From an uncultured bacterium (GTDB lineage Bacteria; Acidobacteriota; Thermoanaerobaculia; Multivoradales; J023), in contig CBDUGP010000024.1 in the NCBI GenBank assembly GCA_965366625.1, positions 3,767-67,766 on the forward strand: a stretch of DNA of 64,000 bases, written 5' to 3'. This document shows positions 1-64,000 of the stretch, piece by piece. A model generated the notes under the pieces. The model had not been told where the DNA came from. It worked only from the letters and a program-made list of their open reading frames with translations, and ran no database searches. The translations under genes were made by a program, and so were the position numbers. Positions within the stretch are counted from its first letter, which is position 1, and each line of letters opens with the position of its first letter.

Positions 1-1
1 C

Positions 2-838
2 CAAGGGCTCAACCTGGGCAACGGCGGCGACTTCCCGGAATCGGTATTCGCGGGTTTGATCGGCTGCATCTACGGCCGTCCCGCGCCCCATTACGCCGGC
101 CCGTCCCTGTCGCCGTGGCGCGGTGACGTGGCCAAGGCGATCATCCTGATCGGTGACGCGCCGCCCCACGATCCGGAGCCCTACAGCGCCTACGACCTGG
201 CTGGCGTCATCGCCGACGCCAACAGCGGTGGCATTTCCGCCCTGAACGCCGCCGTGACCCCCGAAAAGGCCGCGGTATGCGACGACGACTACGACGGCAT
301 CCGGATCTTCGCCATCCGCACCGGCTCGTCGTCGAGCGCCGCCGCGTACTTCCAGGCCCTGGCGGACGGCACCTGCGGCCAATACTTCGCCGCCTCACAG
401 CCGGACGACGTGGTGACCGCGATTCTGGAGATCATCGACGTCTTGGGCAACTCCAACGAGCCGCCCGTGGTCGACGGCGCCGTGCCGACGGTCACCGAGC
501 TGTGGCCGCCGAACCACAAGTGGAACGAGATCGGCATCCTCGGCATCTCCGATCCCGAGGGCCAAGAGGTGACCGTCGAGGTCACGGCCATCACCCAGGA
601 CGAACCTGTGGCCGGCCCGGGCAAACACCACCCGGACGGCGACGGGGTGGGCACCGCGAGCGCCCAGCTGCGCGCCGAACGGGACGGCGGCGGTGACGGC
701 CGCGTGTACACCGTGAGCTTCACCGCCACCGACCCCTCGGGCGCCTCGGCGGACGGCAGCGTGACCGTGTGCGTGCCCCACGACCAGGGCGGCGGTTGCG
801 TCGACAGCGGTCAGGCCTACGACTCGACCGTCGAATGA
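2..838 (+). CDS. 3' portion of a larger secreted protein: end of a vWA-like domain followed by an Ig/cadherin-like beta domain. Partial; continues upstream of the window.
   Basis: The reading frame is open from nt 2 with no upstream stop. The vWA-type C-terminal segment reads 'AIILIGDAPPHDP...'. A Gly/Asp-rich beta-domain follows ('WPPNHKWNEIGILG...RVYTVSFTATDPSG...VTVCVPHD'). Confidence 0.55.
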   Translation, partial: QGLNLGNGGDFPESVFAGLIGCIYGRPAPHYAGPSLSPWRGDVAKAIILIGDAPPHDPEPYSAYDLAGVIADANSGGISALNAAVTPEKAAVCDDDYDGIRIFAIRTGSSSSAAAYFQALADGTCGQYFAASQPDDVVTAILEIIDVLGNSNEPPVVDGAVPTVTELWPPNHKWNEIGILGISDPEGQEVTVEVTAITQDEPVAGPGKHHPDGDGVGTASAQLRAERDGGGDGRVYTVSFTATDPSGASADGSVTVCVPHDQGGGCVDSGQAYDSTVE

Positions 839-1130
839 CGGCGGCGATCGAGCCGTGACCGGACGGGCTCCTGAGCGTCGGCTCGGGAGCCCGTGGCCTC
901 GGGCCCCCGATTCGCGCTCTGGTGAATGTGTCTATATTTTTCTACCTGATTTGTTATTCTTGAACGAATGTGTTGATGGCGTCTGGAGGTAGATTGCCCA
1001 GCAAGCACCTTCGGACAGAGCAAGAGCGCGCCCCTCCCACGGCTCGGCACACGGGCTCGATCCGGCGCGATGTCCGTGACCGGACCGGTCGCCCGGCCAC
1101 CAGGAGGGCCATCCTCGAAAGGATGCTCCC

Positions 1131-2963
1131 ATGTGTCTTAATCGATTCGTATTCCTGTTGTCGGTTTTGCTGGTTCCCGGCTTTGCCTTTGCCGGCGGCC
1201 CCGTATTTCTCGACGGTGATCTCGGCCGAGTTCCCATCGCCTCCAAGGCCGACTTGCACGTGGCGGCCGACGCTACCCTGCAAAACATTCTGATGTCCCG
1301 GCTCGGCGCCTTGGGCGACGAGGAGATGCACGTGGTGCGCTCCTTTCAGGACGTTCTCGGCAACACCCACGTCCGCTTCCACCAGACCTACAACGGCCTG
1401 CCTGTGATCGGGGCCGACATGTACCTACACACGCGCACCGACGGCGCCGTCTACGCGGTCAACGGCTCCTTTTTGCGCGGCGGTGACCTGCCGTTCTCGC
1501 CCGCCCTCGGCGCCGAAAAAGCTTTGGCCCTCGGTCTCGGCAAGGCCGGACTCGCCGGCGAGCGTATCGACTCCGGAGCCGAGTTGGTCTACGTGCTCGA
1601 TGAAGAGGGCGAGGCGCACCTCGCCTGGCTCGCGGTGGTGGCCTACGTGGACCATCGCGGGCCACAGAGGGATCATGTCTTCGTCGACGCCATGAACGGC
1701 ACTCTCGTCGCACGCCATCCCCAGAATCACTACGCGCTTTCAATCTCCACCTACGACTGCAACGGCGGTACCGGCGGCTGCACCCTGGTGTCCACCTCGC
1801 CGTTCCCGATCAACACCGGCGATCCGGGCGTGGACGGAGCCCACAACAACACCATTGCCACCTATAACTACTACTTCAACGAGCACGGCCGCGACTCCCT
1901 CGACGACAACGGTATGCCGTTCATCGTTTGGGCCAACTACGGAAACAACTACAGCAATGTCTTCTTTGACGGCAGCCGACTGATATGCGGTAGCGGTGAC
2001 GGCGTCAACTTCTTGGATCTGTGCATCGATGCCGACATCGTGGCCCACGAGCTGACCCACGGCGTGATCGTCAATGAATCCAACCTGATCTACGCCAACG
2101 AGTCCGGGGCGCTCAACGAGTCCCTCGCCGACATCTTCGGCGCCGCCGTCGATCGCCAGGAAGGCGCGAGCATCACCGACACCTGGCTGGTGGGCGAAGA
2201 CGTGCTCACCCCGGGCGTCCCGGGAGACGGCGTGCGGGTGATGAATTACCCGTCGTCCGTGGGCGATTACGACTATTACCCGACCCGTTACACGGGCACC
2301 GCGGACAACGGTGGCGTGCATTGGAACTCGGGCATCGGTAACCTGGCCTTCGTGCTCATGGTCGAGGGCGGGACCCATCCCGACGGCGCCACCACGATCA
2401 ACGTCCCGGCCCTGGACCCGGACTTCGACACCAGCCTGGGCATGGCTGCCGACATCTTCTACTACGCCAACACCACCTGCCTCACGGCTTCCTCCAACTT
2501 CGAGGCCGCCCGCGGCTGCACCGCGCTCGCGGCCCAGCTGATCTACGGCGCCTCCGCCGAAACCTCGGTCCAAGCCGGCTGGGACGCCGTGGGCGTGCCC
2601 GGCGGCACCGGCGGCGGTGGGGGCGGCGGCGGTGGCGGCGGTGCTCCCTGCACCGGAACCAGCGTCTACACTGGCACCGTCCCCTCGGGCGGCACCCTCG
2701 TGACCCCGAATTGCACGACGTTGGGCAACCTCAGCGGTAAGCTCCAATGCCTCTCCGGTATCGCCGACCTGGACCTCTACCTCGACAAGGAAACCTGCTC
2801 CGGCTGGATGGGTTGCTCCTTCTCCGCCGTAGCCTCCTCGGCTACCGCCAGTTGCAGCGAGGGAATCAAGTCCTACAGCGGCACTCGAGGCACCTACCGT
2901 TGGCGCGTCGTCAACTCCAGCGGCCCGGACGAAGATATGCGCCTCTGCACGGACCCGTGCTGA
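1131..2963 (+). CDS. Secreted M4 (thermolysin/vibriolysin-like) zinc metalloprotease with N-terminal propeptide, Gly13 linker and C-terminal pre-peptidase (PPC-like) domain
   Basis: Signal peptide 'MCLNRFVFLLSVLLVPGFAFA'. HEXXH zinc motif 'VAHELTHGV', with the downstream third ligand in 'NESGALNESLADIFG'. Poly-Gly tract 'GGTGGGGGGGGGGGAPC'. Cys-containing C-terminal domain. Confidence 0.85.
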   Translation: MCLNRFVFLLSVLLVPGFAFAGGPVFLDGDLGRVPIASKADLHVAADATLQNILMSRLGALGDEEMHVVRSFQDVLGNTHVRFHQTYNGLPVIGADMYLHTRTDGAVYAVNGSFLRGGDLPFSPALGAEKALALGLGKAGLAGERIDSGAELVYVLDEEGEAHLAWLAVVAYVDHRGPQRDHVFVDAMNGTLVARHPQNHYALSISTYDCNGGTGGCTLVSTSPFPINTGDPGVDGAHNNTIATYNYYFNEHGRDSLDDNGMPFIVWANYGNNYSNVFFDGSRLICGSGDGVNFLDLCIDADIVAHELTHGVIVNESNLIYANESGALNESLADIFGAAVDRQEGASITDTWLVGEDVLTPGVPGDGVRVMNYPSSVGDYDYYPTRYTGTADNGGVHWNSGIGNLAFVLMVEGGTHPDGATTINVPALDPDFDTSLGMAADIFYYANTTCLTASSNFEAARGCTALAAQLIYGASAETSVQAGWDAVGVPGGTGGGGGGGGGGGAPCTGTSVYTGTVPSGGTLVTPNCTTLGNLSGKLQCLSGIADLDLYLDKETCSGWMGCSFSAVASSATASCSEGIKSYSGTRGTYRWRVVNSSGPDEDMRLCTDPC

Positions 2964-3008
2964 TGAAGAGTCGGATTCCCGGCCCCTCGGCTTGAAAAAA
3001 GGCCCGCC

Positions 3009-3042
3009 CGGAGCGCCTCGGCGAGGCGCCCGGGTCTTTTCT
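3009..3042 (+). terminator. Putative rho-independent terminator after the M4 protease gene
   Basis: GC hairpin 'ggcgcctcggcgaggcgcc' followed by the T-rich stretch 'cgggtcttttct'. Confidence 0.4.
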
Positions 3043-3267
3043 ATGGACGCCGATCCGCTTCGTCCGCCCAAGTGACTCTGGATGACGGCATTGGAGAAGG
3101 GCTCATCGTCAACGACGACATCGTTCTGATGGTGTCGGTGGTCCAGAGGTGGCGGAGGTGTCTCGGGGATCGAGTGCGTGCTAGAGTTTTACGAGGTCGA
3201 AGGCAAGAAAGCCGGCCCCAACCTTTAGATACACCGGCCGAGCCGAAGAGAGCGAAGGGGATCCGAA

Positions 3268-3495
3268 ATGCACGTGCTGGAGTTGGAAGAAGCCCAGTCT
3301 CGACTGTCCGAGCTTCTCCGCGAAGCCGCGGTCGGGAAAGAGGTAGGCATTCGGCACACGGACGGAGTGGTTTTCCGCTTGGTGCTGATGGAGGCACCTC
3401 CGCGTCGGCCGCGCTACGGAAGCGCGAAGGACGCAATTGAAATCAGCGACGATTTCGAGGAGCCCCTCGACGATTTCGAGACCTATGGGCCGTGA
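3268..3495 (+). CDS. vapB: Type II antitoxin (Phd/VapB-like)
   Basis: A 75-aa acidic protein. It overlaps the downstream PIN toxin gene by 4 nt, the typical TA arrangement. Confidence 0.7.
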   Translation: MHVLELEEAQSRLSELLREAAVGKEVGIRHTDGVVFRLVLMEAPPRRPRYGSAKDAIEISDDFEEPLDDFETYGP

Positions 3496-3881
3496 GGATT
3501 CTGCTCGATACCCACACGTTTCTCTGGTTCATCGGCGGCGATTCACGACTCCACACGGAAGCTCGTCGGCGGATCGAGGATCTCGAAAACAGACGATTTC
3601 TCAGCATTGCCAGCCTTTGGGAAATAGCGATCAAATCCAGTTTGGGTAAGCTTCGGCTGGGAATGTCCGTCACGGAGCTTGCCCGTAGCCAGGTCGAAGG
3701 CAACGCCATCGACGTGTTGGGTATCACGGCGGCCCATCTGGATTCTATGGCTAAGCAGCCGTTTCACCATAAAGACCCGTTTGATCGGCTCATCATCGCC
3801 CAAAGCCTGGTTGAAGATATTCCCGTGCTGGGCAAAGACGCCGCCTTCGATCTTTACTCCATTCGCCGCCTCTGGGATTGA
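3492..3881 (+). CDS. vapC: PIN-domain toxin VapC
   Basis: N-terminal 'ILLDTHTFLW' with the conserved Asp. 129 aa. Translationally coupled to the upstream antitoxin. Confidence 0.8.
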   Translation: MRILLDTHTFLWFIGGDSRLHTEARRRIEDLENRRFLSIASLWEIAIKSSLGKLRLGMSVTELARSQVEGNAIDVLGITAAHLDSMAKQPFHHKDPFDRLIIAQSLVEDIPVLGKDAAFDLYSIRRLWD

Positions 3882-3977
3882 GCCTTGACGATTCTGGCGT
3901 CTCGAGCGCCTGTCGAGAACGTGACTCAGTGGCGGCTAGGAACAGGGGCCGCGAGAACGGCGTGCGCAATCAACCGA

Positions 3978-5495
3978 TTAGTCGGTCATTTGAATGTTGC
4001 TGAAGTGGGGGATTCCGAGGGGAGACAGGGGCAGCTTGCGGACGTTGAACCGGTGGCTGACGGAGGTGCCGCCGAAGAGCACCGGGATGAGGGGCACGTG
4101 TTCGCGCAGCAAGTTCAGGGCCTCGCTCTGATGCTCGGCCGAAGGCTCTCGACGCATCTTCTCGATCACCGCATCGGTTTCCGGATGGCTCCAGCGACAG
4201 AGGTTAGCCCGGTTGAGCTGAGGCTCACCGACCCTGGGAATGGCCCCGGAAAATAGGTTGCCGGCCAGGAAGGCGGCTGGATCCAGGGTGTCGGGAATCC
4301 AGCCGGAAAGGGCCAGGTCATAGTTACCGGTTTCGGTCTCGCGGTAGTAGTCGGCGATGCTGCTCAGTTGCTCGATTTTGACTCGAACTCCGAGGGTTGC
4401 CAGCTGCTTAGCGATGATAGAAGCGGTGTTTTCTGGCCGCGGCAAATAAGGCCGAGGTCCCCAAATTACAATCATGCGCAAGGATTCCGGCAGCCCCCCT
4501 GCGGAGCTGAGCCAATGCTGCGCTTCATGGGGATCATGGCGAAAGCCGTCGGATTGGCGGCCCATGATCGGTGGCAGCAAGCCGGAGGCTGTAAAGGCCA
4601 AGGGGTTACTGTAGGCTTCGGCGGCGATCGCTTCCCGATGGATGGCGTAAGCCAGCGCTTTGCGGGCGTTCAAGTCGGAGAACGGCGGCCTTTCGGTGTT
4701 GGGATAGAGGATCGCCGTGGAGCTGCCCGGCTCGAACCAACGGTTGACGCCACGCAGAGCCTTGAGATCTTCGCGGCTGAGATCAAGGGTCAAATCGATT
4801 TGGCCGGAGCCGAGGGCTTCAAGCAACTTGCGGGGTCGACCGTCAGCGTCAGGAGGCAAGGTCCAAATTTCGACCGCGTCCAGGGCGTTCTGATGTCGGT
4901 AGTGGGGATTTCGACGCAACAAGACTCTTTGGGAGTTGGCATCAACGATCAGAAAAGGGCCGGTGCCGAGCAAGGATTCGCCCTTTCGAAGGGCAGCACA
5001 ACAGAAAATTTGGGTCAGCGTGAGGTCGAATCGACCGTTGGGTTGCTCGAGCTGGAAAACGATTCGCCCGTCGACGACCTCAATCGTGGCCTGGGCGGTC
5101 AAGGTAGGTGACGAGCGCAACCAGCTCGTGAGCTGCTCGGTGGTCAAACGCGAGCCGTCGGAGAATCGGATCCCCCCGGGCAAGGGAGCCGAGAATCGGG
5201 TTTGGTCGGGGGATTCCGACCGCAGGGGCGAGGCGAAGAGGGTGGGTAGGGGAGGATCTTCTCCCGCGGGTTGGGAATAGGGTGCCTCGAACACTTGATG
5301 AAGGACCAATTTATCCATCAAGTCCGGAGCGAGACGGGGGTCTAGCTCCTTAGGGCCGCGCAAAACCCCGACGCGAAGCACCTTGGGATTTGTCCTAGAG
5401 CTGGGCTTCGCCTTCGACCTGCCGCCGGATGCCGGGGGGTTGCGGCTCATCGGCGAAACTCGGGGCTGGGGTTTCTCGGCTGGGTGAGGGTGCAT
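3978..5495 (-). CDS. Solute-binding protein family 5 (peptide/nickel-type ABC SBP fold), orphan; no recognisable signal peptide
   Basis: SBP_bac_5-like segments ('PPFSDLNARKALAYAIHREAI', 'GNYDLALSGWIPD'). N-terminus is basic and disordered rather than hydrophobic. No permease or ATPase genes are adjacent. Confidence 0.6.
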   Translation of the reverse strand: MHPHPAEKPQPRVSPMSRNPPASGGRSKAKPSSRTNPKVLRVGVLRGPKELDPRLAPDLMDKLVLHQVFEAPYSQPAGEDPPLPTLFASPLRSESPDQTRFSAPLPGGIRFSDGSRLTTEQLTSWLRSSPTLTAQATIEVVDGRIVFQLEQPNGRFDLTLTQIFCCAALRKGESLLGTGPFLIVDANSQRVLLRRNPHYRHQNALDAVEIWTLPPDADGRPRKLLEALGSGQIDLTLDLSREDLKALRGVNRWFEPGSSTAILYPNTERPPFSDLNARKALAYAIHREAIAAEAYSNPLAFTASGLLPPIMGRQSDGFRHDPHEAQHWLSSAGGLPESLRMIVIWGPRPYLPRPENTASIIAKQLATLGVRVKIEQLSSIADYYRETETGNYDLALSGWIPDTLDPAAFLAGNLFSGAIPRVGEPQLNRANLCRWSHPETDAVIEKMRREPSAEHQSEALNLLREHVPLIPVLFGGTSVSHRFNVRKLPLSPLGIPHFSNIQMTD

Positions 5496-5871
5496 CCGTT
5501 CAATGTTGCGGTCCTTTTCTCTCGTAGGCTCCCTCTGGGGGTGCTAACTAAAGATTTGAAGAGAGACACGGCGGCAAGTAAATGGCATGTTTCGCGACCT
5601 TTCGCAACCTTAGTAGCCTGTGGCAAAAGTCTCACCGCGCTGCGAGCGCGCCTTTTCCGCCGAATCTTTGTTGGAAAACCTCGACGATTCTCGAATCGCC
5701 TGCGGTTGTCACGCCTCGACTCGGCGAAAAATTCGCAGCTCTTGCCGGCGGCAGACTTCTGCCACAGGCTGTTGGCCGACCGATGAAAAAGACCCTTTTA
5801 AGATACCACGGTCGTTCGCCAGTCCTTGGGCCGAATCTCTCGTCTCTGTCCCCTGGCTTCTACCCTCCGTC

Positions 5872-7233
5872 TCAGAAATAGCGCTTGAGGGTCAGCTGAA
5901 GGTAGTCGTCGTTTTCAAAAGCGACCAGCGGATCTTCAGGCTCAGGGTCGACGAAAGCGCGCAGGCGCGCTTCGAGTTCATATCGCTCCCCCAAACGTCG
6001 GCTACCCTCCAGGTTGATGAAGGCCGCGTTGCTATCGACGTCCCAAGCCGCGCCCACCAGCAGCTCGGTGGATTGGACGTCGTTCCAAGCCAGCCTCGCG
6101 CCGACGAAGAAGTCGTCCTCAAAGGCCGTGGTCGCCTGATTCCCTCGCTCGTCCCATAGATATTCGAGCAATAGGCCGACGTCTAAACCGCTGCCGCGCA
6201 GGTCGAAGAAGGTGTATTCAAATCCACCCGCCGCCGCGAGGTAGTCGCCGAAGCCGGGGTTTCGATCCTCGGGGTCAGGGCTCCACCGGGAAATGGCTTC
6301 GAGCTTCCAGAGCCAGGCGTCGAGGGTGGCTTGAAGGTCGAGGCCGAGCTGATCGATTTGCGAATAGAAAGGGATTAGCACCACACCTTCGGCCCGTGTT
6401 TCCGGGAGCAGTAGGGGCTCGCGGGAGGTGCCACGGAAGTAGGACACACCGAAGTCCACATCGCCGAGCACCCGGGACCACCGGAGGGCGAGGTCGAGGT
6501 GGCCCTGGTCCGCTCCAGACGCGTAAGCTGCCGCGTCCGTATCCACCTCGAGCGAGGGCCGAAGCCTGCCGTCCAAGCCGGGAAAGGTGCGCTCGCGGAA
6601 GCCGGTCAGGAGGTAGAGGTCGAGCCGACCCCAAGACTTGGACCATCCCACATGCACCATGGGTTGGCCGAGCTTGTCCTCGCCGTCCGGATCTTCCACC
6701 AAGTCGGTTTGGTTGACGATGTCCACCAAGTGCACGGATTCGGTGACGCCCCAAAATACTTTGCGCAGCCCGACATCCAGTTGCCACCCATTTCCGAGCC
6801 GTTGCCAATAGAACTCGCGAAAGTCGAAGTGGCTGCGCTCGTCGTCGTCGGCGTCGAATCGAAGGAAAGGACGAACCACGAAGCGATCGCGCCCGTCGTT
6901 CCATTGGCGAAAGTATTCCGGTTCGAGGACCACGGAGCCAACCGTATTGGTCTGTGCTGCGTCGGATTCGAGCTGGGATTCGAGGTCGGATTCGAAAGCC
7001 CGGAATTCGATTCCGAAATAACCCGTCCATTCACCTCGGGTTGACGTCGGGGGCTTCTGAGACGAGGTCTCCTGGGACGAGGTCTCCTGGGACGAGGCCG
7101 GCACGGCCACTGCGGTTGCAAGGGCTAGGGTTGACGCCGCCAGGGTTGCCGCCGCCAGGGTTGCCGCCGCCGCCGCGGTAGCCGACAGCAGGGCCGTGCC
7201 GATCGATTGTCGAATGCGGAGAATGCTGAGCAT
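5872..7233 (-). CDS. Secreted outer-membrane protein, DUF1302-like, partner of the RND/MMPL exporter
   Basis: Ala-rich signal/repeat N-terminus ('AAAAATLAAATLAASTLALATAVA', 'SQETSSQETSSQ'). Ends in aromatic 'KRYF'. Genomic context with the LolA-like and MMPL genes. Confidence 0.5.
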   Translation of the reverse strand: MLSILRIRQSIGTALLSATAAAAATLAAATLAASTLALATAVAVPASSQETSSQETSSQKPPTSTRGEWTGYFGIEFRAFESDLESQLESDAAQTNTVGSVVLEPEYFRQWNDGRDRFVVRPFLRFDADDDERSHFDFREFYWQRLGNGWQLDVGLRKVFWGVTESVHLVDIVNQTDLVEDPDGEDKLGQPMVHVGWSKSWGRLDLYLLTGFRERTFPGLDGRLRPSLEVDTDAAAYASGADQGHLDLALRWSRVLGDVDFGVSYFRGTSREPLLLPETRAEGVVLIPFYSQIDQLGLDLQATLDAWLWKLEAISRWSPDPEDRNPGFGDYLAAAGGFEYTFFDLRGSGLDVGLLLEYLWDERGNQATTAFEDDFFVGARLAWNDVQSTELLVGAAWDVDSNAAFINLEGSRRLGERYELEARLRAFVDPEPEDPLVAFENDDYLQLTLKRYF

Positions 7234-7243
7234 CCCGTTCCTT

Positions 7244-8107
7244 TCAGCGGGCGCTGGCCAAAACGGCGCGGTCGAAATCGGCTTGGTTATACCCGTTGCG
7301 GAACGAAAACTCCGACCACAGAAGGTCCGTCGATTTACCGGTTTGGTGATTGAGCATTCTCATGGTTTGGGGCCGCCAATATTGGCCGAGAAATTGCTCG
7401 AACTCGCTTTGCACGAGGGTCTTCAGCAGATCCCCTTTGCGATCGTAGTAGACGATTTTGAGAGTTCGATATTCCGTTTGATCGATCCAAACCTCCTGCC
7501 GGGTATAACCGGATTTACGGTGGGTGGGGATGCGCTCGATGACGAAGGTTTTTTCGCCCGCCAATACTTCCTCGCGCAAAAAGCGGTAGGTGAACTCTTC
7601 GAACTCTTGGGAGGAAATGTCCTCGTAGGCAAACTCGCTGCCCATGAACGGGCCGCTCTTATTGGACGAAGAGATCCGCTTGACCCTCTTCAAAGCCGGC
7701 AAATAGAGCCATTGGTCGTCATCACCGTCGACATGGCTGAAGGTCAGGAAGGCGGTGCCGTTGACGTCGCGGGGATGGTCGAAAATCACCAGTGATTTAT
7801 CGCCGTCATTCTCTTGTTCAAGAAAACGTGAGCGCAGCTCGCGGGTCGATTGATCGCCGTGGGCGTTGCGAAGGATCATCTTCAGTTTGGCGCTGTAATC
7901 GGAAAAACCCGAATCTCGGCGCTCCGCTTCGAGAGCGATCGCCTGTCCCTTCTCAACCGCGGGGTCGGGGGTGGCGTGGGTGATGCCCGAACGCGCGGCG
8001 GCCGCGGAGGCCCAAAAGGTGGTGGCCATGGCTGCGAGGGTCAGGGCGGTGGCGGTCTTCGTGACGGTCTTTTGAGTGAAGAGTCGGTTTGAGTTCAATT
8101 GGGACAT
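7244..8107 (-). CDS. Outer membrane lipoprotein-sorting (LolA-like) protein associated with RND/MMPL exporters
   Basis: 287 aa with a signal peptide. Similar to LolA-like proteins that flank MMPL/HpnN-type transporters. Same strand and tightly spaced in the operon. Confidence 0.55.
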   Translation of the reverse strand: MSQLNSNRLFTQKTVTKTATALTLAAMATTFWASAAAARSGITHATPDPAVEKGQAIALEAERRDSGFSDYSAKLKMILRNAHGDQSTRELRSRFLEQENDGDKSLVIFDHPRDVNGTAFLTFSHVDGDDDQWLYLPALKRVKRISSSNKSGPFMGSEFAYEDISSQEFEEFTYRFLREEVLAGEKTFVIERIPTHRKSGYTRQEVWIDQTEYRTLKIVYYDRKGDLLKTLVQSEFEQFLGQYWRPQTMRMLNHQTGKSTDLLWSEFSFRNGYNQADFDRAVLASAR

Positions 8108-8161
8108 GTTTTTCTCCTAGGCAGAGGTTCATTTTCGATCAGTTGGCAATCAGAGGCCGGG

Positions 8162-10510
8162 TCATGAAATCGAGACCGAGGTCGGTTCGAGGGTTTCTGT
8201 GCTCGGTTGCCGCCGACCGTCGACGGTGACCAATAAGGTCGGGAGCAGGAAGAAATCGACGAAGAGGGCGAGCGCGATGGTGATCGCCGTGAGGCGTCCC
8301 ATGCCGGCGTTCATCTCGAAGGATGAAAAGGACAACAACAGAAACCCGGCCACCAGCACCCATGAGGTGGTCCACAGGGCACCGCCCACGGAGCGGAAGG
8401 CGAAGCGCACGGCGCCTTCGGCGTCGAACCCGAGCTCTTCTCGGCCCCGTTGGTATTTGGATAGGAAGTGCACCGTGTCGTCGACCACGATGCCGAGGGT
8501 CATCGCCACCACCATGGACAGAGCCAAATTGACTTGGCCGACCGTCAGCGCCCAAATGCCGAACGCCATGCCCGCCGGAACCAGATTCGGGATCAAGCTG
8601 AGCAGGCCGTAACGCCAGCTTCGCAGCGCCACCACCAACAGGGCAGAAATCAATAGGAGGGCCGAGAAAGTGCCCGTCAGCATGCGTTCGCCGTTGCGTT
8701 GGGCGAGGTGGGAGAACATCAGGGCCGGGCCGACGCCGTGGGCGAACATCGATTCCGGGGCGTTCTGCCGCAGCCAGTTCTCGCCCCTCTCGGTGGCGGC
8801 GATCAGATCCTTGGCGGACAGCCCTTCCAAGGTGACCGTAAAGCGCGTGGCGGCCTTGTCCACATCGAGCTCATCGTTGAGATCGAGGCCGTAGGGCAGG
8901 GAGAGTTCATAGAGCAGCAGATATTGAGCCGCCAACTCACGGCTTTCCGGCAGTCGGTACCATCCGGCTTCGTCGCCGTGCATGCTGCGATTGACCCTGC
9001 GCATGGTGTCCGCCAGGGTGCGAACATGGATGACTCCTGGCTGAGCACGCCACCATTCGGCAAAACGGTCCAGGGTTTCCAAATAGACGGGCTCCGCGAT
9101 GCCTCCGCCCTCGCCGGCTCCGAGGGAGAAATCCAATTGATAGATGCCGGTGAGATGCTCGACGGCATAGTCGGTGTCGGCGCGGAAATCGATCGACGGG
9201 GCGAAATATTCGATGAATTCGTCGTTCAGCTCGTTGCGCGGCACCGCCGAGGTGAGCGCCAGGGCCAACAGTCCAACGCCCACCAGAATCGGCAGCCGAC
9301 GAGCCAGCACCCACCGTGCGAACAAATCCCAGCGCTCCGTCTGGGTGCGCCGGCCACGGGCCCGAAACGGCATTAGCGAAGTGAAAGCCGGCAGGAAGGT
9401 AATCGAGAAGAGGAAGGCCGCCATGACGCCAAAAGCGGTCAAGTTGCCCAGGTCGTGGAAAGGCGGCGAGTCGCTGAAGTTCATCGACAGGAAGCCGATC
9501 GCCGTCGAAGCGCTGGTGAGGAAAACCGGCCAGAGATTGCTGCGCAGGGATTCGGTCCATGCCGCGAGCTTGTTGTCGCCGGCGGCCCGGCGGGCCAGGA
9601 AGCTTTTTAGTAAATGCACGCAATCGGCGACCGCCAGGGTCAGAATCAAGGTCGGCGCAATCGACGACGGAGGGGTGAGCATCAGCCCCGACCAACCGGC
9701 GGCACCCATGGCGGCCAAGGTCGATAGACCGACCACCGTCAACGTGGCAAAGGTCGCGGCGGCGGAGCGGAAGAGGATCACCAGGAAGATTAGGATGATG
9801 CCGTACATGGCCGGAATCAGGGTGGCCATGTCGTGCAGGGAAGACTCTTTGAAGGCGTTGTTGAGCATGGCAAAGCCGGTGAGGCGAATCTCCAAGCCGG
9901 GATGCTCGGCCTCCAGAGTCGCCGCCAGCTGCCGAGCTTTGGCCACGGACTCGGCGGTTTCTTCGCTGGATTCGCCGGCAAGCTGGAGGGTGACGTTGAC
10001 CCCGGCGACATGTGCGCTTTCGCTCAAGACCCGATTGCGGATCAGGGGCTCAGCCAAGGCGATCTCGCGTTTTTGGGCCAGCTCTTCAGGGCTCAGGCTT
10101 TGTGCCCCTTCCACTAGGTCCTCAACGATCAGATCGTCGCCTTCGGCCCGGGTGTGTTGAAAATTGGTGACCGAATCCACCCTGCGCGCAAAAGGTAGCT
10201 GCCACGACTCGTGGGTCAGCTGCTCAATGGCCGAGAGGGTTCCCGCAGTAAAGACCTCGCCGTCGCTGGGAGTGACCACAAAGAGGATGTTGTCGTTCTT
10301 GGTGTAAACGTTCTGAACCTCCTCGAACGCCTGGAGCTGAGGATTGTCCGGGCCGAAGAAGGTGCGGTAATCGTCGTTGAAACCTAGGTTCGGGGCTCCA
10401 AAGGCAAGGCCCAACACCACGGCGAGGGTGGCGACAATGACCCACCCTCGAAAACGCAGCAGGGTTTCGGTGTAGGTGGTGATGGCGGATCTGGGGGTAT
10501 CTGCGGTCAT
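8162..10510 (-). CDS. RND-superfamily exporter (MMPL/HpnN-like, 12 TM with two periplasmic loops)
   Basis: About 780 aa with two hydrophobic TM bundles and large soluble loops. The longest ORF extends to 10582, but the likely start is the 'MTADTPRS' Met at 10510. Confidence 0.75.
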   Translation of the reverse strand: MTADTPRSAITTYTETLLRFRGWVIVATLAVVLGLAFGAPNLGFNDDYRTFFGPDNPQLQAFEEVQNVYTKNDNILFVVTPSDGEVFTAGTLSAIEQLTHESWQLPFARRVDSVTNFQHTRAEGDDLIVEDLVEGAQSLSPEELAQKREIALAEPLIRNRVLSESAHVAGVNVTLQLAGESSEETAESVAKARQLAATLEAEHPGLEIRLTGFAMLNNAFKESSLHDMATLIPAMYGIILIFLVILFRSAAATFATLTVVGLSTLAAMGAAGWSGLMLTPPSSIAPTLILTLAVADCVHLLKSFLARRAAGDNKLAAWTESLRSNLWPVFLTSASTAIGFLSMNFSDSPPFHDLGNLTAFGVMAAFLFSITFLPAFTSLMPFRARGRRTQTERWDLFARWVLARRLPILVGVGLLALALTSAVPRNELNDEFIEYFAPSIDFRADTDYAVEHLTGIYQLDFSLGAGEGGGIAEPVYLETLDRFAEWWRAQPGVIHVRTLADTMRRVNRSMHGDEAGWYRLPESRELAAQYLLLYELSLPYGLDLNDELDVDKAATRFTVTLEGLSAKDLIAATERGENWLRQNAPESMFAHGVGPALMFSHLAQRNGERMLTGTFSALLLISALLVVALRSWRYGLLSLIPNLVPAGMAFGIWALTVGQVNLALSMVVAMTLGIVVDDTVHFLSKYQRGREELGFDAEGAVRFAFRSVGGALWTTSWVLVAGFLLLSFSSFEMNAGMGRLTAITIALALFVDFFLLPTLLVTVDGRRQPSTETLEPTSVSIS

Positions 10511-10670
10511 CTCGCACTTCTTTCTAGACCAATCGGTCCAAAAATAGAGTAATTTCGCCTCGGCTTCAGCATTCCAAGACATTCCGGTTCAGCCTCCTAG
10601 GCTTCTACGGAGCGAATCGCGGTGGGTTTCAATTTTTGGAACGATCGGTACAGAAAAAGCAAAAAGCGAT

Positions 10671-11270
10671 CTAAAGCTCAGAGTTCGGAGACGCGGAAAG
10701 CACCTTGAGCAGCGTGCCCAGCACATCGTTGATCATCTCTTCCGTCAAACCCAAGCGGCTGCGGGCAGCCAAACCGTTGGCCGTGTTGAGGATCAATCTG
10801 GCGAAGGCTCGGGGCTGTGCGGACTCGTTCAGCTCGCCGGCATCTCGAGCGCGTTCGAGCAGGTCTCGGAAGAGAGTTTCCAGCCGATTTTGGCTGTTCT
10901 CGATGATCCGCGCAGCGGCGTCATCCACGGCGCCGATCTCGGTCGAGCCGTTGACCATCATGCACCCACAGCTGCTGTTGAGACCTTCTTCTCGCCACAT
11001 GCCAAAGAATTCTTGCAGGTTGCCGAGGGGCGAGCCGTCGGCCTCCAACACCTCACGGGCATGGCTCAAGCGGCGCTCGGTATAACAGCGCAACGCTTCT
11101 AAATAGAGGGTGTGTTTGTCACCAAAGGTGTTGTAGAGGCTTTGACGTCCAATGCCCATGTGCTCGGTGAGCTCACCGATTCCGGTCGCGGAATAACCAC
11201 GTTGCCAAAAGAGGTCGAGCGCTTGCTCCAGGACTTCGTCTCGGTCGAATGTTTTAGGGCGTCCGCGCAT
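10671..11270 (-). CDS. TetR/AcrR family transcriptional regulator
   Basis: N-terminal HTH 'GYSATGIGELTEHMGIGRQSLYNTFGDK'. 199 aa. Sits immediately upstream of the RND cluster on the same strand. Confidence 0.85.
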   Translation of the reverse strand: MRGRPKTFDRDEVLEQALDLFWQRGYSATGIGELTEHMGIGRQSLYNTFGDKHTLYLEALRCYTERRLSHAREVLEADGSPLGNLQEFFGMWREEGLNSSCGCMMVNGSTEIGAVDDAAARIIENSQNRLETLFRDLLERARDAGELNESAQPRAFARLILNTANGLAARSRLGLTEEMINDVLGTLLKVLSASPNSEL

Positions 11271-11384
11271 GATGGGTTGGGCTCCGGTGAATGAGGTGGG
11301 GGCGCCTCAGGTAAATTGTAGATCGTTCGGTCCATAAGTGCAAACGCTCGGTCCGAGGGGGAAGCCTGACGGCCGCCAATTGCA

Positions 11385-11413
11385 TTGACGCTGACTCTGG
11401 TGCTTGGTATCTT
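11385..11413 (+). promoter_or_regulatory. Candidate sigma70 promoter for the TonB-dependent receptor
   Basis: TTGACG, 17-nt spacer, then TATCTT, about 160 nt upstream of the ATG at 11576. Confidence 0.35.
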
Positions 11414-11575
11414 GATCGCTACACGTTTAGAAAAAAGTGCGGATTAAACGACGGCGAAGAATTCGCCGCTGAGTTTCGCCGATAGGGGAGACCGAACGAG
11501 ATTGTCTCGGGAGGCTTGCCCAGCGTGGCGCCGAGCTGAAATGAGGGCTAGGCGTAGAACTTTGAGGAGATCGAG

Positions 11576-14152
11576 ATGAGTTGGAGCAGTCTTAGAGATG
11601 CATTGTTGATGGCAGGGCTGATTGTCCCGCTATTCATCGGCTTACCCCAAGAGGTCTACGCACAAGACGATGGGGCCGAGCAGGAAGCCGCCGACGAGAA
11701 GGAAGACGAAGAAGCAGACAAGACCTTCTCTGAAGAGATCGTCGTCACCGGTAGTCGCGCGCAGCCTCGCTCTGCCGTCGAGTCCATGGTGCCGATCGAT
11801 GTGATCTCTTCGGACGATTTTGCCAACCAGGGTGATACCGACCTCAGCAATCAATTGCGTACCCTGGTCCCTTCCTACAACGTCAACACCCAGCCGATCA
11901 GTGACGCCGCCACGGTCGTGCGTCCTGCCAATCTGCGAAATTTGGCCCCCGATCACACCTTGGTGTTGATCAACGGCAAACGCCGCCATCGCGCCGCGGT
12001 CATCTACTGGCTCGGCAACGGTGTTGCCGACGGCGCCCAAGGTCCCGACATCTCCGCAATTCCGTCGATCGCCTTGCGCCAAGTGGAAGTCTTGCGTGAC
12101 GGTGCTTCGGCCCAATACGGTTCCGACGCCATCGCCGGCGTGATGAACTTCATGCTCAAAGACGCCCGCGAGGGTGGCAGCATCGAAGTGCGGACCGGTG
12201 GTTACTCCGAAGGCGACGGTGACACCCTCACCTTTGCCGGCAACGTGGGTTTGCCCCTTGGTGAGAACGGTTTCGCCAACCTGAGCGTTGAATTCGGCTC
12301 GTCCGACGCGACCAATCGCAGCGTGCAGCGTGACGACGCGGCCGGCCTGATCGCCGCCGGCAACACCAACGTGGCCAATCCGGCCCAGATCTGGGGTTCC
12401 CCCGAGGTCGAAGACGACCTCAAATTTTGGGGCAACTTTGGGCATCTGACCGAGAGCGGGAAGCAGCTCTACGCCCATACCAACTACCAATCGAAAAAGG
12501 TGACCGGCGGTTTCTACTTCCGTAATCCCAACAACCGTGGCGCCGTGTACAGCGGTGACGGCGGTTCGACCCTGTTGATCGGTGACTTGCTCGACGCCCA
12601 GGACGGTATCCTCGACGGATCCGCCGGCTGCCCGACGGTCAACATCGTCAACAACGTGCCCGATCCGGCGGCCCTTGCCGAAGTGTTCGCCAATCCGAAT
12701 TGCTTCTCCTTCCAAGAGCTCTTCCCGGGTGGTTTCACGCCGCAATTCGGCGGCGAGCTGACCGACACCTCGGTGGTGGCAGGTATCCGGGGTTCCTGGG
12801 AGAACGGCATGGCTTGGGACCTGAGCTTGAGCCACGGCCAGAACGAGGTGGATTTCTTCATCTCCAACACGGTGAACGCCTCCCTCGGCCCTGACACTCC
12901 GACCTCTTTCGATCCCGGTCTCTACAAGCAGACCGAACTCAACTTAAACTTCGACGTCTCTTACGCCGTCAACGACATGGCCAACATTGCGGCCGGTGTC
13001 GAGTGGCGTGACGAGGAATTCGAAATCGGTATCGGTCAGCTCGAGTCGTATCAAATCGGCCCGCTGGCGACCCAAGGTTTCAGCGCCGCTTCGAACGGTT
13101 TCCCGGGTTTTGGTGACATTGCCGCCGGCTCCTGGAGTCGGAGCAACTTCGCTTTATACGGTGATCTCGAGTTGGCGAAAGACGACAAATGGTCCATCGG
13201 CGTTGCGGTTCGTTTCGAGGACTTTGAGGACTTCGGTACGACCATGAACAGCAAGTTGGCCGGCCGTTATGCGGTCAACGAAGACTTTGCGATTCGTGCC
13301 AGCCTCAGCAGCGGTTTCCGCGCGCCGACGCCGGGTCAGTCCAACGCGTTCAACGTGTCGACCGAGTTTGACTTGGTGCTCATGGACTTGGTCAATAACG
13401 GTACGATTCCGCCGAGTTCGCGCGTCGCCCAATTGCGTGGTGGCGAGCCGCTCGAAGCCGAGACCTCCGTCAACTACGCCTTGGGCGCGGTTTATAACCG
13501 GGGTCCGTTCAACTTCACCGCGGATCTTTTCCGCATCGAGCTTTCTGATCGCTTGGCGGTCACCCAGCTCTTCTCCTTGACCCAGGACGAGGTTGATCAG
13601 CTGATCTCCGAAGGTGTGACGAGTGCCGGAAATCTGCAGAATTTCCGCTTCTTCACCAACGATTTCGATACCGAGACCACCGGTCTCGACATCGTGTCGA
13701 CCTACACGCCGTACGCCATGGACGGCCGGACGGTCTTCAGCTTCATCTTCAACTACACCGAGACCGACGTCACCAAATTCAATCCCGACACCCTCGACCA
13801 AACTCGTATTCGCGAGCTGCAAGAGGCCTTGCCGGAGATTCGTTGGAACGTCGCGGTCAACCACGCGGTGGGTGATTGGCGTCTGCTGTTCCGTGTCAGC
13901 TACTACGACGATTGGTTCGACTCCGAGGACGGCAACGTCTACGGCGGCAAGTATCTGGCCGATCTCGAAGCGGCTTACACCTGGAATGGTCACACCACGT
14001 TCGTGCTCGGCGGTCAGAACATCTTTGACGAGACCCCCGACGAGAATCCCGGTGCCCGGGCCGGTGTGGGCAACCTCTACAGCCAATTCTCCCCGTTCGG
14101 CTTCAACGGTGCGTTCTATTACGCCCGCGTGAAGTTCAAGTGGGGCAGCTGA
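11576..14152 (+). CDS. TonB-dependent outer-membrane receptor
   Basis: Signal peptide and an 'EEIVVTGSR' TonB-box/plug region. About 850 aa of beta-barrel composition rich in Gly, aromatic and Asn residues. Confidence 0.8.
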   Translation: MSWSSLRDALLMAGLIVPLFIGLPQEVYAQDDGAEQEAADEKEDEEADKTFSEEIVVTGSRAQPRSAVESMVPIDVISSDDFANQGDTDLSNQLRTLVPSYNVNTQPISDAATVVRPANLRNLAPDHTLVLINGKRRHRAAVIYWLGNGVADGAQGPDISAIPSIALRQVEVLRDGASAQYGSDAIAGVMNFMLKDAREGGSIEVRTGGYSEGDGDTLTFAGNVGLPLGENGFANLSVEFGSSDATNRSVQRDDAAGLIAAGNTNVANPAQIWGSPEVEDDLKFWGNFGHLTESGKQLYAHTNYQSKKVTGGFYFRNPNNRGAVYSGDGGSTLLIGDLLDAQDGILDGSAGCPTVNIVNNVPDPAALAEVFANPNCFSFQELFPGGFTPQFGGELTDTSVVAGIRGSWENGMAWDLSLSHGQNEVDFFISNTVNASLGPDTPTSFDPGLYKQTELNLNFDVSYAVNDMANIAAGVEWRDEEFEIGIGQLESYQIGPLATQGFSAASNGFPGFGDIAAGSWSRSNFALYGDLELAKDDKWSIGVAVRFEDFEDFGTTMNSKLAGRYAVNEDFAIRASLSSGFRAPTPGQSNAFNVSTEFDLVLMDLVNNGTIPPSSRVAQLRGGEPLEAETSVNYALGAVYNRGPFNFTADLFRIELSDRLAVTQLFSLTQDEVDQLISEGVTSAGNLQNFRFFTNDFDTETTGLDIVSTYTPYAMDGRTVFSFIFNYTETDVTKFNPDTLDQTRIRELQEALPEIRWNVAVNHAVGDWRLLFRVSYYDDWFDSEDGNVYGGKYLADLEAAYTWNGHTTFVLGGQNIFDETPDENPGARAGVGNLYSQFSPFGFNGAFYYARVKFKWGS

Positions 14153-14212
14153 TCTAGGGATCCAGCAGCTCGGCTCCGCACGATTGGGCAAAACCTGATC
14201 GGAGCCTACAAA

Positions 14213-14241
14213 AAGGCCACTCTCCGGAGTGGCCTTTTTGT
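14213..14241 (+). terminator. Rho-independent terminator
   Basis: 'aaaaaggccactctccggagtggcctttttgtt' shows a perfect stem flanked by A and T runs, so it could act bidirectionally. Confidence 0.7.
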
Positions 14242-14443
14242 TAGGTGGGCTAGAAAGGGGTTTCGAGCCGGGTTAGGCGTCCGTGAACCAGCCGGGGTAG
14301 CTGGGGGCAACCCCGGTCTGTGGTCAGCAATCCCTTCGGGATAGCAGAAGAGTCCTCCGTTACGCCGAAGGCGTTGTTAACCCCGGCCCAGGGTAACGCA
14401 GCTACCCTGGGTTAGTTGGATGGGATTTATCCAGGAAATTAGA

Positions 14444-14478
14444 CATTGGGGAGGGATGTCGGGACATCCCTCCCCAAT
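14444..14478 (-). terminator. Perfect palindromic hairpin just past the stop of giant gene A
   Basis: 'ttggggagggatgtcgggacatccctccccaa' lies 12 nt past the stop codon. Confidence 0.45.
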
Positions 14479-14487
14479 GGAAACGAC

Positions 14488-16230
14488 GCCTTATTGAGCG
14501 TTCACCACATGGATGTCCGCTTTGAGGTTGCCGCAGGTATCCAACGCCCGTGCTTTGACCTCGTGGTCGCCCGGGGAGGGGTTCCACATCAGGTCGTAGG
14601 GCGCGGTGTGGTCGGCTCCGATCAAGCTGCCGTCGACGAAGAACTGCACCTTTTCGATGCCGCTATCGTCGGACGCTTGGGCCGAGAGGCTGACGGGGGT
14701 GCCGGCGTTGAGGGTCGAGCCCGCGGCCGGGGTCACCAGGTTGATCCACGGCTTGGTGCTGTCGGCGTCGCAGCCGGCGGGATCACCGACGGTGACGGTG
14801 ATCTCCTGGGCCTTGAGGTTGCCGCACAGATCCGTGGCTCGCGCCTTGATCGTGTGGCTGCCCGGGGGCGCCGTCCAGGTGGTGGCATAGGGCGCGTCGA
14901 AGTCGGCTCCGATCAAGGCACCGTCGACGAAGAATTGCACTCTCTCCACACCGTTGGTGTCCGAGGCGTTGGCGGTCAGCCCGATCTGTCCCGGCGTCAG
15001 GCTTGCGCCGTTGGCTGGAGAGGTGACGGACACGGTCGGCAACACGTTGTCGGAATCGCAGGCGTTCGCCTGGCCGACGGTGATCGCAATCTCCGACGCC
15101 GCCATCCGTCCGCAGGTATCGATCGCCCGAGCCTTGAGGGTGTAGGCCCCCGGAGCCGCCTGCCAAGGCAAGCCATAGGGTGAACCGGTATCCGCGGCGA
15201 TCAACGTGCCGTCGACGAAGAATTGCACTTTCTCGATGCCGCTGGCGTCGGCCGCCGAGGCTTCGAGGTCGAGGGTGCCCGGGCTCACCAGATCTCCCTG
15301 CAAGGGCGAGACCCAGCCGATCGAAGGATCGGTGGAATCCACATCACAGCCGGACGGGTCGCCGACGGTGACGGTGATTTCCTGGGCCCTCATGTTGCCG
15401 CAGTGATCAATGCCTCGGGCCTTGATCGTGTGCACTCCGGGTCCCGGATTCCAGCTGCCTTGGTAAGGCGCCCACATATCCGCCGACAGCAGGTTGTCGT
15501 CGACGAAGAATTGCACCTTCTCGACGCCGCTGGTGTCGACGGCGGTCGCCGCCAAACTAACGGTTTGACCCGCGTTGAGCTGCCCGCCGTCGATCGGCGA
15601 GCTGATCTGCACCACCGGTCCCACGGAATCCGTGGAGCAATCCGCCGGGGCCTCGGTCACGGTGACCGTGTGGGCGGAGGAGGTGGCGGCCAAATTACAA
15701 CCGTCTACGGCCCTGGCGGTCACGCTGAAGGCCCCGGGCGTGGCGGCCCAGTCGAATTCGTACGGTGCTACGGAGTCGGTGCCGACCACGGTGCCACCCA
15801 CTTTGAATTCCACCGAGGCAATGCCGTTGGCATCACTGGCCGAGGCTTCCAAAGTCACGACCCCCTCGGTCAAGCTCGCCCCATGGGCCGGGCTGTCCAG
15901 GGTCACCACCGGGTAGGTGGAGTCGTTGGTGCAGTCTGCTTGCACCGTCAGCTGGTAGTTGAGGGTCCTGAAGTTGCCGCAGGAATCCCAGGCTCGGACC
16001 ATGATGTCGTGGACGCCGGGTGTGGCATTCCATGACCGGATCCAAGGCTCGGAGTGGAAGGTATCGGCCTCGCCGTCGATCCAGATTTTGACCCGATCCA
16101 CCAGATTCTCGTCGTCGGCGAAGGCCTGGATCGACACTGGTCCCGGAGGCAAAATCGAACCTGCCGAAGGCAAGACGCTCAGCCCGGGCCCTGCCGAGTC
16201 GGAGGCGCAGGGCCCTGCTCCGGCCGTGGT
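14488..16230. repeat. 1743-bp segment 100% identical to 20278..22020 (3' ends of the tandem paralogs)
   Basis: Direct comparison of the two loci. Identity begins about 3 nt past the stop codon. The first mismatch is at 16231 (22021 in the other copy). Confidence 0.9.
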
Positions 16231-19200
16231 TTCAAAGGTCAAGACCTCCATGGTCGGTGTTTGGATGCCCTGGGCGTCGTCGAGGGCCAGAATCAGCAGC
16301 TGGTGAGTGCCGTCCGGATAGTCGCTGACGTCGATGGTGGTGTTGATGGATCCCGTGGCTCCGCTCTCCGGGGTCTGGATTCCCTTGACCAACTGGTCGT
16401 CGATCCAGATCAAGAAACCGTCGACACCGTCTTCGTTGTCACGGGCGGTGAGATCGAGGGTCAGCAGTTCCAAACCGTTGGCCTGGGTCGTCTTGTAGGT
16501 CGATCCGAGGATCGTGGGGCCAGCGGTAGACCCGAATTCGCAATTCCACTTGCAGGTCGGTTGGTTCAGGGTGCAATCCTCGTAAAGGAAATTGCCTTGG
16601 GCATCGTAGACGTCTGTGCATTCCCAGGTCGGCTCCATATTCTGCGGGCATTCGTAGTTGCAATTCGAAGCGGGAACTCCCACGTCGAATGGCCACAGAT
16701 CCGTGGGCGGAGGGGTAACCTCTTGGATCAACTCGCGCAGCTCGCTGTCCTCCCACGAAGGGGGAGTCGGGTCGTCACAGGTTGTGCCCGATGGGCATTC
16801 GCAGTCCACGGTCACCGCTTTGAAGAAACCGTTGCCGGTATTGGCTTCGCCCACCACACCACTATTCTGGGGCGTCAAGGTGCAAACCTTGGCCTCGTTG
16901 CTTTGGTTGCGAATCTCCACCGAAAAGCCCGTGCCCACATGGGCGGACATATTCAGCGGAAAGAAACCGTTGCTGCCGATCAGTTTGCCGGAGGATTGTC
17001 CATCGTCGGCGTCGATGGTGATGGTCACGTATTCGGCGTAGTCGATGCCCGAGGCCGTGCCGCCCAAAGGCACGGGGTCGCACTCCAGACCGCCGTTGGT
17101 GCCGGTGCAAGCGGAGTTGCATTGAATAGATAGTGATAAATCCTGACTGCGGATCGTCGAAGATGCCGTGCCGCAGGCGGAGTTCGACGGATCGAAGGTG
17201 ACTTCGATCCCATCGGGCACTTTTTCGTTGAAAGTAACCTCGATATCGTCTTGTGGCGTGCCGAATTGGGTCACGGTCTTAGACGCTTGGTGTTGTTGTC
17301 CGTCGTCGATGTAGCTCCGTGTCACGGTCGTCGACGCACCGTTGGCCAGACCCTTGACCGTGACATCGGCATTGAAGAGTTTCTTGCAAGCAGGGCATTG
17401 GGCGTTGACTGCCAGCTTGAGCGGGGTCACCGAGGAAGTCGAGGTGAAACTAATTTGCCCCTCGGCGAGCAAACCGGGGATATTGCTTCCGATCGACACC
17501 CCGACGGTGACATCGCCGCAATAGCAGTAAATGCCGAAATCGTTACATTCCACGATCGCTGAGCCCAACGCGGCCTTGCCCCAAACCGCGCTGCCGTCGT
17601 TGGCGGTTTGGATCGAGGAGTCGGAGGCTACGACCAACGGCATGCCGTGGCAGCCGGGAGCGTGGTAGGTGGGGGAGGTCTCGTGACGATTCAAACTCCG
17701 CACCTGCGTCACGGCCACGTTGTCGCAATTCTCGTAGCACTGGCAAGTGAGGTCGACGGCTCCTTCGAAATAGTGATTGCCTTGGGTGTGTCCCTGGGCG
17801 TCGGTTTTTCGAATGACGTCATCCAGGGTTTCACCCGTGGTTTGATAGTCGATCTTCAAGCTCCGGCCGTCATACGGATAGTGGTTGGTGAAGGGATCTG
17901 CCTTGCATTGCTGACTCCCGGATTTCGAGTAGCTGGGTCGATAGTCTTCCAGGCCCGGGCCCGATTGGGCTGCGGCTGCCACGTCCAGGGCTTCTAGGCG
18001 TTGGTCGATGTTTTCCACGCCGACCAGCACGGGGTCGAGGATCAGATACTCGAGCTCGGCGGTGCTTGAGTTACGCAGCCACAAAGCCATCGCTCGATAG
18101 GTGCTGGAGTTGGATCCCAATTGGGCGGTTATTTCATAAGACGAAACGGCTTCCACCTCGAACGACCCGCCGTTGTTTTGAGAGTAGGCGCTCGCCACCA
18201 GGGCTGCGAGCTGGTCTACGTTGTTCGGTGCTTGATTGCGCCGCTCCTGCCAATCCTGGGTCTCTTCCGCAGTGTAGCTGCGCCAAACGCTGCGAATGGC
18301 AGTCTCGTCACCCGCGGGCCCGGAGTCGGTCACGGTTTGTAGACCGAATTGGCCGTTCGGGTCGAAAGCGTGTAGATCGACGGTATTCAGGCTCGCCAGC
18401 TCATCGGCGGCATAGTGGTCGAAGCTTTGGAATTCGACCTGCATCTCACCAAAGCTTTGATCTTGTGCTTCAACATAGACGGCGTAGTGCTGCTTCAAGA
18501 CATCCAAATGGTTTTGGCTCTGACCGAAAGCCAGCTGATCCCACCAAACGCTACGCCCGTTTTCGTCCACGTCTAAGCGAACGGAAGCGAAGGAAGCGGT
18601 CTCTGGGCAGGTGTGCTGGAGTTCCAGCTCCTGCCATTCGGTGTCCACGGTGGCTGAAAGAAGACCTGTGGACACGCCGAAGCCATAAGCCGAATCTAGG
18701 CAGATGATGCGCATTTGGACTGGCGTACCGGCAGCGTCGGCTTTGACCCAAGAGGAGAATCGGAGTGGGGTCTCGCCGTTCAGGGCGAGCAGGGCCGGTT
18801 CGGAAGAGCCTTGGTACGGAGTGGTAAAACCGTCGTGGTTTTGGGTGGCGGTCAACCGCAGGGAGAAGTCACCGGTCAGAGATTCGACCGTGTCGATCGC
18901 AACCGTGCCTTGGTGGGCGCTGAGGAAGGGCCTTTGCAAAACCCCCGATTCAAAGTCGGGATCTGGAATCCGATTGACGAAACCGCTCTTGTCCGTGAGC
19001 CGGACCTCGTCCCACCAGGTGGTGGCTCCCACGCCGTCGGTATCGAGACGGATCGAGGCGAATTTCGCCGCCGGATCGCAGCTGTGCTCCACCGCAATCC
19101 GTTGCCAATCAGTGCCCAGGGTGGCGGTTTGAGTGCCGACCGGGAACGCGGTGTATTCGTAGGTCTCGTCGAGGCAAAAGATTCGCAGCTGTGCCTGGGT

Positions 19201-20124
19201 GTTGGCGGTTGCCGCTTTAGCCCAAGCTGAAAGCTCAAAGTCTCCACCTTGGCCATCGAGGGCAACGACCCCGGATTTGGCGTTCACCCGATAGGGAAGG
19301 GTGAAGCTGTCGGCAGCCGTGGAGTCGTGGCGAAGGGCGTAATTGCCGACGTATTTTGTGTATGGGTCGAGGCTCACTGAGCCCTGCCACGCGGCGGCCA
19401 GGGGGGGAAGCAGCCCGCCGCTCTCAAAGCCGCCGTTGGCCAGCAGATTGGAGCCGCCGCCGCTGATCCGGTCGAGGGACACGTCGTCCCACCAGGTCAC
19501 GGTACCGGCCGCTGTGATCTGGAGCCGGACGCTGGCGAATCGGCTGCCCACCGGGCAGGTATGGGTCATGGAGACGGGAGTCCAATCGGTGCCGACGGTG
19601 AACGCCTGGCTGAGGAACGGATAGGCCAGGTATTCATAACTTTCGTCCAGGCAAAAAATAAACATCTTGACCGAACTCGCTGGGGTGTCGGCCTTGACCC
19701 AGGCCGAAAGCTCGAAGGCTTGCTCGCCCGAAATCGCGGTGACTGCGGCATCGGAGCTGTTGCGCCAAGGAGTTGTGTAGGCGTTGTTCTGGTTGGCGGT
19801 GAAGCGCAACGAAGCGTTGCCGGTCAAGGCCTCGGAGCTGTCGATGGCGACCTGACCTTTGGAGCTACCCTTGAATGGATCCTGCAACAGACCGCCCTCG
19901 AAGCTCGAATCGGGGATCAGATTTTCCGGATGAGGAAGCACTATGGACTGGGCGGATCCGGCCCCGAGGGACATGGCAATTAGGCAGGCGCCGAGGGGCA
20001 TGAATCCCCAAAGAGCACGGGCTCTATCCAAGAAAACATGGGGAATAGGCATGGAATCTCCTTGCTCAGCAGGTGAGCGGTGCGAGTCGATGTTGGGGTC
20101 GGAGAAGAGATTTCTCCGCTTCAA
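14491..20124 (-). CDS. Giant secreted multidomain protein A (1877 aa)
   Basis: Signal peptide. Four N-terminal repeats of a ~150-aa carbohydrate-binding-module-like domain ('FELSAWVKAD...FCLDESYEY...WWDDVSL'). A Cys-rich middle region. Five or more tandem Ig-like repeats at the C-terminus ('VQFFVDG...APY...W...PG.HT.KARA.D.CGN...EITVTV'). Tandem paralog of the 20281..25872 gene. Confidence 0.8.
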   Translation of the reverse strand: MKRRNLFSDPNIDSHRSPAEQGDSMPIPHVFLDRARALWGFMPLGACLIAMSLGAGSAQSIVLPHPENLIPDSSFEGGLLQDPFKGSSKGQVAIDSSEALTGNASLRFTANQNNAYTTPWRNSSDAAVTAISGEQAFELSAWVKADTPASSVKMFIFCLDESYEYLAYPFLSQAFTVGTDWTPVSMTHTCPVGSRFASVRLQITAAGTVTWWDDVSLDRISGGGSNLLANGGFESGGLLPPLAAAWQGSVSLDPYTKYVGNYALRHDSTAADSFTLPYRVNAKSGVVALDGQGGDFELSAWAKAATANTQAQLRIFCLDETYEYTAFPVGTQTATLGTDWQRIAVEHSCDPAAKFASIRLDTDGVGATTWWDEVRLTDKSGFVNRIPDPDFESGVLQRPFLSAHQGTVAIDTVESLTGDFSLRLTATQNHDGFTTPYQGSSEPALLALNGETPLRFSSWVKADAAGTPVQMRIICLDSAYGFGVSTGLLSATVDTEWQELELQHTCPETASFASVRLDVDENGRSVWWDQLAFGQSQNHLDVLKQHYAVYVEAQDQSFGEMQVEFQSFDHYAADELASLNTVDLHAFDPNGQFGLQTVTDSGPAGDETAIRSVWRSYTAEETQDWQERRNQAPNNVDQLAALVASAYSQNNGGSFEVEAVSSYEITAQLGSNSSTYRAMALWLRNSSTAELEYLILDPVLVGVENIDQRLEALDVAAAAQSGPGLEDYRPSYSKSGSQQCKADPFTNHYPYDGRSLKIDYQTTGETLDDVIRKTDAQGHTQGNHYFEGAVDLTCQCYENCDNVAVTQVRSLNRHETSPTYHAPGCHGMPLVVASDSSIQTANDGSAVWGKAALGSAIVECNDFGIYCYCGDVTVGVSIGSNIPGLLAEGQISFTSTSSVTPLKLAVNAQCPACKKLFNADVTVKGLANGASTTVTRSYIDDGQQHQASKTVTQFGTPQDDIEVTFNEKVPDGIEVTFDPSNSACGTASSTIRSQDLSLSIQCNSACTGTNGGLECDPVPLGGTASGIDYAEYVTITIDADDGQSSGKLIGSNGFFPLNMSAHVGTGFSVEIRNQSNEAKVCTLTPQNSGVVGEANTGNGFFKAVTVDCECPSGTTCDDPTPPSWEDSELRELIQEVTPPPTDLWPFDVGVPASNCNYECPQNMEPTWECTDVYDAQGNFLYEDCTLNQPTCKWNCEFGSTAGPTILGSTYKTTQANGLELLTLDLTARDNEDGVDGFLIWIDDQLVKGIQTPESGATGSINTTIDVSDYPDGTHQLLILALDDAQGIQTPTMEVLTFETTAGAGPCASDSAGPGLSVLPSAGSILPPGPVSIQAFADDENLVDRVKIWIDGEADTFHSEPWIRSWNATPGVHDIMVRAWDSCGNFRTLNYQLTVQADCTNDSTYPVVTLDSPAHGASLTEGVVTLEASASDANGIASVEFKVGGTVVGTDSVAPYEFDWAATPGAFSVTARAVDGCNLAATSSAHTVTVTEAPADCSTDSVGPVVQISSPIDGGQLNAGQTVSLAATAVDTSGVEKVQFFVDDNLLSADMWAPYQGSWNPGPGVHTIKARGIDHCGNMRAQEITVTVGDPSGCDVDSTDPSIGWVSPLQGDLVSPGTLDLEASAADASGIEKVQFFVDGTLIAADTGSPYGLPWQAAPGAYTLKARAIDTCGRMAASEIAITVGQANACDSDNVLPTVSVTSPANGASLTPGQIGLTANASDTNGVERVQFFVDGALIGADFDAPYATTWTAPPGSHTIKARATDLCGNLKAQEITVTVGDPAGCDADSTKPWINLVTPAAGSTLNAGTPVSLSAQASDDSGIEKVQFFVDGSLIGADHTAPYDLMWNPSPGDHEVKARALDTCGNLKADIHVVNAQ

Positions 20125-20195
20125 TGCCTAAGGCGCCATGTCCAACAAAAAAGACCCAGCCATTTGCCATGACGTTTTTATCTGTGAAATCTCCG

Positions 20196-20240
20196 GGTTC
20201 GGGGCCGACAAAAAAGGGGGTCTCCGAAGAGACCCCTCTT
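20196..20240 (-). terminator. Rho-independent terminator of giant gene B
   Basis: On the minus strand: 'ccaagaggggtctcttcggagaccccctttttt'. Confidence 0.7.
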
Positions 20241-20277
20241 GGCCGCCCAAAGGGCTCCGGTGCGGATCGCAAAAGCC

Positions 20278-22020
20278 GCCTTATTGAGCGTTCACCACAT
20301 GGATGTCCGCTTTGAGGTTGCCGCAGGTATCCAACGCCCGTGCTTTGACCTCGTGGTCGCCCGGGGAGGGGTTCCACATCAGGTCGTAGGGCGCGGTGTG
20401 GTCGGCTCCGATCAAGCTGCCGTCGACGAAGAACTGCACCTTTTCGATGCCGCTATCGTCGGACGCTTGGGCCGAGAGGCTGACGGGGGTGCCGGCGTTG
20501 AGGGTCGAGCCCGCGGCCGGGGTCACCAGGTTGATCCACGGCTTGGTGCTGTCGGCGTCGCAGCCGGCGGGATCACCGACGGTGACGGTGATCTCCTGGG
20601 CCTTGAGGTTGCCGCACAGATCCGTGGCTCGCGCCTTGATCGTGTGGCTGCCCGGGGGCGCCGTCCAGGTGGTGGCATAGGGCGCGTCGAAGTCGGCTCC
20701 GATCAAGGCACCGTCGACGAAGAATTGCACTCTCTCCACACCGTTGGTGTCCGAGGCGTTGGCGGTCAGCCCGATCTGTCCCGGCGTCAGGCTTGCGCCG
20801 TTGGCTGGAGAGGTGACGGACACGGTCGGCAACACGTTGTCGGAATCGCAGGCGTTCGCCTGGCCGACGGTGATCGCAATCTCCGACGCCGCCATCCGTC
20901 CGCAGGTATCGATCGCCCGAGCCTTGAGGGTGTAGGCCCCCGGAGCCGCCTGCCAAGGCAAGCCATAGGGTGAACCGGTATCCGCGGCGATCAACGTGCC
21001 GTCGACGAAGAATTGCACTTTCTCGATGCCGCTGGCGTCGGCCGCCGAGGCTTCGAGGTCGAGGGTGCCCGGGCTCACCAGATCTCCCTGCAAGGGCGAG
21101 ACCCAGCCGATCGAAGGATCGGTGGAATCCACATCACAGCCGGACGGGTCGCCGACGGTGACGGTGATTTCCTGGGCCCTCATGTTGCCGCAGTGATCAA
21201 TGCCTCGGGCCTTGATCGTGTGCACTCCGGGTCCCGGATTCCAGCTGCCTTGGTAAGGCGCCCACATATCCGCCGACAGCAGGTTGTCGTCGACGAAGAA
21301 TTGCACCTTCTCGACGCCGCTGGTGTCGACGGCGGTCGCCGCCAAACTAACGGTTTGACCCGCGTTGAGCTGCCCGCCGTCGATCGGCGAGCTGATCTGC
21401 ACCACCGGTCCCACGGAATCCGTGGAGCAATCCGCCGGGGCCTCGGTCACGGTGACCGTGTGGGCGGAGGAGGTGGCGGCCAAATTACAACCGTCTACGG
21501 CCCTGGCGGTCACGCTGAAGGCCCCGGGCGTGGCGGCCCAGTCGAATTCGTACGGTGCTACGGAGTCGGTGCCGACCACGGTGCCACCCACTTTGAATTC
21601 CACCGAGGCAATGCCGTTGGCATCACTGGCCGAGGCTTCCAAAGTCACGACCCCCTCGGTCAAGCTCGCCCCATGGGCCGGGCTGTCCAGGGTCACCACC
21701 GGGTAGGTGGAGTCGTTGGTGCAGTCTGCTTGCACCGTCAGCTGGTAGTTGAGGGTCCTGAAGTTGCCGCAGGAATCCCAGGCTCGGACCATGATGTCGT
21801 GGACGCCGGGTGTGGCATTCCATGACCGGATCCAAGGCTCGGAGTGGAAGGTATCGGCCTCGCCGTCGATCCAGATTTTGACCCGATCCACCAGATTCTC
21901 GTCGTCGGCGAAGGCCTGGATCGACACTGGTCCCGGAGGCAAAATCGAACCTGCCGAAGGCAAGACGCTCAGCCCGGGCCCTGCCGAGTCGGAGGCGCAG
22001 GGCCCTGCTCCGGCCGTGGT
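20278..22020. repeat. Second copy of the 1743-bp perfect repeat
   Basis: Identical to 14488..16230. Confidence 0.9.
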
Positions 22021-25000
22021 CTCGAAGGTCAAGACCTCCATGGTCGGTGTTTGGATGCCCTGGGCATCGTCGAGGGCGAGGATCATCAGTTGGTGACTGC
22101 CGTCGGGATAGTCGCTGACGTCCAATGTGGTGGAGATCGAGCCGGTGGGACCTGCTTCCGGAGTTTGGATTCCCTTGACCAGCTGGTCGTCGATGAAGAT
22201 CAAGAAGCCATCGACGCCGTCTTCGTTGTCCCGAGCGGTGAGATCGATGTTCAGCAGCTCCAGGCCGCTGTCCCCGGTCGACTTGAGGGTCGAGCCGGTG
22301 ATCGAGGGGCCGGATTTGAATCCGAAGTCGCATTCCCATCTGCAAGTTGGCTGATCGAGCGTGCAATCCTCGTAGAGAAAATTGCCTTCATCGTCGTAGA
22401 CGTCGGTGCATTCAAAGGTCGGTTCCATATTTTCTGGGCAGTTGTAGTCGCAGCTCGGCGCGGGCACGCCGACATCGAAGGGCCATAGATCGTGAGACGG
22501 CGGATTGATTTGCTGCAGGATCGATCGGAGTTCACCATCTTCCCAAGAAGGAGGTGTGGGATCCTCGCACTCGCCGCCCGCCGGGCATTGGCAGTCGAGG
22601 TGAACGACGTTGAAGAAGCTGTTGTTGTTGGTGTTCGCTGGTCCAACGACCCCGCCGTTCTGCGGGCTCAAGGTACAGACCTTGTTTTCATTGCTTTGGG
22701 CCAGGATACTCACGGAGAAACCCGTTCCTTCTGCGGCGGAAACGTTGAAGGGATAGAAACCGTCGCTTCCCACCAACTTGCCGCCGGTCTGCCCATCGCC
22801 GGTGGTGATCAGCAAATTCACGTGCTCCGAGTGGCTAATCCCCGAAGCGGTGCCGCCCAGCGCCACATCGGGGCAGGGGTCGTTTACGCCTCCGCAATTG
22901 CCTCCACAGTGAATGCTCAGAGCTAAGTCTTCTCCGCGCACAAAGGACCGAGCCTCGCCACAGGAGGGGTGAGTGGTGGTGAAGGTCACTTGGGCTCCAT
23001 CGGGCACACGACCAGGGAATTGGACCTCGATGTCGTCGTTGGCTGTTCCGGATTGTTGAGCTGTTCCGAAAGCTTGGATCAGCCGGCCATCGTCGATATA
23101 GGAGCGTTCGATGGTAGCTGTTTGGCCGTTAGCGAGTCCTTTGACCGTGACATCGGCAAAGAAGAGGCGGGTGCAGGCCGGGCATTGGGCGCTGGCTGCG
23201 ATCTTGAGGGGAATTTCGTCCAGCTCAACGTTCATGGTGATTCCGGCTTCGATCAAAGCAACGCTACCGTCTCCGCTGGTCAAGCCGACATTGACGGTAA
23301 AGTCGCTGCAATAGCAACCGATGCCGAAATCAGCACATTCCTTGAGTCCATAACCCATAGCAGCATGACCCCAAACGGCACCGCCGCCGTTGTTGGTTTG
23401 GGTGGAGTCGGCGTGGGCCACAGCGAAAGGGGTTGTATGGCACCCGGGGCCATGGTGGATCCTGGGGCTGTCGTAGCCCCGCAGGTTGTACACTCGAGTC
23501 GTGGCCACATTGTCGCAGTTCTCATAACACTGGCAAGTTAGGTCGACCGCACCCTCGAACCAATGGTTGCCGCTTTCGTGGCCCTGGTTGTCTGTCTTGC
23601 GAATCGCTCGGTCCATGGCCACGCCGGTAGTTTGGATATCGATGTCTAGATTTCTGCCGTGATAGCGGTAGGTCTCCGGGAAGGTGTCCTCCTTGCAACT
23701 AGGGTTGCCGCTCTTGGCGCGGCGGTCGACTCTCTTCGGTGCCGGACCGGCTTTTTTCTCGTTCATCGCCTTTTCCGCTAGGGAAAGCGCTTCGATTCGC
23801 TGGTCGATGTTGGCGACACCCACCAGCACCGGGTCGACGATGACGTATTGGCTCTCGCCACTGACGGTGTCCGTGAGCCAAACGCTGAGCGCTCGATACT
23901 GGCTAGAGTTGGATCCGTAGGAAACTTGAACCTCGAAGGTGGACAACCCTTCCACTTGGAAGGTAGCGGGGCTGTTCAGGATCGCATACTCCTGGGCCAC
24001 CAGTGTGACCAGCGCCTCAGCAGTGGTGGGCGCTTGAGCGATCTTGGTTTGCCAAGCTTGAACTTCGTCGGCCCCGTAGTGGCGCCACACGCTTTGGAGC
24101 CAGGCCTCCGCGGACATCGCTGGACCGTTGTCGTTGACCCCGAATTTCAGGTCGAATTGACCGTTGGGATCGAAGGCGAAGAGATTAGCGGTGCTCAAGG
24201 CGGCGAGTTCGTCGGTCTGGTAGTGATCAAAGCTTTGAAAGTCGATGTCAATTTGCCCGAAGCTTTGATCCTGGGCCTCGGCGTAAATGGCGTAATGCTC
24301 GCGCAAGATGTCGTAAGGGGTCGCGCCAAGACCGAAAGCGAGCTGATCCCACCACACGGTGCTGCGGTTTTGGTCGACATCGAGTCGGATGCCCGCGAAG
24401 GATGCGGTTTCCGGGCAGGTGTGCTCCAGGCTCAAGCGCTGCCAATCGGTGCCCACGGTGGTCATCTCTAATCCGGTGGAGATGCCGGGGGCATAGGCCG
24501 CGTCGAGGCAATAGATTCGCAGCTCCACGGGCACGTCGGCGGAGTCGGCCTTGGCCCACGCGGAGAGCCGAAGCGGCGTCTCACCATCGAGGGCGATCAG
24601 GGCGGAACGATCAGAGCCTTGGTAAGGGGTGGTGAAACCGTCGTTGTTGTCGGTCGTGGTCAGCTTGAGGGAATAGGACCCGGTGAGCGAGACGCCGGCG
24701 TCGATGTCGAGGGTGGCGCGCACCGCTCCGAGCATGGGGCGTTGCAAGGCTCCGGATTCGAAGTCGGGGTCTGGAATCAGGTTGACGAAGTGGTTCTCGT
24801 CGACGAGGCGCACCTCGTCCCACCAGGTGGTGGCACCGGCGCCGTCCGTATCGAGGCGAATGGAAACAAACTTCGCACCGGGTTCGCAGCTGTGCTCAAG
24901 GCTCACCTTCTGCCAATCGGTGCCGACGCTGAAGGTGTCGATAGCCGAGGGATAGGTGAGGTGGTCATAACCGGCGTCCAAGCAGAAGATCCGCAGTTGG

Positions 25001-25872
25001 GTTTGGGTGCCGGCGGCGGTCGCTTTGACCCAAGCCGACAGTTCGAGCTTGCCGCCATCTTCGTCCAAAGGCAGGACCGCCGCTTCGGGGCTGAGTTGGA
25101 AGGGTTGGGTGTAGCTGTCGGGGCCCGTCGCATCGTGGCGCAAGCTATAGCGCCCGATCCATCGAATAGAGCTGTCGAAGCTCAGGGATCCCGACCAAGC
25201 CCCGGTCATCGACGCCGGCAACGTGGATCCTTCAAAGCTGCCGTTGGCCAGAAGGTTGGAGCCTCGCTGCTCGGTCCGGGTCAGGCTGACGTCGTCCCAC
25301 CAAGTGATGCTTCCGGTGGTCACCGTTTGCAGGCGGACACTGGCGAAGCTGCTGCCCGTCGGGCAGGTGTGAGTCAACGAAATCGGGCTCCAATCGGTGC
25401 CCGCAGTGAAAGTGTCGCTGGCCGATGGATAGGTTTGAAAGTCATAACTCTCGTCGAGGCAGAAAAGATACAGCTTGACCGATCGACCCGCGGTGTCGGC
25501 CTTGACCCACGCCTTGAGTTCAAAGCTTTCCTCGCCCGATACGGTGGCCACGGCAGCCCGGGGGCTCAAGCGCCAGTCGAGGGTGTAGGCGTTGGTGTCG
25601 TCGGCGCTCAAGCGCAATGAGGTGTCGCCGGTCAGAGCTTCGGTGGTGTCGAGGGCGAGCTGTCCGCGTGCGGCGCTGGTGAAAGGATCCTGGAGCGAGC
25701 CGCTTTCAAAGCTCGAATCCACGAGCAGGTTCCCGGTGTGGGGCAGCAAGTCTGAGTAGGCTGGTGCGGTTCCGCCGACCAAAACGGCCAGGCAACCTAT
25801 AAGGGCAAGCCGGTGGCGCAACGCCAAGGCTCGGCCCTTCAATCGGCTTTTGAGAAAGTGAAGGTGGGACAT
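20281..25872 (-). CDS. Giant secreted multidomain protein B (1863 aa), tandem paralog of A
   Basis: Same architecture as A. The C-terminal ~580 aa (1743 bp including the stop) are identical to A. The N-terminal ~1250 aa are diverged, at roughly 60-75% amino-acid identity by eye. Confidence 0.8.
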   Translation of the reverse strand: MSHLHFLKSRLKGRALALRHRLALIGCLAVLVGGTAPAYSDLLPHTGNLLVDSSFESGSLQDPFTSAARGQLALDTTEALTGDTSLRLSADDTNAYTLDWRLSPRAAVATVSGEESFELKAWVKADTAGRSVKLYLFCLDESYDFQTYPSASDTFTAGTDWSPISLTHTCPTGSSFASVRLQTVTTGSITWWDDVSLTRTEQRGSNLLANGSFEGSTLPASMTGAWSGSLSFDSSIRWIGRYSLRHDATGPDSYTQPFQLSPEAAVLPLDEDGGKLELSAWVKATAAGTQTQLRIFCLDAGYDHLTYPSAIDTFSVGTDWQKVSLEHSCEPGAKFVSIRLDTDGAGATTWWDEVRLVDENHFVNLIPDPDFESGALQRPMLGAVRATLDIDAGVSLTGSYSLKLTTTDNNDGFTTPYQGSDRSALIALDGETPLRLSAWAKADSADVPVELRIYCLDAAYAPGISTGLEMTTVGTDWQRLSLEHTCPETASFAGIRLDVDQNRSTVWWDQLAFGLGATPYDILREHYAIYAEAQDQSFGQIDIDFQSFDHYQTDELAALSTANLFAFDPNGQFDLKFGVNDNGPAMSAEAWLQSVWRHYGADEVQAWQTKIAQAPTTAEALVTLVAQEYAILNSPATFQVEGLSTFEVQVSYGSNSSQYRALSVWLTDTVSGESQYVIVDPVLVGVANIDQRIEALSLAEKAMNEKKAGPAPKRVDRRAKSGNPSCKEDTFPETYRYHGRNLDIDIQTTGVAMDRAIRKTDNQGHESGNHWFEGAVDLTCQCYENCDNVATTRVYNLRGYDSPRIHHGPGCHTTPFAVAHADSTQTNNGGGAVWGHAAMGYGLKECADFGIGCYCSDFTVNVGLTSGDGSVALIEAGITMNVELDEIPLKIAASAQCPACTRLFFADVTVKGLANGQTATIERSYIDDGRLIQAFGTAQQSGTANDDIEVQFPGRVPDGAQVTFTTTHPSCGEARSFVRGEDLALSIHCGGNCGGVNDPCPDVALGGTASGISHSEHVNLLITTGDGQTGGKLVGSDGFYPFNVSAAEGTGFSVSILAQSNENKVCTLSPQNGGVVGPANTNNNSFFNVVHLDCQCPAGGECEDPTPPSWEDGELRSILQQINPPSHDLWPFDVGVPAPSCDYNCPENMEPTFECTDVYDDEGNFLYEDCTLDQPTCRWECDFGFKSGPSITGSTLKSTGDSGLELLNIDLTARDNEDGVDGFLIFIDDQLVKGIQTPEAGPTGSISTTLDVSDYPDGSHQLMILALDDAQGIQTPTMEVLTFETTAGAGPCASDSAGPGLSVLPSAGSILPPGPVSIQAFADDENLVDRVKIWIDGEADTFHSEPWIRSWNATPGVHDIMVRAWDSCGNFRTLNYQLTVQADCTNDSTYPVVTLDSPAHGASLTEGVVTLEASASDANGIASVEFKVGGTVVGTDSVAPYEFDWAATPGAFSVTARAVDGCNLAATSSAHTVTVTEAPADCSTDSVGPVVQISSPIDGGQLNAGQTVSLAATAVDTSGVEKVQFFVDDNLLSADMWAPYQGSWNPGPGVHTIKARGIDHCGNMRAQEITVTVGDPSGCDVDSTDPSIGWVSPLQGDLVSPGTLDLEASAADASGIEKVQFFVDGTLIAADTGSPYGLPWQAAPGAYTLKARAIDTCGRMAASEIAITVGQANACDSDNVLPTVSVTSPANGASLTPGQIGLTANASDTNGVERVQFFVDGALIGADFDAPYATTWTAPPGSHTIKARATDLCGNLKAQEITVTVGDPAGCDADSTKPWINLVTPAAGSTLNAGTPVSLSAQASDDSGIEKVQFFVDGSLIGADHTAPYDLMWNPSPGDHEVKARALDTCGNLKADIHVVNAQ

Positions 25873-26163
25873 AAGAACTCCTTGCTCCTAATGAAGCGAA
25901 GTAGGGTGGATGGGGTTGTGAATGGCACGGAATCCGATGTTGTGGTGATAGATCCGTGTCATTGGGCAGGGCGGCAAGGAGTTCAAAGTTGTGCCAAGGA
26001 ATCTCGCCGGCGGGTCGATCTAACCTTGCCGGTCACGAAGTTGGTGAAAAGTTCGGGTTCAATGAAATAATGGCGCGATTCGCAAGATCGCTCCTGGGGC
26101 GCCGGCCGCCGCCGAGCGGCCCCTGCCGCAGTGCCCCACTGAAATGAACGAAGGAGATTCACC

Positions 26164-26658
26164 TTGAAGCGCCTCTTCCCAAGCCTCGCCCCGCGTGGGC
26201 CAATAGCTCAAAAGCTCGTGATCCTAATGCTGCCCTTGATGTTCCTGGCGCTCTCCATTTCCTCCCAAGAGGCGGATTCCCAGGCGAGCGCAGACGACGC
26301 ACCCGCGCCTGCCGCCGCGGCTGCCGGCGGCGATGTCGAACGGGGCAAATACCTCGTCGAAGGGGTGGGGATGTGCGGTCAATGCCACTCGCCCCGCGAT
26401 ACCAAGGGCAATGCGGAAATGGACGAGTGGCTGCACGGTGGCCCCGTACCGGTCACCACGCCCCAGGGTTACGAAAAATGGGCCTACAAGGCTCCTCGGA
26501 TCGCGGGTCTGCCCCAGCACACCGACGAAGAATTCGTCACTCTCATGACCACGGGCATCAATCGCGACGGCAAAAAGCCGATGGCACCCATGCCTCCCTT
26601 CCGGATCACGGAAGAAGACGCCCTGGCGATCGCGGCCTACCTTCGCAGCCTGCCGTGA
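26164..26658 (+). CDS. Monoheme c-type cytochrome
   Basis: Signal peptide and a single CXXCH motif ('CGQCHS'). Confidence 0.75.
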   Translation: MKRLFPSLAPRGPIAQKLVILMLPLMFLALSISSQEADSQASADDAPAPAAAAAGGDVERGKYLVEGVGMCGQCHSPRDTKGNAEMDEWLHGGPVPVTTPQGYEKWAYKAPRIAGLPQHTDEEFVTLMTTGINRDGKKPMAPMPPFRITEEDALAIAAYLRSLP

Positions 26659-26687
26659 CCGGCGGCTAACAGGCTGCAAAGCCCAAG

Positions 26688-26727
26688 AAAAAGCGCCGTA
26701 GCGAGGATTCGCTGCGGCGCTTTTTTC
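26688..26727. terminator. Bidirectional terminator between convergent genes
   Basis: 'aaaagcgccgtagcgaggattcgctgcggcgctttttt'. Confidence 0.55.
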
Positions 26728-26749
26728 GATACCCGAGGTTTGAGGCCGG

Positions 26750-27628
26750 CTACTGGAGCCAGTAGTTGACCGTGAAGTAGAAATGCACCGCCACCGGTTT
26801 GCCCTGGTGGACGGTGGGTTTGAACTTCCACTGATAGACCCCTTCGATCGCCTTCTGATCGAGGCCGAAGGGAAGGCCTTTGATGACCTTGAGATTGCGG
26901 ACGTTACCCTCTTCGTCGACGATTCCCTGCAAGATCACCACCCCTTGGATCCGCCGTTGACGCGCTTCTTCCGTGTAGAGGGGTTGGGGTTTGTGGATGG
27001 CCACCGGTTTCGGAACCCCATCGCCGATTTCCAGCGCATCGCCGGTGTAGCGTCCGGTGCCGAATTGTCCACCGTCCGAGGGCGGTGCATCGGGAATGCC
27101 GAAGACCATCTCGGTAATATTGGTCGGTTCGAGATCCGGAATGTCGATTTCTTCTTCCACGATCGGTTCGGGTTCGTCCGGCGTGGGATCGGGAATCGGT
27201 ATCTTCTTGGCCTTCTTCTTCGGAATCTCTTGCTTAGTGGGTGCCGCTTTGGCAGGCGGTTTTTTGAACCGTGCCTGTTTCATGACGAAGACTTTGCCGG
27301 GTTTGCCGACGAATTCAGGCGCCCGTCGGGCGCTGGGAAAGGTCACGAAGAAGAGCATGAGGTGAAAAACCAGGGCTGCCATTGCCGCCCAGCGAAAACG
27401 TCGACGGTCGTTGAGGCTACCGCTTTCGAGCTGGGCGAGGATCAGCTCCGCCGAACTCAAAGCGGCTTCGGAGCCTTGCTCGTCGGTGCTCGGCGGCTGA
27501 GGCTCCGGCACTTGAGGAGTAGGCGTCGGAGTAGACGTCGCCCCCCCGTGGAGCGGTGCTGTGGGTCTGGAATCCAAGCTCGAATCAGGGCTCATATTGC
27601 GTGCGAGAGTCGTAATGCTTCCTGGCAT
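26750..27628 (-). CDS. tonB: TonB energy transducer (orphan, no exbBD adjacent)
   Basis: N-terminal TM segment. Pro/Glu/Lys-rich spacer ('PIPDPTPDEPEPIVEEEIDIPD'). C-terminal TonB domain. Confidence 0.8.
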   Translation of the reverse strand: MPGSITTLARNMSPDSSLDSRPTAPLHGGATSTPTPTPQVPEPQPPSTDEQGSEAALSSAELILAQLESGSLNDRRRFRWAAMAALVFHLMLFFVTFPSARRAPEFVGKPGKVFVMKQARFKKPPAKAAPTKQEIPKKKAKKIPIPDPTPDEPEPIVEEEIDIPDLEPTNITEMVFGIPDAPPSDGGQFGTGRYTGDALEIGDGVPKPVAIHKPQPLYTEEARQRRIQGVVILQGIVDEEGNVRNLKVIKGLPFGLDQKAIEGVYQWKFKPTVHQGKPVAVHFYFTVNYWLQ

Positions 27629-28217
27629 GGTCGGGCCTCTAGAATGAGGAGCTGTCGACGATCGGTCGTGAAGGTCAAACCCGCTCCTGGGCCCGCTATA
27701 GCGCGGACCCTATCAGAGGTTCGTTTGCAACAATCTTGCCGGATGTGTGTGGAGTCCCAATTTCGGGGCGATTGGTCCCTAATCGTGGTCCCTAATCGAA
27801 CTGGGTGGCCCGGAATGGTTGGATAGTCGCTACGGACTTTTTGACGCTGCCGCTGCTTCAGAGGTTCCGAGCGAGAGGATGAGCCTGAAATCGACCTCTC
27901 GATGGGGCAGAGTGTCCGTTTTTTTCCAACCCTCAGCAGGTTGATTCCGGAGGTCGCAGGGAGCTCTTGACAAAGAGTACCGATCGGGTCCAGAATCAAT
28001 TCAAGCTGTTGAGATTTAATCTCAATTAAGGGCCTGGATTGAAATCAAGCCCTAGGCAATAGACCTGGGGACCTGTACGGAGCAGGCACGGAGCGTTCCG
28101 ACACACCCCCCTCTCGGCATGTCGGAGCCGTCCAACTACGTCTAAGCAGTTATTGAGACTTGCTCTCATTAAGAGAATTTCTGAGATAGCCCGCGATTCG
28201 GGCCAGGAGAAGCAGAG

Positions 28218-30563
28218 ATGACCGTTCGATTCGAGATCCGGAATCAGCCCCTGGGGCTCGTCGCATGGATGGCTTGCGCCCTGTGCCTGACTTTCTACGC
28301 TTTCCCGGTCGTGGCCGAGACCCCCGGAGTTGGGGATGTCGCCGGCAACGGCAACATCCAGGCGGACGAGGCTGTCGCGATCGCCGACAACGAGACCGAC
28401 AACGAGACCGACAACGAGACCGACAACGAGACCGAGGTTTCGACAGCCCGGGACGAGGTGATCTACGAGCGGGTGACGGTGGTCGGAAATGCTGAGAAGG
28501 CGGCGAGGATTCCCGGCTCGGTCCACGTGATCGGCGCGTTGGACTTAGCCAAATTCCGCTATGAGGACGTGCACCGGATCTTGCGTCAAGTGCCCGGGGT
28601 CAACATCCAAGAAGAGGACGGTTACGGCTTGCGACCCAACATCGGTATGCGCGGGACCGGTGTGGAGCGCAGCCAAAAGGTGACCCTGCTCGAAGACGGC
28701 GTGTTGATCGCTCCGGCCCCTTATTCGGCGCCGTCGGCCTATTACAGCCCGACCGCAGGGCGGATGGAGGCCTTGGAGGTGCGCAAGGGTTCGTCGTCGA
28801 TCCGTCAGGGCCCCCAAACCAACGGCGGCGTGGTCAATTACGTTTCGACCGCCATCCCCGGAGACCGGCGAATCTCCCTCGACCTCTCCGGCGGCACCGA
28901 CAACACCTTCAAGCTCAAGGGAAGCGCCGGCCTTTCGACCGAGCGATTCGGATTCTTGGTGGAGGCCTACCAGCACAGCACCGACGGCTTCAAAGCGTTG
29001 GACGGCGGTGGCGACACGGGATTCGAACTCGAGGACTACCTGACCAAGTTGCGCTGGACCTCGGCACCGGAGGCTCTGATTTTCCAAAGCCTGGAGCTCA
29101 AGCTCGGCCACACGGAGCAAAGAGGTGACGAAACCTACCTGGGTTTGACCTCGGCAGATTTCGAGGTCACCCCTTTTCGGCGTTATGCCGGCTCCCAGGA
29201 AGATCGGATCGACACCGATCACGACAGCTTTTCTTTGGCGTGGACCTTGATTCCGCGGCAGGACTTTGAGGTCACCACCACGGTTTATCGCAACGAATTT
29301 TTCCGCAATTGGTATAAGAACGAGTCGACCCTGGGCGTGGGAAACTCCAATATTTTGGGCTCGCCGGACCTCTACTCCGACGCCTTGGCCGTGCTGCGCG
29401 GTGAGGTGAATAGCGTTGACGATGCCCTCAAGCTGCGCAACAACCGTCGCGAATATTATTCCCAGGGCATCCAAACCACCCTCGGTTGGCGGCCGAACGC
29501 CCACCACGACGTGGAGGTGGGAATCCGGGTGCACGAAGACGAGGAAGATCGTCTGCAAGAAGAAGACGGTTATGCCATGCGCGACGGTCGTTTGGTGCTG
29601 ACCAGCTTCGGCGTTTCCGGCAGCCAAGCCAATCGCGTGGCGACGGCCGAAGCGGTGGCGATTTTCGTGCAAGACGAGATTACCTTCGGCAAGCTCAAGT
29701 TGGTTCCCGGGCTGCGTTACGAGACCGTGGACACGGAACGGCGGGACTACGGGCGATCCGATGCCGAGCGCACCGGTGCGGATCTCCAATTCCGCAACAA
29801 CTCCTTCGATGCGTGGATGCCTGGTCTCGGGATCCACTACGAGGTGGGTCATGGTTGGGGTCTGTTCGGCGGTGTGCATCGCGGATACGCACCGCCCAGC
29901 CCGTCGAGCACCGATGAAGTGGAACCCGAGGATAGTGTCAATTGGGAACTCGGTACCCGATTCCAAAAAGGCGACACCCAGCTCGAGCTGGTCGGTTTCT
30001 TCAGCGACTACTCCAACCTCCTCGGCGCCGACACCTTCTCCGGCGGCGGCACGGGAACCGGTGATCAATTCAATGGCGGTGATGTGGACGTGATGGGTTT
30101 GGAGGCGGGTTGGCGTCGCGTGGTCGGACGTGGGGACGGCTGGCAGTTGCCGTTGAACGTCACCTACACCTACACCCAGGGCGAGTTCCGTTCCAATTTC
30201 GCCACCAGCTTCGCCGATTGGGCCCCGGAGGTTTCCGTGGGCGACGAGCTGCCCTACCTGCCGGAGCATCAGCTCTATGTGGAACTCGGAATCCAGACGG
30301 ACCGCTGGAGCGTGTTTGCCAACGCTGGATATGTGTCGGAAATGCGCACCACCGCCGGTCAGGGTGCCATCGCCCCGGACGAGCGCATCGAGGACCATTT
30401 GGTTTTCGATTTGGGGGCCACCTGGCAAGTTTCCGATCGTTACGGTTTCGTGCTCAACGTCCGCAACCTGACGGACGAGGTCTATGTGGCGGCACGTCGG
30501 CCCTACGGTCTGCGTCCTGGAATCTCTCGCCAAACCACGGCGGGCATCAAGCTACGCTTCTGA
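28218..30563 (+). CDS. TonB-dependent outer-membrane receptor with an N-terminal (DNET)4 repeat extension
   Basis: Signal peptide, plug region and a C-terminal '...AGIKLRF' ending in Phe. Confidence 0.85.
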   Translation: MTVRFEIRNQPLGLVAWMACALCLTFYAFPVVAETPGVGDVAGNGNIQADEAVAIADNETDNETDNETDNETEVSTARDEVIYERVTVVGNAEKAARIPGSVHVIGALDLAKFRYEDVHRILRQVPGVNIQEEDGYGLRPNIGMRGTGVERSQKVTLLEDGVLIAPAPYSAPSAYYSPTAGRMEALEVRKGSSSIRQGPQTNGGVVNYVSTAIPGDRRISLDLSGGTDNTFKLKGSAGLSTERFGFLVEAYQHSTDGFKALDGGGDTGFELEDYLTKLRWTSAPEALIFQSLELKLGHTEQRGDETYLGLTSADFEVTPFRRYAGSQEDRIDTDHDSFSLAWTLIPRQDFEVTTTVYRNEFFRNWYKNESTLGVGNSNILGSPDLYSDALAVLRGEVNSVDDALKLRNNRREYYSQGIQTTLGWRPNAHHDVEVGIRVHEDEEDRLQEEDGYAMRDGRLVLTSFGVSGSQANRVATAEAVAIFVQDEITFGKLKLVPGLRYETVDTERRDYGRSDAERTGADLQFRNNSFDAWMPGLGIHYEVGHGWGLFGGVHRGYAPPSPSSTDEVEPEDSVNWELGTRFQKGDTQLELVGFFSDYSNLLGADTFSGGGTGTGDQFNGGDVDVMGLEAGWRRVVGRGDGWQLPLNVTYTYTQGEFRSNFATSFADWAPEVSVGDELPYLPEHQLYVELGIQTDRWSVFANAGYVSEMRTTAGQGAIAPDERIEDHLVFDLGATWQVSDRYGFVLNVRNLTDEVYVAARRPYGLRPGISRQTTAGIKLRF
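28386..28433 (+). repeat. Perfect 12-bp x4 tandem repeat (gacaacgagacc) inside the TBDR N-terminal extension
   Basis: Seen directly. It encodes DNETDNETDNETDNET. Confidence 0.9.
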
Positions 30564-30921
30564 CGGCACATCTAATCGTGGCGTTTTAGGATTCCGCAAA
30601 CTATTGATTGTAAACGGCTTGATGTAAGGGAGGGGCTTGTCCCCTCCCGCTCTTCCTTAAGAAGCGGCTCGGCTTCGCCTCGCCCGGGGGGGCAAGCCCG
30701 GCCCCTACCTCCGGGGGTTTGCGGGCGTAGCCCGCTAAGTGATCTTGTAGTCAGGCCTAGGCATTTTTTCTGTAGCCCCGCTGGGACGATCCGCGTCCCC
30801 GTGGGGCTGTTTGGTTGAATCTCTTTAAACTCTATGTCGTTTGATCCGTATCTCTAACGTTCAGCAGATGCTTTGCCGTTTTTTTTGGATTGCCTCAACA
30901 GCGCCCTTCTGGGGAGCAGAT

Positions 30922-33900
30922 ATGGGAGTGCCTCTCATCAGCACGGTGCAAGCGACCCCCGGTTCCGGGTCCGAGCCAAGGATCGTCTCGGATGCGGATC
31001 ATTTCCTCGGCACGGATCGATTCCTGATCCAGAGGCGTCTCGGTGCGGGCGCTTTTGGTGTGGTTTATGAGGCTTATGATCGCCGCGAAAACGCGTTGGT
31101 GGCCCTAAAAGTCCTGCGTTTGGCTGAAGCCGATGCTCTCTATCGCTTCAAAAAGGATTTCCGTTCGCTGGCGGATATTCGTCACCCCAATTTGGTCGCA
31201 TTCTACGAGCTGATGAACCACGACGATTTGTGGTTCTTCTCCATGGAGCTGATTCCCGGGGTTCCCTTCGACGAAGCCCTGCGCGCGGGCCTCAAACCCG
31301 GTGAACAACCCGACTTCGAGCGCGTGCGGTCGGTGACGGCCCAATTGGCCAAGGGTCTGCAGACCGTGCACGACCACGGCAAGGTGCATCGGGATATCAA
31401 ACCCCCCAACGTGCTCGTCACCCCGGAAGATCGAGTCAAGCTTTTGGATTTCGGCCTGGTGGCCGAGCTGACCCAGGGACACTCCGCCGAGGTCGAGCAT
31501 CAAATGGTCGGCACACCGGCCTATATGTCCCCCGAGCAGGCCAATGGCCATGTGGGCAATCCGAGCAGCGATTGGTACAGCGTCGGTGTCATGCTCTATC
31601 AGGCCCTGCTCGGCCAATTGCCTTTCGAAGGCTCTTTGATGAAGATTCTGACCGCGAAGCAGGACGGCGTCGCGCCGGACGCCATCCGCAGCCGCCTGCC
31701 GGAGGTGCCCGAGGATCTCGAACAGGTGTGTTTGGGTTTCCTCGAAACCGACCCGGTCGAACGGCTCACGGGGCCCAGCGCTTTGTCGATTCTCGGGGGC
31801 CGCCTGACCGCCACCTCAAGCTTCAAAGCGGTTGAGATCGACATTCCTTTTGTCGGCCGGGAAAGACCCTTGGCCGAACTCGATGACGCTTTGGAAGCGA
31901 GCCGAGACAAAGCCGTGGTGGTCACGGTTCGCGGTCCCTCCGGCATGGGTAAATCTGCTCTGGTGGCGCGCTTTACGGATCGAGTCCTCGAGCGAGATCC
32001 CCAAGCGGTGGTGTTGTCGGGTCGTTGTTATGTCCAGGAATCCGTGCCTTATAAGGCGATCGACAATTTGATCGACGCCCTGTCACGATTTCTGATGAGC
32101 CTGCCGGCCCAGGAAGCCGAGGTGTTATTGCCCACCCACATCGCAGCCTTGGCTCGACTCTTCCCGGTTTTAGCCCGAGTGCCTTCCGTGGCGCGGGCAC
32201 CCACCACCCGTGAAAACCACCTGGTGGAGCCCCAGATCTTGCGACGTCGAGCCTTTGCCGCCCTGCGCGAGCTGTTGTCGAGACTGGCGGTCCGCCGGAC
32301 CTTGGTGTTGGTGATCGACGATCTGCAATGGGGGGATTTGGACAGCGCCATGTTGCTCGACGAGCTGTTGAAGGCTGCCGACACCTTGCCGCTGTTATTG
32401 ATCGGCTGTTATCGGAGCGAGAACGAACACAACAGCTCGTTTTTGCGTGCCCTTTCGGAGCAGCGGCGAGCTTTTGCATGGCGCGGTGTCGACATGCGCG
32501 AGATTCAGCTCGGCGAGCTTTCCAACCATGAGGCGCGCGAGCTGGTCCAACGGCTGGGCGGCATCGCCGACGCCCAGGCCGATGAGCTGCTATCGGACGC
32601 CGAAGGCAGTCCGCTGTTTTTGTCGGAGCTGGCTCGGGTGGCGGGCCGGCAAGCTTCTGCCGGTTTCGAGCAAAGCGGCGATTCGGCCTCCAAAGTCAAC
32701 GATCTGATCCGTTTGCGGGTCGGCCGGGTGTCACCGGAAGCCAAGGCGTTGTTGGAGGTGGTCGCGATCGCGGGCCAGCCGTTGGCCTTGGAGATCGCTC
32801 GCCAGGCAGCGGGTTTGGAGAGCGGCGGAATTTCGGCCGTGTCGGAGCTGCGGCAAGAACGTTTGGTTCGCCTGTTGGACTCCTCCGAGCAGGAGGTGGA
32901 GACTTATCACGACCGCATCCGAGAAGCCTTGACGGAGCTGATGAGCGAGGATCAGCTGCGCGCCCTGCACGGTCGTTTGGCGGAAGCCTTGGAATCGTCG
33001 GGACGAGCGGATCCCGAGACCTTGGCAATGCACTTTCAGGCCACGGAAGAGGTCCAGCGGGCGAGCCGTTACGCGGTATCGGCCGCAGAACGGGCGGAAG
33101 AGGCCCTGGCCTTCGATCGCGCCGCTCGTCTTTATGAACTCGCCCTGGAGCTCGGCCCCTTGGATCCGCAACGTCGCAGCGATCTGCAAGTGCGGCTCGG
33201 CGAGGCGCTGGGCAATGCCGGGCGCAGCCGAGACGCGGCCGAGACCCTGCTGGCGGCCGTGGGTTCGGGCATCGTCGATCCCCTCGAAGCCCAACGGTCC
33301 GCCGCCGAGAAATTGTTGATCAGCGGCCATATCGATCGTGGCCTAGCGGTTTTGCGTCATGTGTTGCGCACGGTCGATTTGGAACTCGAGCCCCGGCCGT
33401 GGAAATCACTGCTGAGCCTTTGGTGGTGGCGGCTGCGTTTGCGGCTACGGGGTTTCGATTTCAAGGAAAAAGCCGAGCAGAAGGTGGATACCGAAGCTTT
33501 GCGCCGCATCGACGTGTGTTGGTCGGTGGTCATCGGCCTATGTCTGGTGGACGTGCTGCGGGCGTCGGAATTCCATGTTCGTCACCTTTGGTTGGCGCTC
33601 GAGGAGGGAGAGCCCCAACGGGTCGCGCGCGGATTGGCCATGGAGGTTTTCTTCGGCTCCATGGAAGGGTCCGGCGGCCTTGCCGCCCTCGATCGAGCCC
33701 GGGAGTTGGCCGGCAAGGTGGAAGGGCGATACGCCGCGAGCTTGACCGAGATGGCAGCGGGCATGTTGGCGTGCTCCAAAGGCGAGTGGCGTGACGCCCA
33801 GCGTCGGCTGTCGCGAGCGGAAATGCATTTGCGCGAGAATCGGCGGGGGGTGACCTGGGAACTCGATACGGTGCGTCAATTTCGCGCCGTGGCGCTGCTC

Positions 33901-34647
33901 AATTTAGGGCGCTGGAGCGAGCTTTTCTTGGAGCTGCCGACCTTGCTCGAACAGGCGAAGGAGCAGGAAGACCTCTACCTTGAAACCCATTTGCACCATT
34001 GGGTCGAGAGCATCAAAGACCTGGTGGAAGACCGTCCGGCGGAGGCGGCGGAGGCTGCTGAAAGTGGGTCGGAAAATTGGTCTCAACAAGGATTCCACTA
34101 CCAACACTTCGGCCATTTGAGTGCCCAAACCCAAGTCTCCCTCTACCGGGGCAAGGGGATCGAGGCCTGGCAGCGCATCGACGCCCGTTGGGTTGAGCTC
34201 ACGGCGTCGATGATCCAGCGGATCGAAATGGTCTGGGTCCAAAGCCACGATTTACGAGGACGGTCCGCCCTGGCCGCCGCGGCAGAGCTTCAAGCGGGAG
34301 GGCGCCTCGCGGAGATGCGTCCGCTGTTGAAGCAAGCGAGCGCCGACGCGCGACGTCTGGACCGCATGGGCACCGCTTGGCCGCTGGCCCTGGCGTCGGC
34401 GTTGAGGGCCGGGGTGGCGTCCCTACGCGGCGAGCCCAACGCGGCTTTGGAGGCGCTGGCGGTCGCGGAAGCAGCGTTCGAATCCGCCGACATGGCGATT
34501 CATGCAGCTGCCGTCCAACGCCATCGCGCCTTGGTCGAAGGGGACGCGCGCGAAATCGAAGCCGCCGACCAAGTGATGGTCGGCGCCGGTATCGCCCGCC
34601 CGGATCGTTTTGCCTTCATGCTTTCCCCCGGCCATTGGGCCCGATAA
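30922..34647 (+). CDS. PknK-like STAND Ser/Thr protein kinase (kinase + P-loop NTPase + TPR/helical sensor region)
   Basis: Kinase motifs 'LGAGAFGVVYEA', 'ALKVL', 'HRDIKPPNVLV' and 'DFGL'. Walker A 'GPSGMGKSAL' and Walker B 'LVLVIDDLQWGD'. A long Leu/Ala-rich helical C-terminus. The ATG at 30922 has a GGGGAG RBS. The longest ORF begins with a TTG at 30841. Confidence 0.8.
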   Translation: MGVPLISTVQATPGSGSEPRIVSDADHFLGTDRFLIQRRLGAGAFGVVYEAYDRRENALVALKVLRLAEADALYRFKKDFRSLADIRHPNLVAFYELMNHDDLWFFSMELIPGVPFDEALRAGLKPGEQPDFERVRSVTAQLAKGLQTVHDHGKVHRDIKPPNVLVTPEDRVKLLDFGLVAELTQGHSAEVEHQMVGTPAYMSPEQANGHVGNPSSDWYSVGVMLYQALLGQLPFEGSLMKILTAKQDGVAPDAIRSRLPEVPEDLEQVCLGFLETDPVERLTGPSALSILGGRLTATSSFKAVEIDIPFVGRERPLAELDDALEASRDKAVVVTVRGPSGMGKSALVARFTDRVLERDPQAVVLSGRCYVQESVPYKAIDNLIDALSRFLMSLPAQEAEVLLPTHIAALARLFPVLARVPSVARAPTTRENHLVEPQILRRRAFAALRELLSRLAVRRTLVLVIDDLQWGDLDSAMLLDELLKAADTLPLLLIGCYRSENEHNSSFLRALSEQRRAFAWRGVDMREIQLGELSNHEARELVQRLGGIADAQADELLSDAEGSPLFLSELARVAGRQASAGFEQSGDSASKVNDLIRLRVGRVSPEAKALLEVVAIAGQPLALEIARQAAGLESGGISAVSELRQERLVRLLDSSEQEVETYHDRIREALTELMSEDQLRALHGRLAEALESSGRADPETLAMHFQATEEVQRASRYAVSAAERAEEALAFDRAARLYELALELGPLDPQRRSDLQVRLGEALGNAGRSRDAAETLLAAVGSGIVDPLEAQRSAAEKLLISGHIDRGLAVLRHVLRTVDLELEPRPWKSLLSLWWWRLRLRLRGFDFKEKAEQKVDTEALRRIDVCWSVVIGLCLVDVLRASEFHVRHLWLALEEGEPQRVARGLAMEVFFGSMEGSGGLAALDRARELAGKVEGRYAASLTEMAAGMLACSKGEWRDAQRRLSRAEMHLRENRRGVTWELDTVRQFRAVALLNLGRWSELFLELPTLLEQAKEQEDLYLETHLHHWVESIKDLVEDRPAEAAEAAESGSENWSQQGFHYQHFGHLSAQTQVSLYRGKGIEAWQRIDARWVELTASMIQRIEMVWVQSHDLRGRSALAAAAELQAGGRLAEMRPLLKQASADARRLDRMGTAWPLALASALRAGVASLRGEPNAALEALAVAEAAFESADMAIHAAAVQRHRALVEGDAREIEAADQVMVGAGIARPDRFAFMLSPGHWAR

Positions 34648-34801
34648 CAGGCTGTGGCGGAAGTCTCGCGCCGGCGCGAACGGGCGAGATCCCATACAAT
34701 GTCGGACTGAACCTTGAACATAGAGTCGGGCTGAGATTCGTGAGGTCGAGTCTCGCCGGTCTTTTCTACGGACCTCCCCGGTCCGTTGCGCGCGGGAGAG
34801 C

Positions 34802-36190
34802 ATGGGAGCCTTCTACAACAGCATTTGCCTACCCGGCGGCGAGCCCGCCGAGATCCGTCATGCGTTGGAGCGTTGGCTCTTGGGCCGCGGATACCGCCGT
34901 TCCCAGGAAGCGGTGCTCTTCGACCTGGACGGTGACTCTGAGCGCAGTGTTTTCCTGGTTTGGAACGATCGCTGGACGATCGTCTATTTTAGCCATTGGG
35001 ACGAAGAACGTCGCCTGATCCGCGAGCTCCAAACCGAGCAATTCCCCTTGACCTACGTCTGGGTTTACGACAGCGATGTGTGGGGTTTCGACCTCTTCGA
35101 CGCCCACGGATTCGTCGGCTCGTTTTCCTCCGATCCCAAAGACCACCAGAGCTTCGCCGACGAGATGGTGCCCGGTGAGCAGCGTCCGCCGGTGGATCCC
35201 GCGGCCATGATCGAGCTGTTGAATTTGGACCCGCAGCTAGCGTCCAAGATCACGGCGACGATGAAGAAGGTAAGCCCGTTTCAAGAGGAAATCTGCCGTG
35301 AGTTGTGTGCTTTGCTCGAGATCGAGCCGGCCGCAGCGAGCTATGACGACCTCGAATCCGGCAAGCTCGAAAGGGTGCTCGAAGGCTGGAATAAGGACCA
35401 ATGGGTCTATTTTCACTACCACCGGGCCGTGGAAACCATTGAGGGGGACCTGGACTTGCACGGGGTGGAAATCGATGGCGCGCCACCCCCGGGCTGGGAA
35501 GAGCAGGCCACCCAACAAGTTCGTTTGTCTCCGGAGCTGCAAGCGGAAATGGAGCAAATGCGGCGTCGGGCACGCTTCATGTTCTTCGTCGTACGGCCGA
35601 TCTCTTGGTTGGCCCGGGCTTGGCGCCGACTTTACGAACTGAGCTTTCTTCGACTGGCTCCCAAACCCGCGCCCGAGCCCGAGCGACGGTCCCCGGTTTC
35701 CATCGAACGGACGGCCACCGCCACCCGGCACGAAGTGCGTAATTTTCGCCACGGAGTTCGGATCCTCTTGCCGGCCGGTGTCGAACCCCTTGAGGTCTCG
35801 GGCAAACCCGCGACGGTATTTTCATTTCGTTGTGGGGATACCGCGGTGATGTGCACGGCCCGGCGATTGCGGCATTTGTGGGAGGTGCTCCGCCCTCCTG
35901 CTTTGTCGAAAGTATTACGGCACGAGAAATACAAAGTCGGCCCGCTGCTGGCCCGCCACGTGCTGTTCGAGTTGCCGCCGTCACGCTTCGCCCCCGGTCC
36001 GGATCAACGTTATCTGGCCCTGCACGTGGTGCAGACTTACCGCGCGCTCTATGTTTTCCTCTATCGCTTTAAGGGCAAGATCCAACCCGAGGTGGAGGAG
36101 CTGATCCGCACCGCGGTTTCGAGCTTCCGGGAAGACGAACCCGTGCCCGGCGCCGTGCGACGGCGAGCCCCGGGGCTAGCGACCCGCTGA
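34802..36190 (+). CDS. Hypothetical protein (462 aa), co-directional with the STAND kinase
   Basis: A long ORF with normal codon usage. No domain recognised. Confidence 0.5.
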   Translation: MGAFYNSICLPGGEPAEIRHALERWLLGRGYRRSQEAVLFDLDGDSERSVFLVWNDRWTIVYFSHWDEERRLIRELQTEQFPLTYVWVYDSDVWGFDLFDAHGFVGSFSSDPKDHQSFADEMVPGEQRPPVDPAAMIELLNLDPQLASKITATMKKVSPFQEEICRELCALLEIEPAAASYDDLESGKLERVLEGWNKDQWVYFHYHRAVETIEGDLDLHGVEIDGAPPPGWEEQATQQVRLSPELQAEMEQMRRRARFMFFVVRPISWLARAWRRLYELSFLRLAPKPAPEPERRSPVSIERTATATRHEVRNFRHGVRILLPAGVEPLEVSGKPATVFSFRCGDTAVMCTARRLRHLWEVLRPPALSKVLRHEKYKVGPLLARHVLFELPPSRFAPGPDQRYLALHVVQTYRALYVFLYRFKGKIQPEVEELIRTAVSSFREDEPVPGAVRRRAPGLATR

Positions 36191-36251
36191 GCCCGGCGTC
36201 GATGCCGCTGGCATGGGAGTTGTTTTCGCGGTGTCGTTGGCGGTCGAAACA

Positions 36252-36493
36252 GCAAGCCACGGGCTGGGCGCCACGGGCTGAAGCCCGAGGCTACATTTGC
36301 CTTGCCCCTGCGGGGCGGCCCGGAAGGAAAGGCAAGCCACGGAACAAATTCCGAGGCTGGGCGCCCCCGGCTACCTTTGCCTTGCCCCTGCGGGGCGGCC
36401 CGGAAGGAAAGGCAAGCCACGGAACAAATTCCGAGGCTGGGCGCCCCCGGCTACCTTTGCCTTGCCCCTGCGGGGCGGCCCGGAAGGAAAGGC
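36252..36493. repeat. About 3 copies of an 80-bp tandem repeat with an internal GC hairpin, between convergent genes
   Basis: Unit 'ctacctttgccttgcccctgcggggcggcccggaaggaaaggcaagccacggaacaaattccgaggctgggcgcccccgg'. Two perfect copies plus one degenerate. Confidence 0.85.
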
Positions 36494-36517
36494 TGCAGAG
36501 CCGTCCTGCTGAGTCTG

Positions 36518-39040
36518 CTAGGGGTAGTAGCCGCGAATCGACCGGGTGCGCAGGCCCGGTCGGTCGACCTCCACGTCGATGCGTCTGAAGGTGCCTCGGC
36601 CTTTGCCTTCTGGAGCCGGATACACCAACAGATATTGGGAGCGTAGGTCCTGCTCGATTTGGTCGTAGACCCGGTCGAGTTCGGACACCGAGCGAATCGA
36701 AAAGGCGCGTCCGCCGCTCGATTGGGCCAATCCGCCCAGCTGATCGCGGGTGGCTTCGTCGGCGACGGACAAGAGGATGGGGTAGACCGCCACCCCTGCC
36801 TTCAGCACCTGATCCATGGCGGGTTCGAACTCAAAGTCGCTTTCCACGTCCTTGCCGTCCGAGAGCAGGACCAACGCGCGACGGCCGGTTCGTCCGCCAA
36901 AATAACCGGCGGTGTACACCAACGTGTCGTGCAGTCGGGTGCCTCCCCAGGGCACCAAACCGCTGGAGCCCAGGCGCAAGGGGTTGATCTGGTCGGTGAA
37001 CGGCACCGCCAGTCGAATGTCGTGATTAAAGGTGACCAACGCGGCTCGATCTTTGGGCGTGAGCACGGTCTCAAAAAAGCGTCGAGCGCTGTCGACCGCA
37101 AAGCTGAGCCTTTCGCGCATGGAAACCGACGTGTCCATGGCCAACACCACCTGGATCGGCAGATCCGACACGGTGGAAAAGCGGGCCGGTTCCTGGGGCT
37201 CGCGATCTTCGAAAATTCGGAAGTTTTCGGACTTGAGGCCCACCACCGGACGCCCCGTCGAATCTTCCACGGTGGTGAAGACCTCCACCCACCGAACGTT
37301 GGTGGATTCGAGAGGTTGAGAGCCGACCGAGATGAACGCCTCCGCTCGATCGCCGCCGGCGAGTTCGGCCACGGCGCGAACGAATTTGGCGTTGGGTGAG
37401 AGGGGATTCGGCAGCCCGGCGCGAAAGGGCGGTTGGTCGAAATAACCGAGCAGCAAACCATCCAGATAGAGTTCCACCCGCTTGAGCGTCTCGCCCTTCG
37501 GCACGTGAACCTTGGCCACGGCTTCCACCGCGGTCTGCAAGCGTTGGCCGGCGGTGAGTTGGCCCTTCTCAGGCGAAGTCAGCCGGACTGAAAAGGGCGG
37601 CTCGGCCGGGTCGAGCCGGATCTCATCCCGCGCCAGCTCCTCGCCGTCGGGTGAGAAAGCGATCGCGGTGACCTGGTGCAGGGCGGGTGTGTCACCGAGA
37701 TCCACCACAGTCTGGAACGGCGCCTCCCCATCACTGCCCGCCGGCTCGCCGTCGAGCTTGAAGTCGACCCGTGCGATCGGTCCACCGTGGGTCACGGTTT
37801 CGATGTCCACCCGTCCTGCGAGGCTCTCCCCGGGTGGAACCAGCTCCACGCTGGGGAAGGTCAATAGGCTGACGATTTGTCGTTTGGTGAGTTCGGTCAT
37901 CTTGCGCTTGCCGGCGTCGCTCAGCTCATCTTTCGATTCCGGCACCCGTAAGGTTAAGTCTCGGCGCATCAAGGCCAGGCCGTGATCGTCCTCGAGCCGC
38001 AAACGCATGAGGTATTTGGCGGGCCGCAAACGACGATAAAAGTCCAATCGCACGTTGTCCGTTTTAGGGGCTTCACCGGCCAGGTGGTAAACAATTTCAA
38101 ACCGATCAGTCACGTGGCGTCCCAGCAGGACCTCACCGGACAATACGAAGCGATCGAAGAGCTGGCCGGCGTCACCCCGGCGGATGGCTTGCACCGGCAC
38201 CTCCACGCGACCCAACACCACAGTCTTGCGCCCGTCCCGGCCCGGAAACCCTACGGCCACGTGGTCCGTGGGTAGCTTCAAGCGGCGCTCGCTCAGCTCC
38301 TGATTGAACGTTTCCAACCAACCGGGATCCGGCGCCGCGCGCTCCACCCATCCGTCCACGGTGGTTTGTCCAATGGCGTGAGTCAACGCCGAACGTAAGG
38401 TTTTAGCTTCGTCCTCACCGGTCCGAAAGCATTTCCGCTCGCGCGAATATTGAATCACCTGCTCGATCGTGCGTCGGCTGAACGGCGCATCATGCTCCGA
38501 CAACGCACCAATACCGTCCTCAGGGCTCCACTGGCCAAATTGACCGTCGCGCGCGCCATAATCGCGAGTGAACACCAAATAAAACCCCTCGCGCTGCTCA
38601 CCCGCCAGCTCCGTCGCCTGCCATCGGTTGTACCACCAAATCCGCAACGGCCGAATCACCCCCCGGCATCCACCGTAAACGAAAATCCGATCCGGCACCC
38701 CCGCCGTCAAAAACGCCTGCGCCCGATCCCCCGAAAGCTGCTCAAAACGTCGCCGAACCTCCGAAAACCGAGCCCCCCACCGAGCCGCCGGCCCAGAATC
38801 CCCAACCCCATCCCCACCTTCACCGCCTCGACCCCGAGCCCGCCAAAACGCCCGAATAAAAAGCTCCCGATCCACATCCGACCCCAACCCCTCAAACCCC
38901 AACACCTCCGCCTCCAACATCAACGGCCGAGCCGCCGTCAACCACTCGTCATAAAAGCGGTCGATACGAGGCCCCTCCGGCTCGGCCAGCAGGGTTGGGG
39001 TGAGGAGGAGAAGGAGCAGGAAGAGTGCAGGGTGTCGCAT
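36518..39040 (-). CDS. Secreted large protein with a C-terminal-half vWA domain
   Basis: Signal peptide 'MRHPALFLLLLLLTPTLLA'. The vWA MIDAS-like segment 'VVLAMDTSVSMRE...ALVLLSDGKD'. Its 5' end abuts the islet's left repeat. Confidence 0.7.
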   Translation of the reverse strand: MRHPALFLLLLLLTPTLLAEPEGPRIDRFYDEWLTAARPLMLEAEVLGFEGLGSDVDRELFIRAFWRARGRGGEGGDGVGDSGPAARWGARFSEVRRRFEQLSGDRAQAFLTAGVPDRIFVYGGCRGVIRPLRIWWYNRWQATELAGEQREGFYLVFTRDYGARDGQFGQWSPEDGIGALSEHDAPFSRRTIEQVIQYSRERKCFRTGEDEAKTLRSALTHAIGQTTVDGWVERAAPDPGWLETFNQELSERRLKLPTDHVAVGFPGRDGRKTVVLGRVEVPVQAIRRGDAGQLFDRFVLSGEVLLGRHVTDRFEIVYHLAGEAPKTDNVRLDFYRRLRPAKYLMRLRLEDDHGLALMRRDLTLRVPESKDELSDAGKRKMTELTKRQIVSLLTFPSVELVPPGESLAGRVDIETVTHGGPIARVDFKLDGEPAGSDGEAPFQTVVDLGDTPALHQVTAIAFSPDGEELARDEIRLDPAEPPFSVRLTSPEKGQLTAGQRLQTAVEAVAKVHVPKGETLKRVELYLDGLLLGYFDQPPFRAGLPNPLSPNAKFVRAVAELAGGDRAEAFISVGSQPLESTNVRWVEVFTTVEDSTGRPVVGLKSENFRIFEDREPQEPARFSTVSDLPIQVVLAMDTSVSMRERLSFAVDSARRFFETVLTPKDRAALVTFNHDIRLAVPFTDQINPLRLGSSGLVPWGGTRLHDTLVYTAGYFGGRTGRRALVLLSDGKDVESDFEFEPAMDQVLKAGVAVYPILLSVADEATRDQLGGLAQSSGGRAFSIRSVSELDRVYDQIEQDLRSQYLLVYPAPEGKGRGTFRRIDVEVDRPGLRTRSIRGYYP

Positions 39041-39222
39041 GCCGGAATTCTATGGGGCGGGGGAATGGATAGCGAGGGGAGGTAGCCCTTGGTGGGGGCG
39101 GTTTGTACCCGGAGGGAGGGGATAGCAACTGAATGTTGGCTTCGTTGCAACAACTACGGATAACCGTCTATTAACGCAGTTTTGAGTCGATGTCTTTAGG
39201 TGAATCGATATTGGAGGTGAGG

Positions 39223-40455
39223 ATGAGCGAGATCTTCCAGAGAACGGTGCTGCCACAGACACTTAGAAGGATTTTTGACGATCGGCTCTACGAAAATTCA
39301 GGTCCTATAGAGTTTCTAGAGCTATCTGGATGGGATCATCCGCGTTTAGCAGGTTCTACCATGAGCTTCGAGGTGAGTTTCACAGATTTGGAACTTAGTC
39401 GATATGTTCTGGACTACGAGCAACCGAACATCGAGTTTGAGACAATCAAGAAAAACATCGCAACACATTTATCCCTGCTTGAGCTGGGCACCGAGATAAA
39501 TCATAGGCAAATTCAACTCACCTATGGCGGAACAGGAGCACTGAGTCTGCTTTTGCACTGGGTTAAGTCTAAAGGAATTGAGATGGTTGTCGCTGATCCG
39601 CCATTCTATTTCAGCCTTAAACACTTAACAAAGTATCTCAATCTTGATTTGATTGCAGCAGAAAGAAACATCTTAGGACTCCACGACCCGAAACCTCTCT
39701 TGAGAGTCCTCCAAGAACACAAGGCGATACGAAAGGCTGTCTATATTGCTCACCCCCGGTATGTAGTTGGCGGCGCTTACTCAAAAGGTGAGATAGCAGA
39801 AATACTCGCGTGTCTCAGAAGTGATGATCTGCTAATTGTCGACAACTCTATCAATTTGATGATCGAGCAAGACAGCCTTAGTCTAGGGGACCACTCAACA
39901 GTCGCAGTCGTCAAAACGATTGGCAAGTCAATTAGTATGTATGGGTGTCGGCTTGCAGCCATTGTGACCTCAGAGGCGGTGAGAGCCGAACTCAATACAA
40001 TTTCTGAGTGGTTGTTTGGAGGTTACGATGTTGGGATGCTTAGGGTTGCCCATCAGCTAACAGTAAATCACTATAGATTTAAAGAACGAGTGCTAGCTAC
40101 AAGACAGCTTGTTGACGAGTCGTATAGGAACGTCCTGAGCAAGTTGGCGGCGGAAGTCGTGGCCCTGCCAAAGCCGAATTCTACCTATCTAGGTTATGCA
40201 TTGGTTGATACAGATTCTATCGGGAGATATAGGCTGTATCAATTCTTCCTGAGAAACCGGATAAACGCCATGTTTTCTGAACAGATAGGTCTCGCACGAA
40301 TTGCCGGTTTAGATCTCATAAGGATAAACTACCTTCTTGACATCGATAAAGCTGTCGGTCTCCTATCCGATTTCGCGGCACAGGCCAGAAAGAAAGGCTG
40401 CTTCCGATCTGCCTGGGCTCATACTACTTTGGGAAGAAAGACTCTGTCTCGATAG
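39223..40455 (+). CDS. Divergent PLP-dependent aminotransferase-fold (class I/II-like) protein on the islet
   Basis: Strong RBS GGAGGTGA before the ATG at 39223. Candidate PLP-lysine motif 'TIGKSISMYGCRLAAIV', resembling SxSKxxxxxGxRxG. The usual DEVY-type motif is replaced ('IVDNSINLM'). GC is about 45%. Confidence 0.5.
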   Translation: MSEIFQRTVLPQTLRRIFDDRLYENSGPIEFLELSGWDHPRLAGSTMSFEVSFTDLELSRYVLDYEQPNIEFETIKKNIATHLSLLELGTEINHRQIQLTYGGTGALSLLLHWVKSKGIEMVVADPPFYFSLKHLTKYLNLDLIAAERNILGLHDPKPLLRVLQEHKAIRKAVYIAHPRYVVGGAYSKGEIAEILACLRSDDLLIVDNSINLMIEQDSLSLGDHSTVAVVKTIGKSISMYGCRLAAIVTSEAVRAELNTISEWLFGGYDVGMLRVAHQLTVNHYRFKERVLATRQLVDESYRNVLSKLAAEVVALPKPNSTYLGYALVDTDSIGRYRLYQFFLRNRINAMFSEQIGLARIAGLDLIRINYLLDIDKAVGLLSDFAAQARKKGCFRSAWAHTTLGRKTLSR

Positions 40456-40456
40456 A

Positions 40457-42490
40457 CTATGTCTCAAGTTGAAGATCCGCTGTCAGCTCTCGCGACAAGA
40501 GAATTGGTTCTTCGGATTCATCAGAGCACAACCTCATGGCTGCAACACCCAGCTGAAAACAGTATGGTATTTCACGTCCAGCAGCAATCGCCTTGTAGAA
40601 GCCGGACGAGAAACCGACCGCCCCCTCGTCGGAAAGCCTTGAGCTGACACCGATTACAAACGGAGCATGCTGGCTTATCGATCGCGCTTGGGACTCTGAG
40701 TAGCACGCATTTAACACAATGCAGGTTGCTTGCTGTGGCAGTAACTCCAACAAGCGATTCAGTGTTTCGTTCGAGACTGGTCGAGGGTTGCCTGCAGAGT
40801 CTAGAATCATAATTCCATCTTCGGATCCATGCCCAGAAAAATGAATGATAAAGGGTGAGTGCTCCAATGGGACCAGCAAAAAGGTTTCTTCGTCTACAGC
40901 CCATTCTTGCTCCAAGCTGAGGTCTGCGCCCCGGACTCCCGTTCGAAGGGAGTTCCTTATCATCTTTATTTCGCGTTCAAGCTCCAGCTGTGTGCTGTGG
41001 GGGTTGGCACTTAGAAATAATATTACTTCTTTTGATCCCTTTCGGCTCTTGCCCGATTTGTTAGCGACAAGAGATTTCTTGCTCGCTGCCCTCGGTAGTA
41101 GGCCGATGACCATTCTTCGAATTTCGGCCAGTGTAGAAAAATCCAGGCCTGTAGAAAACTTGATACACGCAATCTTGGGGAAGTTCAGCATGACCAAAAC
41201 GGAATAGTCCACTGTCCTGTTGTCAGACTGCCCAAGCGACTGGTGACCTGCGGTCAAGAGAAGTTTTTGTGTCGAAGATTCGTAGTTAGATATCTCCAAC
41301 CGAAATCTGGCCGACAGGAAAACGGCCATTGCAAAAATCATGTTCATGCTGTCCGGCGAAACTAGGGCAGCTAGTGAGGGGGAGTTTAGTTTGAGAACAG
41401 ATTCGACTTCAACTTCAACTCCACTTCCATCGACTAGAGCTTGAAGTTGCCCCGCTGTTGTTTTTTCCGGGACCAGAATAGAAGCCCGAGCAAGTTCCGT
41501 CTGGTCAATTGAGACAAGGCTGCTGGCCGCAACAAGTAGGTTCTCATAGTATTTGCGCAGCTTTCCTGAACAGAACTCCAAGGTTTCGACGACGGTAGAA
41601 GGGAGTTCCCGACCTGAGGCTGTGTCCAGTAGGGCATGAATCGATAGAAAGAGCCTGGTAAGAAAAAACACCATTATTCGGTTCTGTTGATAGAGAGCCA
41701 CCAAGAACGAAGAGAGATGTCTCAGCCCTGAGAGGATATGTAGGATGTTAGATTCCTCAATCTCCGAGAACCTGAGATTGACGGCATCCACCAATTCTTT
41801 TGAGTGATTGAGATCTTTCTCTAAGAAAGCTGCGGCACTAACAGATTCTAAGATTGTTTTTGGGGAAACTTCATCGATTCGAATGCTCAACCCTGATTCA
41901 GGTCGAATCAGGGTTACATGCTCTAAACTAGATCTTTGAAGGCCGAAGTTCTGAAGCACCGAGGGTTCTTGCAATGTTAATTCAATAAAGCGACATTCAA
42001 GTAAAAGGCAATGCTCCAGCAACTTATTGGAAGTTGTACAATTGCGAAATTCACAACCGAAAAGTTTATCGTTTTTAAACGTAGTTCCAGAGAGATCGCA
42101 ATCCCTGAATTTCACATTTTCAAAATGACAATCTACAAAGACTGTATTCCGCAGGCCAGCGTTGACAAAGTCAACATCTCGAAATGTGCATGAGCTAAGG
42201 AGATTGTCGAAGAAATCACAATAAAAATGAACCGAGTTGAAGAAAGTATCTTTGGCGTCAATTTCACAAAAATCCGCATGAAATTCACCAAATTGGACTC
42301 TGCAGGAAATCAGGTTCGGCTCAAATGCGGAGCTTCCCCTGGGAATCGTTCCGCCTAGAAAACACTCAAAGAGTTCGTGAGCTACAATTGGACTATCAAG
42401 CAAACTAAGGTCGATACTGGCGCCTCTCACTATACCGCCTGGGATGTTGCCCTTAAGGTTGCGTGCGGCATGGTCGAGCTTCTTCATCAT
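40457..42490 (-). CDS. Pentapeptide-repeat + CHAT (caspase-like) protease domain protein on the islet
   Basis: N-terminal pentapeptide repeats ('FRDVDFVNAGLRNTVFVDCHFENVKFRDCDLSGTTFKNDKLFGCEFRNC'). C-terminal caspase-like His/Cys dyad ('IIHFSGHG' ... 'CIVLNACYSESQ'). Low GC. Confidence 0.65.
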   Translation of the reverse strand: MMKKLDHAARNLKGNIPGGIVRGASIDLSLLDSPIVAHELFECFLGGTIPRGSSAFEPNLISCRVQFGEFHADFCEIDAKDTFFNSVHFYCDFFDNLLSSCTFRDVDFVNAGLRNTVFVDCHFENVKFRDCDLSGTTFKNDKLFGCEFRNCTTSNKLLEHCLLLECRFIELTLQEPSVLQNFGLQRSSLEHVTLIRPESGLSIRIDEVSPKTILESVSAAAFLEKDLNHSKELVDAVNLRFSEIEESNILHILSGLRHLSSFLVALYQQNRIMVFFLTRLFLSIHALLDTASGRELPSTVVETLEFCSGKLRKYYENLLVAASSLVSIDQTELARASILVPEKTTAGQLQALVDGSGVEVEVESVLKLNSPSLAALVSPDSMNMIFAMAVFLSARFRLEISNYESSTQKLLLTAGHQSLGQSDNRTVDYSVLVMLNFPKIACIKFSTGLDFSTLAEIRRMVIGLLPRAASKKSLVANKSGKSRKGSKEVILFLSANPHSTQLELEREIKMIRNSLRTGVRGADLSLEQEWAVDEETFLLVPLEHSPFIIHFSGHGSEDGIMILDSAGNPRPVSNETLNRLLELLPQQATCIVLNACYSESQARSISQHAPFVIGVSSRLSDEGAVGFSSGFYKAIAAGREIPYCFQLGVAAMRLCSDESEEPILLSRELTADLQLET

Positions 42491-42559
42491 ATCAATAATA
42501 GACGGTTATCCGTAGTTTGCAGAATTTTCTCGGAATTCTGGAGCTGAAACCTGGCTTAA

Positions 42560-43501
42560 TCAACAAGAGGTCAACGAAAAATTCGGGTGAAACTGCTGCA
42601 ATTTCGCGGCTAGGCCTTCTTTCGACACGTGTAGGTACCTTTGTGTGGTGGCGATGGATCGATGGCCTAGGAATTCTTGGACGATTCGGATGTCGGCGCC
42701 TTGGTCGAGCAGCATGGTCGCGATGGTGTGTCGGAGCATGTGGGGGGTGACTCGCTGCGCGATGCCGGCTTCTTCGGCGATGCGTCGGATCGAGTTGGCG
42801 ACGCCTTGGGTGGAGAGCGGGCGTCCGAAGACGTTGACGAAGAGGTGGTTGTGGTCGGTGGTCAATTTGATGCGTTCTTGACGATAGCTTTCCACGGCTT
42901 GGCGTGAGCGAGGGTCGGTGAGTAGGGCCACTCGTTGTTGGCCGCCTTTGCCGTGGATCAAGAATTCGTGGAGTTCGGGCTGGTAGTCGCTCAGGCGTAG
43001 TGCGGTGAGTTCGCCGACTCGAATGCCGGTGGCGAAGAGCAGCTCGATGACCGTCCAATCTCTGAGATCGAGAAAGCCGCGATGCAGGCGGGTCGGCACG
43101 GGTTGCTCGAAGGTCGTGACGCGCGACCGTGCTTGTTGCAGCAGTTTTTGGATGTCCGGCAGGTTTAAGCATCTCGGTAGTTGTTTTTGGTGCTGTAGAT
43201 CCAAGCGGATCCGCCAAAGTGGCGAAGCGTCTAAAACTCCCTTTCTGACCCAATATCCAAAGAAGACCCGAAGCGCTGCGAACTTACGGCGAATCGAGCT
43301 GGGTGCGTATTCCTCGAGTCGCAGGAAATCTGCCCATGCTTCCAGCTGGTCCGGCTGAACTTCGGTCACCTCTTGTGTCGGTTTCAAGAACCGATAGAAT
43401 TGTAGCAGATCGATCCGATATGCGCGCTGGGTTCTATGGCTTCGGCGACATGTCGAGAAGTACCCCTCGTGGAATTTTTCGATGGCGATGTCTAGCAGCA
43501 T
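42560..43501 (-). CDS. Tyrosine site-specific recombinase (XerC/XerD-like integrase)
   Basis: 'HMLRHTIATMLLDQGADIRIVQEFLGHRSIATTQRYLHV' with the catalytic R...HxxR...Y. 313 aa. Confidence 0.9.
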   Translation of the reverse strand: MLLDIAIEKFHEGYFSTCRRSHRTQRAYRIDLLQFYRFLKPTQEVTEVQPDQLEAWADFLRLEEYAPSSIRRKFAALRVFFGYWVRKGVLDASPLWRIRLDLQHQKQLPRCLNLPDIQKLLQQARSRVTTFEQPVPTRLHRGFLDLRDWTVIELLFATGIRVGELTALRLSDYQPELHEFLIHGKGGQQRVALLTDPRSRQAVESYRQERIKLTTDHNHLFVNVFGRPLSTQGVANSIRRIAEEAGIAQRVTPHMLRHTIATMLLDQGADIRIVQEFLGHRSIATTQRYLHVSKEGLAAKLQQFHPNFSLTSC

Positions 43502-43788
43502 CTCTTGCTCCTCACGCTCCCGGCTGCGCCAATCGTAGCTTTGGGTCGTTTAGTCGATTGATTTAGTTCTATTTAGGCGAGAATTTTCTGCATTGGCGAG
43601 AAAAGCATAGCAGCCGGTGGCGCGGGATCGCCGGCTCCTGGGGGCCCCGAAGAATGCCCAAACCGTCAACGAGCCTCCGAGAATCGGGCTTCCAAGAAGC
43701 CTCGGGTCTTGCATCTCAAAACGGATCCCCGGTTCCTCGATGGTGTCGACTTCGACCGTGTCGACGTAGAGCGTGCCGAAATGTTCGA

Positions 43789-43925
43789 CTAACGAGCTTC
43801 CGACCACATCCGAACCCAACCCTCCAGCGCCCCGATCTCCACCTTCAACTCGAGGTCGAGTTGGGTTAGCCACTCGTCATTGAAGCGATCGATACGGGGT
43901 CCCTCGGGCTCGGATCCACACCTGT
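43789..43925 (-). pseudogene. Remnant of a duplicated 5' end of the vWA gene (right-hand att-like repeat)
   Basis: It encodes '...EPEGPRIDRFNDEWLTQLDLELKVEIGALEGW', homologous to residues ~20-60 of the 36518..39040 product. The signal peptide is missing. Confidence 0.55.
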
Positions 43926-44572
43926 GCAGGGTTATTGCCAAGCGCATTAAACGTTGGCACAAACGATAGACAAATACCTTCCAAGGTGCATGAAAATATT
44001 TAGTTATACAAAGACGCTGATCTTTGCGAGGTGGCCATTTTTCCGCGTAGAAGCTGGCGATTGCGGGGCCACCAGCCTGTGGATTGGGCGGGGATTGGAG
44101 GCAAAACCAAACTCTCTGCTTATCCTTGCGGCATGGGTTTTGCTTCCTGTAGGGTGGGAACATTGGAGACCTGATTAACATCAGGTAACATCCGTCTCCA
44201 TCCCGTCGGGGAATGTCGCCAACCGAGGAAAAATGACCAGCCTGGAATTTTTTACCTGGAATGATCGAGTTCAACTATCGCTACCCGAGGAGATCTGAAG
44301 ATCCCATGGCATCTCAAATTGATACGAAGAAACCCAACCGAAGCTCAGTGCCGTCCTCCCAGGGCTCGAATTGGAAGAGACCCTATTCCAAGCCACGGAT
44401 TCTTTTCACAGAAACTATTGAAGCTATGGCGACCAGCTGTCTGACACCGGGCGGAAAAACCGATCCGATCCAGTGCCCATCGGGTCCCCTTCAAAGTTGA
44501 TGGAACTCGCGGTTCACATCCGAGAATGCTAGTCCATCAAGCAATCCCCCCGCTTCAAGGAAGAACAAGCCC

Positions 44573-47500
44573 ATGAGACGTTTTTTGAGCCCATCCCAGG
44601 TCGGAATGCTCCCCGGACACCTCAGTGTCGTTTTCTTTTTCTGGCTCCTCGTCTTGGGCTCCGTCCCCGGAACGGCTCAGCTCCGGCAGACGTTCTTCGT
44701 GCCTCTGGATGAAACCCATGTTCGGGACATCGGTTTCGCCATTACTTCCGCTGCGGGTGATACGACCCATGCTGTGATCTCGTTGTCGGCCACGGCGAAC
44801 GGAACCACGGTCTATTACGATCATTGGGAGGACGGCTACGAAGCCGACCTGGAAAATCCGGTCCAGGCTTCGACCGAGACTTTCCTGCTCGACGCCGGCG
44901 GATTCGTCGCCCTTGAAGACGATATCGACGTCAATCCTCGGGATCCCTTGATTATCGAATATGACGGCCGAGACAAGATCGGGGCGACCGAGCAAATCGC
45001 GGTCACCCGGGCCGGCTGGCGTCTTGCGGAATCCACTTTGTTGGCCGGCGCCATCGAGGTTTTCCCGGTCATTGATTGGGGACAATTCTTCGAGTTTCCC
45101 CTCGGCGAGGACATTGTTTCGAGCCAAACCTTCGAATATGTTGCTGCGTCGATCATGGCCGGCGAAACCGGTGCCATCTTCGATATCGACAGCGACGGTG
45201 ACGGCACGGTGGACTCCACCATCACCCTCCTGCCGGGTGAGACGACCCTGGTCACCGGAATCAACACCGGAGGCACGATCGCTTCGTCCGACCCCCTGCA
45301 GGTCAAGCTGCTCACCGGTGATTTGGGCAGCACCTTCGCATCCCGATGGTACGACTTGGTGTCCACGGAGATTTGGGGCTCGAGCTACTACAGCCCTGTT
45401 TCATCGGTGCCCACATCCGAGAACCGGATCTTTCTCTACAACCCGGGCTCCTCGTCGATCACCGTCACCCACGAGACGATCAGCGCAACGGTGACCACAC
45501 GCACCTACGACAACACCACCGCCGGCACGCTCGATGAAACCGTGGCGCCTTGCGGCGCACCGATGGTTCGCACCTTTACGGTGCCAGACACCTTTACCGT
45601 CAATGCCGCTCGGCTCGGCTTCAACGCCACCCATACCTATCGCGGTGACATCCAAGTCACATTGATCTCTCCCGGCGGCACGAGCCGGACCGTGATCGCT
45701 GCCAATGGTGGCGACGGAGACGATAACTATGACGTCTTGCTCGACGGCACCTCAGCCAACCCCCTCGACGACGGCAATGCCGACACGACCGCTGCGCCTT
45801 TTTATGATCGATCCGCGCTGAGTCTCATCGACTTTCCCGGCGAAGCCGCGAATGGTGTCTGGACGTTACAGATTTGCGATTCCTTTGGCGGTGATGCCGG
45901 TACGTTCAACAGAGCCCAACTGCAGCTTGACGAAGCCACGGGTACGACCATCAATACCGGTACTGTGGCAGTGGCAGCGAGCGGCATCACTGAATTCTCG
46001 GTGCCCCTGAACTCGGCGGCCCATTTCTTCACCGCCACGGGCGAGACTTTTTTCGCCACCGCGGCGGTCGATTGGAACGACACCAGCTCCGATTGGGGTT
46101 TCACCCTGCTGCCGGAAGAAGCTCTGGCAACCACTATCGTCACCGGCTGGGCTCCGGGACGCGACCCCGCATCGGGCGTCAATCCGACTGAGAATGGGAG
46201 CCCAATTTGGGTCACAGCCACCGGCGCGACCGATCTTTATGTGGACTACGACGGCGATCCGTCCACCGGCGCTTTGGTGGACTCCAACGGCAATCGCTAC
46301 GACGAACTCGTAGCCATCACCGAGCTGGAATCCGTCAGGCTCTTTGATCCCAACGATACGGACCAGAATCGTGTTCGGGTCTACACCCTGGACCAGACCT
46401 TGATCGCCGCGGCGTGGGGGCAAGACGCGGTCAACGCCAGCGCCGCAGCCCCGGCCATTGATGTTGGCACCACGGTGGTTCCCTTGGACGCCCTGAGGGC
46501 GCTGAAAGAAGGCAGCCTGCTCAACGATGCGGATGGCGACGGTGCCTTAGGTCCGGGCGACACCATGCGCTACACCATCGTCATCAGCAATGTTTCTGAA
46601 GCGGTGGTGACCGGCGCCACGGTAGAAGACTTTGGGCTCGATTCAAATCTGACCTATGTGGCCGATTCCACGGAAATCGACGGCCTCGCCATTGCCGACG
46701 ACGCCATCGGCGTCACGATCTTTCCCCTCGATGAAGGTGGCCAGCCGCTTTCCACCATCGGCATCGGCGAATCCGTCACCGTCACCTTCGCGGTCCAAAT
46801 CGCCGATCCCCTGCCCGTTGGGGTCGAAAGTCTGTTGAATCAAGTCCGCGTTTCCACTTCGACCCAAATCGAGGTCGGCTCAACCCTGACGACGATTCTT
46901 GCCCCCGCTCTGTCGATCACCAAGACCTCGAATGTGGTCGGCGATGTGGTGGCGGGTCAGACCATCGAGTACACGGTCACGGTCAATAACATTTCCGCGG
47001 GTCCTGCCCGGGGCATCAAGATTCTCGACACCCTGCCCGCGGGAACGACCTACAACGCCGAATCCACCGTGGCAACCGGATTTTCGGACGTTTTCTTAGG
47101 CACGGAGACGGTTACCGATGAGCCGGCCGGCGGTATTGCCTTCGACTCCGGATCCAATCCATGCGGCGGCACGCCGGTCACCCGGACCTTTACGGTGGCC
47201 AATTCCTTTACCGTGTCCGACGTGGATCTCGGCTTCAATGCGGATCACACTTACCGCGGCGATATTCAGGCGGTGCTCGAATCACCCGCCGGAACCCGCA
47301 TCACCGTCTTGACCGGTATTGCAGACCCTGACAACAACTACGACATCGTGTTGGACGACGAATCCGTCAACCCACTGGACGACGGAACTCCGGATAATAC
47401 CGCTGCCCCCTTCTACGATCGCGACGTGATACCCAATAACGCCTTGTCCGGCTTCGACGGCGAAACCTCGGTCGGCACCTGGACCCTCGAGATCTGTGAT

Positions 47501-50500
47501 GACGCCGGGGGCGATAGCGGCACCTACAACCGGGCGCAGCTGCGCGTTTCCGGCTCCAATTCCGCCGCGCAGTCCCGTACCAACCAGGCAGCGGCGATTA
47601 ATCCGCTGCTCGATGGCGATCCCACCAACCTGGTGTTGGCACCGGACGGCTTTGGCCTGCTTCCCGGCCAGGTCATGACCACCACCTACCAAGTGACGGT
47701 GGAAGATCCTTTGGCCTTCAGCACCACGGCGATCACCAATACGGCCCGGGTCACCAGCCTGGAGCAGCCCGAACCGCTGACCGCTACGGTGGTCGATCCG
47801 GTGACCGAAGGGGCGGCCATCGGGGATCGAGTTTGGCTCGATGCCGACGGCGACGGTTTCCAAGATGTCGGTGAGACCGGCATCGCCAATGTCACGGTAA
47901 ATCTCTACGATCCGGGCGGTGACGGTGCTCCGGGTGGGGGCGACGACACCCTGATCGGCTCGGTGACCACCGACCTCAACGGCATTTACCTCTTCGACCA
48001 TCTGCCGGCCGGCTCGTACTTCGTCGATGTCGATGGCGCCACCCTTCCACTGGGGCTGACGACCTCACCGGGCACCACGGATCCGAGTTCGGTGATCACC
48101 GTGACGGCAGAGGAAATCCGCCTCGACATCGACTTCGGTTATACCAACGCCGACGGTGGGACCGCGATCGTCGGTGATCGGGTGTGGTCCGACTTCGACG
48201 GCGACGGCATCCAGGATCCCGGCGAGCCGGGCATCGGCGGGGCGACTGTCGAGCTGCTCGACGACACCGGCAGTGTGGTGACCACCGTGATCACCTCCGA
48301 CGATGGCGCTTACCTCTTTACCGGCGTGGCTCCAGGGGAATACCAAGTCCGGATCGCGGCCAGTAACTTCTCAGGCGGCAACGCCCTCGACGGTTATACC
48401 GTCACCACCGGGCCCCAAAGCGAAGGCGCCAATACCAGTGATCCCGTGACCTTGCTCGCCGGCGACGTGCAAACCGACGTCGATTTCGGCTACCAGAACG
48501 TGGCGTCGACCTATTCCATTACCGACGCGGTTTGGCTCGATGTGGACAGCGACGGCGCTTTCGATCCCTCGGAGTCCGGCATTGCCGGCACGACCGTCGA
48601 TCTGCTCGACGCTTCCGGTGATGTGATCGCCACCACCCTCGTGGCCGCCGACGGCTCGTTCTCCTTTGATGGCGTGGAGCCCGGTAGCTACACGGTTTCG
48701 ATCAGCGACAACAGCGGCAAGCTGATCGGCTTGGCCGGCACCACCAGCGCGGGAACGGCTCGCCAACTGGCGGTGACCGTGGTCGCGGCCGATGTCACCG
48801 GCCAAAACTTCGGCTACAACGGCGAGGCCTTGTTGGGAGACCGCATCTGGTCCGACGCCGATGGCGACGGGGTGCAAGACGAAAACGAGGTCGGCCTAGC
48901 GGGTGTGACCGTTGAGCTTCTAGACCGGCTCGGCGCGGTGATTGACACCACCACCACCGACGCCTTTGGCGACTACCTCTTCGACGGCATCTCACCGAAT
49001 CAATACACCGTGCGGGTCGACGCAACGTCGCTGCCGGCGGGCTTCACCCAGACCGGTGATCCGGACGGCACCCTGGACCACCAATCGGCGAGTGTGTTGA
49101 CCATTGGCGATGCGGATTTGGTGCTCGATTTCGGCTATCGGAACACGTCGCTGGCGGACATTTCCGGCAATGTGTTCTCCGATTTCGACCGCGACGGCAT
49201 CGACGACGGCGTGGGCGAGCCCGGTTTCACCGGGGTGTCGTTAGCCCTGCTCGACAGCTCAGGCAACGTGGTCGCCACGGTCAAGACCGACGCCAACGGG
49301 GATTACACCTTTGCCGACCTGCCGGCAGGCAATTACACCGTACAAGTGACCGACGATAGCGGTGTTCTGGCCAACCACGAACTCACCAGTGGTCTCGATT
49401 CCGTGCCCGTGACTCTGGCCGGTACCGACATCACCGATATCGATTTCGGTTACGCCCGTAATTCCGGCACCGGCGCCATCGGAGACTATGTTTGGCTCGA
49501 CGCCGACCGAGACGGCGTCCAAGACGCCGGTGAGAGCGGCCTGTCGGGGGTCGATGTCGACCTCTACGACGTCGGTCCCGACGGCGCGGTCGGCGGCGGT
49601 GACGATGTGCTGATCGCCTCGACCACCACTGACGCCAACGGTGGTTACATCTTCACCGGCATCGCCCCGGGCGCCTACTACGCCGATGTGGACGGCACCA
49701 CCGTTCCCGCCGGCTTGGCGACCACCAGCGGTACCACCGTTCCGTCCGGCATCGTTTTGCTTTCCGAAGGTGAGCTGATCGACGACCTGGACTTCGGTTA
49801 CGGCGGCACCCCCGGCTCGAGCGCCATCGGCGATCGAGTTTGGGCCGACGTCGATGGCGACGGTATCCAAGATCCCGGTGAGATCGGCATCGGTGGCGTG
49901 ACGATCACCGTGGTCGGTCCGTCCGGCACGTTCACCACGACCACGGCCGAAGACGGCTCCTGGCTGGTGACCAGCCTGGCACCCGGCACCTACACCGTGA
50001 CCGTGGATTCCTCGACGTTGGCGAGCGCCTACGACACGGCGCCGACCAACGGACCCGCAAGCCGGGAGTATGAGGTCACCTCGTCCGCCGACGTGCTGAC
50101 CGCCGATTTCGGCTTCGACGGCGCGATCCTCGGCTCCATCGGTGATCTCGTGTTCCTCGACGAAGACGGTGACGGCTCTCAGGGAGTCGGTGAAGCCGGC
50201 ATCGCTGGAGTCACGGTCGACCTGCTGGACTCGGGCGGCAACTTGGTGGCAACCACCACCACGGACGAAAACGGTGCCTACGACTTCATGGGCCTGCCGG
50301 CTGGTGACTACCAAGTCCGGGTGAGTGACGTCGGCCAGGTGCTGACCGGGCTCAACCTGTCCTCGGGCAGCAATCCCACGGCGACGATCAATTTGGCTGC
50401 CGGTCAGGACTATGACGACGCCGACTTCCCCTATGCGCCGTCCTCAGGCTCCGGCAGCATCGGCTCGATCGTATGGAACGACCAGAACGGCGACGGGGAT

Positions 50501-53500
50501 CGGGACGCGGGGGAGCCGGGGCTCGAAGGCGTGACGCTGGCCCTGTGGCACGACATCAACGGCAACGGTGTGATCGAGCCGGGAACCGACAATCTGTTGC
50601 GCTCGACCACCACGGATGAGAACGGCGAATACGAATTCGTCGGACTCTTGCCCGCGGATTACCTGGTCGACGTCACCGATACTTCGGGCGTGCTCACCGG
50701 TTTCACGAAAACCGCCGGCGCCGCCGGGGTCAATGACAATAGCCAAGCAGATCCCTACGCCGTCACGCTGACCACCGGCAGCCCGAGTGACGACACCGCG
50801 GACTTCGGCTACCAAGCCACCACCCCGCGCGCCATCTCGGGCACGGTCTTTGGCGACGACAATTCGGACGCGAGTCAAAACGGTGGGGAAGCGGGAGTCT
50901 CCGGCGTGCCCGTGATCCTCTACTTGGATCTCGACGGTGACGGCGTGATCGATCCCGAAGATCCGCAGATCGCCTCCACCACCAGCGACGGCAGCGGTGA
51001 CTATGCATTCACCGGTCTGCCCGACGGTCGCGACTACATCGTGGCCGTGGAAACCACGGATACGGCCGTCGCGGGTGAGACCCAGACGACCCAAACCGGC
51101 ACCGCCGGCGTGCAACCGGTGACCCTCTCCGGCGCCGACTCCACAGGCAACGATTTCGGCTTTGTGGACTCGGCTCCCGAAGTGGTGAATCCGGCGGTGA
51201 TCGGCGACCGCGTGTGGCTCGACACCGACGGCGACGGCATCCAAGACGTGGGCGAGCCGGGCATTCCGAACGTGGATCTCGAAATCTACGATGTCGGTCT
51301 CGACGGCGTCCCGGGCGGCGGAGACGACGTGCTGGTGGCGACCACGACCACCGGCGCTAACGGCTCCTACAGCTTCGGCGGCCTCGACGCCGGCACTTAC
51401 TTTGTGGACGTGGTCGGAGCGAGCGTGCCGACGGGTCTCAGCACTTCGCCCGGCACCAGCGACCCGAGTTCCGCGGTGACCGTTGCCCTCGGTGATGTGA
51501 TCGATACCGTGGACTTCGGCTACACCACCACCGCCGACGCGGTGGTCGGCAACTACGTGTGGTCCGACGCCGACAATGACGGCCAGCAGGATCCCGGTGA
51601 ATCGGGCATCGGCGGAGTGACCGTCGATTTGCTGTCCGCCGGCCCTGATGGTGTGTTCGGCACCGGTGACGACGTGGTCGAAGCCACCACCACGACCACC
51701 GACGACGGTTGGTATCTCTTCACCGGCGTTACCGCCGGCGAATACCGTGTCGACGTCACGGACACGGGCACGGTGCTCACCGGCTACAGCCTGTCCACCG
51801 GCCCGCAATCTTCCACCGATCCCACGGATCCGTTTACGGTCGCGGCCGGCGACGTCTTCCACGACGCTGATTTCGGCTATCGGAATCCGGGACTCTTCGA
51901 CATCTCCGACCGCCTGTGGCAAGACATCGACGGCGACGGTACCCAGGATCTGGGGGAGTCCGGCCTCGCCGGAGTGACGATCAACTTGCTCGACGATTCC
52001 GGCGATGTGATCGCCACCACTGTCACCGACGCCGCCGGCGATTTCACCTTCCCCGATCTGCCCGACGGCAGCTACACCCTGTCGGTGTCCGACACCGGCG
52101 CCGTGTTGCGGGAATTCGTCGGCACCACGCCCCCGGCCACCGCCGACGCCTTGGCGGTGGTGTTGGCCGGCGCCGACGTTGCGGCGGTGAGCTTCGGTTA
52201 TAACCAACCGGGCATCGTCGGCGACACGGTCTTCTCCGACAGTGACGGTGACGACGTGCAAGACCCCGGCGAGCTGGGCCTCGGCGGAGTGACCGTCGCC
52301 CTTTGGCAGGACGCCGACGGCAACGGCATCTTCGATTCCACCGTCGATACCTTCGTCGGCAACCAAGTCACAGCCGCCGACGGCAGCTACCTCTTCGAAG
52401 GCTTGGGGCAAGGAACGTTCTTCGCCTCGGTCGATCCCAGCCAACCGGCTCTGACCGGTTATTCGGCGACCACTCCCGACCAGGAGGGTGGAGCGAATGC
52501 GGCCGGAGTGCAGGTGGAAGCCACGCTGGCCAATTCCGCGGCGAGCTACTTAGCCGCCGACTTCGGATTCCAAAACACCGCGTTGCCCGACGTGTCCGGC
52601 AACGTTTTTGAAGATCTCGATCGCGACGGCGTCGACGATGGCGCCGGCGAAGCCGGTTTTGCCGGAGTCACCGTGGAGCTGCGCAACGCTTCCGGCACCG
52701 TGGTCGCCACGGCCATCACCGACTCCAGCGGCGACTACACCTTCCCCGACGTCCCCGCCGGCAATTACACCGTGGCGGTGACCGACGGGCATGGCGTGCT
52801 CGACGGATATCTGCTCACCAGCAGCCTCGACGAGGTGCCGGTGGCCGTGGCCGCTTCCGACATCACCGGCATCGACTTCGGTTACGCCCGCGACGCTTCC
52901 ACCGGCTCGATCGGCGATCGGGTGTGGCTCGACAGCGACGGGGACGGTATCCAAGACGGTGCTGAGACCGGTCTCGGCGGTGTGACCGTGGAGCTTTACG
53001 ATCCGGGTCCGGACGGTGCGGTGGGGGGCGGTGACGACGTGCTCGTCGATACCGCGACCACCGACTCCAACGGCAACTATGTCTTCCCGGGGCTCGGTGC
53101 GGCCACCTACTACGCCCAGCTCGATACCTCGACTTTGCCGAATGGCGGCAGTGGTTTGGTGACCACGACCGCGGATCCCACGGCGATCATCGCCCTATCC
53201 GAAGGTGAGAATTACCGCCAAGCCGACTTCGGCATTACCAGCGGACCCACCACCGGCGCGATCGGTGATCGGCTGTGGTTCGATGCCGACGGCGACGGCT
53301 TGCAGGATCCGGGTGAGACGGGAATCGGCGGGGTCGAGGTGGTGCTGACGGGACCCGGTTGTGCGCCGTGTACCGCCACCACCAACGCTGACGGTACGTA
53401 CCTATTTACCGGCCTTGCGGCCGGCGACTACAAAGTGAACTTCAATCCGGCGACCCTGCCGGCGATCTACGATCCCAATCCGACCAACACCACCGGCAAC

Positions 53501-56500
53501 ATCGACGTCGACGGTTTGGCCGGCGGGGATCTGGTCACCAACGCGGACTTCGGCTTCACCGCCGCCGGCGCGGTGGGCTCGATCGGCGATCTGGTCTTCC
53601 TCGACCTCGACGGCGATGGCGTGTTGGACGCCGGCGAGCCGGGCATCGAAGGGGTGACCGTCGACTTGTTGGATGCCGCGGGCACCACGGTCTTGGCCTC
53701 CACGACGACCGACGCCGACGGCAATTACAGCTTCCTCGGTCTCGATGCCGGCACCTTCCAGGTGCGGGTCACCGATACTGCGAGCGTGCTCGTCGGGCTG
53801 AATCTTTCGTCGGGCTCCAATCCCACCGGCGCCATTGGTTTGGCCGCAGGTCAAAACTACGTCAACGCCGACTTTGGTTACGCGCCGTCCGGCGGCACGG
53901 GCTCGATCGGCAATTTGGTATGGCACGACGTCAACGGTGACGGCGATCGCGATGCCGGCGAGTCGGGCATGCAGGGCGTGACTCTGGAGCTGTGGAGCGA
54001 TACCAACGGCAACGGGGTGATCGAACCCGGCATCGACAATTTGGTGCGCACCACCACCACCGACATCAACGGCGAATACGTCTTCAACGGCCTGCCCGAC
54101 GGCGATTACCTGGTGGACGTGACCGACGAGGTCGGCGTGCTCAACGGTTTCACCAAAACCTCGGGCACAGCGGACACGAACAACAACAGCCAAGCCGATC
54201 CTTATGCGGTCACTGTCGGCGGTGGCAGCGTCGAAACCGCCGACTTCGGTTATCAAGCCGGCACCAACTTCGACATCCTCGGCACCGCCTTCTTCGATGT
54301 CGACGGCAACGGCATCGAGGATCCGGTGGACTTCGGGGTCGAAGAGGTGGAGGTCTACCTCTACATCGACTTGGACGGCGACGGCGTGATCGATCCGGAA
54401 GATCCCCGGATCGGCACGACCACCGTAGATTCCAACGGCAACTATCTCTTTGAGGACTTGCCGGACGGCGATTACGTCGTGTCGGTCGACGCCGGCGGCA
54501 CGTTTGTCGACGGTGGGCTGCAAACCACTCAAACCCTGACCAATAGCGTCGAGCCGGTCGTTTTGTCCGGTGCCGACTCGGTGGACAATGATTTCGGATT
54601 CAATCGTCAGGCGACTTTGGCCCTGGTCACCGATTTGAAGGCGTGGTCCTCTGGCGCGGGCACCGTGCTCGAATGGCAAACCGTCGCCGAGGCCGGCACC
54701 GCCGGCTTCCGGGTTTACCGAATCGAAGGTCGACAACCGATTTTGGCCAGCGAGTTCGTGCTGTCGCCGGCCGCGCCCCAGGGCTCGCGTTATCGCGTTA
54801 CCCTTGCCGGCGCCCAAGGTCTCGAGCTGCGGGTATTGTTGGAAGAGCTCGAACGCTCCGGTGTGTCGCGCCTTTACGGTCCGTTCCAGGTGGCGATCGA
54901 AGGTTCTGAGCCGTCCGGCTCCCGTTCGGTCACCAAGACCGGCGAACTCCAAGGACGAGGTTTCGAAGCCGCGCCTTTGGCTCCGGACGCTCGACGGGTC
55001 CAAGCCGGCAAGTCCGCCATCGTTCCGAGCTCGAAGGTGGCCGGCGACCGGCTGCGGGTGATCGTCGATCACGACGACCTCTACGTGATTCCCACGGCCA
55101 CCATCGCCGATGGCCTCGGTCTCGACTTCGGCGAAACCCGCCGGGCCATTGATCAGGCTGGGTTGCGACTGACGCGGGCGGCGGAGACGGAGGTCTCCTA
55201 TCTGCCGGTGGACGAGGGCTTGGCCTTCGTCGGCAGGGCCCTTCGAGACCAGGTCTACACCGACAGGGAAGTCTATTGGCTGGAGATCGGCCCGGGCCGA
55301 CACATGGCTGAAATCGCTGCCGACTCGGCCACGCCTGCGGCTGACGGTAGCCTGCGTCATCACGGTCACTTCGAAGAAGATGTGTTTGCGGCCACCTTCG
55401 TGGCCAGGGACCCGAATCTCGATTATTGGCATTGGCGCGGCTTGATCGCCGGTCACGGCACCTATGGTGTGACCGACTTTTCGCTGGCCTTGCCGGAGCT
55501 GGTTCCGGCTACCGACGCCACGCTCACGGTCCACTTCCGCGGTGCGGGTTATACCGCCGTACCCCAGGAGCATCACGCTCGGTTGAGCCTCGACGGCCAG
55601 CTGGTCGGCGAGACCTATTTCGATGATCTCAACGATCACAGCGCCACTTTTGAGCTGGCTGCGGGTGTTTTGACCGACGGAGCCACCCTGCGGGTTGAAG
55701 CTTTGTTGGACACCGGCGCGCCGAGCAGCTTCTTCTATGTCGACTCCTACGAGCTCGACTTCGAGCATCGCACCCGGGCTTCGGACGAGCGCTTCGAGGG
55801 CAGCTTTGGCGACACGGCGGAGGTCACGGTGGAGGGCTTCAGCGCTTCCGACCTGTTGGTGCTCGACACCACGGATCCAGAAGATCCGGCGAAGATCCAA
55901 AACGCTTGGATCGATGCCAATCGTTCGACGGTGTGGGCCACTTTCGGGCGCCCGGTAGGAGCCCAATCGTTCCGAGTCCAGAGCCTGGCCTCGGCGGCCA
56001 CGCCGGAGGTGATCCCGAGCTTCCGGTCGACCCTATTGGATCGATCCAACGCCGGGGCCTACCTGGTGATCGCTCCGGAAAGGCTCATGCAACCGGCCCA
56101 GCGATTGGCGGATCTGCGCCTCGCGGACTTCGGTTCCAGCCGAGCGGTATCGCTGCAAGAGATCATGGACGAGCTGGCGGGCGGACGATTCCACCCGCCG
56201 GCCATCGGTGACTTCTTGGCCTACGCCAAGGCCGAGTGGTCCGTGCCACCCACCCACGTGGCGCTGTTGGGACGAGGCAGCTTCGACTATCGAGATCTTC
56301 AAGGGCAAGCGGCCGATCCGCTACCGCCGTTGATGACCAGCACGCCTTACGGCCTCTACTCCTCGGACGGCGGCTACGCCGATGTCGACGGAGACGGTCG
56401 TCCCGATGTGGCTTTGGGCCGCATCCCGGCGGCCACGGCCGAAGAAGCGGACGCCTACATCGATCAAGTGATCGCTTACGAAGCCTCCTTCGGCTTGTGG

Positions 56501-57160
56501 CAACGGCGCGTCCTGCTGCTGGCGGACAACGACGACATGGGCGGCGATTTCTCCTCGGAAATCCAGCAAGTGGCGTCCCAGCTGTCACCGGAGCTACAGG
56601 TGGAGACCGGCTTCCTCGGTCTCGAAGGCGTCGGTGGGCTACGTGATCGTCTGACCGGCGCGCTCGATCGAGGGGTCGGGCTGGTGGACTGGATGGGTCA
56701 TGGCGGCCTGGATCGACTGGCGGAAGAAGGACTGCTGCTGAGCGCGGACGTGGCGCAGATGCAACACGTGAATCAACCGATCTTCGCCTTGCTCTCCTGC
56801 AACGTGGCTCGCTTCGAGCTGCCGGGATTCTGGAGCCTGGCCGAGGATCTGGTGCTCGCCGAAAGCGGCGGCATCGCGGTTATCGCACCCTCCGGTCTGG
56901 CCCTCGACATCGACAGCTTCGATGCCAATCAGATCCTCATGGAGGAGCTGTACAGCGGCGGTCACAACACCTTGGGTCAGGTCTTCCAAACCATGATTCA
57001 GCGCTTCGTAGGCGTCGCCCGCCTACCCTCCGATCCGCAGGTCTACATGCTCATCGGCGATCCGGGATTGCGAGCCGGCCAGTCCGGGCTTCCCGGAGCC
57101 CTGCTATTCGCCGATGGCTTCGAGACCGGCGATACGTCTAGGTGGAGTGCTCAGCCCTGA
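44573..57160 (+). CDS. Giant (4195 aa) secreted surface protein: 2x proprotein-convertase P-domain, DUF11-like repeat, about two dozen SdrD/Cna-B-type repeats, C-terminal peptidase C25 (gingipain-like) domain
   Basis: AAGGAAG RBS and signal peptide. P-domain signatures ('[17 protein letters not shown]...GVWTLQICD', present twice). Recurrent '[22 protein letters not shown]..VTVEL...TTTDANGNYLF' units. C-terminal His/Cys dyad ('VDWMGHGG' ... 'ALLSCNV' ... 'IGDPGL'). Confidence 0.85.
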   Translation: [4195 protein letters not shown]

Positions 57161-57975
57161 GCGACTTGGGCTCGAACCAGCTCAGGGTCCTTGCTCAGGA
57201 TCAGCAGGCGTGACCAGCGATGCCGTGGCCAGGACTTGCGGAAGCTCACTATTTGGTGGGGAATTCCTTCGAGCACCTCTAAGCGATCGAAACGATCGTG
57301 CAAGGTGAAGGCCCCGATCGAGCGCTCGTGCATGAGACTTAAGATGTCCGGAAGGAAGTGCTCGATCGACCAGTGGAAACCCACTGCAAAGAAGGAGTAG
57401 ATGAAGTCGTAAGGTCCGGGCATTTGGCCCAATTTGGCGTCCATGTCGGCGGCGTCGAAGATCTCGACCTCGTCGATGTTGTTGTGGGATAGGACCCTCT
57501 GCAGCGCTTCCAGGTTGCCGCAGAACGAATCTTTGAATCGCGGCCCGGCTTTGGTGTAGCGGGTGCTCTCACCGGTGCTTTCGTAAAGGTGGAAGGGCAC
57601 TTGCTGCCATTGCATCTTTTTCTTGAAGAAAACCACTGAGCGCCCCATGCCCGGGCCGATGTCGAGCACTTTGGAAGGGGTGGGGATACGTTCCAGAAAG
57701 GGTGCCAATGCTTCGTGCTCGCCCCAAGAAAGCCCGTTCTGATTGAGCTGCCAGAATCGGCGAGATTTCTCGTCGGCCGAGAGATGAAATTGCGGCGAGA
57801 TGAGTTTGATCGCCCCCACCAGATCGGGCTCAAATGGAGGAGCTTCAAAGATCAGCTCCTTTTCCCTCAGTTCAGGCTCGAGTTCGGAAATCGAGTGCCC
57901 CAGGCGGAGCCGTTTGCGTAGCTTGGTCGCGATGCCATGAAGAACACTGCTCATAGGTCGACGATTGCTGGGCAT
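57151..57975 (-). CDS. Class I SAM-dependent methyltransferase
   Basis: Motif I 'VLDIGPGMGRS'. 274 aa. The 3' end overlaps the giant gene by 10 nt, convergently. Confidence 0.65.
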   Translation of the reverse strand: MPSNRRPMSSVLHGIATKLRKRLRLGHSISELEPELREKELIFEAPPFEPDLVGAIKLISPQFHLSADEKSRRFWQLNQNGLSWGEHEALAPFLERIPTPSKVLDIGPGMGRSVVFFKKKMQWQQVPFHLYESTGESTRYTKAGPRFKDSFCGNLEALQRVLSHNNIDEVEIFDAADMDAKLGQMPGPYDFIYSFFAVGFHWSIEHFLPDILSLMHERSIGAFTLHDRFDRLEVLEGIPHQIVSFRKSWPRHRWSRLLILSKDPELVRAQVAQG

Positions 57976-58189
57976 GGTGACTCCAATCCGATGGAACGGG
58001 TGGTTGACCTTGCCTGGGTACGGGCAAAGGGGGCAAGGTTTATTCGCAGGAGCTTCTATGTTGAGTATTTCACGTCCCAGCCAGAGGGGTTCCGATTTCG
58101 GCCGACAAAAGACCGACGCCGGACGTGGTGTCCGGCGTCGGTTGGGTCAGACAGACTCTCGGGGCCCGCGGCCCCGGGTTCCGAGTGGT

Positions 58190-59746
58190 TTATTGGGCGG
58201 GGCGGTAGGGTCCTGCGTAGCCGTAGGCGGCGAGCAGGTCGAGGAAGGCTTGGGACGCGCCCTCTACGTCGGCTTGCTCGGCGAGGCGGATGAGTTCCTG
58301 GCCGCCCGTGCCTTGACGCTCTAGGGATTGTCGCAGGTAGGTGCCGGCCTTCTCGGAGCCGTATCGCTCGATCATTTCGAGCACCGTGGCTTCTGCCGCT
58401 TCGAAGTGACCGGACGACACTTGGTAGGCCGCGGTTCGCATCTTCATAAGGTCTTCGTCGGAGAGGTTGAAGACGATTCCGCCGGAGGTGTCCATGTAGA
58501 TGTTGCCCACCGCGGTGGCGATCGCATCGACGCCGGTGCGCTTGGCATTGCAGAACGCGGCCACGCCCACCTGCTCGTTGGGCCACATGATGATTTGGGT
58601 GCGGAAGCCGTCGATGGCACCGCCGTGATGGTAGGCCTCGCGACCCGCTTTGTCTTCGAGGAAGAGCCCCAGCCCGTAGTCCGGAGTGTTGGGAGCCAAT
58701 GCGCCGGGATTGGTGCGCATGTCCTGGAGGGTGGTGGAGGTGAGGATTTGGTTGTCGTCGAGGGCGATCAGCAGGCGTGACAGATCACCGATGGTCACGG
58801 ACCAGCCGCCTGACGGCCCTTGCCAACCGGAATAGTCGGTGTCGAGTTCCAGCCAGCCGCCGTCGTAACTCTGGGCGAGGTTCGGAATGTCGCCGATGCG
58901 CCAATATTGATCGAGGCAACCGGTGAGGCAGGCGTCTTGGGCGCCGCTCAACAACGACCACACGAAGTGCTCGTAACCCACGGGGCCGCCCGGAAAGAAT
59001 GCGTTTGAGGTGATTTGGTCCACCACCGCGCCGAGGATCGTATAACCGACGTTGGAGTAGGAAAATTTACCCATTAGTGCCGGAATCGGCTCGGCGTCCG
59101 TGGTGTTCAGGAATTCGTAGATGGCATGGCGTGGATGCTGGCTCGAATGGGGTTGACCGAAGAGAGCGTCGACTTGGGCGGCCGTTCGCGCCCCTGCCAG
59201 GTTGGGGTTGGGATCCCAGACGAACCCCCCGCGGTGGGAAAGCAGATCGCGGACGGTGACGTTGTCCCAAGCCGCGGGCACCGAATGGGGAAAGAACTGC
59301 GAAATGGGATCATTGTCCAGGTCGATATGGCCCATCTCTTCGAGGCGCATGGTGGCGATGGCGGTCAGGACTTTTGATACGGAGCCGATGCCGGCGACGG
59401 TGTTGACGGTGAAGGCGTCGTCGTCGAAGGGGTTTGCTTTGACGTTGAAGTCCGCCACGCCGTAACCCTTGAGGTAGACGATCTCGCCTTGGTCCACAAT
59501 GCCGACGGCGCAGCCCGGAAATTTGCCTTGCATGCGGGAGATCACCGCGTTGTCAATGTCGTCGTTGGTGCCCAGCTGGGCGGCGTCTTTGAGCTCGGTC
59601 ACCGAGTAGTTGACGTCCGGGCATTGGTCGTTGCTCATCGCGTCCTGGTTCGGGGCGCAGGCGACGGCGGTCAAGGTCGAAAGCAGCACCGCGGCAGCTC
59701 CGAGGCTGCGGATGAGTGGGGCTGGGGAGATATGTATGGGTTGCAT
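58190..59746 (-). CDS. Beta-lactamase-fold serine hydrolase (class C / esterase-like) with signal or lipoprotein N-terminus and extra C-terminal domain
   Basis: SxxK 'SVSKVLT', YxN 'YSNVGY' and the N-terminal 'LSTLTAVACAPN'. Confidence 0.75.
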   Translation of the reverse strand: MQPIHISPAPLIRSLGAAAVLLSTLTAVACAPNQDAMSNDQCPDVNYSVTELKDAAQLGTNDDIDNAVISRMQGKFPGCAVGIVDQGEIVYLKGYGVADFNVKANPFDDDAFTVNTVAGIGSVSKVLTAIATMRLEEMGHIDLDNDPISQFFPHSVPAAWDNVTVRDLLSHRGGFVWDPNPNLAGARTAAQVDALFGQPHSSQHPRHAIYEFLNTTDAEPIPALMGKFSYSNVGYTILGAVVDQITSNAFFPGGPVGYEHFVWSLLSGAQDACLTGCLDQYWRIGDIPNLAQSYDGGWLELDTDYSGWQGPSGGWSVTIGDLSRLLIALDDNQILTSTTLQDMRTNPGALAPNTPDYGLGLFLEDKAGREAYHHGGAIDGFRTQIIMWPNEQVGVAAFCNAKRTGVDAIATAVGNIYMDTSGGIVFNLSDEDLMKMRTAAYQVSSGHFEAAEATVLEMIERYGSEKAGTYLRQSLERQGTGGQELIRLAEQADVEGASQAFLDLLAAYGYAGPYRPAQ

Positions 59747-59992
59747 GGTTTGCTCCTAAGTATTTGGGGTCTCGAGAAAACCGGGGGTCGTTCCCGATTT
59801 ACCCCTAAAGCGCAAACCCGCAAAAAGTCCCTCAGGGATTTTCAAAAAAGTTGAGTCGGTGTGGGATTCGCCCTAAGGCGGTGGATTCTCGTTCAGCGCC
59901 ATCCAGCGGGAATTCGCCGAAAGGGCGTGCGGTTGTAGGCTTCGTCAGGCCCTCGGACGTTTCTGCCATCCAAGCTCATCCCCCGAAATCCC

Positions 59993-61630
59993 TTGGAGAC
60001 CCCTGTGCATTTGCCCTTGCATTCCGATTTGTTCGATCTCGATCTATTCGACAACCGCTTTACCCGGGAGCTGCCGGCGGATCCAGAGACGGATAACCAC
60101 CGTCGACAAGTGATGTCGGCCTGTTATTCGAGGGTCGAGCCGACAGCGGTCGCGGCGCCGAAGATGTTGGCCTATTCCCGGGAAATGGCGGAAGCTTTGA
60201 GTTTGTCGACGGAGGTGATGGAGTCCCAGGCGCTGGCGGATGTCCTGGCCGGTAACGCCCTGGCGGCGGGCATGGATCCTTATGCCATGTGTTACGGCGG
60301 GCATCAATTCGGCCATTGGGCGGGCCAGCTGGGGGACGGCCGAGCCATCTCCCTGGGTGAGATGGCCACCGACTCCGGACGGTGGGAGCTGCAGCTCAAA
60401 GGGGCCGGTCCGACGCCGTATTCCCGCGGCGCCGACGGCCGAGCGGTTCTGCGCTCGTCGGTGCGAGAATTCTTGTGCAGCGAGGCCATGTTCCATCTCG
60501 GCGTGCCCACCACTCGAGCTTTGAGCCTCACGCTCACGGGTGATCGCGTGATGCGGGATATGTTTTACGACGGGCGGCCCGAAGAAGAGCTGGGGGCCGT
60601 CGTTTGCCGTGTTGCTCCTTCGTTTTTGCGTTTCGGCAGCTACGAGATCTTCACCTCCCGCCGCGATACCGAATCGTTGAAGCGGTTGCTCGACTTCACC
60701 CTGCGCCTGCATTTTCCAGAGCTCGAAGGGGCCGAGCATCCGACGATCGACACCTACGTGGCGTGGTTTCGAGAAGTCTGCCGGCGCACGGCAAAAATGG
60801 TTGCCCACTGGCAGCGGGTGGGATTCGTGCACGGGGTCATGAACACGGACAATATGTCGGTGCTCGGCTTGACCATCGACTATGGGCCTTATGGTTGGCT
60901 CGACAACTACGATCCCGATTGGACCCCCAACACCACCGACGCCGAAGGTCGGCGTTATCGATTCGGTTATCAGCCCCATATCGCCCAGTGGAACCTCGCC
61001 CGTTTGGCGGAGGCGATTTTGCCGTTGGTGAAAGAGGTTGAGCCCCTCGAGCAGGCCTTGGCGGATTATGGGGAAATTTTTGCCGAGTCCACCCGCCGCT
61101 TCATGGGTGACAAATTGGGCTTGAAAGAGCTTGAGGAGGCGGAGGCGGATCACGTGTTGGTGGAGGATTTGCAGCAGGTCCTCACCTGTACGGAAACCGA
61201 CATGACGATTTTCCATCGTCGGCTGGCGGACGTCCCTGTGGACGGGGTCGACCCCGCCAAGGTGTCGGGCGAGGATTTGCTGGCCCCCCTGACCGAGGCC
61301 TATTACGACCAGGATCTCGACGCCGAGAGCACCTCGAAAATCGTCGATTGGCTGCGGCGCTACGTCCAGAGAGCCCAACAAGACGGTCGGCCCGGCTCCG
61401 AGCGGCGCCGGCAGATGCACGCCGCCAACCCGAAATACGTGCTCCGCAACTACCTGGCACAGCTCGCCATCGACCAAGCCGACGAGGGGGATCCCTCGTT
61501 GATCACCGAGCTGCTGGAGGTCATGCGAAAACCCTACGACGAGCAGCCGGAATACGAGAAATACGCGGAGAAACGTCCCGATTGGGCCCGCTCCCGCCCG
61601 GGTTGCTCCATGCTCTCGTGCAGCTCTTGA
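59993..61630 (+). CDS. selO: Protein adenylyltransferase/AMPylase SelO (YdiU)
   Basis: 'GGHQFGHWAGQLGDGRA', 'LKGAGPTPYSR' and 'HGVMNTDNMSVLGLTIDYGPYGW'. The start is uncertain: TTG at 59993 or GTG at 60005. Confidence 0.85.
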   Translation: METPVHLPLHSDLFDLDLFDNRFTRELPADPETDNHRRQVMSACYSRVEPTAVAAPKMLAYSREMAEALSLSTEVMESQALADVLAGNALAAGMDPYAMCYGGHQFGHWAGQLGDGRAISLGEMATDSGRWELQLKGAGPTPYSRGADGRAVLRSSVREFLCSEAMFHLGVPTTRALSLTLTGDRVMRDMFYDGRPEEELGAVVCRVAPSFLRFGSYEIFTSRRDTESLKRLLDFTLRLHFPELEGAEHPTIDTYVAWFREVCRRTAKMVAHWQRVGFVHGVMNTDNMSVLGLTIDYGPYGWLDNYDPDWTPNTTDAEGRRYRFGYQPHIAQWNLARLAEAILPLVKEVEPLEQALADYGEIFAESTRRFMGDKLGLKELEEAEADHVLVEDLQQVLTCTETDMTIFHRRLADVPVDGVDPAKVSGEDLLAPLTEAYYDQDLDAESTSKIVDWLRRYVQRAQQDGRPGSERRRQMHAANPKYVLRNYLAQLAIDQADEGDPSLITELLEVMRKPYDEQPEYEKYAEKRPDWARSRPGCSMLSCSS

Positions 61631-61683
61631 GGCGTGGCTGAGATCCGACCCGCAACCCACTGACAGTACCTGAGGCTTGGCCG

Positions 61684-62343
61684 ATGAACGATTCGAGGAT
61701 TTGGCTTTTCCACGCGCTCTATGTCGTCATAGGTGGCGCTTTCGTGTTGTTCCCGAGCCCCATTCCCATGGGCTGGCGGTTATTTGTCGCCGGGATCTCG
61801 TACAACATCGCATTACCGCTCTTCGCGGTTCGCAACGTCGAGCCGAAGTGGATCAGGATCTGGGGTTTTCTCTTGCCCCTCTCCCTGATGCAGATATTTC
61901 CGGATTGGTATTTGGCCGAGGCGCTCGGTACGTTGGAATTTCCCGACCTTCAATTTCCCAAGATCGGACCGGTCAGCGCTTTCATGGGTCTGCTCTGGAT
62001 CACGCCGCTTTTTTTGATCGTCGAGGCGGGTGAAGACCTGGCCGAGCGCGTCGGAAAACGGGCCGCGACGCTGTGGTGCGCGGCCCTATCCATTCTGATC
62101 TTCGGCGTCGCCGAGGCCACCCTGACCCTCATTCCCGTGTGGTATCCGGTCGGCGTCAAAACCTTGGGGCCTGTGGCCTTTTATGTGCTGATTCCCGAAG
62201 CGATCCTCGGTGCGTCCGCTTGGTGGGCATTCCGGATCACCGACAGTCGGTCGATCCTGCTGCGCCTTGGGGCGGCTGCTGCGGTCGTGCTGCTCTACAT
62301 CGCGACTCTGAGCTTGTCGTTTGCCCTGATCGAAGGTGGATGA
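61684..62343 (+). CDS. Polytopic inner-membrane protein of unknown function
   Basis: About 6 hydrophobic helices. 219 aa. Confidence 0.5.
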   Translation: MNDSRIWLFHALYVVIGGAFVLFPSPIPMGWRLFVAGISYNIALPLFAVRNVEPKWIRIWGFLLPLSLMQIFPDWYLAEALGTLEFPDLQFPKIGPVSAFMGLLWITPLFLIVEAGEDLAERVGKRAATLWCAALSILIFGVAEATLTLIPVWYPVGVKTLGPVAFYVLIPEAILGASAWWAFRITDSRSILLRLGAAAAVVLLYIATLSLSFALIEGG

Positions 62344-62418
62344 CACGGCGGTGCGGCTCAAAACCAGCGGCGGGCTCTGCAGGGTACTGCCGGGGTGCAT
62401 TAGGGGCTATTGTTGGGG

Positions 62419-62925
62419 CTAGTCGCCTACAATTTCAATGCTCGGCCACAGCTCTTTAAGCTTGCGGACCATTTGGCCCGGACGATCAGGAGTGACGACC
62501 ACCTTGCGCCGGCCCAAGTCGAGGACCACGGAGCTGTTCGGGTCGGTTGCGAAGGCCCTGTAGTTGCCCAGCTTTTTGTTGCGATAGATACCGCTGAACG
62601 AATAAAGGCCGCCATTGCCGAACAATCGCAAAGAGCGCTTCATGGCATCGGGATCTATCCAAACCCGTTGGAGGTCATCTAGAGGCACGTGGGTGGTCCA
62701 CATCAGCCGCTGGATTCGTAGCCCTTGGCGGTCAATTTCATAGCTTCGGACGATAAAGGCAAGAGCTCCGAGCAACACGATCACGGGGAATAGACCGGCG
62801 ATCACCAGGGTGGGACGTTCGTCGAGCATCATGGTGAGCAAGAACACGGACATACCGATCAGCAAGGCTGTTGCCGATCCGCTAATCCACTTCAGCGTGG
62901 TGCCCCAGGGGGCTTGGAAAGTCAT
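62419..62925 (-). CDS. Bacterial PH-domain (YdbS/bPH_2-like) membrane protein
   Basis: Two N-terminal TM helices followed by a ~100-aa PH-like domain. Confidence 0.55.
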   Translation of the reverse strand: MTFQAPWGTTLKWISGSATALLIGMSVFLLTMMLDERPTLVIAGLFPVIVLLGALAFIVRSYEIDRQGLRIQRLMWTTHVPLDDLQRVWIDPDAMKRSLRLFGNGGLYSFSGIYRNKKLGNYRAFATDPNSSVVLDLGRRKVVVTPDRPGQMVRKLKELWPSIEIVGD

Positions 62926-63034
62926 GACTCATCTCCTCTGCGCTTAAGATTCCGGTGGGTACGGATCGACGCCTCGGAATATTCGATTTCGTCGATCCCT
63001 AGGCGCGAGGACAAGGACCTGTTGGTTCCCCGGC

Positions 63035-64000
63035 TCAGAAGGCGTAGCGGAGCTGGAGTGCGAGCTGGCGGCCGGGTTCGGGGAATTTGAAGTTGGGGGT
63101 GGGGCCGATGTCTCCGGGCTGGCCGATGGCGGCGGTGGAGTCGCCCGAGCTGGCGGTCAGCTTGTCGGTGAGATTCTTGCCGATCAAGGACAGGGCCCAG
63201 GCCCCGTTTTGTGGCCCGAGGCTGACGGAGGCGTTGACCTTGCCGTAGGCGCTTTGGGTGTCCAGGGGGTCGTTGGCCAGCTTGAAGTGGAAGTCGTCCT
63301 GCCAGTAGTAAAAGATGTCATAACCCGCTTCCCAGGTGCCGAAGGCCGGCAGACCCTGGCCCACCAAGCGGATGTTGAATTGGGTGTCCGGCGCGTAGGC
63401 CAGGGGGGTACCCGCCAGATCCTGCACGTCGGCCACGGTGCCGTCTGCGAAGGTGAAAGGGCGGCAGCCCTGGGCCTCGGTCTGGCCCGAATAACAAGGG
63501 GCGGTGGCGAATTGCTCGAATTCGGCGTCGGTCAAGGCGAGCATGGCTGAAAGTTGGTGATGTTTGCCGAGGCGCAGCACCAGATCGGCTTCGATACCCG
63601 TGGAGTTGGCCTGGGCCGCATTGTTGACGTTTTGGATCACGGTAATCGGGTCGAGGGAGGAAACCTGCACGTCCTCGAAGTCGGTGCTCCAGGCTGCCCA
63701 ATTGAGCTGCACGCGCCCGGCGGATAGGGTGTTCTTGCCGCCGAGTTCGAAATGCACGGTGCTCTCGCCGTCGTATTCCACCAGATTTCGGGTGAGGGCG
63801 GCTTGGGGCACGTAGGTGGGGAATTGGTAGCCACCACTTTTAAAACCCTCGCCATAGGTGGCGTAGTACATGGCGCGATCCGACGGTTGCCAGCGCAGGG
63901 TGACGTTGGGGCTGAAGTCCGACTCGGAGCGATCAAAGAAACCCGAGCTGGTGAATTGAGCCGGGCCGCAGGCGAAATTGATCGGTAGACCCACGCCGTC
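63035..64000 (-). CDS. TonB-dependent receptor, C-terminal part. The gene continues beyond the window.
   Basis: Beta-barrel composition and a terminal '...LQLRYAF'. Confidence 0.7.
   Translation of the reverse strand, partial: DGVGLPINFACGPAQFTSSGFFDRSESDFSPNVTLRWQPSDRAMYYATYGEGFKSGGYQFPTYVPQAALTRNLVEYDGESTVHFELGGKNTLSAGRVQLNWAAWSTDFEDVQVSSLDPITVIQNVNNAAQANSTGIEADLVLRLGKHHQLSAMLALTDAEFEQFATAPCYSGQTEAQGCRPFTFADGTVADVQDLAGTPLAYAPDTQFNIRLVGQGLPAFGTWEAGYDIFYYWQDDFHFKLANDPLDTQSAYGKVNASVSLGPQNGAWALSLIGKNLTDKLTASSGDSTAAIGQPGDIGPTPNFKFPEPGRQLALQLRYAF

Follow-up and report, generated by a model that had tools for sequence, protein, structure and literature searches.

Duplicated bacterial genes can evolve in concert, with tufA/tufB as an example. 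In a survey of prokaryotes, paralogs within a genome were more alike than orthologs between genomes, through recurrent conversion (PMC6053082). LigA and LigB of Leptospira share a block of about 2 kb, comprising six and a half Ig-like domains, that is identical or nearly so, and the rest is unique (PMC7821625); in strain Fiocruz L1-130 the identity of the lig genes extends from -266 to +1890, and their duplication and recombination are documented (PMC7821625). In H. pylori, babA, babB, and babC combine a variable middle or head with C-terminal homology exceeding 90% identity (PMC4552749), and the same paper, citing Pride and Blaser 2002, describes intragenomic recombination (gene conversion) among these loci that results in chimeras and concerted evolution. 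For repeat-rich antigen genes of M. tuberculosis, two further papers describe short-to-kilobase conversion between paralogs, which is hidden or distorted in short-read assemblies and requires long reads (PMC12046097, PMC13061034).

We examined a tandem gene pair of an uncultured Acidobacteriota bacterium (Thermoanaerobaculia); all coordinates are positions in the window, the 64,000-nt stretch of DNA that was analysed. Genes A and B lie head to tail on the minus strand, and both are predicted to encode giant secreted proteins. Gene B (20281..25872, minus strand, ATG start, 1863 aa) is located directly upstream of A, and its position and tandem orientation as first described are borne out by the ORF list and by the product of public gene callers (P0001). 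For A, the interval 14491-20124 given in the earlier note is correct as an open reading frame but not as a gene, since the real start is an ATG at 20052 that follows an AAGGAG site. Gene A (14491..20052, minus strand) therefore encodes 1853 aa, the same as the protein of the public gene callers (P0002), with a signal peptide, three CBM_4_9-like units, a Cys-rich region of ~690 aa, and six Big_7 units, and the architecture of B is the same. Between the genes lies a spacer of unique sequence (20053..20280, minus strand) containing the terminator of B and the leader and ribosome-binding site of A. Each gene has a terminator of its own, as had been noted: terminator-like hairpins on the minus strand are found 3' of A (14444..14479; 16 pairs, 9 of them G-C) and 3' of B (20217..20236; 8 pairs and a T-run). 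A TonB-dependent receptor gene (11576..14152, plus strand; Pfam Plug and TonB_dep_Rec_b-barrel) is convergent with A, and the upstream flank of B (26164..27628) carries a cytochrome c-like gene (26164-26658, plus strand) and a TonB gene (26750-27628, minus strand). A sigma-70-type scan of the spacer did not find a promoter, searching the window for Rfam families and tRNAs gave no matches, and no inverted repeats were found flanking the duplicated unit.

The 3' ends of both genes are the same sequence. As read from the assembled contig, 14487-16230 equals 20277-22020 exactly, over 1744 bp and at an offset of 5790; BLAST also reports 100% over 1744 bp between the copies and found no third copy within the window. 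Copy 1 (14487..16230) consists of the last 1737 coding nucleotides of A, its stop codon, and 4 nt, and copy 2 (20277..22020) is the 3' end of B, likewise extending 4 nt beyond the stop; the repeat had been recognised before, with its start (14488) and length (1743 bp) each one base short. All six Big_7 units are encoded in the tract, which opens 7 residues ahead of the first Cys of unit 1; in the window it thus corresponds exactly to the complete six-unit Ig-like tail, down to the stop codon. Pairwise alignment of A and B, which the earlier note had proposed, places the exact tract inside continuous homology that remains collinear up to the start codons. The tract edge is abrupt, with zero mismatches in 1744 bp, the first at 16231 and 16234, and eight more in 16276-16333. 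If the 1355 mismatches among 5550 aligned nucleotides were spread uniformly, the probability of zero mismatches in 1744 bp would be 10^-222.

Outside the tract the genes are very different. Past the boundary, identity is 94% in the first 100 nt, ~75-81% in the next ~400 nt, and 55-70% farther away; the previously described fall to 75-80% is accurate beside the boundary (first ~500 bp) and not beyond it. Over the 5' 3.8 kb, mean nucleotide identity is 64.4%, amino acid identity ~59%, and third-position identity ~45%. The saturated dS of 1.64 in this part, together with a dN of 0.34 and a dN/dS of 0.21, indicates that A and B are old and functional paralogs, and both are, as judged from codon substitutions, under purifying selection. 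The N-terminal diversification that had been suggested is real as strong divergence, but it took place under purifying selection, with no demonstrable diversifying selection.

The 1.7-kb identity at the 3' end of such diverged genes would be explained by a recent gene conversion in which one copy replaced the sequence of the other. We therefore favor partial interlocus gene conversion between tandem paralogs, with concerted evolution of the six-unit Big_7 tail, and place the probability of this reading at about 0.82. An event of this kind is known from LigA/LigB and babA/babB, and the conversion process is well known. Like A and B, LigA and LigB are two Ig-like-domain paralogs with one identical or nearly identical block. 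However, the Lig block comprises the 5' end and promoter, whereas A and B share the 3' end and have unrelated upstream regions; the Lig domains are Big_2 rather than Big_7; ligA is derived from a partial duplication of ligB in which the C-terminus was lost; and the Lig proteins belong to a host-associated pathogen, while A and B have CBM-like heads and come from an environmental member of the Acidobacteriota. By this comparison, the resemblance to LigA/LigB is one of process and not of family membership. The bab loci, which encode outer-membrane beta-barrel proteins, are dispersed rather than in tandem, and conversion among them additionally relocates phase-variable repeats and causes adhesin expression to switch, whereas A and B give no evidence for switching. 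Cases of concerted evolution usually homogenise whole genes of core function, but in A and B only one module is homogenised and the rest is saturated. The M. tuberculosis cases were shown in complete long-read genomes, while A and B are known from assembled contigs, and the families, context, and organism are different.

A related Thermoanaerobaculia MAG provides an outgroup. Both outer flanks of the pair are syntenic with one single-copy locus of this MAG, including the upstream flank 26164..27628, and gene A is the ortholog of the single-copy gene located there (C). The leader of A is kept upstream of the ortholog in L001 at 90% over 40 bp, while the region upstream of B is unrelated to that leader; the TonB-dependent receptor beside the ortholog is conserved in both related loci. 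In the 5' part, amino acid identity to C (P0003) is ~80% for A and ~58% for B, and at the nucleotide level A shares ~78% with C and only ~62% with B. In the tract this order is reversed, as A and B are 100% identical and both match C at 80-87% (94% in one best-conserved block). Across the boundary, A-C identity is continuous, whereas B-C identity jumps from ~0.6 to ~0.85. No ortholog of B was found in the MAG or in the databases searched, apart from the sister strain described below. Only three related loci were present in the public collections searched: a scan of genome contigs returned the one MAG, two scans of metagenome contigs (by protein patterns and by a conserved DNA pattern) added no further loci, and exact look-ups of the window's own proteins gave no contig on record.

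Extreme purifying selection that alone keeps the C-terminal modules identical, with no recombination, can be weighed against these distances. The C-terminal module is indeed the best conserved part, with a dN to the ortholog of 0.075 compared with 0.12 for the 5' part. However, every synonymous site in the tract is the same in A and B (dS 0), yet the tract differs from C at a pS of 0.42 (dS 0.61), and its codons differ by ~1% between the two strains. A dS of 0.61 means that the tract is neither mutation-free nor frozen by selection, and constraint on the protein could not hold third positions fixed between A and B while letting them differ from C. Since synonymous sites are homogenised, protein-level selection is excluded as the cause of the identity, and the chance that it acted alone is close to nil. 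The proposal that the Ig-like C-terminal module evolves in concert is supported by the same contrast.

Beside the tract, A contains a zone of intermediate divergence (16231..16500, minus strand; partner in B 22021-22290) in which identity declines from 94% to ~80%. Its edge near 16500 is approximate and its length is ~270-330 bp. For the 110 codons in 16231-16560, dS is 0.60 for A-B, 0.50 for A-C, and 0.65 for B-C, with saturation farther upstream. The dS between A and B is thus layered, at 0 in the tract, 0.60 in the adjoining 110 codons, and 1.64 elsewhere, and the intermediate zone is probably an older conversion layer. We had considered A as the donor of the tract, given that the tract matches C as well as the sequence proper to A does, but this idea was withdrawn because B is almost equally close in the adjacent zone; the tract-C dS of 0.61 falls between 0.50 and 0.65 and does not indicate direction. 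GC-biased conversion was also rejected: GC3 is 0.82 in the tract and 0.72-0.73 in the 5' parts, but the ortholog has a similar difference (0.84 versus 0.77), and weak-to-strong changes (90) are about as frequent as strong-to-weak ones (86).

The comparison with related strains that had been recommended was possible with one sister strain (L003, ENA ERZ25043434), independently assembled from another sample into a contig with a SPAdes-style name ('NODE_..._cov_5.9'). This strain carries the same tandem pair with a different tract edge. It is 98.8-99.2% identical to the window and keeps the order B-spacer-A, spacer included. Its perfect tract is 1568 bp, with the 5' edge at window-equivalent 16058 compared with 16230 in the window. 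At window-equivalent 16059-16225 its copies differ by 13%, while those of the window are identical. The difference in tract edge rests on this 167-bp patch, in which A of the sister strain is the odd one out. Since the outgroup matches that A at only 4 of 22 patch sites, the patch could be an import into the sister strain rather than a sign of longer conversion in the window. A further candidate, a patch of A-to-B conversion in L003 at window-equivalent 16474-16496, was rejected, as A-type sites are interspersed there among B-type and private ones, and the differences are clustered but do not make up a clean tract.

In the core shared by both strains, all 15 strain-variable sites are common to both copies of a strain, a pattern that assembler collapse of ~1% diverged copies would match; nine of these sites are derived in the lineage of the window and five in that of the sister strain. 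By contrast, the 960 bp upstream of the core contain zero sites at which both copies share a strain allele, 26 private sites, and 265 paralog-specific sites, and the difference in allele sharing (15/15 versus 0/26) is significant (Fisher's exact p = 1.6e-11). Together with synonymous homogenisation, the stepped age layers, and the tract length in the sister strain, these shared alleles support the recent gene conversion put forward in the earlier note.

The same data have to be read with the assembly in mind, and the warning of an assembly-collapse hazard was apt, since the sister assembly is SPAdes-style and graph assemblers can turn ~99% identical copies into 100%. In a de Bruijn graph assembler, near-identical copies form one edge that is traversed twice and are 100% identical by construction. 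An arrangement of the type B5'-R-spacer-A5'-R-flank is a simple loop that such an assembler can traverse without spanning reads. It is possible, though on balance we think it unlikely, that the identity is partly a product of assembly, in that 3' ends ~98-99.9% alike were merged, SNP bubbles popped, and the resulting edge threaded twice. Both the sister strain and the related MAG, whose assembly is also SPAdes-style, have ~5-6x coverage, and a repeat of 1.6-1.7 kb exceeds usual short-read inserts. Moreover, ~7-8 private changes in each of four copies, resolved by random consensus, would give an expected ~15 shared sites, and 15 were observed. If so, the old conversion would still be real, and only the '100%' and the homogenisation after the strain split would be artefacts. 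Collapse requires near-identical copies beforehand, so the contrast with 64% identity upstream cannot come from merging. The assembler also kept the sister strain's copies apart where they differ by 13% (16059-16225), and collapse alone does not explain the difference in tract length.

That the arrangement as a whole is misassembled, either as a chimeric contig joined through the shared domain or as one gene artificially doubled, is very improbable, even though the source is a metagenome and graph assemblies are notoriously prone to mis-joins at repeats. Nucleotide differences at 36% of positions in the 5' parts, combined with a dN/dS of 0.2, mark A and B as two genes. A chimeric join through the repeat would yield one hybrid gene and not B-spacer-A. 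The unique spacer ties a repeat copy to the start of A, so that a genome bearing the 5' end of A has a second, upstream copy of the repeat. Furthermore, arrangement and spacer recur in the independent assembly of another sample, and a single locus of the related genome shows synteny with the outer flanks on both sides.

We also considered a mosaic origin, in which A was duplicated in tandem and the promoter and 5' 3.8 kb of the upstream copy were replaced by a distant homolog, or in which one illegitimate event fused a foreign 5' part to a duplicate of the 3' end of A. The lack of an ortholog of B beyond the sister strain and the unrelated region upstream of B point in this direction, and so does the 5' part of B: a stretch of 2.8 kb shows no difference between the strains, against 0.57% divergence in the flanks, which would fit a recent arrival or a sweep. 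However, A and B align collinearly as homologs from end to end, the zone with a dS of 0.6 is not expected from a single junction, the 3' end of the tract coincides exactly with the end of homology, and more events are needed (an illegitimate upstream crossover in addition to duplication). We thus judge a mosaic origin improbable. Even if the pair did arise as a mosaic, the different tract edges of the strains and the alleles present in both copies still require exchange after its origin.

Under gene conversion, homologous recombination between the two direct copies would repeatedly impose one gene's 3' end on its neighbor, non-reciprocally, with both partners on the same chromosome or on two sister chromosomes. 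The process would presumably be RecA-dependent, along a recombination pathway that we infer. The latest event would have homogenised 1744 bp. The 3' edge, at the stop codon and 4 nt, is where homology ends, since the downstream sequences are unrelated. The 5' edge would lie where divergence between the copies had grown too large for strand exchange to proceed or a heteroduplex to extend, possibly through mismatch-dependent rejection. Past roughly 20% divergence, the 5' parts may have become protected from conversion, and such protection would make the boundary self-sharpening while the Ig-like tail evolves in concert.

A selective benefit of the common tail is something that we infer only. It is conceivable, but improbable in our view, that the extent of the exchanged unit is no accident and that selection favors recurrent conversion, so that different heads are carried on one identical stalk and the tandem pair acts as a platform for head divergence or swapping. 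If this were true, the stalk would dock to one shared partner, for example the TonB-dependent uptake machinery, whose genes flank the pair. A co-duplication of receptor and giant-protein genes was rejected, because no similarity links the TonB-dependent receptor at 11576-14152 to the additional one at 28218-30563.

The pair opens no new question in recombination biology. What it offers is a clear-cut natural case of concerted evolution limited to one module, in an uncultured Thermoanaerobaculia lineage, with an outgroup and a sister strain to date the three layers of different age in the two genes. Trees of the C-terminal module will group A and B by genome, whereas trees of the N-terminal part will split them as old paralogs. 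The 1.7-kb direct repeat is also a substrate for deletion or amplification of a 5.8-kb unit, and at this locus it can mislead short-read assembly as well as the mapping of reads and the calling of variants.

The description of the proteins as Ig-like at the C-terminus and CBM-like at the N-terminus was correct, with both Big_7 and CBM_4_9 above Pfam cutoffs. Big_7 (PF17957) scores 326.6 and 327.8 bits against a cutoff of 24.1, in six stretches per protein (E 1e-99), and the OmpL47-type domain of NCBIfam scores 85-88 bits against a cutoff of 40. For CBM_4_9 (PF02018; cutoff 25.9), the whole proteins score 29.9 bits (A) and 35.3 bits (B), and the N-terminal 509 aa of A alone reach 38.8 bits; these units are predicted carbohydrate-binding modules. 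The central ~690 aa have no Pfam, NCBIfam, or PDB sequence match, and an AlphaFold model of this region from 3 sequences has a pLDDT of 38. Only 19 relatives of the region were found among 1.84 billion representatives, and some of them are fused to CBM96 or to other Ig-like domains. A weak seventh Ig-like unit was observed inside the Cys-rich region of A. Outside this pair, the N-terminal triple CBM-like head also occurs in fusions with a GH5 cellulase and with an RHS protein.

The paralogs A and B were borne out as real long open reading frames on the minus strand, and the exact repeat at their 3' ends was recovered by a fixed-offset comparison, in which 14487-16230 and 20277-22020 are identical over 1744 bp (offset 5790), one base more than the earlier note had given. 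A BLAST search of the window against itself found only two copies of this tract. B occupies 20281-25872 and encodes 1863 aa. The reading frame of A extends to 20124, and an ATG at 20052 is preceded by an AAGGAG ribosome-binding site; this start yields the 1853-aa product held in a public protein collection as P0002. Each paralog also has its own terminator, as had been proposed, in the form of terminator-like minus-strand hairpins at 14479-14444 (after A) and 20236-20217 (after B). Past the tract, A-B identity is 94% for 100 nt, ~75%–81% for ~400 nt, and 55%–70% thereafter, such that the 75%–80% previously stated holds near the boundary only and the 5' 3.8 kb averages 64.4% nucleotide identity. 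The 5550 aligned positions contain 1355 mismatches, and the probability of none falling in the tract under uniform placement is 10^-222.

Both proteins begin with a signal-peptide-like segment and three ~158-aa repeats matching CBM_4_9, followed by a Cys-rich central region (~690 aa) without a match in Pfam, NCBIfam, or PDB, a weak seventh Ig-like unit (Big_7 E 0.3), and a tail of six Big_7 Ig-like units with one Cys pair per unit. Relatives of the central region are rare (19 among 1.84 billion representative proteins), several of them being joined to CBM96 or other Ig-like domains, and an AlphaFold model of this region from three sequences was unusable (pLDDT 38). The pair is flanked on one side by a TonB-dependent receptor (11576-14152) and on the other by a cytochrome c-like gene, a TonB gene, and a second receptor. 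We infer that A and B serve a TonB-dependent uptake locus as putative extracellular proteins that bind or process glycans. The triple CBM_4_9-like head (18526-20052 in A and 24316-25872 in B; N-terminal ~510 aa) is a portable module: at 41%–50% identity, it also occurs in fusion with a Big_7-bearing GH5 cellulase (P0004) and with an RHS-repeat protein (P0005).

Only three loci related to the pair were found in the collections searched. Two (L001 and L002) come from a MAG labelled Thermoanaerobaculia bacterium Co_bin.310 (Acidobacteriota), which carries a single gene, C (P0003, 1860 aa), with flanks syntenic with the window on both sides: a receptor downstream, and TonB, a cytochrome c-like gene, and a kinase upstream, together with a three-gene insertion (DUF899, AHSA1, and an ArsR-type regulator) adjacent to C. 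In their 5' parts, A and B share ~80% and ~58% amino acid identity with C, respectively, and the leader of A is kept upstream of C, whereas the upstream region of B is unrelated. By these comparisons C is the ortholog of A, and B either predates the A/C split or came from outside; the MAG lineage is without B. The third locus, L003, is an 18-kb sister-strain contig (ENA analysis ERZ25043434) that is 98.8%–99.2% identical to the window and has the same order of B (truncated by the contig end), spacer, A, and receptor.

Nei-Gojobori estimates for three segments separate the ages of these sequences. In the 5' part, A-B dS is 1.64 (saturated) with dN 0.34 and dN/dS 0.21, and dS is 1.07 for A-C and 1.84 for B-C; A and B are thus old, each under constraint. 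In the 110 codons adjoining the tract (16231-16560), A-B dS falls to 0.60 and dN to 0.13, with dS of 0.50 for A-C and 0.65 for B-C. Within the tract, A-B dS and dN are both 0, and dS to C is 0.61 for either paralog. Synonymous changes therefore accrue normally in the tract, and selection alone is ruled out as the cause of its identity. Taken together, the estimates indicate at least three layers: the paralogs diverged in the distant past, exchanged sequence around when A and C split, and did so again very recently.

For both strains, the window and L003, the 3'-terminal 2.7 kb of A and of B was aligned, with C as the outgroup. Upstream of 16231, 265 variable sites are paralog-specific, 26 are private, each occurring in a single sequence of the four, and none unites both copies of one strain. 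Within the core common to both tracts (14494-16036), each of the 15 variable sites unites both copies of a strain and none is private (Fisher's exact test, p = 1.6e-11); the outgroup polarises nine as window-derived and five as L003-derived, leaving one unpolarised. The perfect tract of L003 measures 1568 bp (window-equivalent 14491-16058) against 1744 bp in the window, so that the comparison of related strains suggested earlier does reveal differing tract boundaries. At face value, both lineages were homogenised after their split, with differing edges, which is concerted evolution in progress. Between the two edges (16059-16225), L003 A has 22 private differences, and window A, window B, and L003 B are all alike. 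This patch could instead be an import into L003 A and not an extension of the tract in the window lineage, as C matches L003 A at only 4 of the 22 sites.

The L003 and MAG contigs are SPAdes-style assemblies at ~5-6x coverage. De Bruijn graph assemblers merge near-identical repeats into one edge, pop the bubbles formed by isolated SNPs, and can pass through a simple loop (B head, repeat, spacer and A head, repeat, flank) even when no read spans it. Real copies that had diverged by ~1% since a conversion before the strain split would then be made identical by construction; a random consensus over such copies is expected to give ~15 shared sites, the number seen, so that the core pattern fits collapse and true recent homogenisation alike. 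However, the L003 assembly separates the copies at 13% divergence where the window copies are identical, and the tract lengths must therefore differ for another reason. Collapse also presupposes copies at least ~98%–99% identical in genes otherwise 64% identical, so that a conversion long after the origin of the paralogs is secure. Had the contig been joined chimerically through the repeat, one hybrid gene and not two genes would have resulted; unique junctions require the tandem arrangement, as the spacer links a repeat copy to the 5' end of A, and this arrangement recurs in the second sample. The observation in the earlier note is confirmed, and its reading as recent gene conversion is supported.

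We infer non-reciprocal homologous recombination between the direct copies as the most likely pathway. On the 3' side, exchange would run to stop + 4 nt, where homology ceases, and on the 5' side it would halt where the copies are too diverged for strand exchange or heteroduplex extension; these limits would explain why the boundary sharpens itself and how the older layer came to be nested. The window tract begins 7 residues ahead of the first Cys in Big_7 unit 1 and so comprises the whole Ig-like tail. The L003 edge, by falling within unit 1, speaks against an exchange unit set strictly by domain limits. Among themselves, the six internal Big_7 units share only 65%–82% identity, and exchange is therefore in register between the genes and not among units inside a gene.

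Similar arrangements are known. Leptospira LigA and LigB share ~2 kb of nearly identical sequence (six and a half Ig-like domains) with unique remainders (PMC7821625), as in A and B, although their shared block is the 5' end including the promoter and not the 3' end. The bab genes of H. pylori likewise combine a homologous C-terminal region (>90% identical at the protein level) with intragenomic conversion (PMC4552749), at dispersed and not tandem loci. Recurrent conversion between paralogs occurs prokaryote-wide, mostly affecting whole core genes (PMC6053082). The pair adds a new case of a known process, in a phylum that has been little studied and in a rare protein family.

Divergence between the window and L003 is very uneven at this locus, at 0.57% in the flanks, ~1.7% in the 5' part of A (16423-20052), and 0 differences in 2.8 kb of the 5' part of B (22316-25116; P = 1e-7 at the flank rate), a pattern suggestive of mosaic recent recombination or of a sweep between strains. 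In B, eight differences between the strains cluster in 56 bp (22254-22309); at four, L003 B has the A allele, but these are interleaved with B-type sites, and patchy micro-conversion or multi-nucleotide mutation could be responsible. L003 also has a 105-bp insertion (4926-5030; insertion point equivalent to 20194) between the B terminator and the A start. Both of its ends are similar to an element of the window (30590-30742) in the intergenic region upstream of the kinase gene, with a common head (CAAACyATTGATTrTAAA) and tail (CTACCTCCGGrGGTTTGCGGGCGTAGyCCGCTAAGT, 91% over 45 bp). The element has no match in Rfam and is a small dispersed repeat, polymorphic between strains.

The second TonB-dependent receptor, upstream of the pair (28218-30563, plus strand), has no counterpart in ~25 kb of the related MAG locus (L001) and no similarity to the receptor at 11576-14152. 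An intergenic tandem repeat lies at 36289-36493 (80-bp unit, 2.6 copies, 99% matches). Finally, a 4195-aa open reading frame (44573-57160, plus strand) encodes a second giant surface or secreted protein, with ~20 SdrD_B units, many CarboxypepD_reg-like units, a proprotein-convertase P domain, and a C-terminal Peptidase_C25 (gingipain-type) domain.

Follow-up and report, generated by a model that had tools for sequence, protein, structure and literature searches.

The window, the whole 64,000-nt stretch of DNA that was analysed, carries a vWA gene and a tyrosine recombinase gene on the same strand, separated by two convergent genes in a cassette of low GC content (Table 1). An earlier note on this DNA had described an islet of just this kind, with a XerC/D-like recombinase at its end, and its genes and its compositional drop (0.46 in the segment compared to 0.62 in the flanks) are confirmed. 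GC content is 0.464 in the cassette (39174-42495), 0.626 on the vWA side, 0.565 in the recombinase gene, 0.535 at 43502-44572 and 0.606 over the whole window.

Table 1. Features of the locus, in window coordinates.
Feature	Position	Strand	Description
vWA gene	36518..39040	-	840 aa, acidobact_VWFA; conserved flank, across the cassette from the recombinase
Direct repeat copy 1	38729..38985		Inside the functional vWA 5' end; blastn match to 43645-43913
Spacer, vWA start codon to IR-L	39041..39151		Matches sister strains only up to 39117-39122
Sister-strain variable unit	39118..42570		Cassette with its two inverted sites and the spacers on either side, plus the final ~10 nt of the recombinase gene
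IR-L	39152..39173	+	Putative recombination site, vWA side; AACTACGG-ATAA-CCGTCTA-TTA (outer arm, central 7-mer, start of inner arm)
geneA	39190..40455	+	PLP-dependent class I/II aminotransferase-fold enzyme; PF00155 (Aminotran_1_2)
geneB	40457..42490	-	Pentapeptide beta-helix (~aa 20-175), helical middle, CHAT-type caspase-like C-terminal domain (~aa 482-670)
IR-R	42496..42517	-	Putative recombination site, recombinase side; reverse complement of IR-L
Spacer, IR-R to recombinase stop codon	42518..42559		Strain-specific; diverges completely from sister strains
Recombinase gene	42560..43501	-	Xer-like tyrosine recombinase, putative cassette invertase; distinct subfamily, N-terminal motif GYFSTCxRSxxT
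Direct repeat copy 2	43645..43948	-	Decaying remnant of a vWA 5' end; two compensating frameshifts

The vWA product scored 167.9 bits against TIGR03436 (cutoff 81) and also matched VWA_2 and VWA. The recombinase matched PF00589 (Phage_integrase) at E = 3.1e-38, which makes it a tyrosine site-specific recombinase, and its catalytic residues R161, K185, H254, R257, H280 and Y289 were invariant in an alignment of 18 sequences. It is not a canonical XerC or XerD, as its scores against the NCBIfam equivalog models (230.1 and 223 bits) fell below the cutoffs of 335.15 and 329.6, respectively. Nor is it an integron integrase: its match to TIGR02249 (IntI) was split into two fragments and reached 100.9, where 265 is required.

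The geneA product belongs to the class I/II PLP aminotransferases (PF00155, E = 7.8e-11, 42.2 bits, cutoff 19.7), and its profile matches in the PDB were aminotransferases. The predicted catalytic (Schiff-base) lysine, K235 of the 410-aa form, was invariant in four homologues; NCBIfam gave no equivalog-level assignment. In the geneB product we found the motifs HFSGHG and LNACYS, of which the His and Cys were invariant in an alignment with P0002; HFSGHG and LNAC(Y/F)S are both conserved. Its score against the CHAT model PF12770 (17.5 bits) lies below the cutoff of 24. A search with the C-terminal domain found 8,570 homologues at E<=1e-10, relatives exceed the curated CHAT cutoff, and on these sequence comparisons geneB likely belongs to the CHAT domain family. 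The NCBIfam model HalA covered the pentapeptide repeat only (31.5 bits against a cutoff of 250) and was rejected.

The pairing of a PLP enzyme with a pentapeptide protein recurred in four genomes, always within cassettes bounded by inverted sites and in both orientations, so the cargo is conserved as a pair. The earlier note had recognized no described defence system in them, and a PADLOC-DB v2 search of geneA, geneB, the recombinase and the vWA gene agreed (0 matches at E<=0.1). A role of the cargo as a defence module, which the note also proposed, is a guess.

Inverted dif-like sites at the cassette ends

The low-GC segment is bracketed exactly by a perfect 22-bp inverted repeat, AACTACGGATAACCGTCTATTA. 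No shuffled sequence out of 100 gave a match, even when three mismatches were allowed, and the 22-mer had no match in the JGI metagenomes. Both copies fit the form GATAA-N7-TTAT, which is shared by a dif-like family of sites at related loci, and the recombinase-side copy ends 42 bp from the recombinase stop codon; a hairpin with a 7-bp stem lies in between, at ~42520-42540. The earlier note had overlooked this inverted repeat.

The gene starts lie close to these sites. The geneB ATG is 4 nt past the TTAT (5 nt past the 22-bp repeat), and geneA could start at 39190, 15 nt from the site, or at 39223, after GGAGGTGA. We could assign no promoter to the cassette genes, a consensus scan being at chance level. 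The central 7 bp are asymmetric and the two copies are inverted; recombination between them would therefore flip the 3.3-kb segment and not excise it. The central 7-mer of the window, CCGTCTA, deviates from the family consensus C-T-N-R-G-A-A, and the site could for that reason be a poor substrate for the recombinase. The sites also differ from a canonical dif site, which is a single 28-bp site (11-6-11) at the replication terminus: here inverted pairs with a 7-nt centre surround cargo and the recombinase gene adjoins.

One possibility is that the repeats have nothing to do with the recombinase: they would be the inverted termini of a non-autonomous transposon, or would match by chance. Terminal inverted repeats of ~20 bp around cargo are typical of transposons, and TGCA occurs near both outer edges. 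However, we found neither a transposase nor a clean target-site duplication. The repeat has instead the build of a Xer-type core, with palindromic arms and an asymmetric centre, it recurs beside homologous recombinases in 19 other loci, and inversion breakpoints fall exactly on it. For chance, the shuffles put the expectation at zero. We find either version scarcely credible.

Direct repeats and the sister-strain platform

The vWA gene and the region beyond the recombinase gene share a direct repeat. By blastn, 43750-43913 aligned with 38818-38985 at 74% identity over 169 bp (E = 4e-20), and a second piece of 42 bp paired 43645-43686 with 38729-38770. The encoded peptides, EPEGPRIDRFNDEWLT and EPEGPRIDRFYDEWLT, also aligned (E = 2e-7). 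The similarity is therefore real, and longer than the ~120 bp given in the earlier note, which took the two copies for the att ends of the islet. The longest exact match between them is only 11 nt, hence there is no identical att core.

Contigs from sister strains, in which the recombinase is 99% and vWA 97% identical (the latter in L148, L149 and L150), have the same remnant, recombinase and vWA gene with other cargo between similar inverted sites. In all, three different cargo sets occupy one platform. The remnant is an intact 93-aa ORF in the sister strains and is present whatever the cargo (L002-L006, L008, L009 and L150); together with the recombinase gene it is 98.5% identical in every sister contig recovered, and no relative without the platform turned up among these contigs. 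This identity ends at 42564-42570. On the other side, the 97% identity ends at 39117-39122, L148 and L150 ceasing to match the window at 39117 and 39122, respectively. The segment is strain-specific and, as the earlier note had proposed, of foreign character.

These boundaries bear on the interpretation of the direct repeats as attL and attR (~120-270 bp) of an integrase-bearing element that inserted in the vWA 5' end and supplied a replacement for it. Several observations are consistent with such an insertion: the repeats are statistically significant, the recombinase lies between them and adjoins one, the entire region 39.1-44.5 kb has a lower GC content than its flanks, and a remnant, recombinase, cassette and intact vWA gene on one strand are the expected residue of a Campbell-type event. 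On the other hand, the unit that varies between strains (39118-42570) lies well inside the repeats, and the cargo ends at sites that are inverted, an arrangement that yields inversion rather than excision or integration. Remnant and recombinase are common to strains with three different cargos, and it is inverted pairs of GATAA-N7-TTAT sites that recognizably accompany this recombinase family. In addition, no vWA homologue occurred within ~10 kb of related recombinases at other loci. A gene-end integrative element with identical-core repeats at the ends of the variable segment is therefore not supported, and we consider the att interpretation of the present islet improbable. At best it would describe an old founding event; the direct repeats may date from an older event that brought the recombinase platform into the 5' region of vWA.

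The sister contigs also gave direct evidence of inversion. A block of 2,962 bp (site, GT2 and DegT genes; 100% identical) adjoins the recombinase in L005 and L009 and adjoins the vWA gene, reversed, in L148 and L149, with the junction exactly at the 22-bp site. On the single contig L150, the recombinase and the vWA gene stand on either side of a low-GC cassette of 6.3 kb, which is bracketed by the two copies of a 31-bp inverted repeat. The cassette of the window itself was seen in a single orientation, in one contig.

Inversion and proposed exchange of cassettes among related loci

Related recombinases were surveyed at 80 loci of Acidobacteriota. At 19 of them a perfect inverted pair of 16-27 nt with the motif bounds a segment of 1.7-5.5 kb beside the recombinase, one arm lying <=250 nt from its gene; the other 61 had no detectable inverted pair. 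No direct-repeat pair with the site motif was found at any of the 80. The central 7-mer varied between genomes and was always the same in both arms within one genome, and the central region of the family sites was purine-rich. Most segments held convergent genes, usually two, whose starts lie between -3 and +20 nt relative to the repeat, with the ATG inside the repeat in four loci. Sites of the same type occurred between homologues of the recombinase and geneB in L001 and upstream of a geneA homologue in L010.

Both orientations were observed in nature. In the sister system of P0104, a recombinase identical between samples and 51% identical to that of the window, the segment was inverted from one sample to another: the flank of L144 was 100% identical to that of L142 while the inter-site segment was reversed at 99.95% identity. 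L146 contained both junction types in one contig, and L145 and L147 began exactly at the inverted repeat, as did L140 and L141 of P0113. Homologous cargo pairs, too, faced either way with respect to the recombinase (L031 compared to L058; the window and L001 compared to L025 and L021).

The window thus has inverted repeats with an adjacent recombinase gene, as an inverton does, and sister strains at the same locus and the P0104 system have in addition both orientations with breakpoints at the repeats. Taken together, these data suggest, with a probability of roughly 78%, that a site-specific module for programmed inversion and cassette exchange carries the islet as its cargo. This preserves the functional tie between recombinase and islet that the earlier note proposed. 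The family is apparently undescribed; it is widespread in Acidobacteriota and occurs in nature in both orientations.

In the mechanism we propose, the Xer-like recombinase most likely acts on the two inverted dif-like copies, and intramolecular recombination would flip the segment. With each cargo gene starting 4-15 nt from the inner TTAT/TTAA of a site, a flip would change which gene adjoins the flank that supplies transcription, giving alternate expression and possibly bet-hedging. The window's own cassette presumably still flips. Cassettes would also be exchanged horizontally, together with their sites, between platforms. Gene starts that abut or lie within the repeats, and the purine-rich centre, point to a possible link with expression; the paired conservation of the cassette genes fits joint function at least as well as either/or expression.

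Another possibility is that the sites serve mainly for horizontal shuffling, as in the pdif modules of Acinetobacter, and that inversion has no regulatory role, both genes being co-expressed either way. Three cargos on one platform, the same cargo pairs upstream or downstream of different recombinases, a cassette GC below that of the flanks at most loci and the conservation of cargo genes as pairs would all agree with this, and read-through from co-directional upstream genes in the distal flank of L142 could reach the cassette. However, the sites change together with the cargo between sister strains and the replaced stretch extends 35-60 nt beyond the inverted repeats; cargo exchange in this lineage therefore did not occur by crossover at the sites. 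Each cassette also has a dedicated recombinase gene beside it, in contrast to the host XerCD of pdif modules, the start codons and purine-rich centre argue for a link with expression, and flipping is frequent enough for polymorphism within one sample. We regard a role mainly in shuffling as possible, if rather unlikely. Membership in the pdif group as such was rejected. Those modules have 28-bp XerC/XerD sites with a 6-bp spacer, use host XerCD and reside on plasmids (PMC6449649, PMC11705084); like the present cassettes they are discrete accessory modules with inverted Xer-type sites and diverse cargo, and they are shuffled between replicons. The present sites have a 7-nt spacer and a single adjoining recombinase of their own, they are chromosomal, and inversion was directly observed in the family.

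The programmed-inversion module proposed here resembles the G segment of phage Mu with Gin (and P1 C/Cin and e14 P/Pin) in its ~3-kb segment, short inverted sites, convergent genes and recombinase just outside one end; in those systems, too, a flip selects the gene set that is read from outside. Gin, Cin and Pin, however, belong to the serine recombinases and depend on Fis and an enhancer, whereas the window encodes a Xer-like tyrosine recombinase. Moreover, the alternative genes of the Mu type encode paralogous pieces of the tail fibre, each joined to a constant 5' part that lies beyond the segment, and those of the window are two complete, unrelated genes in exchangeable, chromosomal cargo.

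A tyrosine recombinase beside inverted repeats, with both orientations in the population, is shared with fim (FimB/FimE), the RecV switches of C. difficile, the R64 shufflon (Rci), type I R-M hsdS invertons and the mba/UU376 swap of Ureaplasma (PMC3047005, PMC7672463, PMC9881135), all of them tyrosine-recombinase inversion switches. These switches flip promoters or swap segments of one gene family, whereas the present cassettes are whole two-gene units with diverse enzyme or CHAT/STAND cargo, strain-variable on one platform, and with sites that abut or include the start codon. In Ureaplasma, inversion switches expression back and forth between two different genes. The screen for gene-altering inversions in PMC9881135 needed a repeat inside a coding sequence and therefore, by design, would not list the present cassettes.

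Finally, the locus is like an integron in having a fixed tyrosine-recombinase platform beside variable cassettes that differ between strains and apparently lack promoters. Unlike integrons, it has no attC hairpin sites and no direct-oriented array; its sites are inverted duplex Xer-type cores, and loci of the window's class have their cassette 3' of the recombinase gene.

The low-GC segment and its flanking repeats

All four open reading frames listed in the earlier note, encoding a vWA protein, a PLP-fold protein, a pentapeptide/CHAT-like protein and a tyrosine recombinase, were found as described. The reported drop in GC content was also confirmed: GC is 0.464 at 39174-42495 compared to about 0.62 in the flanks, with intermediate values in the recombinase gene (0.565) and at 43502-44572 (0.535). 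The low-GC segment is exactly flanked by a perfect 22-bp inverted repeat, AACTACGGATAACCGTCTATTA, which was not in the earlier note. A shuffle control gave zero matches to it, even when 3 mismatches were allowed, and a scan of the JGI metagenomes found no match to the 22-mer.

Features of the locus (window coordinates)
Feature	Position	Strand	Remarks
vWA gene	36518-39040	-	TIGR03436, 168 bits
IR-L, vWA-side 22-bp site	39152-39173
geneA, PLP aminotransferase-fold	39190-40455	+
geneB, pentapeptide/CHAT-like	40457-42490	-
IR-R, recombinase-side 22-bp site	42496-42517		reverse complement of IR-L
Xer-like tyrosine recombinase	42560-43501	-
vWA 5' remnant	43645-43948		intact 93-aa ORF in sister strains

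The architecture of the site is dif-like, with short palindromic arms (GATAA/TTATC) around an asymmetric 7-nt centre. The geneB ATG lies 4 nt past the site's TTAT and the first ATG of geneA 15 nt past the corresponding TTAA, while the outer edge of IR-R is 42 bp from the recombinase stop codon. Among about 22 sites, only that of the window, with the centre CCGTCTA, departs from a purine-rich C-T-N-R-G-A-A pattern; at other loci this pattern stands 6-10 nt ahead of a start codon and resembles a ribosome-binding site. A hairpin between IR-R and the recombinase stop (42520-42540, CAGAATT-TTCTCGG-AATTCTG, 7-bp stem and 7-nt loop) lacks a T-tract, unlike typical intrinsic terminators. Scanning for promoters and terminators gave results at chance level.

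A low-GC islet beside an integrase can be mistaken for an integrative element, and the earlier note had taken this one to be bounded by direct repeats of about 120 bp. Such repeats exist and are longer than claimed: 43750-43913 and 38818-38985 are 74% identical over 169 bp (E 4e-20), a second alignment pairs 43645-43686 with 38729-38770, and the longest identical core is at most 11 nt. Compared with the 93-aa ORF found in sister strains, the window copy of the remnant has two frameshifts that compensate each other, a -1 and a +1 indel separated by about 85 nt, which suggests that it is without coding constraint here. A tRNA-type integration target was excluded, since Rfam gave no match in 36-46 kb and the window contains no tRNA gene.

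The recombinase side adjoins a gene (44573-57160) for a 4195-aa secreted-type giant protein with many SdrD_B/Cna-B-like repeats and P_proprotein domains, which is kept at 98.5% in the sister strains. In tblastn, the Ig-like part of the vWA protein gives matches that look identical, at a distance of exactly 5790 bp, in two neighboring giant minus-strand ORFs of 1877 and 1863 aa (14491-20124 and 20281-25872), which appear to be tandem paralogues.

A platform with alternative cargos in sister strains

Eight contigs from sister strains (L002-L009) encode a recombinase 99% identical to that of the window. Across the giant gene, the remnant and the recombinase gene their identity to the window is 98.5%; the match ends at 42570, 10 nt short of the recombinase stop, and past this point the sequences diverge completely. 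In all eight, GGATAA-CTAGAAA-TTATCGCAT is found 36 nt past the recombinase stop, and two different continuations diverge directly after this site. Sister contigs from the vWA side were retrieved via the vWA protein cluster, and L148 and L149 have the partner site, inverted, about 130 nt upstream of vWA.

A 2,962-bp block comprising the site, GT2, DegT and an IS66 fragment is 100% identical between L005 and L148 but reversed. On this alignment, the segment between recombinase and vWA in the sister lineage, at least 9 kb long, exists in both orientations, with junctions exactly at the 22-bp site. One orientation is represented by L002, L003, L004, L007 and L008 together with L148 and L149, and the other by L005 and L009. 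L002 and L005, which resemble each other only in an inverted IS66-related stretch of 266 bp with 84% identity, were first suspected to carry unrelated cargos; L148 then identified them as the two ends of a single invertible segment. Remnants of IS66-family transposases lie within this large segment (L005 4185-4830, L148 1-650 and L002 13910-14170).

A further sister contig, L150, contains the whole locus: giant gene, remnant ORF, recombinase, 31-bp inverted repeat, cassette, partner repeat and vWA. Its cassette is 6.3 kb long and low in GC, with CHAT-AAA_16 and CHAP genes converging on those for a 479-aa protein and an ATP-grasp enzyme. L148 and L150 are homologous to the window up to 39117-39122 on one side and 42564-42570 on the other. 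By these comparisons, the remnant, recombinase and vWA gene are a platform common to the window and the sister strains, and it carries at least three alternative units, 39118-42570 among them, all with the order spacer, site, cassette, site, spacer. It follows that the islet is not bounded by the direct repeats.

We also considered an outer att-like site at the boundaries of the variable unit, and rejected it because the junctions are neither sharp nor common to the variants. In the lineage of the window and its sister strains the sites and 35-60 nt outside them were replaced along with the cargo, which points to cassette exchange by recombination in the conserved flanks, not by crossover at the sites.

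Inversion at the sites and the recombinase subfamily

Natural inversion at the sites was observed in a sister system, in which seven contigs encode an identical recombinase (P0104, 51% identity to that of the window). L144 and L142 are 100% identical in the recombinase-side flank, and the 2.2 kb enclosed by the sites run in opposite directions in the two (99.95% identity), with an overlap equal to the 21-nt repeat. L146 has both junction types within a single contig, and L145 and L147 start exactly at the repeat. L140 and L141, which encode another recombinase, P0113, likewise start at the repeat. The relatives are metagenome contigs or MAGs throughout and the orientation calls are based on assemblies, but contigs that cross the junctions are consistent among independent samples and assemblers.

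The window recombinase is a member of a distinct Xer-like subfamily with an N-terminal GYFSTCxRSxxT motif and intact catalytic residues, and it scores under the XerC, XerD and IntI cutoffs. A genome scan gave more than 534 relatives, mostly from Acidobacteriota. The anatomy of the module recurs among them: 19 of the best 80 loci have a perfect inverted pair of 16-27 nt containing GATAA-N7-TTATC, with one arm no more than 250 nt from the recombinase gene (downstream of its stop in six, upstream of its start in 13) and the partner 1.7-5.5 kb away. The exact-seed search found no inverted pair in 61 of the 80, and none in Paludibaculum fermentans (L017), the one isolate genome sampled. Direct-repeat pairs containing the motif were absent from the 80 loci, which yielded only chance 13-16-mers and one CRISPR array. 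About 220 nt upstream of a recombinase homologue in a Pyrinomonadaceae MAG, L070, is the end of a CRISPR-like array (6756-9780) with some 40 direct repeats of 36-37 nt at about 73-nt spacing.

Most of the inverted-pair segments have a GC content below that of their flanks. Most are occupied by a convergent gene pair, with the gene starts -3 to +20 nt from the inner repeat edge; in L013, L019, L029 and L050 the ATG is part of the repeat itself. The central 7-mers vary among genomes (CTAGAGA, CAGGAGA, CTTCGGA, CTGAGAA and others) and are always identical in both arms of one genome, as is required for recombination between partner sites. Tyrosine recombinases acting on identical asymmetric central regions in inverted orientation produce inversion only, and the same would be expected of these sites. 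The window cassette, with its outlying CCGTCTA centre, may still flip, and orientation may set which gene is transcribed from a flank.

In L139 there is a matched inverted pair (5810/7738) and further sites of the same type (1260/3210) with different central 7-mers and similar flanks, which bracket a HipA-like toxin gene pair. This locus may be a multi-cassette array whose sites cannot recombine with one another. The P0113 recombinase-cassette unit adjoins genes for a relaxase and a TrwB-type coupling protein (L139 13019-15612; L141 3830-4927), and one sample has a second integrase as well. Some members of the family may therefore be carried by conjugative or mobilisable elements. Only one close relative (45% identity) was found on viral contigs, and the family is therefore not typically phage-borne.

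In its layout the module is like the G segment of Mu with Gin, and in its enzyme class like the fim, RecV, Rci, hsdS and Ureaplasma switches, while its exchangeable cassettes are like those of Acinetobacter pdif modules and integrons. By their defining tests it is not a XerC/XerD system, an IntI integron, a pdif module or an att-bounded integrative element. Programmed inversion by a tyrosine recombinase is in itself a known process. The programmed inversions known so far are chiefly those of host-associated bacteria, in which promoters are flipped or pieces of a single gene are exchanged; Acidobacteriota are an abundant, poorly studied phylum. The recombinase subfamily described here is common in soil Acidobacteriota and inverts whole two-gene cassettes of diverse cargo, which are also exchanged among strains upon a fixed platform. 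We found no description of this family in the literature. A published screen for gene-altering inversions demanded a repeat inside coding sequence and would therefore not detect these cassettes (PMC9881135).

Cargo genes and a possible switch

Word-indexed searches of 5.8 billion proteins gave one full-length homologue each for geneB (P0002, 47% identity) and geneA (P0006, 42% identity), both from one and the same sample. On L001 a recombinase homologue (52% identity), a site (ACTACTGATAA-CTGAAAA-TTATCTATT) and a geneB homologue follow in the same order as in the window, and on L010 the core of this site lies about 60 nt upstream of a geneA homologue. The earlier note had proposed a search for co-occurrence of the two genes elsewhere, and a PLP enzyme and a pentapeptide protein do recur together, in the window, L001/L010, L025 and L021. 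These four independent occurrences are a basis for functional tests.

The same cargo pair occurs on either side of the recombinase. Relative to it, the PLP/pentapeptide pair in the window and L001 is oriented opposite to that in L025 and L021, and L031 and L058 hold one pair in opposite orientations, with proteins 62-63% identical. Other recurrent pairs join an unassigned protein of the c0 family to a FAD monooxygenase or lycopene-cyclase-like protein, or to a UbiA prenyltransferase, or consist of two further unassigned proteins, at one locus beside a lycopene-cyclase-domain gene. Other cargos include a STAND NTPase with SHMT, a methyltransferase with an unassigned protein, GT2 with DegT, and CHAT-STAND, CHAP and ATP-grasp.

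The geneA product retains the Schiff-base lysine. The C-terminal ~190 aa of geneB most likely belong to a widespread CHAT-type domain in which the His/Cys dyad is conserved; 8,570 homologues were found at E<=1e-10, and relatives score above the Pfam cutoff. An AlphaFold model of geneB from a 2-sequence alignment had a mean pLDDT of 45 and was confident only in the beta-helix. PDB profile searches matched geneB in its pentapeptide part only and gave nothing for c0. The geneB alignment detected no relatives in collections of genomes and JGI metagenomes, and exact look-ups of the geneA, geneB and vWA products of the window returned no contig on record. PADLOC, which the earlier note had recommended, gave no match to either cargo protein, and only weak chat or caspase domain matches among the cargos of other cassettes.

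CHAT and STAND-type proteins are of a kind known from biological conflict systems. A more far-reaching reading, to which we give a probability of about one in five taken as a whole, is a chromosomal integron/inverton hybrid of Acidobacteriota. A dedicated Xer-like recombinase would flip, and over time help to exchange, promoterless two-gene cassettes, and the site would at the same time provide the translation start of both genes. In the window lineage the cassettes would pair a CHAT/STAND-type protein with a small-molecule or envelope-modifying enzyme (a PLP enzyme, GT2 with DegT, or ATP-grasp). Flipping would then serve bet-hedging by switching between two alternative states, such as abortive-infection-type defence and surface modification. 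If orientation does control expression, the module would be a general on-chromosome toggle for accessory functions in Acidobacteriota. Its short, well-defined site and single small recombinase would also make it a ready tool for inversion and cassette exchange.

On L001, a 521-aa protein matched no Pfam family, and the genes upstream of the recombinase (2-700 and 975-2540) are apparently also CHAT or caspase-like, as judged from motifs found by eye (VASHA with LSACETG, and AACHG with FACYGAG).

Follow-up and report, generated by a model that had tools for sequence, protein, structure and literature searches.

An aminotransferase-type enzyme gene as one arm of a recombinase-associated, possibly invertible cassette with a pentapeptide-repeat/CHAT protein gene

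Does the divergent aminotransferase-like gene of this locus encode a working enzyme, and what connects it with the gene for a caspase-like protease on which it converges? We analyzed the locus within its window, the whole 64,000-nt stretch of DNA, and collected its features in Table 1. As to the role of the gene, we are about evenly divided between doubt and acceptance of one overall reading: an active enzyme encoded on one arm of a two-armed cassette, itself rare and horizontally mobile, which a Xer-like recombinase would invert, which can also be exchanged, and which resembles a conflict (defense) system.

Table 1. Features of the locus, with positions in the window and the evidence for each
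Feature	Position	Strand	Evidence
Strain-variable cassette (both sites, two genes, 29-46 nt of outer flank per side)	39123..42563	.	blastn vs L019, L011, L014
Left arm of perfect 22-nt inverted repeat, AACTACGGATAACCGTCTATTA	39152..39173	+	Repeat search, motif scan, site alignment
Divergent class-I (fold-type I) PLP-dependent aminotransferase-fold enzyme, arm A (410 aa)	39223..40455	+	PF00155, family alignment, PDB profile, model
Partner protein, arm B (677 aa)	40457..42490	-	Pfam, 8tl0 profile, partner alignments
CHAT caspase-like protease domain of partner	aa 488-677, nt 40460-41029	-	His (HFSGHG), Cys (LNAC)
Middle region of partner (~300 aa)	Between beta-helix and CHAT	-	Without recognized fold
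N-terminal pentapeptide-repeat beta-helix of partner	~aa 20-175, nt 41966-42433	-	Pentapeptide_4, 41.6 bits
Right arm of perfect 22-nt inverted repeat	42496..42517	-	Repeat search, motif scan, site alignment
XerC/XerD-like tyrosine recombinase (313 aa)	42560..43501	-	Phage_integrase, 131.7 bits, and SAM-like N-terminal domain
Diverged duplicate of VWA gene 5' coding region	43750..43913	-	Local alignment, tblastn

The enzyme and its active site

The ATG of the aminotransferase open reading frame (39223) is preceded by a Shine-Dalgarno sequence, GGAGGTGAGG, and an upstream ATG at 39190 is a second possible start. The product (database protein P0001) was matched above threshold by PF00155 (Aminotran_1_2) over residues 85 to 338 (42.2 bits, E = 7.8e-11, cut-off 19.7), and a profile of the enzyme family matched aspartate aminotransferases in the PDB at an E value of 3e-12. 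The AlphaFold model (pLDDT 79, pTM 0.82) matched class-I aminotransferase structures with a Foldseek probability of 1.0 and TM scores of 0.57 to 0.70, and the best 50 Foldseek matches in the PDB were all PLP enzymes of the class-I aminotransferase family (aminotransferases, ACC synthases, and a C-S lyase). The resemblance is far beyond chance, and the modeled chain has the fold-type I architecture, with a large alpha/beta domain and a small C-terminal domain. The PLP-dependent aminotransferase fold put forward in the original prediction was thereby confirmed, and both of the motifs that it quoted, TIGKSISMYGCRLAAIV and IVDNSINLM, are present in the open reading frame.

Residue conservation was read from an alignment of 10 family sequences at 29 to 42% identity, in which Lys235, Asp207, Arg243, and Arg367 are invariant (10/10). 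Lys235, which had been proposed as a candidate PLP lysine, is the Schiff-base lysine and falls at the SxSK lysine in alignments with solved enzymes. The family pattern rTlGKsis..GaRla aligns to DSVSKKFS..GARVG of 2gb3, which places Arg243 at the GxR arginine that binds the phosphate. Asp207, the D of IVDNS, aligns with the aspartate of LIVDEVY that pairs with the pyridine nitrogen, and Arg367, in RINYLL, aligns with the arginine of LRISYAA in 4my5 that binds the substrate alpha-carboxylate. Thr104 of the phosphate GxTxA loop is nearly invariant (9 of 10 sequences), Ser/Thr232 is conserved across these sequences, and the invariant DPPFYFS block holds Tyr129, the likely ring-stacking residue. 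The conserved positions map onto the GGSEA, PFY, D-E-V-Y, SxSK..GxR, and LRIS motifs of solved aminotransferases. The only two replaced PLP contacts are the O3' hydroxyl pair, in which the NPTG Asn has become Tyr180 and the DExY Tyr has become Ile210; Tyr180 is nearly invariant in the family, and the Ile210 position is aliphatic or small in other members. An Asn and a Tyr in contact with O3' are typical of the superfamily but not universal in it. Retention of the catalytic and cofactor residues across the family at ~30% identity points to purifying selection on the chemistry.

The family is also very rare. It was defined by an exhaustive search of 1.84 billion representatives, which recovered 10 clusters at E < 1e-30, and word-indexed protein searches gave only one or two relatives; the four clusters that we looked up (P0001, P0003, P0006, and P0009) have a single member each. 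Scans with the family alignment found no relatives of the enzyme in the genome_contigs, metagenome_contigs, or viral_contigs collections, none was found in the plasmid collection, and an exact-sequence contig search for the enzyme and partner of this locus found no contig, including in the alternative orientation. No curated NCBIfam aminotransferase equivalog (HisC, AspAT, GntC, VioD, and others) reached its cut-off for the 410-aa protein, with top scores of ~38 bits (for GntC and HisC, whose cut-offs are 276 to 415) against cut-offs of 276 to 620 overall, and the next-nearest relatives, P0012 to P0022, likewise have no curated family assignment. The module is 10 to 23 GC points lower than its flanks at every locus with a usable flank (here, 46% GC for the cassette versus 62 to 64%), and the enzyme gene is missing from the same position in sister strains.

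These observations bear on two other readings of the protein. One option in the original prediction was a degenerate, non-catalytic protein of aminotransferase fold, which would assist the CHAT protease in a structural or sensing capacity, and the low PF00155 score, the curated models that all fall far under their cut-offs, and the two O3' replacements, which could alter activity, are in keeping with this. Against it, the complement of Lys235, Asp207, Ser/Thr232, Arg243, Thr104, Tyr129, and Arg367 has been conserved at ~30% identity, and Tyr180 could supply the O3' contact in place of the usual Asn and Tyr. This reading did not hold up, and we regard it as very unlikely. Less credible still is a housekeeping role, as an ordinary aminotransferase of metabolism. 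The Pfam family and the JGI naming of relatives as "histidinol-phosphate/aromatic aminotransferase-like" would suit such a role, but we rejected it because the family is extremely rare, lies in a low-GC islet, and is absent from sister strains; in addition, metabolic neighbors are lacking and the curated-family scores reach only ~10% of the cut-offs. The 410-aa protein is thus apparently a functional, though very divergent, PLP enzyme of the aminotransferase type, which would act on an alpha-amino-acid-type substrate. It represents a very rare, uncharacterized branch of the class-I PLP enzymes in which the O3' pocket is altered, and knowledge of the substrate could uncover amino-acid chemistry that is new and tied to CHAT proteases.

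The convergent partner

The stop codons of the enzyme and partner open reading frames are separated by exactly one base (40456), in agreement with the 1-nt gap to a convergent CHAT gene that had been described. Pfam CHAT was sub-threshold on the partner (17.5 bits versus a cut-off of 24); its C-terminal domain matched the SAVED-CHAT structure 8tl0 at an E value of 1.6e-19 with a profile and 1.3e-8 with the single sequence, and HFSGHG/HFIGHG and VLNAC line up in the alignment. The structure model of the partner, built from a 2-sequence alignment, has a pLDDT of 45, and the beta-helix is its sole confident part. A match to HalA (31.5 bits versus a cut-off of 250) spans only the pentapeptide repeats. 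We found no recognized ligand-binding domain in the partner and no defense-model match in PADLOC-DB v2 for the enzyme, partner, or recombinase, and PHROGs returned nothing for the enzyme and nothing beyond pentapeptide repeats for the partner.

A convergent partner gene recurs in five of the seven informative relatives (L003/4, L005, L007/8, L009, and L010, the last with a 45-aa fragment), and it was not seen in the other two, L001 and L002. The CHAT domain is missing from the partners in L007 and L009, and the conserved part consists of the pentapeptide repeats and the middle region. The association of the enzyme with a CHAT protein, as originally proposed, therefore stands for the partner gene but not for its CHAT domain, which is optional. 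The same short CHAT domain occurs in the cargo of L019 and in L011-type cargo, there fused to STAND ATPases, and in cyanobacterial plasmids fused to TIR and NACHT domains; the L014 cargo retains only a remnant of a CHAT/STAND-type gene. With a domain homologous to CRISPR-associated SAVED-CHAT and found elsewhere in such fusions, the partner resembles components of conflict systems.

Recombinase, inverted sites, and strain-variable cargo

The recombinase gene is transcribed toward the cassette from a position 69 nt ahead of the partner gene, and a terminator scan found no terminator-like site between the two. The recombinase has ATGIR, HMLRH, and QRYLH motifs, scored 230 bits with XerC and 223 bits with XerD in NCBIfam (both under the equivalog cut-offs), and shares ~42% identity with its counterparts next to the homologous modules of L007 and L003. 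An integron was rejected on the basis of the integrase model (TIGR02249, 100.9 bits versus a cut-off of 265) and of the sites, which are short inverted dif-like cores and not attC. Two copies of the VWA region bound the recombinase and cassette as a platform (about 38986 to 43913); the duplicate is 74% identical over 168 nt to positions 38818 to 38985, and sister strain L019 carries the same duplication. Neither the inverted repeats nor a role for the recombinase formed part of the original prediction.

A perfect inverted repeat (22/22 nt) brackets the enzyme and partner genes, and ~1.4e-6 such pairs would be expected in 7 kb. The left core site, GATAAC-CGTCT-ATTAAC (39159 to 39175), ends 14 nt ahead of the ATG at 39190 and 47 nt ahead of that at 39223, and the right core (42494 to 42510, minus strand) stops 3 nt short of the start codon of the partner at 42490. 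Across loci, the first gene of each arm starts 1 to 60 nt from a core site. The dif-like consensus is GATAAY-N5-ATTATC with an asymmetric spacer, of which GATAA..ATTA is invariant in an alignment of core sites from eight independent loci, and a strict scan for the core motif gave 16 matches in ~227 kb versus ~0.05 expected, all of them at module edges or recombinase ends. Perfect inverted repeats were also present in L003 (17 nt), in L007 (90 nt, part of an arm of 97 nt), and, around other cargo, in L019 (31 nt). The exact 22-nt repeat was not found in the metagenome and genome collections, and the L003/L019-type core had six single matches in viral contigs, a number that chance could produce, by a rough estimate, in a collection as large as this one. 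A scan for consensus sigma-70 promoters found nothing near the sites, and the promoter and terminator scan was at background level and uninformative.

The flanks of the cassette are 96 to 98.6% identical to those of L019, L011, and L014 up to the cassette boundaries, and a 3.4-kb segment is replaced in these sister strains, which substantiates the description of the gene as islet cargo. At this position, L019 has a 6.45-kb cassette with other cargo within its inverted repeat; the 479-aa protein encoded there is related to neither the enzyme nor the partner. We also considered whether the L011-type and L014-type cargo could be two ends of one cassette and rejected this, given that all they have in common is a remnant of 260 nt (84% identity), which is oppositely oriented in the two. 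The differences between sister strains reach 29 to 46 nt past the sites, into the last recombinase codons, which suggests that cargo is replaced through homologous exchange of the complete unit and not through recombination at the sites. Five of 10 sister contigs stop at the site, and an identical recombinase-site stretch is followed by two alternative sequences among them.

The design of recombinase, site, and cassette recurs at unrelated metagenomic loci, and in most relatives a DgcN-like DUF1611 gene precedes the aminotransferase gene. This companion was absent from the window by tblastn, so the pathway of the enzyme may be incomplete here. Both orientations occur among relatives: the recombinase reads into the partner gene here and in L003 and into the DUF1611-aminotransferase pair in L007 and L008. 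The L007 contig has the recombinase 3' end at both of its ends, perfect over 90 nt, which could instead represent two inverted recombinase copies. Among the assembled contigs compared, both orientations did not occur unambiguously in any one sample, and the CHAT-bearing gene was recombinase-proximal in four of five platform instances. A literature search on DUF1611/aminotransferase/pentapeptide combinations, invertible defense cassettes, and CHAT with recombinase retrieved no description of this module.

Switching, exchange, and known systems

Judging from the arrangement of its sites and genes, the cassette is probably flippable. Arm A comprises the DgcN-like DUF1611 protein (lost here) and the aminotransferase, and arm B comprises the pentapeptide-repeat protein, here with CHAT; the two arms converge, with 3' ends that abut or overlap. 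As each arm begins ~1 to 60 nt from an inverted dif-like site, there is little room for an internal promoter. Recombination of the two inverted sites by the recombinase would flip the cassette, so that the recombinase gene and its transcription led straight into arm A in one state and into arm B in the other; this would constitute a two-state switch. In the present state, the CHAT arm is the recombinase-proximal one and the aminotransferase arm faces the VWA-gene flank; the flipped junction is predicted to read ...GAAAATTCTGCA-AACTACGGATAACCGTCTATTA-ACGCAGTTTTGAGTCGATG..., in place of the observed junction of recombinase flank, site, and partner. The far-side flank could carry a promoter of its own, and flipping would then not act as a switch of expression; likewise, the prevalence of the recombinase-proximal CHAT gene could reflect a fixed layout and not a switch. 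The same platform takes alternative cassettes in sister strains. We tentatively extend this scheme to a new class of toggle, a phase-variable and swappable immune or conflict locus: by flipping a promoterless cassette, the recombinase might let the cell express either the DgcN-like acyltransferase with the PLP enzyme or the pentapeptide/CHAT arm, and the platform might swap CHAT-bearing conflict cassettes between strains.

Two alternatives would do without inversion. It is possible, although we would not expect it, that the cassette is only exchanged, as in RMCE or pdif modules at a recombinase-marked hotspot, and that both arms are co-expressed as a single conflict or defense system in which the enzyme, together with DUF1611 where that occurs, produces, alters, or breaks down a small molecule derived from an amino acid, and the pentapeptide/CHAT protein is controlled by this molecule or senses it. 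Such a reading is close to the idea of a small-molecule signal in the original prediction. It is consistent with the different cargo found between equivalent sites at the same position in near-identical flanks, with the joint occurrence of aminotransferase and partner in most informative relatives, and with the activation of CHAT and caspase-like proteases by small-molecule signals in bacterial immunity (SAVED-CHAT 8tl0; TIR-caspase). However, the partner has no recognized ligand-binding domain, L007 and L009 do without its CHAT domain, and the abutting or overlapping convergent 3' ends, without a terminator between them, are awkward for co-expression; the closeness of the first genes to the sites and the exchange boundaries outside the sites also argue against it. 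The inverted repeats might otherwise be transposon-like terminal repeats, or a chance or structural feature, with an integrase that only inserts the islet into the VWA 5' end. The duplication of the VWA 5' region, which bounds the platform as it would an integrated element, fits this, but the duplication is diverged and common to sister strains with different cargo and therefore predates the cargo. Terminal repeats of a transposon were rejected since no transposase lies between the repeats and the core is of recombinase type, with two short inverted arms and an asymmetric spacer, conserved in independent loci and located directly after the recombinase gene; we consider this reading highly improbable.

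If the cassette does flip, phase variation would extend to a toggle between two unrelated units, with a pair of amino-acid-modifying enzymes on one side and a caspase-like protease protein on the other, at a locus that also differs in cargo from strain to strain. To our knowledge, the phase-variation systems described so far either exchange variants of a single protein or invert a promoter. An invertible cassette would then offer a tractable model for how costly conflict or defense genes are kept switchable, as well as a compact recombinase with a pair of 17-nt sites as a new engineering tool.

The closest counterparts of the enzyme are class-I relatives of the subgroup I-gamma type, namely, aspartate/prephenate aminotransferases (2gb3, 1b5o, and 6f5v), HisC (3cq5), and ACC synthases (7dly and 1b8g). 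The enzyme has in common with them the fold, the Schiff-base Lys, the Asp at the pyridine nitrogen, the phosphate-binding Ser/Thr, Arg, and GxTxA loop, the ring-stacking aromatic residue, and the C-terminal Arg for the substrate carboxylate. It differs in that identity is only 13 to 18%, the O3' Asn and Tyr are replaced by a Tyr and an aliphatic residue, and the family is very rare, mobile, and outside metabolic operons. The partner likewise recalls SAVED-CHAT of type III-B CRISPR (8tl0), to which its C-terminal 190 aa are homologous with the His/Cys catalytic dyad aligned. Unlike that protein, it lacks SAVED or another known sensor domain and is fused to the pentapeptide beta-helix and middle region, CRISPR and cyclase neighbors are absent, and PADLOC gave no match.

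The cassette itself can be compared with three kinds of recombinase system. Gene-swapping inversion systems include the Gin/G segment of phage Mu, the Moraxella Piv pilin system, the R64 Rci shufflon, and the hsdS invertons of type I restriction-modification systems (tyrosine invertases, e.g., PsrA), and they swap variants of one protein (tail fiber, pilin, or HsdS). As in these systems, a recombinase gene adjoins a segment with inverted sites, and opposed coding units begin immediately at the sites, which would leave an outside promoter to read one unit or the other; unlike in these systems, the arms here are unrelated and consist of whole genes and not gene segments, and the present case is known from sequence. 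The pdif modules of Acinetobacter are flanked by Xer sites of 11-6-11 layout and use the host XerC and XerD. The cassette shares with them cargo between inverted dif-like sites that is exchangeable among replicons or strains, as well as the ATAA-spacer-TTAT inner symmetry of the core, but it is chromosomal, its conserved core has a 6-5-6 (or 5-7-5) layout, and a recombinase gene of its own lies next to the site. Like an integron, the platform is marked by a tyrosine recombinase, and its downstream cargo varies between close strains and apparently has no promoters of its own, whereas the recombinase here reads toward the cargo, attC is absent, and a single inverted-site cassette takes the place of a direct array.

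A divergent aminotransferase-fold enzyme

We examined a 410-aa protein that had been described as a degenerate aminotransferase-fold enzyme. Both motifs quoted in that original prediction were found in its ORF product, and a Shine-Dalgarno sequence, GGAGGTGAGG, precedes the ATG at 39223. The product scored over the curated threshold of Pfam Aminotran_1_2 (42.2 bits; E = 7.8e-11), the family the prediction had pointed to, so the resemblance to aminotransferases is real and no chance effect. An AlphaFold model (pLDDT 79, pTM 0.82) retrieved ACC synthase and prephenate, aspartate, and histidinol-phosphate aminotransferases with Foldseek (probability 1.0, TM 0.6 to 0.7, identity 13 to 18%). The enzyme fits no curated aminotransferase subfamily, and no NCBIfam model came near its cutoff (best, 38 bits versus cutoffs of 276 to 620).

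We searched 1.84 billion cluster representatives exhaustively with an HMM; at E < 1e-30 the family comprised only 10 clusters (P0001 to P0010), with 29 to 42% identity to the window enzyme. All four clusters looked up contain a single member, and the next relatives are weak matches to aminotransferase-fold proteins without an assigned family. Invariant residues comprise SGW35-37, Y61, A106, D125-P127-Y129-F130-S131, P178, D207, G234-K235, R243, R335, R367, and N369; T104, Y180, and A245 are nearly so. The family profile matched solved class-I aminotransferases (2gb3, E = 3e-12; 4my5, E = 6e-11), and the alignments placed its motifs at textbook positions: the phosphate loop (GxTxA for GGSEA of the solved enzymes), the ring-stacking aromatic residue (DPPFYFS for E-PFYANY), Asp207 to the pyridine N (lilDqav for LIVDEVY), Lys235 for the Schiff base with Arg243 to the phosphate (rTlGKsis..GaRla for DSVSKKFS..GARVG), and Arg367 to the substrate carboxylate (vRiNyLL for LRISYAA). 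Of the candidate lysine and PLP-phosphate residues, K235 and R243 thus proved invariant across the 10 sequences and T104 nearly so. Two canonical positions are altered, the NPTG Asn to Tyr180 and the DExY Tyr to Ile210; the residues usual at these positions contact PLP O3'. We take the protein to be a divergent PLP enzyme that is most likely active on an amino-acid-type substrate. It adds a rare new member to an already known superfamily and has most of the defining features except the O3' contacts.

The convergent partner and its gene neighborhoods

The previously noted 1-nt gap between the stop codons of the enzyme gene and the convergent partner gene was confirmed. The partner begins with a pentapeptide-repeat beta-helix (Pfam Pentapeptide_4, 41.6 bits), the sole confident portion of its structure model, and its middle region of ∼300 aa has no relatives detectable outside the family. 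The C-terminal 190-aa domain falls below the Pfam CHAT threshold; it aligned with 8tl0, confirmed to be a SAVED-CHAT structure (profile E = 1.6e-19; single-sequence E = 1.3e-8), with HFSGHG/HFIGHG and VLNAC lined up. This short CHAT domain (ILFLxANP...HFSGHG...LNAC) is also a promiscuous module on cyanobacterial plasmids, where it occurs in fusions with TIR, NACHT, pentapeptide, metallophosphoesterase, and DUF900 proteins.

Among loci carrying enzyme relatives, DUF1611 and aminotransferase genes face a convergent pentapeptide-CHAT gene in L003/L004, a pentapeptide protein gene (with an integrase gene ahead of DUF1611) in L007/L008, and a partner fragment in L005 and L009. In L006 the contig ends after the same two genes, L010 has the aminotransferase and a convergent 45-aa fragment, and L001 has the aminotransferase without DUF1611 or partner. 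The pairing of enzyme and protease proposed earlier therefore holds in part: the association is real among relatives, but the protease is not what stays constant in it. L003/4, L005, L007/8, and L009 retain the pentapeptide and middle regions, and among relatives the CHAT domain occurs only in the window, P0166 (a partner relative), and L003. The 3' ends are separated by 15 nt in L003 and overlap by 20 to 83 nt elsewhere. The DUF1611 proteins resemble the N-acetyltransferase DgcN (∼113 bits, under the cutoff of 480); no DUF1611 gene was found in the window. L002 carries DUF1611 and aminotransferase genes on a low-GC islet (48% versus 71%), where they converge on the gene for an unrelated 204-aa protein whose N terminus is hydrophobic. 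The recombinase site motif is missing there, which suggests a variant of the module that lacks sites.

Coordinates of features in the window and related contigs
Feature	Coordinates	Strand	Description	Basis
Enzyme ORF	39190/39223..40455	plus	410-aa product, identical to P0001	ORF call
Partner ORF	40457..42490	minus (opposite to enzyme)	677 aa	ORF call
Short CHAT domain	40460-41029		∼190 aa	
Inverted repeat	39152-39173 / 42496-42517		perfect, 22 nt; brackets exactly enzyme and partner genes	repeat search
Recombinase gene	42560-43501	minus	XerC/D-like tyrosine recombinase; 42 nt outside right repeat arm, reads toward cassette	
VWA gene	36518..39040	minus	platform neighbor	
Duplicated VWA 5' coding region	38818-38985 and 43750-43913		168 nt, 74% identical; bounds platform ∼38986-43913	
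Adhesin gene	44573-57160		4195-aa SdrD_B/P_proprotein-repeat protein, adjoins platform	
Tandem repeat	36289-36493		80 nt, 2.6 copies, 99% identity; intergenic, between ORF 34802-36190 and VWA gene 3' end	
TonB-dependent receptor	28218-30563		NETD tetrapeptide-repeat run (DNETDNETDNETDNETE), N-terminal, after signal peptide	
Very large adjacent ORFs	14491-20124; 20281-25872	minus	similar size, 1877 and 1863 aa	
L019 cargo	L019:5369-11819		6.3 kb within 31-nt perfect inverted repeat, core GATAAC-TAGAA-ATTATC; same position as window cassette	
L002 module	L002:6300-9300		DUF1611 and aminotransferase	
CHAT-AAA_16 3'-end remnant	L014:4185-4447; L011:13910-14170	opposite orientation	260 nt, 84% identical; different cargo variant	

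Inverted sites, recombinase, and cargo replacement

The earlier account omitted the inverted sites and the role of the adjoining recombinase. About 1e-6 such 22-nt inverted pairs are expected by chance in 7 kb. A perfect 17-nt repeat brackets the L003 module, and a Phage_integrase fragment follows just past the partner side; the L007 module lies between 97-nt arms (90 nt perfect). All three repeats share a core, GATAAY-N5-ATTATC, in which an asymmetric spacer separates two short inverted arms and which has a dif-like ATAA...TTAT symmetry; GATAA..ATTA was invariant among 12 aligned sites from 8 loci. The strict core motif matched 16 times in ∼227 kb (∼0.05 expected), and every match lay at the edge of a module or the end of a recombinase gene. 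The recombinases beside the three divergent modules are ∼42% identical to one another, and therefore recombinase, site, and module travel together.

Tyrosine recombinases acting on inverted sites with asymmetric spacers invert the intervening segment instead of deleting it, so this recombinase would be expected to flip the cassette, leaving one arm or the other downstream of its own gene. The window and L003 have the recombinase reading into the partner gene; L007 and L008 have it reading into DUF1611-aminotransferase. Both ends of contig L007 carry a recombinase 3' end and site, as expected from a mixed-orientation assembly or if the recombinase were present as two inverted copies; each complete islet (window and L019) has a single copy. 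The first gene on either side begins 1 to 60 nt inside the site (partner ATG 1 to 3 nt from the core, DUF1611 or aminotransferase start 11 to 60 nt), which leaves little room for internal promoters, and no terminator-like site was detected between the recombinase and partner genes.

Ten sister-strain contigs (L011 to L020) encode recombinases at least 90% identical to that of the window, beside the same adhesin and VWA genes. The flanks compared, those of L011, L014, and L019, are 96 to 98.6% identical to the window up to 39122 and 42564, and the segment in between differs; the platform is therefore a hotspot with cargo that is replaced. The L019 cargo has a short-CHAT/AAA_16 STAND protein and a CHAP peptidase on one side and, convergently, a 479-aa protein and a D-Ala-D-Ala-ligase-like ATP-grasp enzyme. 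The site is followed by a 1,478-aa CHAT-AAA_16 protein in L011, L013, and L016 and by a glycosyltransferase (GT2) and DegT aminotransferase in L014 and L018; half of the 10 contigs end at the site or within ∼40 nt. The short CHAT domain is present in most cargo variants. Because the replaced unit reaches 29 to 46 nt past the sites, whole units look to have been replaced by homologous exchange. The remnant shared by L014 and L011 suggests past rearrangement or partial replacement within these cassettes. To judge from the duplication, the platform seems to have inserted long ago into the start of the VWA gene; the duplication also occurs in L019 and is therefore older than the cargo. Comparison with L019 (blastn) suggests that the nearby 80-nt tandem repeat varies in copy number or register between strains.

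Alternative readings and known systems

We give an even chance to the reading, the likeliest, that the enzyme is an active, divergent class-I PLP enzyme and makes up one of the two arms of a conflict-system-like cassette that its dedicated Xer-like recombinase can flip. In the main alternative, the sites would serve exchange only, with both arms co-expressed and the enzyme making or removing a small molecule that acts on the partner. The alternative resembles the original prediction, and signal-activated CHAT and caspase-like proteases provide a precedent; we consider it possible but less likely. A pseudoenzyme is unlikely; the label "degenerate" finds no support, with catalytic motifs conserved at such low identity and the two O3' residues alone altered. 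It is also unlikely that the inverted repeats belong to a transposon. Nor is a housekeeping role likely; module GC lies 10 to 23 points under the flank in every locus with usable flank, and the window enzyme gene lies in a 46 to 49% GC stretch between flanks of ∼62%. The recurring cargo enzymes (DgcN-like, Ddl-like, CHAP, and aminotransferases) hint, speculatively, at amino-acid or peptide chemistry.

No description of this cassette system turned up in literature searches, and the system failed both the integron test (integrase model score) and the PADLOC defense-model test. If cassette flipping is correct, the system would work like the gene-swapping inversion systems (the Mu G segment, Piv, shufflons, and hsdS invertons), and it also resembles pdif modules and integron platforms. 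Its own site, dedicated recombinase, single two-armed cassette, and cargo set it apart from all of these.

Follow-up and report, generated by a model that had tools for sequence, protein, structure and literature searches.

A giant, predicted exported protein of an acidobacterium ends in a PorU-like C25 module and follows a candidate precursor-peptide gene

What does a bacterium gain from a peptidase domain carried at the end of a protein of more than four thousand residues? The question is raised by a 12.6-kb ORF (44573..57160, ATG start, 4195 aa plus the stop codon) in a stretch of 64,000 nucleotides from an uncultured member of the Acidobacteriota, referred to below as the window. A sequence-only reading had described it as a single ORF encoding a giant surface protein, and the ORF listing of the window confirmed that it is the sole long ORF in that region. 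All features given below lie on the + strand unless stated otherwise.

An ortholog of 4203 aa, colinear and 79.4% identical, was found in a Thermoanaerobaculia MAG (locus L001). Between the two genes dN/dS was 0.157 overall, with dS around 0.9, and it ranged from 0.05 to 0.35 by region, which indicates purifying selection over the full length. A colinear ortholog at 79% identity, together with this dN/dS of 0.157, argues that the giant gene is real and under constraint. No synteny with the window was seen in the flanks of L001 and of a second ortholog, L002. Neither an Rfam match (38–64 kb of the window) nor a sigma-70-like promoter (43400–44700) was found. An ORF on the opposite strand (43789–44274, −) was judged spurious, as it had no matches and its sequence was not protein-like. 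Elsewhere in the window are genes for a secreted M4 thermolysin-like protease, for a peptide-binding protein of the SBP_bac_5 type and for TonB-dependent receptors.

The N-terminus of the protein resembles a Sec-type signal peptide (44573..44680, aa 1–36, cleavage placed after TAQ as read from the sequence), with MRRF followed by the hydrophobic segment LSVVFFFWLLVLGSV and by PGTAQ. This region is kept in L001 and aligns with the signal region of the homolog P0020, and the mature start QTFFVP is common to homologs. The giant is thus predicted to be exported by the Sec route, in agreement with the signal peptide first read from the letters. It is followed by a head domain common to many DUF11/CLIPPER repeat proteins, the first part of which (44681..45478, aa 37–302) is 44% identical to aa 17–329 of P0020 and has no Pfam match of its own, and the second part of which (45944..46522, aa 458–650) is 48% identical to aa 329–519 of P0020. 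Because the two halves are contiguous in P0020, the P-domain that separates them (P-domain 1, 45479..45943, aa ~303–457; Pfam P_proprotein at aa 348–451, E 8e-14) is an insertion into the head. PF17517 (IgGFc_binding) was considered as an identity for the head and remained unconfirmed: at E≤1 it matched neither the native head nor a version from which the P-domain had been excised, and only the homolog P0033 gave a match.

Downstream of the head lie two DUF11/CLIPPER domains (46523..47182, aa ~661–764 and 780–836; Pfam DUF11, NCBIfam TIGR01451), where a single DUF11-like repeat had been proposed; DUF11 is now named CLIPPER and is a CnaA-like isopeptide stalk domain. A second P-domain follows (47216..47545, aa ~882–991), for which P_proprotein matches were obtained on both halves of a split query, and it forms with P-domain 1 a direct DNA repeat of 73% identity (family D14). 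Both P-domains had been recognised from the sequence, where the absence of a subtilisin domain beside them was regarded as unusual. This is not the case, since many homologs combine PF01483 with DUF11, GEVED, SdrD_B or C25, and no subtilase is listed among them.

The stalk (47816..54604, aa 1082–3344) consists of 20 SdrD_B modules, which are CnaB-type and Ca-binding; Pfam delimited 20 stretches over the giant, with a score of 1057.7 bits, and the Dx[DN]x[DN][GDA] loop was present in 20 out of 20. The repeat type was therefore correctly read from the sequence, and the number, estimated at roughly two dozen, was too high. The modules are arranged in two blocks of ten (aa 1082–2208 and 2209–3344), such that module i and module i+10 share 42–71% of their residues, for an overall range of 30–71% among module pairs. 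At the DNA level copies are only 60–75% identical, and Tandem Repeats Finder reported no array in the stalk. The extreme repetitiveness noted earlier thus holds at the level of motifs only, and a check of internal repeat identity gave no sign of recent expansion. L001 retains all 20 modules, with stalk indels amounting to three residues only, which contradicts the proposal that the gene is prone to expansion or contraction. From these identities the repeats appear to be old and to derive from a duplication of a ten-module block (2 × 10). That the giant keeps its 20 modules across species indicates that repeat-rich giants are not necessarily unstable. Taking about 4 nm per module, which is our own estimate, the stalk is expected to be some 80 nm long.

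By its predicted architecture, the giant falls within the fibrillar adhesin-like class, defined by a signal peptide, a terminal non-repeat head and tandem stalk domains. As in fibrillar adhesins with CLIPPER and SdrD_B stalks, it has a signal peptide, an N-terminal head and CnaA/CnaB-type repeats with Ca loops. It differs from the MSCRAMMs SdrD and SdrC, as it scores far below their NCBIfam cut-offs (930 versus 2500 bits and 576 versus 1700 bits), lacks LPXTG, and carries an enzyme module in place of the sorting signal.

This enzyme module occupies the last ~820 aa before the C-terminal tail (54605..57073, aa 3345–4167). It comprises an FN3-like domain, a small alpha/beta domain, beta-sandwiches and a Peptidase_C25 catalytic domain (56060..57073, aa 3830–4167; PF01364, E 4.1e-57, 194.5 bits against a cut-off of 23, profile positions 1–373 of 374). 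The motifs VDWMGHGG and ALLSCNV hold the catalytic dyad, His4043 (nt 56699–56701) and Cys4076 (nt 56798–56800). In the alignment with PorU these two residues fall on its GHGG and TC motifs, and both are present in all of 138 family representatives (100% conservation). A C25-like C-terminal domain with a His/Cys dyad, as announced by the sequence-only reading, is thus firmly established; all four Pfam profiles suggested there (Peptidase_C25, P_proprotein, SdrD_B and DUF11) matched the giant, and these matches support a giant, exported and adhesin-like protein whose stalk is made of Ca-binding SdrD_B modules and whose C-terminal domain is C25. The AF2 model of the module, computed with a 65-sequence alignment, reached a pLDDT of 91.2 and a pTM of 0.91 (pLDDT was 57 with a 5-sequence alignment). 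According to this model, the last ~820 aa form one compact, conserved multidomain unit.

The term gingipain-like, which had been applied to this domain, fits the catalytic part; the whole unit best matches PorU, the T9SS C-terminal signal peptidase and sortase of Porphyromonas gingivalis (PDB 6ZA2, MEROPS C25), whether compared by PDB sequence search (PorU being the only match), NCBIfam (PorU model, E 4e-51) or Foldseek (6za2, E 8e-28). In this last comparison the multidomain order was matched over 798–814 aligned columns, with a TM-score of just 0.46 and an rmsd of 10–12 Å, which reflects a different packing of the domains. Gingipains RgpB and Kgp were matched over the catalytic part only (~366–394 columns, 15–19% identity, target-normalised TM 0.59–0.66). 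Their Propeptide_C25, Ig-like C25_C, haemagglutinin/adhesin domains and CTD are absent from the giant by Pfam, and their catalytic domain is near the N-terminus, whereas that of the giant is at the C-terminal end. The C25 module is therefore closer to PorU than to gingipains. It is nevertheless distinct from PorU itself: its scores are well below the equivalog cut-offs (173.8 versus 420 bits for NF033707, and 93.7 versus 450 for the PorU2 model), the T9SS CTD and extra C-terminal domains of PorU are missing, and the module follows an adhesin-like region of 3,300 aa in the same polypeptide. PorU is exported and located at the surface, and the giant is likewise predicted to be exported.

The protein ends with an unstructured tail (57074..57157, aa 4168–4195, pLDDT ~40), so that its last 28 aa are disordered. 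The tail carries a tag, LLFADGFETGDTSRWSAQP, that is also found at the extreme C-terminus of L001, P0130 and P0253, and that ends an unrelated FG-GAP/Big_5 protein in L002. When a C-terminal secretion signal was looked for, as the earlier reading had advised, this conserved tag was what emerged; no type IX, type I, LPXTG or PEP-CTERM signal was detected there by Pfam, NCBIfam or motif search. A match to the T9SS CTD model TIGR04183 (56 bits, aa 1554–1598) falls inside SdrD_B module 5 and was attributed to cross-similarity between beta-sandwiches.

Word-indexed homolog searches lacked sensitivity, with 9 and 17 matches to the module, and an exhaustive representative search was used instead. It returned 11,176 relatives, of which 3,024 clusters had E<1e-30, and the top 150 all span the whole module. 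In 139 of 158 relatives the module stands at the C-terminus, behind N-terminal parts ranging from 10 to 5375 aa; SdrD_B was found in 11 of 25 sampled members. The giant carries the hallmarks of the family in its C-terminal ~820 aa, namely the FN3-like W-T-E-GF-R motifs and the dyad. Judging from these alignments, what stays constant in this very large and uncharacterised family is the C25 module. To our knowledge, C25 peptidases have been known almost only from the Porphyromonas gingipains and from the T9SS sortase PorU. The PorU-like module of the giant is shared by thousands of protein clusters from environmental bacteria in which no T9SS is expected; it follows adhesin-like regions that vary greatly and is associated with a radical-SAM peptide cassette.

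The first indication of a partner for the module is a small gene, 72 nt upstream of the giant gene and on the same strand, which the sequence-only reading had missed (44306..44500, 64 aa, MASQIDTKKPNRSSVPSSQGSNWKRPYSKPRILFTETIEAMATSCLTPGGKTDPIQCPSGPLQS, followed by a stop codon; alternative ATG at 44261). The peptide carries the leader motif YxxPx[IL], contains two Cys and ends with Ser. It matched an HMM of peptides encoded beside C25-module genes with E 5e-15, and was recovered in a reciprocal tblastn with the L005 peptide (E 3e-7); translated in six frames, the window shows the motif a single time. No Pfam or NCBIfam match was obtained at E≤1. These matches mark it as a previously uncatalogued, predicted precursor-peptide gene. 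It belongs to a family of 37 distinct, conserved, Cys-containing peptides of 55–65 aa, all of which (37/37) have [YW]xxPx[LIVM] and 34 of which end with Ser, and which as a family match no Pfam or NCBIfam model. Homologous peptides are encoded directly upstream of three other giants, P0131, P0132 and P0134 (loci L091, L092 and L093, the last being that of P0134), at the same position and on the same strand, the modules being about 40% identical. Next to P0134 lies the cassette, and next to P0131 a ScmC-like gene. In a neighbour-joining tree of the modules, peptide type tracks module clade. No peptide was detected upstream of the related stalk and C25 loci L007, L008 and L090, nor at L089, where the end of another C25 gene lies just upstream of a head gene. 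The available sequence of L001 begins 10 nt before the giant gene, so that the corresponding region of the ortholog is beyond its reach. No export signal was found in the peptide, whereas the C25 protein is predicted to be Sec-exported. The peptide ORF sits in an intergenic stretch of lower GC content.

The second indication comes from the neighbourhoods of the family. PqqD, radical-SAM or ScmC-like genes are adjacent to the module in 48 of 79 metagenome loci, and in 37 of the 55 loci with at least 1.5 kb of downstream sequence. The cassette consists of a radical-SAM/SPASM protein, PqqD and a ScmC-like protein, often with an S26-like gene. The best NCBIfam matches of its proteins are to mycofactocin, PqqE, NirJ and ScmC/D/E/F models, all far below equivalog cut-offs, and no transporter gene was seen in the cassettes of C25-module loci. 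Such PqqD-like, radical-SAM/SPASM and ScmC-like proteins are also those of the SynChlorMet (Scm), mycofactocin and PQQ systems, and the family peptides resemble the precursors of radical-SAM/PqqD systems in their YxxPxL-type leader and Cys-containing core. Another peptide matured by a radical-SAM/SPASM enzyme, in this case QhpD, is the gamma subunit of QHNDH. This association is a feature of the module family and not of PorU. A literature search on C25 with radical SAM or RiPP, ScmC and SynChlorMet returned nothing relevant, and no paper joining C25 peptidases to such cassettes. In the 64-kb window the peptide gene stands alone: the window contains no radical-SAM, PqqD, ScmC-like or S26-like gene, and none adjoins the orthologs L001 and L002. 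In the neighbour-joining tree, the window, L001 and L002 share a deep clade with cassette-less loci.

The adjacency of module and peptide suggests a so far undescribed system of peptide processing instead of a protease that is simply displayed. The explanation we favour, and consider probable, is that of a fibrillar-adhesin-like giant whose PorU-like C25 module is partnered with a radical-SAM-modified peptide. The peptide would be modified by a radical-SAM system, which in this organism would have to be encoded elsewhere in the genome. Once modified, it would pair specifically with the C25 module, which would either cleave or transpeptidate it, by analogy with PorU and further clan CD enzymes, or bind it as a small subunit. 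Head and stalk would place the C25 activity on the cell surface or away from it. Counting against this reading are the absence of a cassette from the window and from the surroundings of L001 and L002, the grouping of these three with cassette-less loci, the lack of an export signal in the peptide and of a transporter in the cassettes, and the loci L007, L008 and L090, where no upstream peptide was detected. A broader reading is tentative, and we lean somewhat against it: PorU-like C25 module, Cys-containing peptide and radical-SAM/PqqD/ScmC-like cassette might make up an undescribed system, widespread outside Bacteroidota and the T9SS, in which a peptide crosslinked by a radical-SAM enzyme is the substrate, or a carried subunit, of an exported clan-CD transpeptidase. 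Its actions may include leader removal, cyclisation or ligation to a surface molecule, and giants would deliver this chemistry at the end of a stalk of ~80 nm. If the association is functional, it would reveal modified peptides of a new class or a surface enzyme of a new, peptide-dependent kind, give a lead to the substrate of an orphan enzyme family, and account for what some giant Acidobacteriota surface proteins do.

The alternative that survives best, though unlikely, builds on the one first proposed: a free-standing, degradative gingipain-like protease at the tip of the stalk, serving to feed on proteins or to attack other cells, to which the peptide would be irrelevant. The intact C25 dyad and the lack of a cassette nearby are consistent with it, and the M4 protease, SBP_bac_5 protein and TonB-dependent receptors of the window would fit a proteolytic lifestyle. 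The best matches of the module are however to PorU, a site-specific signal peptidase and transpeptidase, and not to gingipains, whose propeptide, Ig-like and adhesin domains it lacks. The upstream peptide gene, kept in four giants, and the family-wide radical-SAM cassette association make a free-standing degradative or bacteriocin-like protease less likely than the peptide-partnered enzyme.

Rather improbable is a second alternative, that the C25 module is a cell-proximal PorU-like transpeptidase anchoring the adhesin or other surface proteins covalently to the cell envelope, the N-terminal head being the distal adhesive tip. The module does hold the C-terminal place where fibrillar adhesins carry sorting or anchor domains, its overall fold resembles that of PorU, a surface-held sortase, and an unrelated secreted protein ends in the same conserved C-terminal tag. 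Against this, there is no T9SS CTD, and no T9SS or attachment-complex partner (PorV, PorZ, PorQ) among the ORFs scanned in the 64-kb window. The T9SS is reported only in Bacteroidota (PMC5445135, PMC10202324), and the giant comes from another phylum. Moreover, some family members have almost no N-terminal part, hence nothing to anchor, and no candidate substrates with a common cleavable signal were identified.

Finally, that the small upstream ORF is a chance or unrelated gene and the radical-SAM association an accident of neighbourhood is highly improbable and, on sequence grounds, already largely refuted: the ORF is short and of lower-GC intergenic location, and no ortholog of the exact locus is readable upstream of L001, but its HMM and reciprocal tblastn matches, the single occurrence of its motif in the window, its constant position and strand in three other giants, and the cassette adjacency in two thirds of the informative loci (37/55) all speak for a genuine association.

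The reading frame at 44573–57160 (+) starts with ATG and runs for 4195 codons, with no rival long frame over the interval, as the sequence-only reading had claimed. The N-terminus of its product, hereafter the giant, reads as a putative Sec signal peptide that is kept in relatives, also in agreement with that reading. A genome scan recovered a colinear ortholog of 4203 aa from a Thermoanaerobaculia MAG (L001), with 79.4% identity along its entire length, and a second Acidobacteriota MAG (L002) shares 54% identity across the stalk and C25 part. The DNA thus probably comes from a diderm akin to Thermoanaerobaculia. Between the giant and L001, dN/dS was 0.05–0.35 in every region (0.157 overall, dS about 0.9). 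The giant is under purifying selection.

The proposed C25-type C-terminal domain with a His/Cys dyad was recovered by Pfam (Peptidase_C25, aa 3830–4167, E 4.1e-57, 194.5 bits versus a cut-off of 23), and His4043 and Cys4076 lie within the motifs VDWMGHGG and ALLSCNV. Neither residue varies among 138 aligned members; the same holds for an N-terminal W-T-E-GF-R motif and for several positions occupied by Asp, Arg or Gly. The sole PDB sequence match for the final 865 aa of the giant was the T9SS sortase PorU (6za2, E 1.2e-15), in an alignment that pairs the GHGG and the catalytic Cys of the two proteins. The top NCBIfam model was likewise PorU (E 4e-51), at 173.8 bits, under its cut-off of 420 bits. 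AlphaFold2, run on a 65-sequence alignment, predicted a single compact module (pLDDT 91.2, pTM 0.91) with disorder limited to the last 25 residues. Foldseek ranked PorU first for this predicted structure (E 8e-28, about 800 columns, TM 0.46), whereas similarity to gingipains was confined to the catalytic part (about 366 columns). The description "gingipain-like" is too narrow; by sequence, NCBIfam model and fold, the module as a whole matches PorU best.

An exhaustive search with giant aa 3345–4195 defined a family with 11,176 cluster representatives at E≤1e-3, of which 3,024 reach E≤1e-30. The entire stretch of about 820 aa was covered in all of the best 150 matches, and the module ended at most 30 residues from the C-terminus in 139 of 158 members, preceded by 10 to 5375 aa. 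SdrD_B was present in 11 and DUF11 in 7 of 25 members sampled at random, so the design of a stalk plus C25 is common in the family. The giant is a further member of a class labelled "C25 family cysteine peptidase" or "SdrD B-like domain-containing protein" in databases. On one MAG contig (L089), the 3' end of a C25 gene (GHSG...C...GDP, 1–654) is followed after 415 nt by the start of a head/CLIPPER gene homologous to the giant (1070–3799), so C25/head genes can stand in tandem.

Three shorter members (P0002, P0003 and P0004) are each followed by genes for PqqD, a radical-SAM/SPASM enzyme, a 55–59-aa ORF and a ScmC-like (HprK-related) protein, often with an S26-like peptidase. When HMMs from these cassette proteins were scanned over 79 metagenome loci with the module, at least one adjacent cassette gene was found in 48, and in 37 of the 55 loci having at least 1.5 kb downstream. 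An iterated peptide HMM retrieved 39 small ORFs (37 distinct) of two types, A (..YEKPRLRxIELAAEEVLxxGCK..C..C..GS*) and B (..RPYERPRILSREPLEAVAAVCAPxPPAKxNPGxCPxGPISS*). All carry a [YW]xxPx[LIVM] leader motif, 34 have Ser at the C-terminal end, and the family is absent from the curated libraries, with no Pfam or NCBIfam match at E≤1. Module, peptide and cassette are linked both statistically and by position. A neighbor-joining tree of the modules placed type A loci in other clades than type B loci, consistent with co-diversification of peptides and modules. Some members hint at a tie to exopolysaccharide or exosortase loci: a 163-aa gene just upstream of that for P0002 (L003, 9523–10014, +) matched NCBIfam post-PEP-CTERM-1 (35.6 bits versus a cut-off of 28), and Bac_transf and Wzy_C genes lie nearby in locus L005.

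The window has a type-B-like peptide gene of its own at 44306–44500 (+), which ends 72 nt before the start of the giant gene on the same strand, with no terminator-like site found between them. It would encode a RiPP-like precursor that has a leader of the YxxPxI type, two Cys and Ser as its C-terminal residue, and it has homologs next to C25-module genes at dozens of metagenome loci (HMM E 5e-15; reciprocal tblastn with the L005 peptide, E 3e-7). Across all six reading frames of the window, the leader pattern occurs once, at this gene. The same order, peptide then giant, recurs in the three nearest giants with readable upstream DNA: P0132 (4215 aa, gap 180 nt, no cassette within about 4 kb on either side), P0131 (4542 aa, gap 10 nt, ScmC-like gene divergent upstream) and P0134 (3179 aa, gap 144 nt, radical-SAM/SPASM, PqqD and ScmC-like genes directly downstream). 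No peptide was found upstream of L007 and L008, both 2x long-read assemblies with frameshifts, or of P0253, whose N-terminus differs. Cassette genes were absent from L001, L002 and the window, which covers 44 kb on the upstream side of the giant gene and 6.8 kb on the downstream side.

By analogy with PorU, the module may be an active, site-specific endopeptidase or transpeptidase whose activity would be placed by head and stalk, and the peptide would be its specific partner, either substrate or small subunit. The gamma subunit of quinohemoprotein amine dehydrogenase is crosslinked by a radical-SAM enzyme, and the subunit option is drawn by analogy with it. Against such a partnership, the peptide has no export signal, whereas the C25 enzyme is Sec-exported. 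The sequence-only reading saw a protease displayed on a stalk; a stalked protein with a C25 domain is indeed present, but a degradative, gingipain-like role is possible and less well supported than a PorU-like one. As a further rival, the module could be a cis-anchoring "sortase". A PorU-like module that lies outside T9SS, serves as a constant C-terminal cassette and is coupled to a radical-SAM peptide system appears undescribed, and no such coupling was found in the searchable literature. That module, peptide and cassette form a new system is a serious possibility, though less likely than not.

The stalk (aa 1082–3344) was expected to hold about two dozen Ca-binding SdrD-type repeats. The repeat type was right and the count is 20 (Pfam SdrD_B, 1057.7 bits), arranged as two blocks of ten; all 20 retain an acidic loop, Dx[DN]x[DN][GDA], of the kind typical for SdrD B domains that bind Ca. 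Identity between modules i and i+10 was 42–71%, versus 30–55% for the remaining pairs. Neither recent expansion nor proneness to expansion or contraction was borne out: DNA copies are 60–75% identical (71–73% for the super-repeat of about 3.44 kb), Tandem Repeats Finder reported no array in the stalk DNA, and the L001 ortholog holds 20/20 modules with stalk indels totalling 3 residues. The duplication in the stalk is old and has been kept by selection.

Pfam placed two P_proprotein domains in the giant, as anticipated, and two DUF11 domains. DUF11 is now named CLIPPER, a CnaA-like, isopeptide-bonded stalk domain in fibrillar adhesins. Giant aa 17–302 and 458–650 align to contiguous P0020 aa 17–519 (44% and 48% identity), so the first P-domain is an insertion in a conserved head domain. 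This head recurs in over 100 "conserved repeat" proteins (DUF11/TIGR01451) of Chloroflexi, Cyanobacteria, Acidobacteriota and other groups; a Pfam IgGFc_binding link was not confirmed. A P-domain without subtilisin had seemed odd, but is ordinary in this class: many head-sharing proteins join PF01483 with DUF11, GEVED, SdrD_B or C25, with no subtilase listed.

Inspection of the C-terminus for secretion signals revealed no T9SS CTD (Pfam, NCBIfam), and neither an RTX array nor LPXTG was found in the giant; its lone TIGR04183 match sits inside stalk module 5. The disordered tail (57074–57157, +) carries LLFADGFETGDTSRWSAQP. The same tag, [LI]Fx[DN][GD]FExG....W...P*, lies at the extreme C-terminus of the L001 ortholog (12584–12619) and of the C25 giants P0130 and P0253, and also at that of an FG-GAP/Big_5 protein of L002 (17818–19461, -) to which they are unrelated; it is unstructured in the AlphaFold2 model. 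It may be a lineage-wide, lineage-specific tag for sorting or recognition.

The stretch that leads up to the peptide and giant genes (38000–44500) has a GC content of 0.475–0.55 versus about 0.60–0.65 elsewhere, and may be an island boundary. It contains a tyrosine recombinase (42560–43501, -), a 677-aa pentapeptide-repeat protein (40457–42490, -) and an aminotransferase gene; in L005, a XerC/D-like gene similar to the recombinase stands 7 kb away from the C25 gene. Convergent with the giant gene and overlapping its stop by 10 nt, a 274-aa ORF (57151–57975, -) bears a weak signature of class-I methyltransferases (VLDIGPGMGRS; Methyltransf_23, E 0.005), and nothing corresponding to it lies beside L001 or L002. 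Two tandem paralogs of 1877 and 1863 aa (14491–20124 and 20281–25872, both -; CBM_4_9, six Big_7, PKD) share 72% protein identity overall, and the 2.2 kb coding for their C-terminal ends share 95.8% DNA identity, which suggests recent gene conversion. The window also encodes a LolA-like protein. Other genes (1131–2963, +; 3978–5495, -; 11576–14152, +; 28218–30563, +; 30841–34647, +; 36518–39040, -) include those for a thermolysin-like M4 protease that is secreted and carries an FTP propeptide, an SBP_bac_5 protein of the peptide type, two TonB-dependent receptors, a 1268-aa fusion of a Ser/Thr kinase with an AAA_16 ATPase, and a protein of 840 aa with VWA and Big_7.
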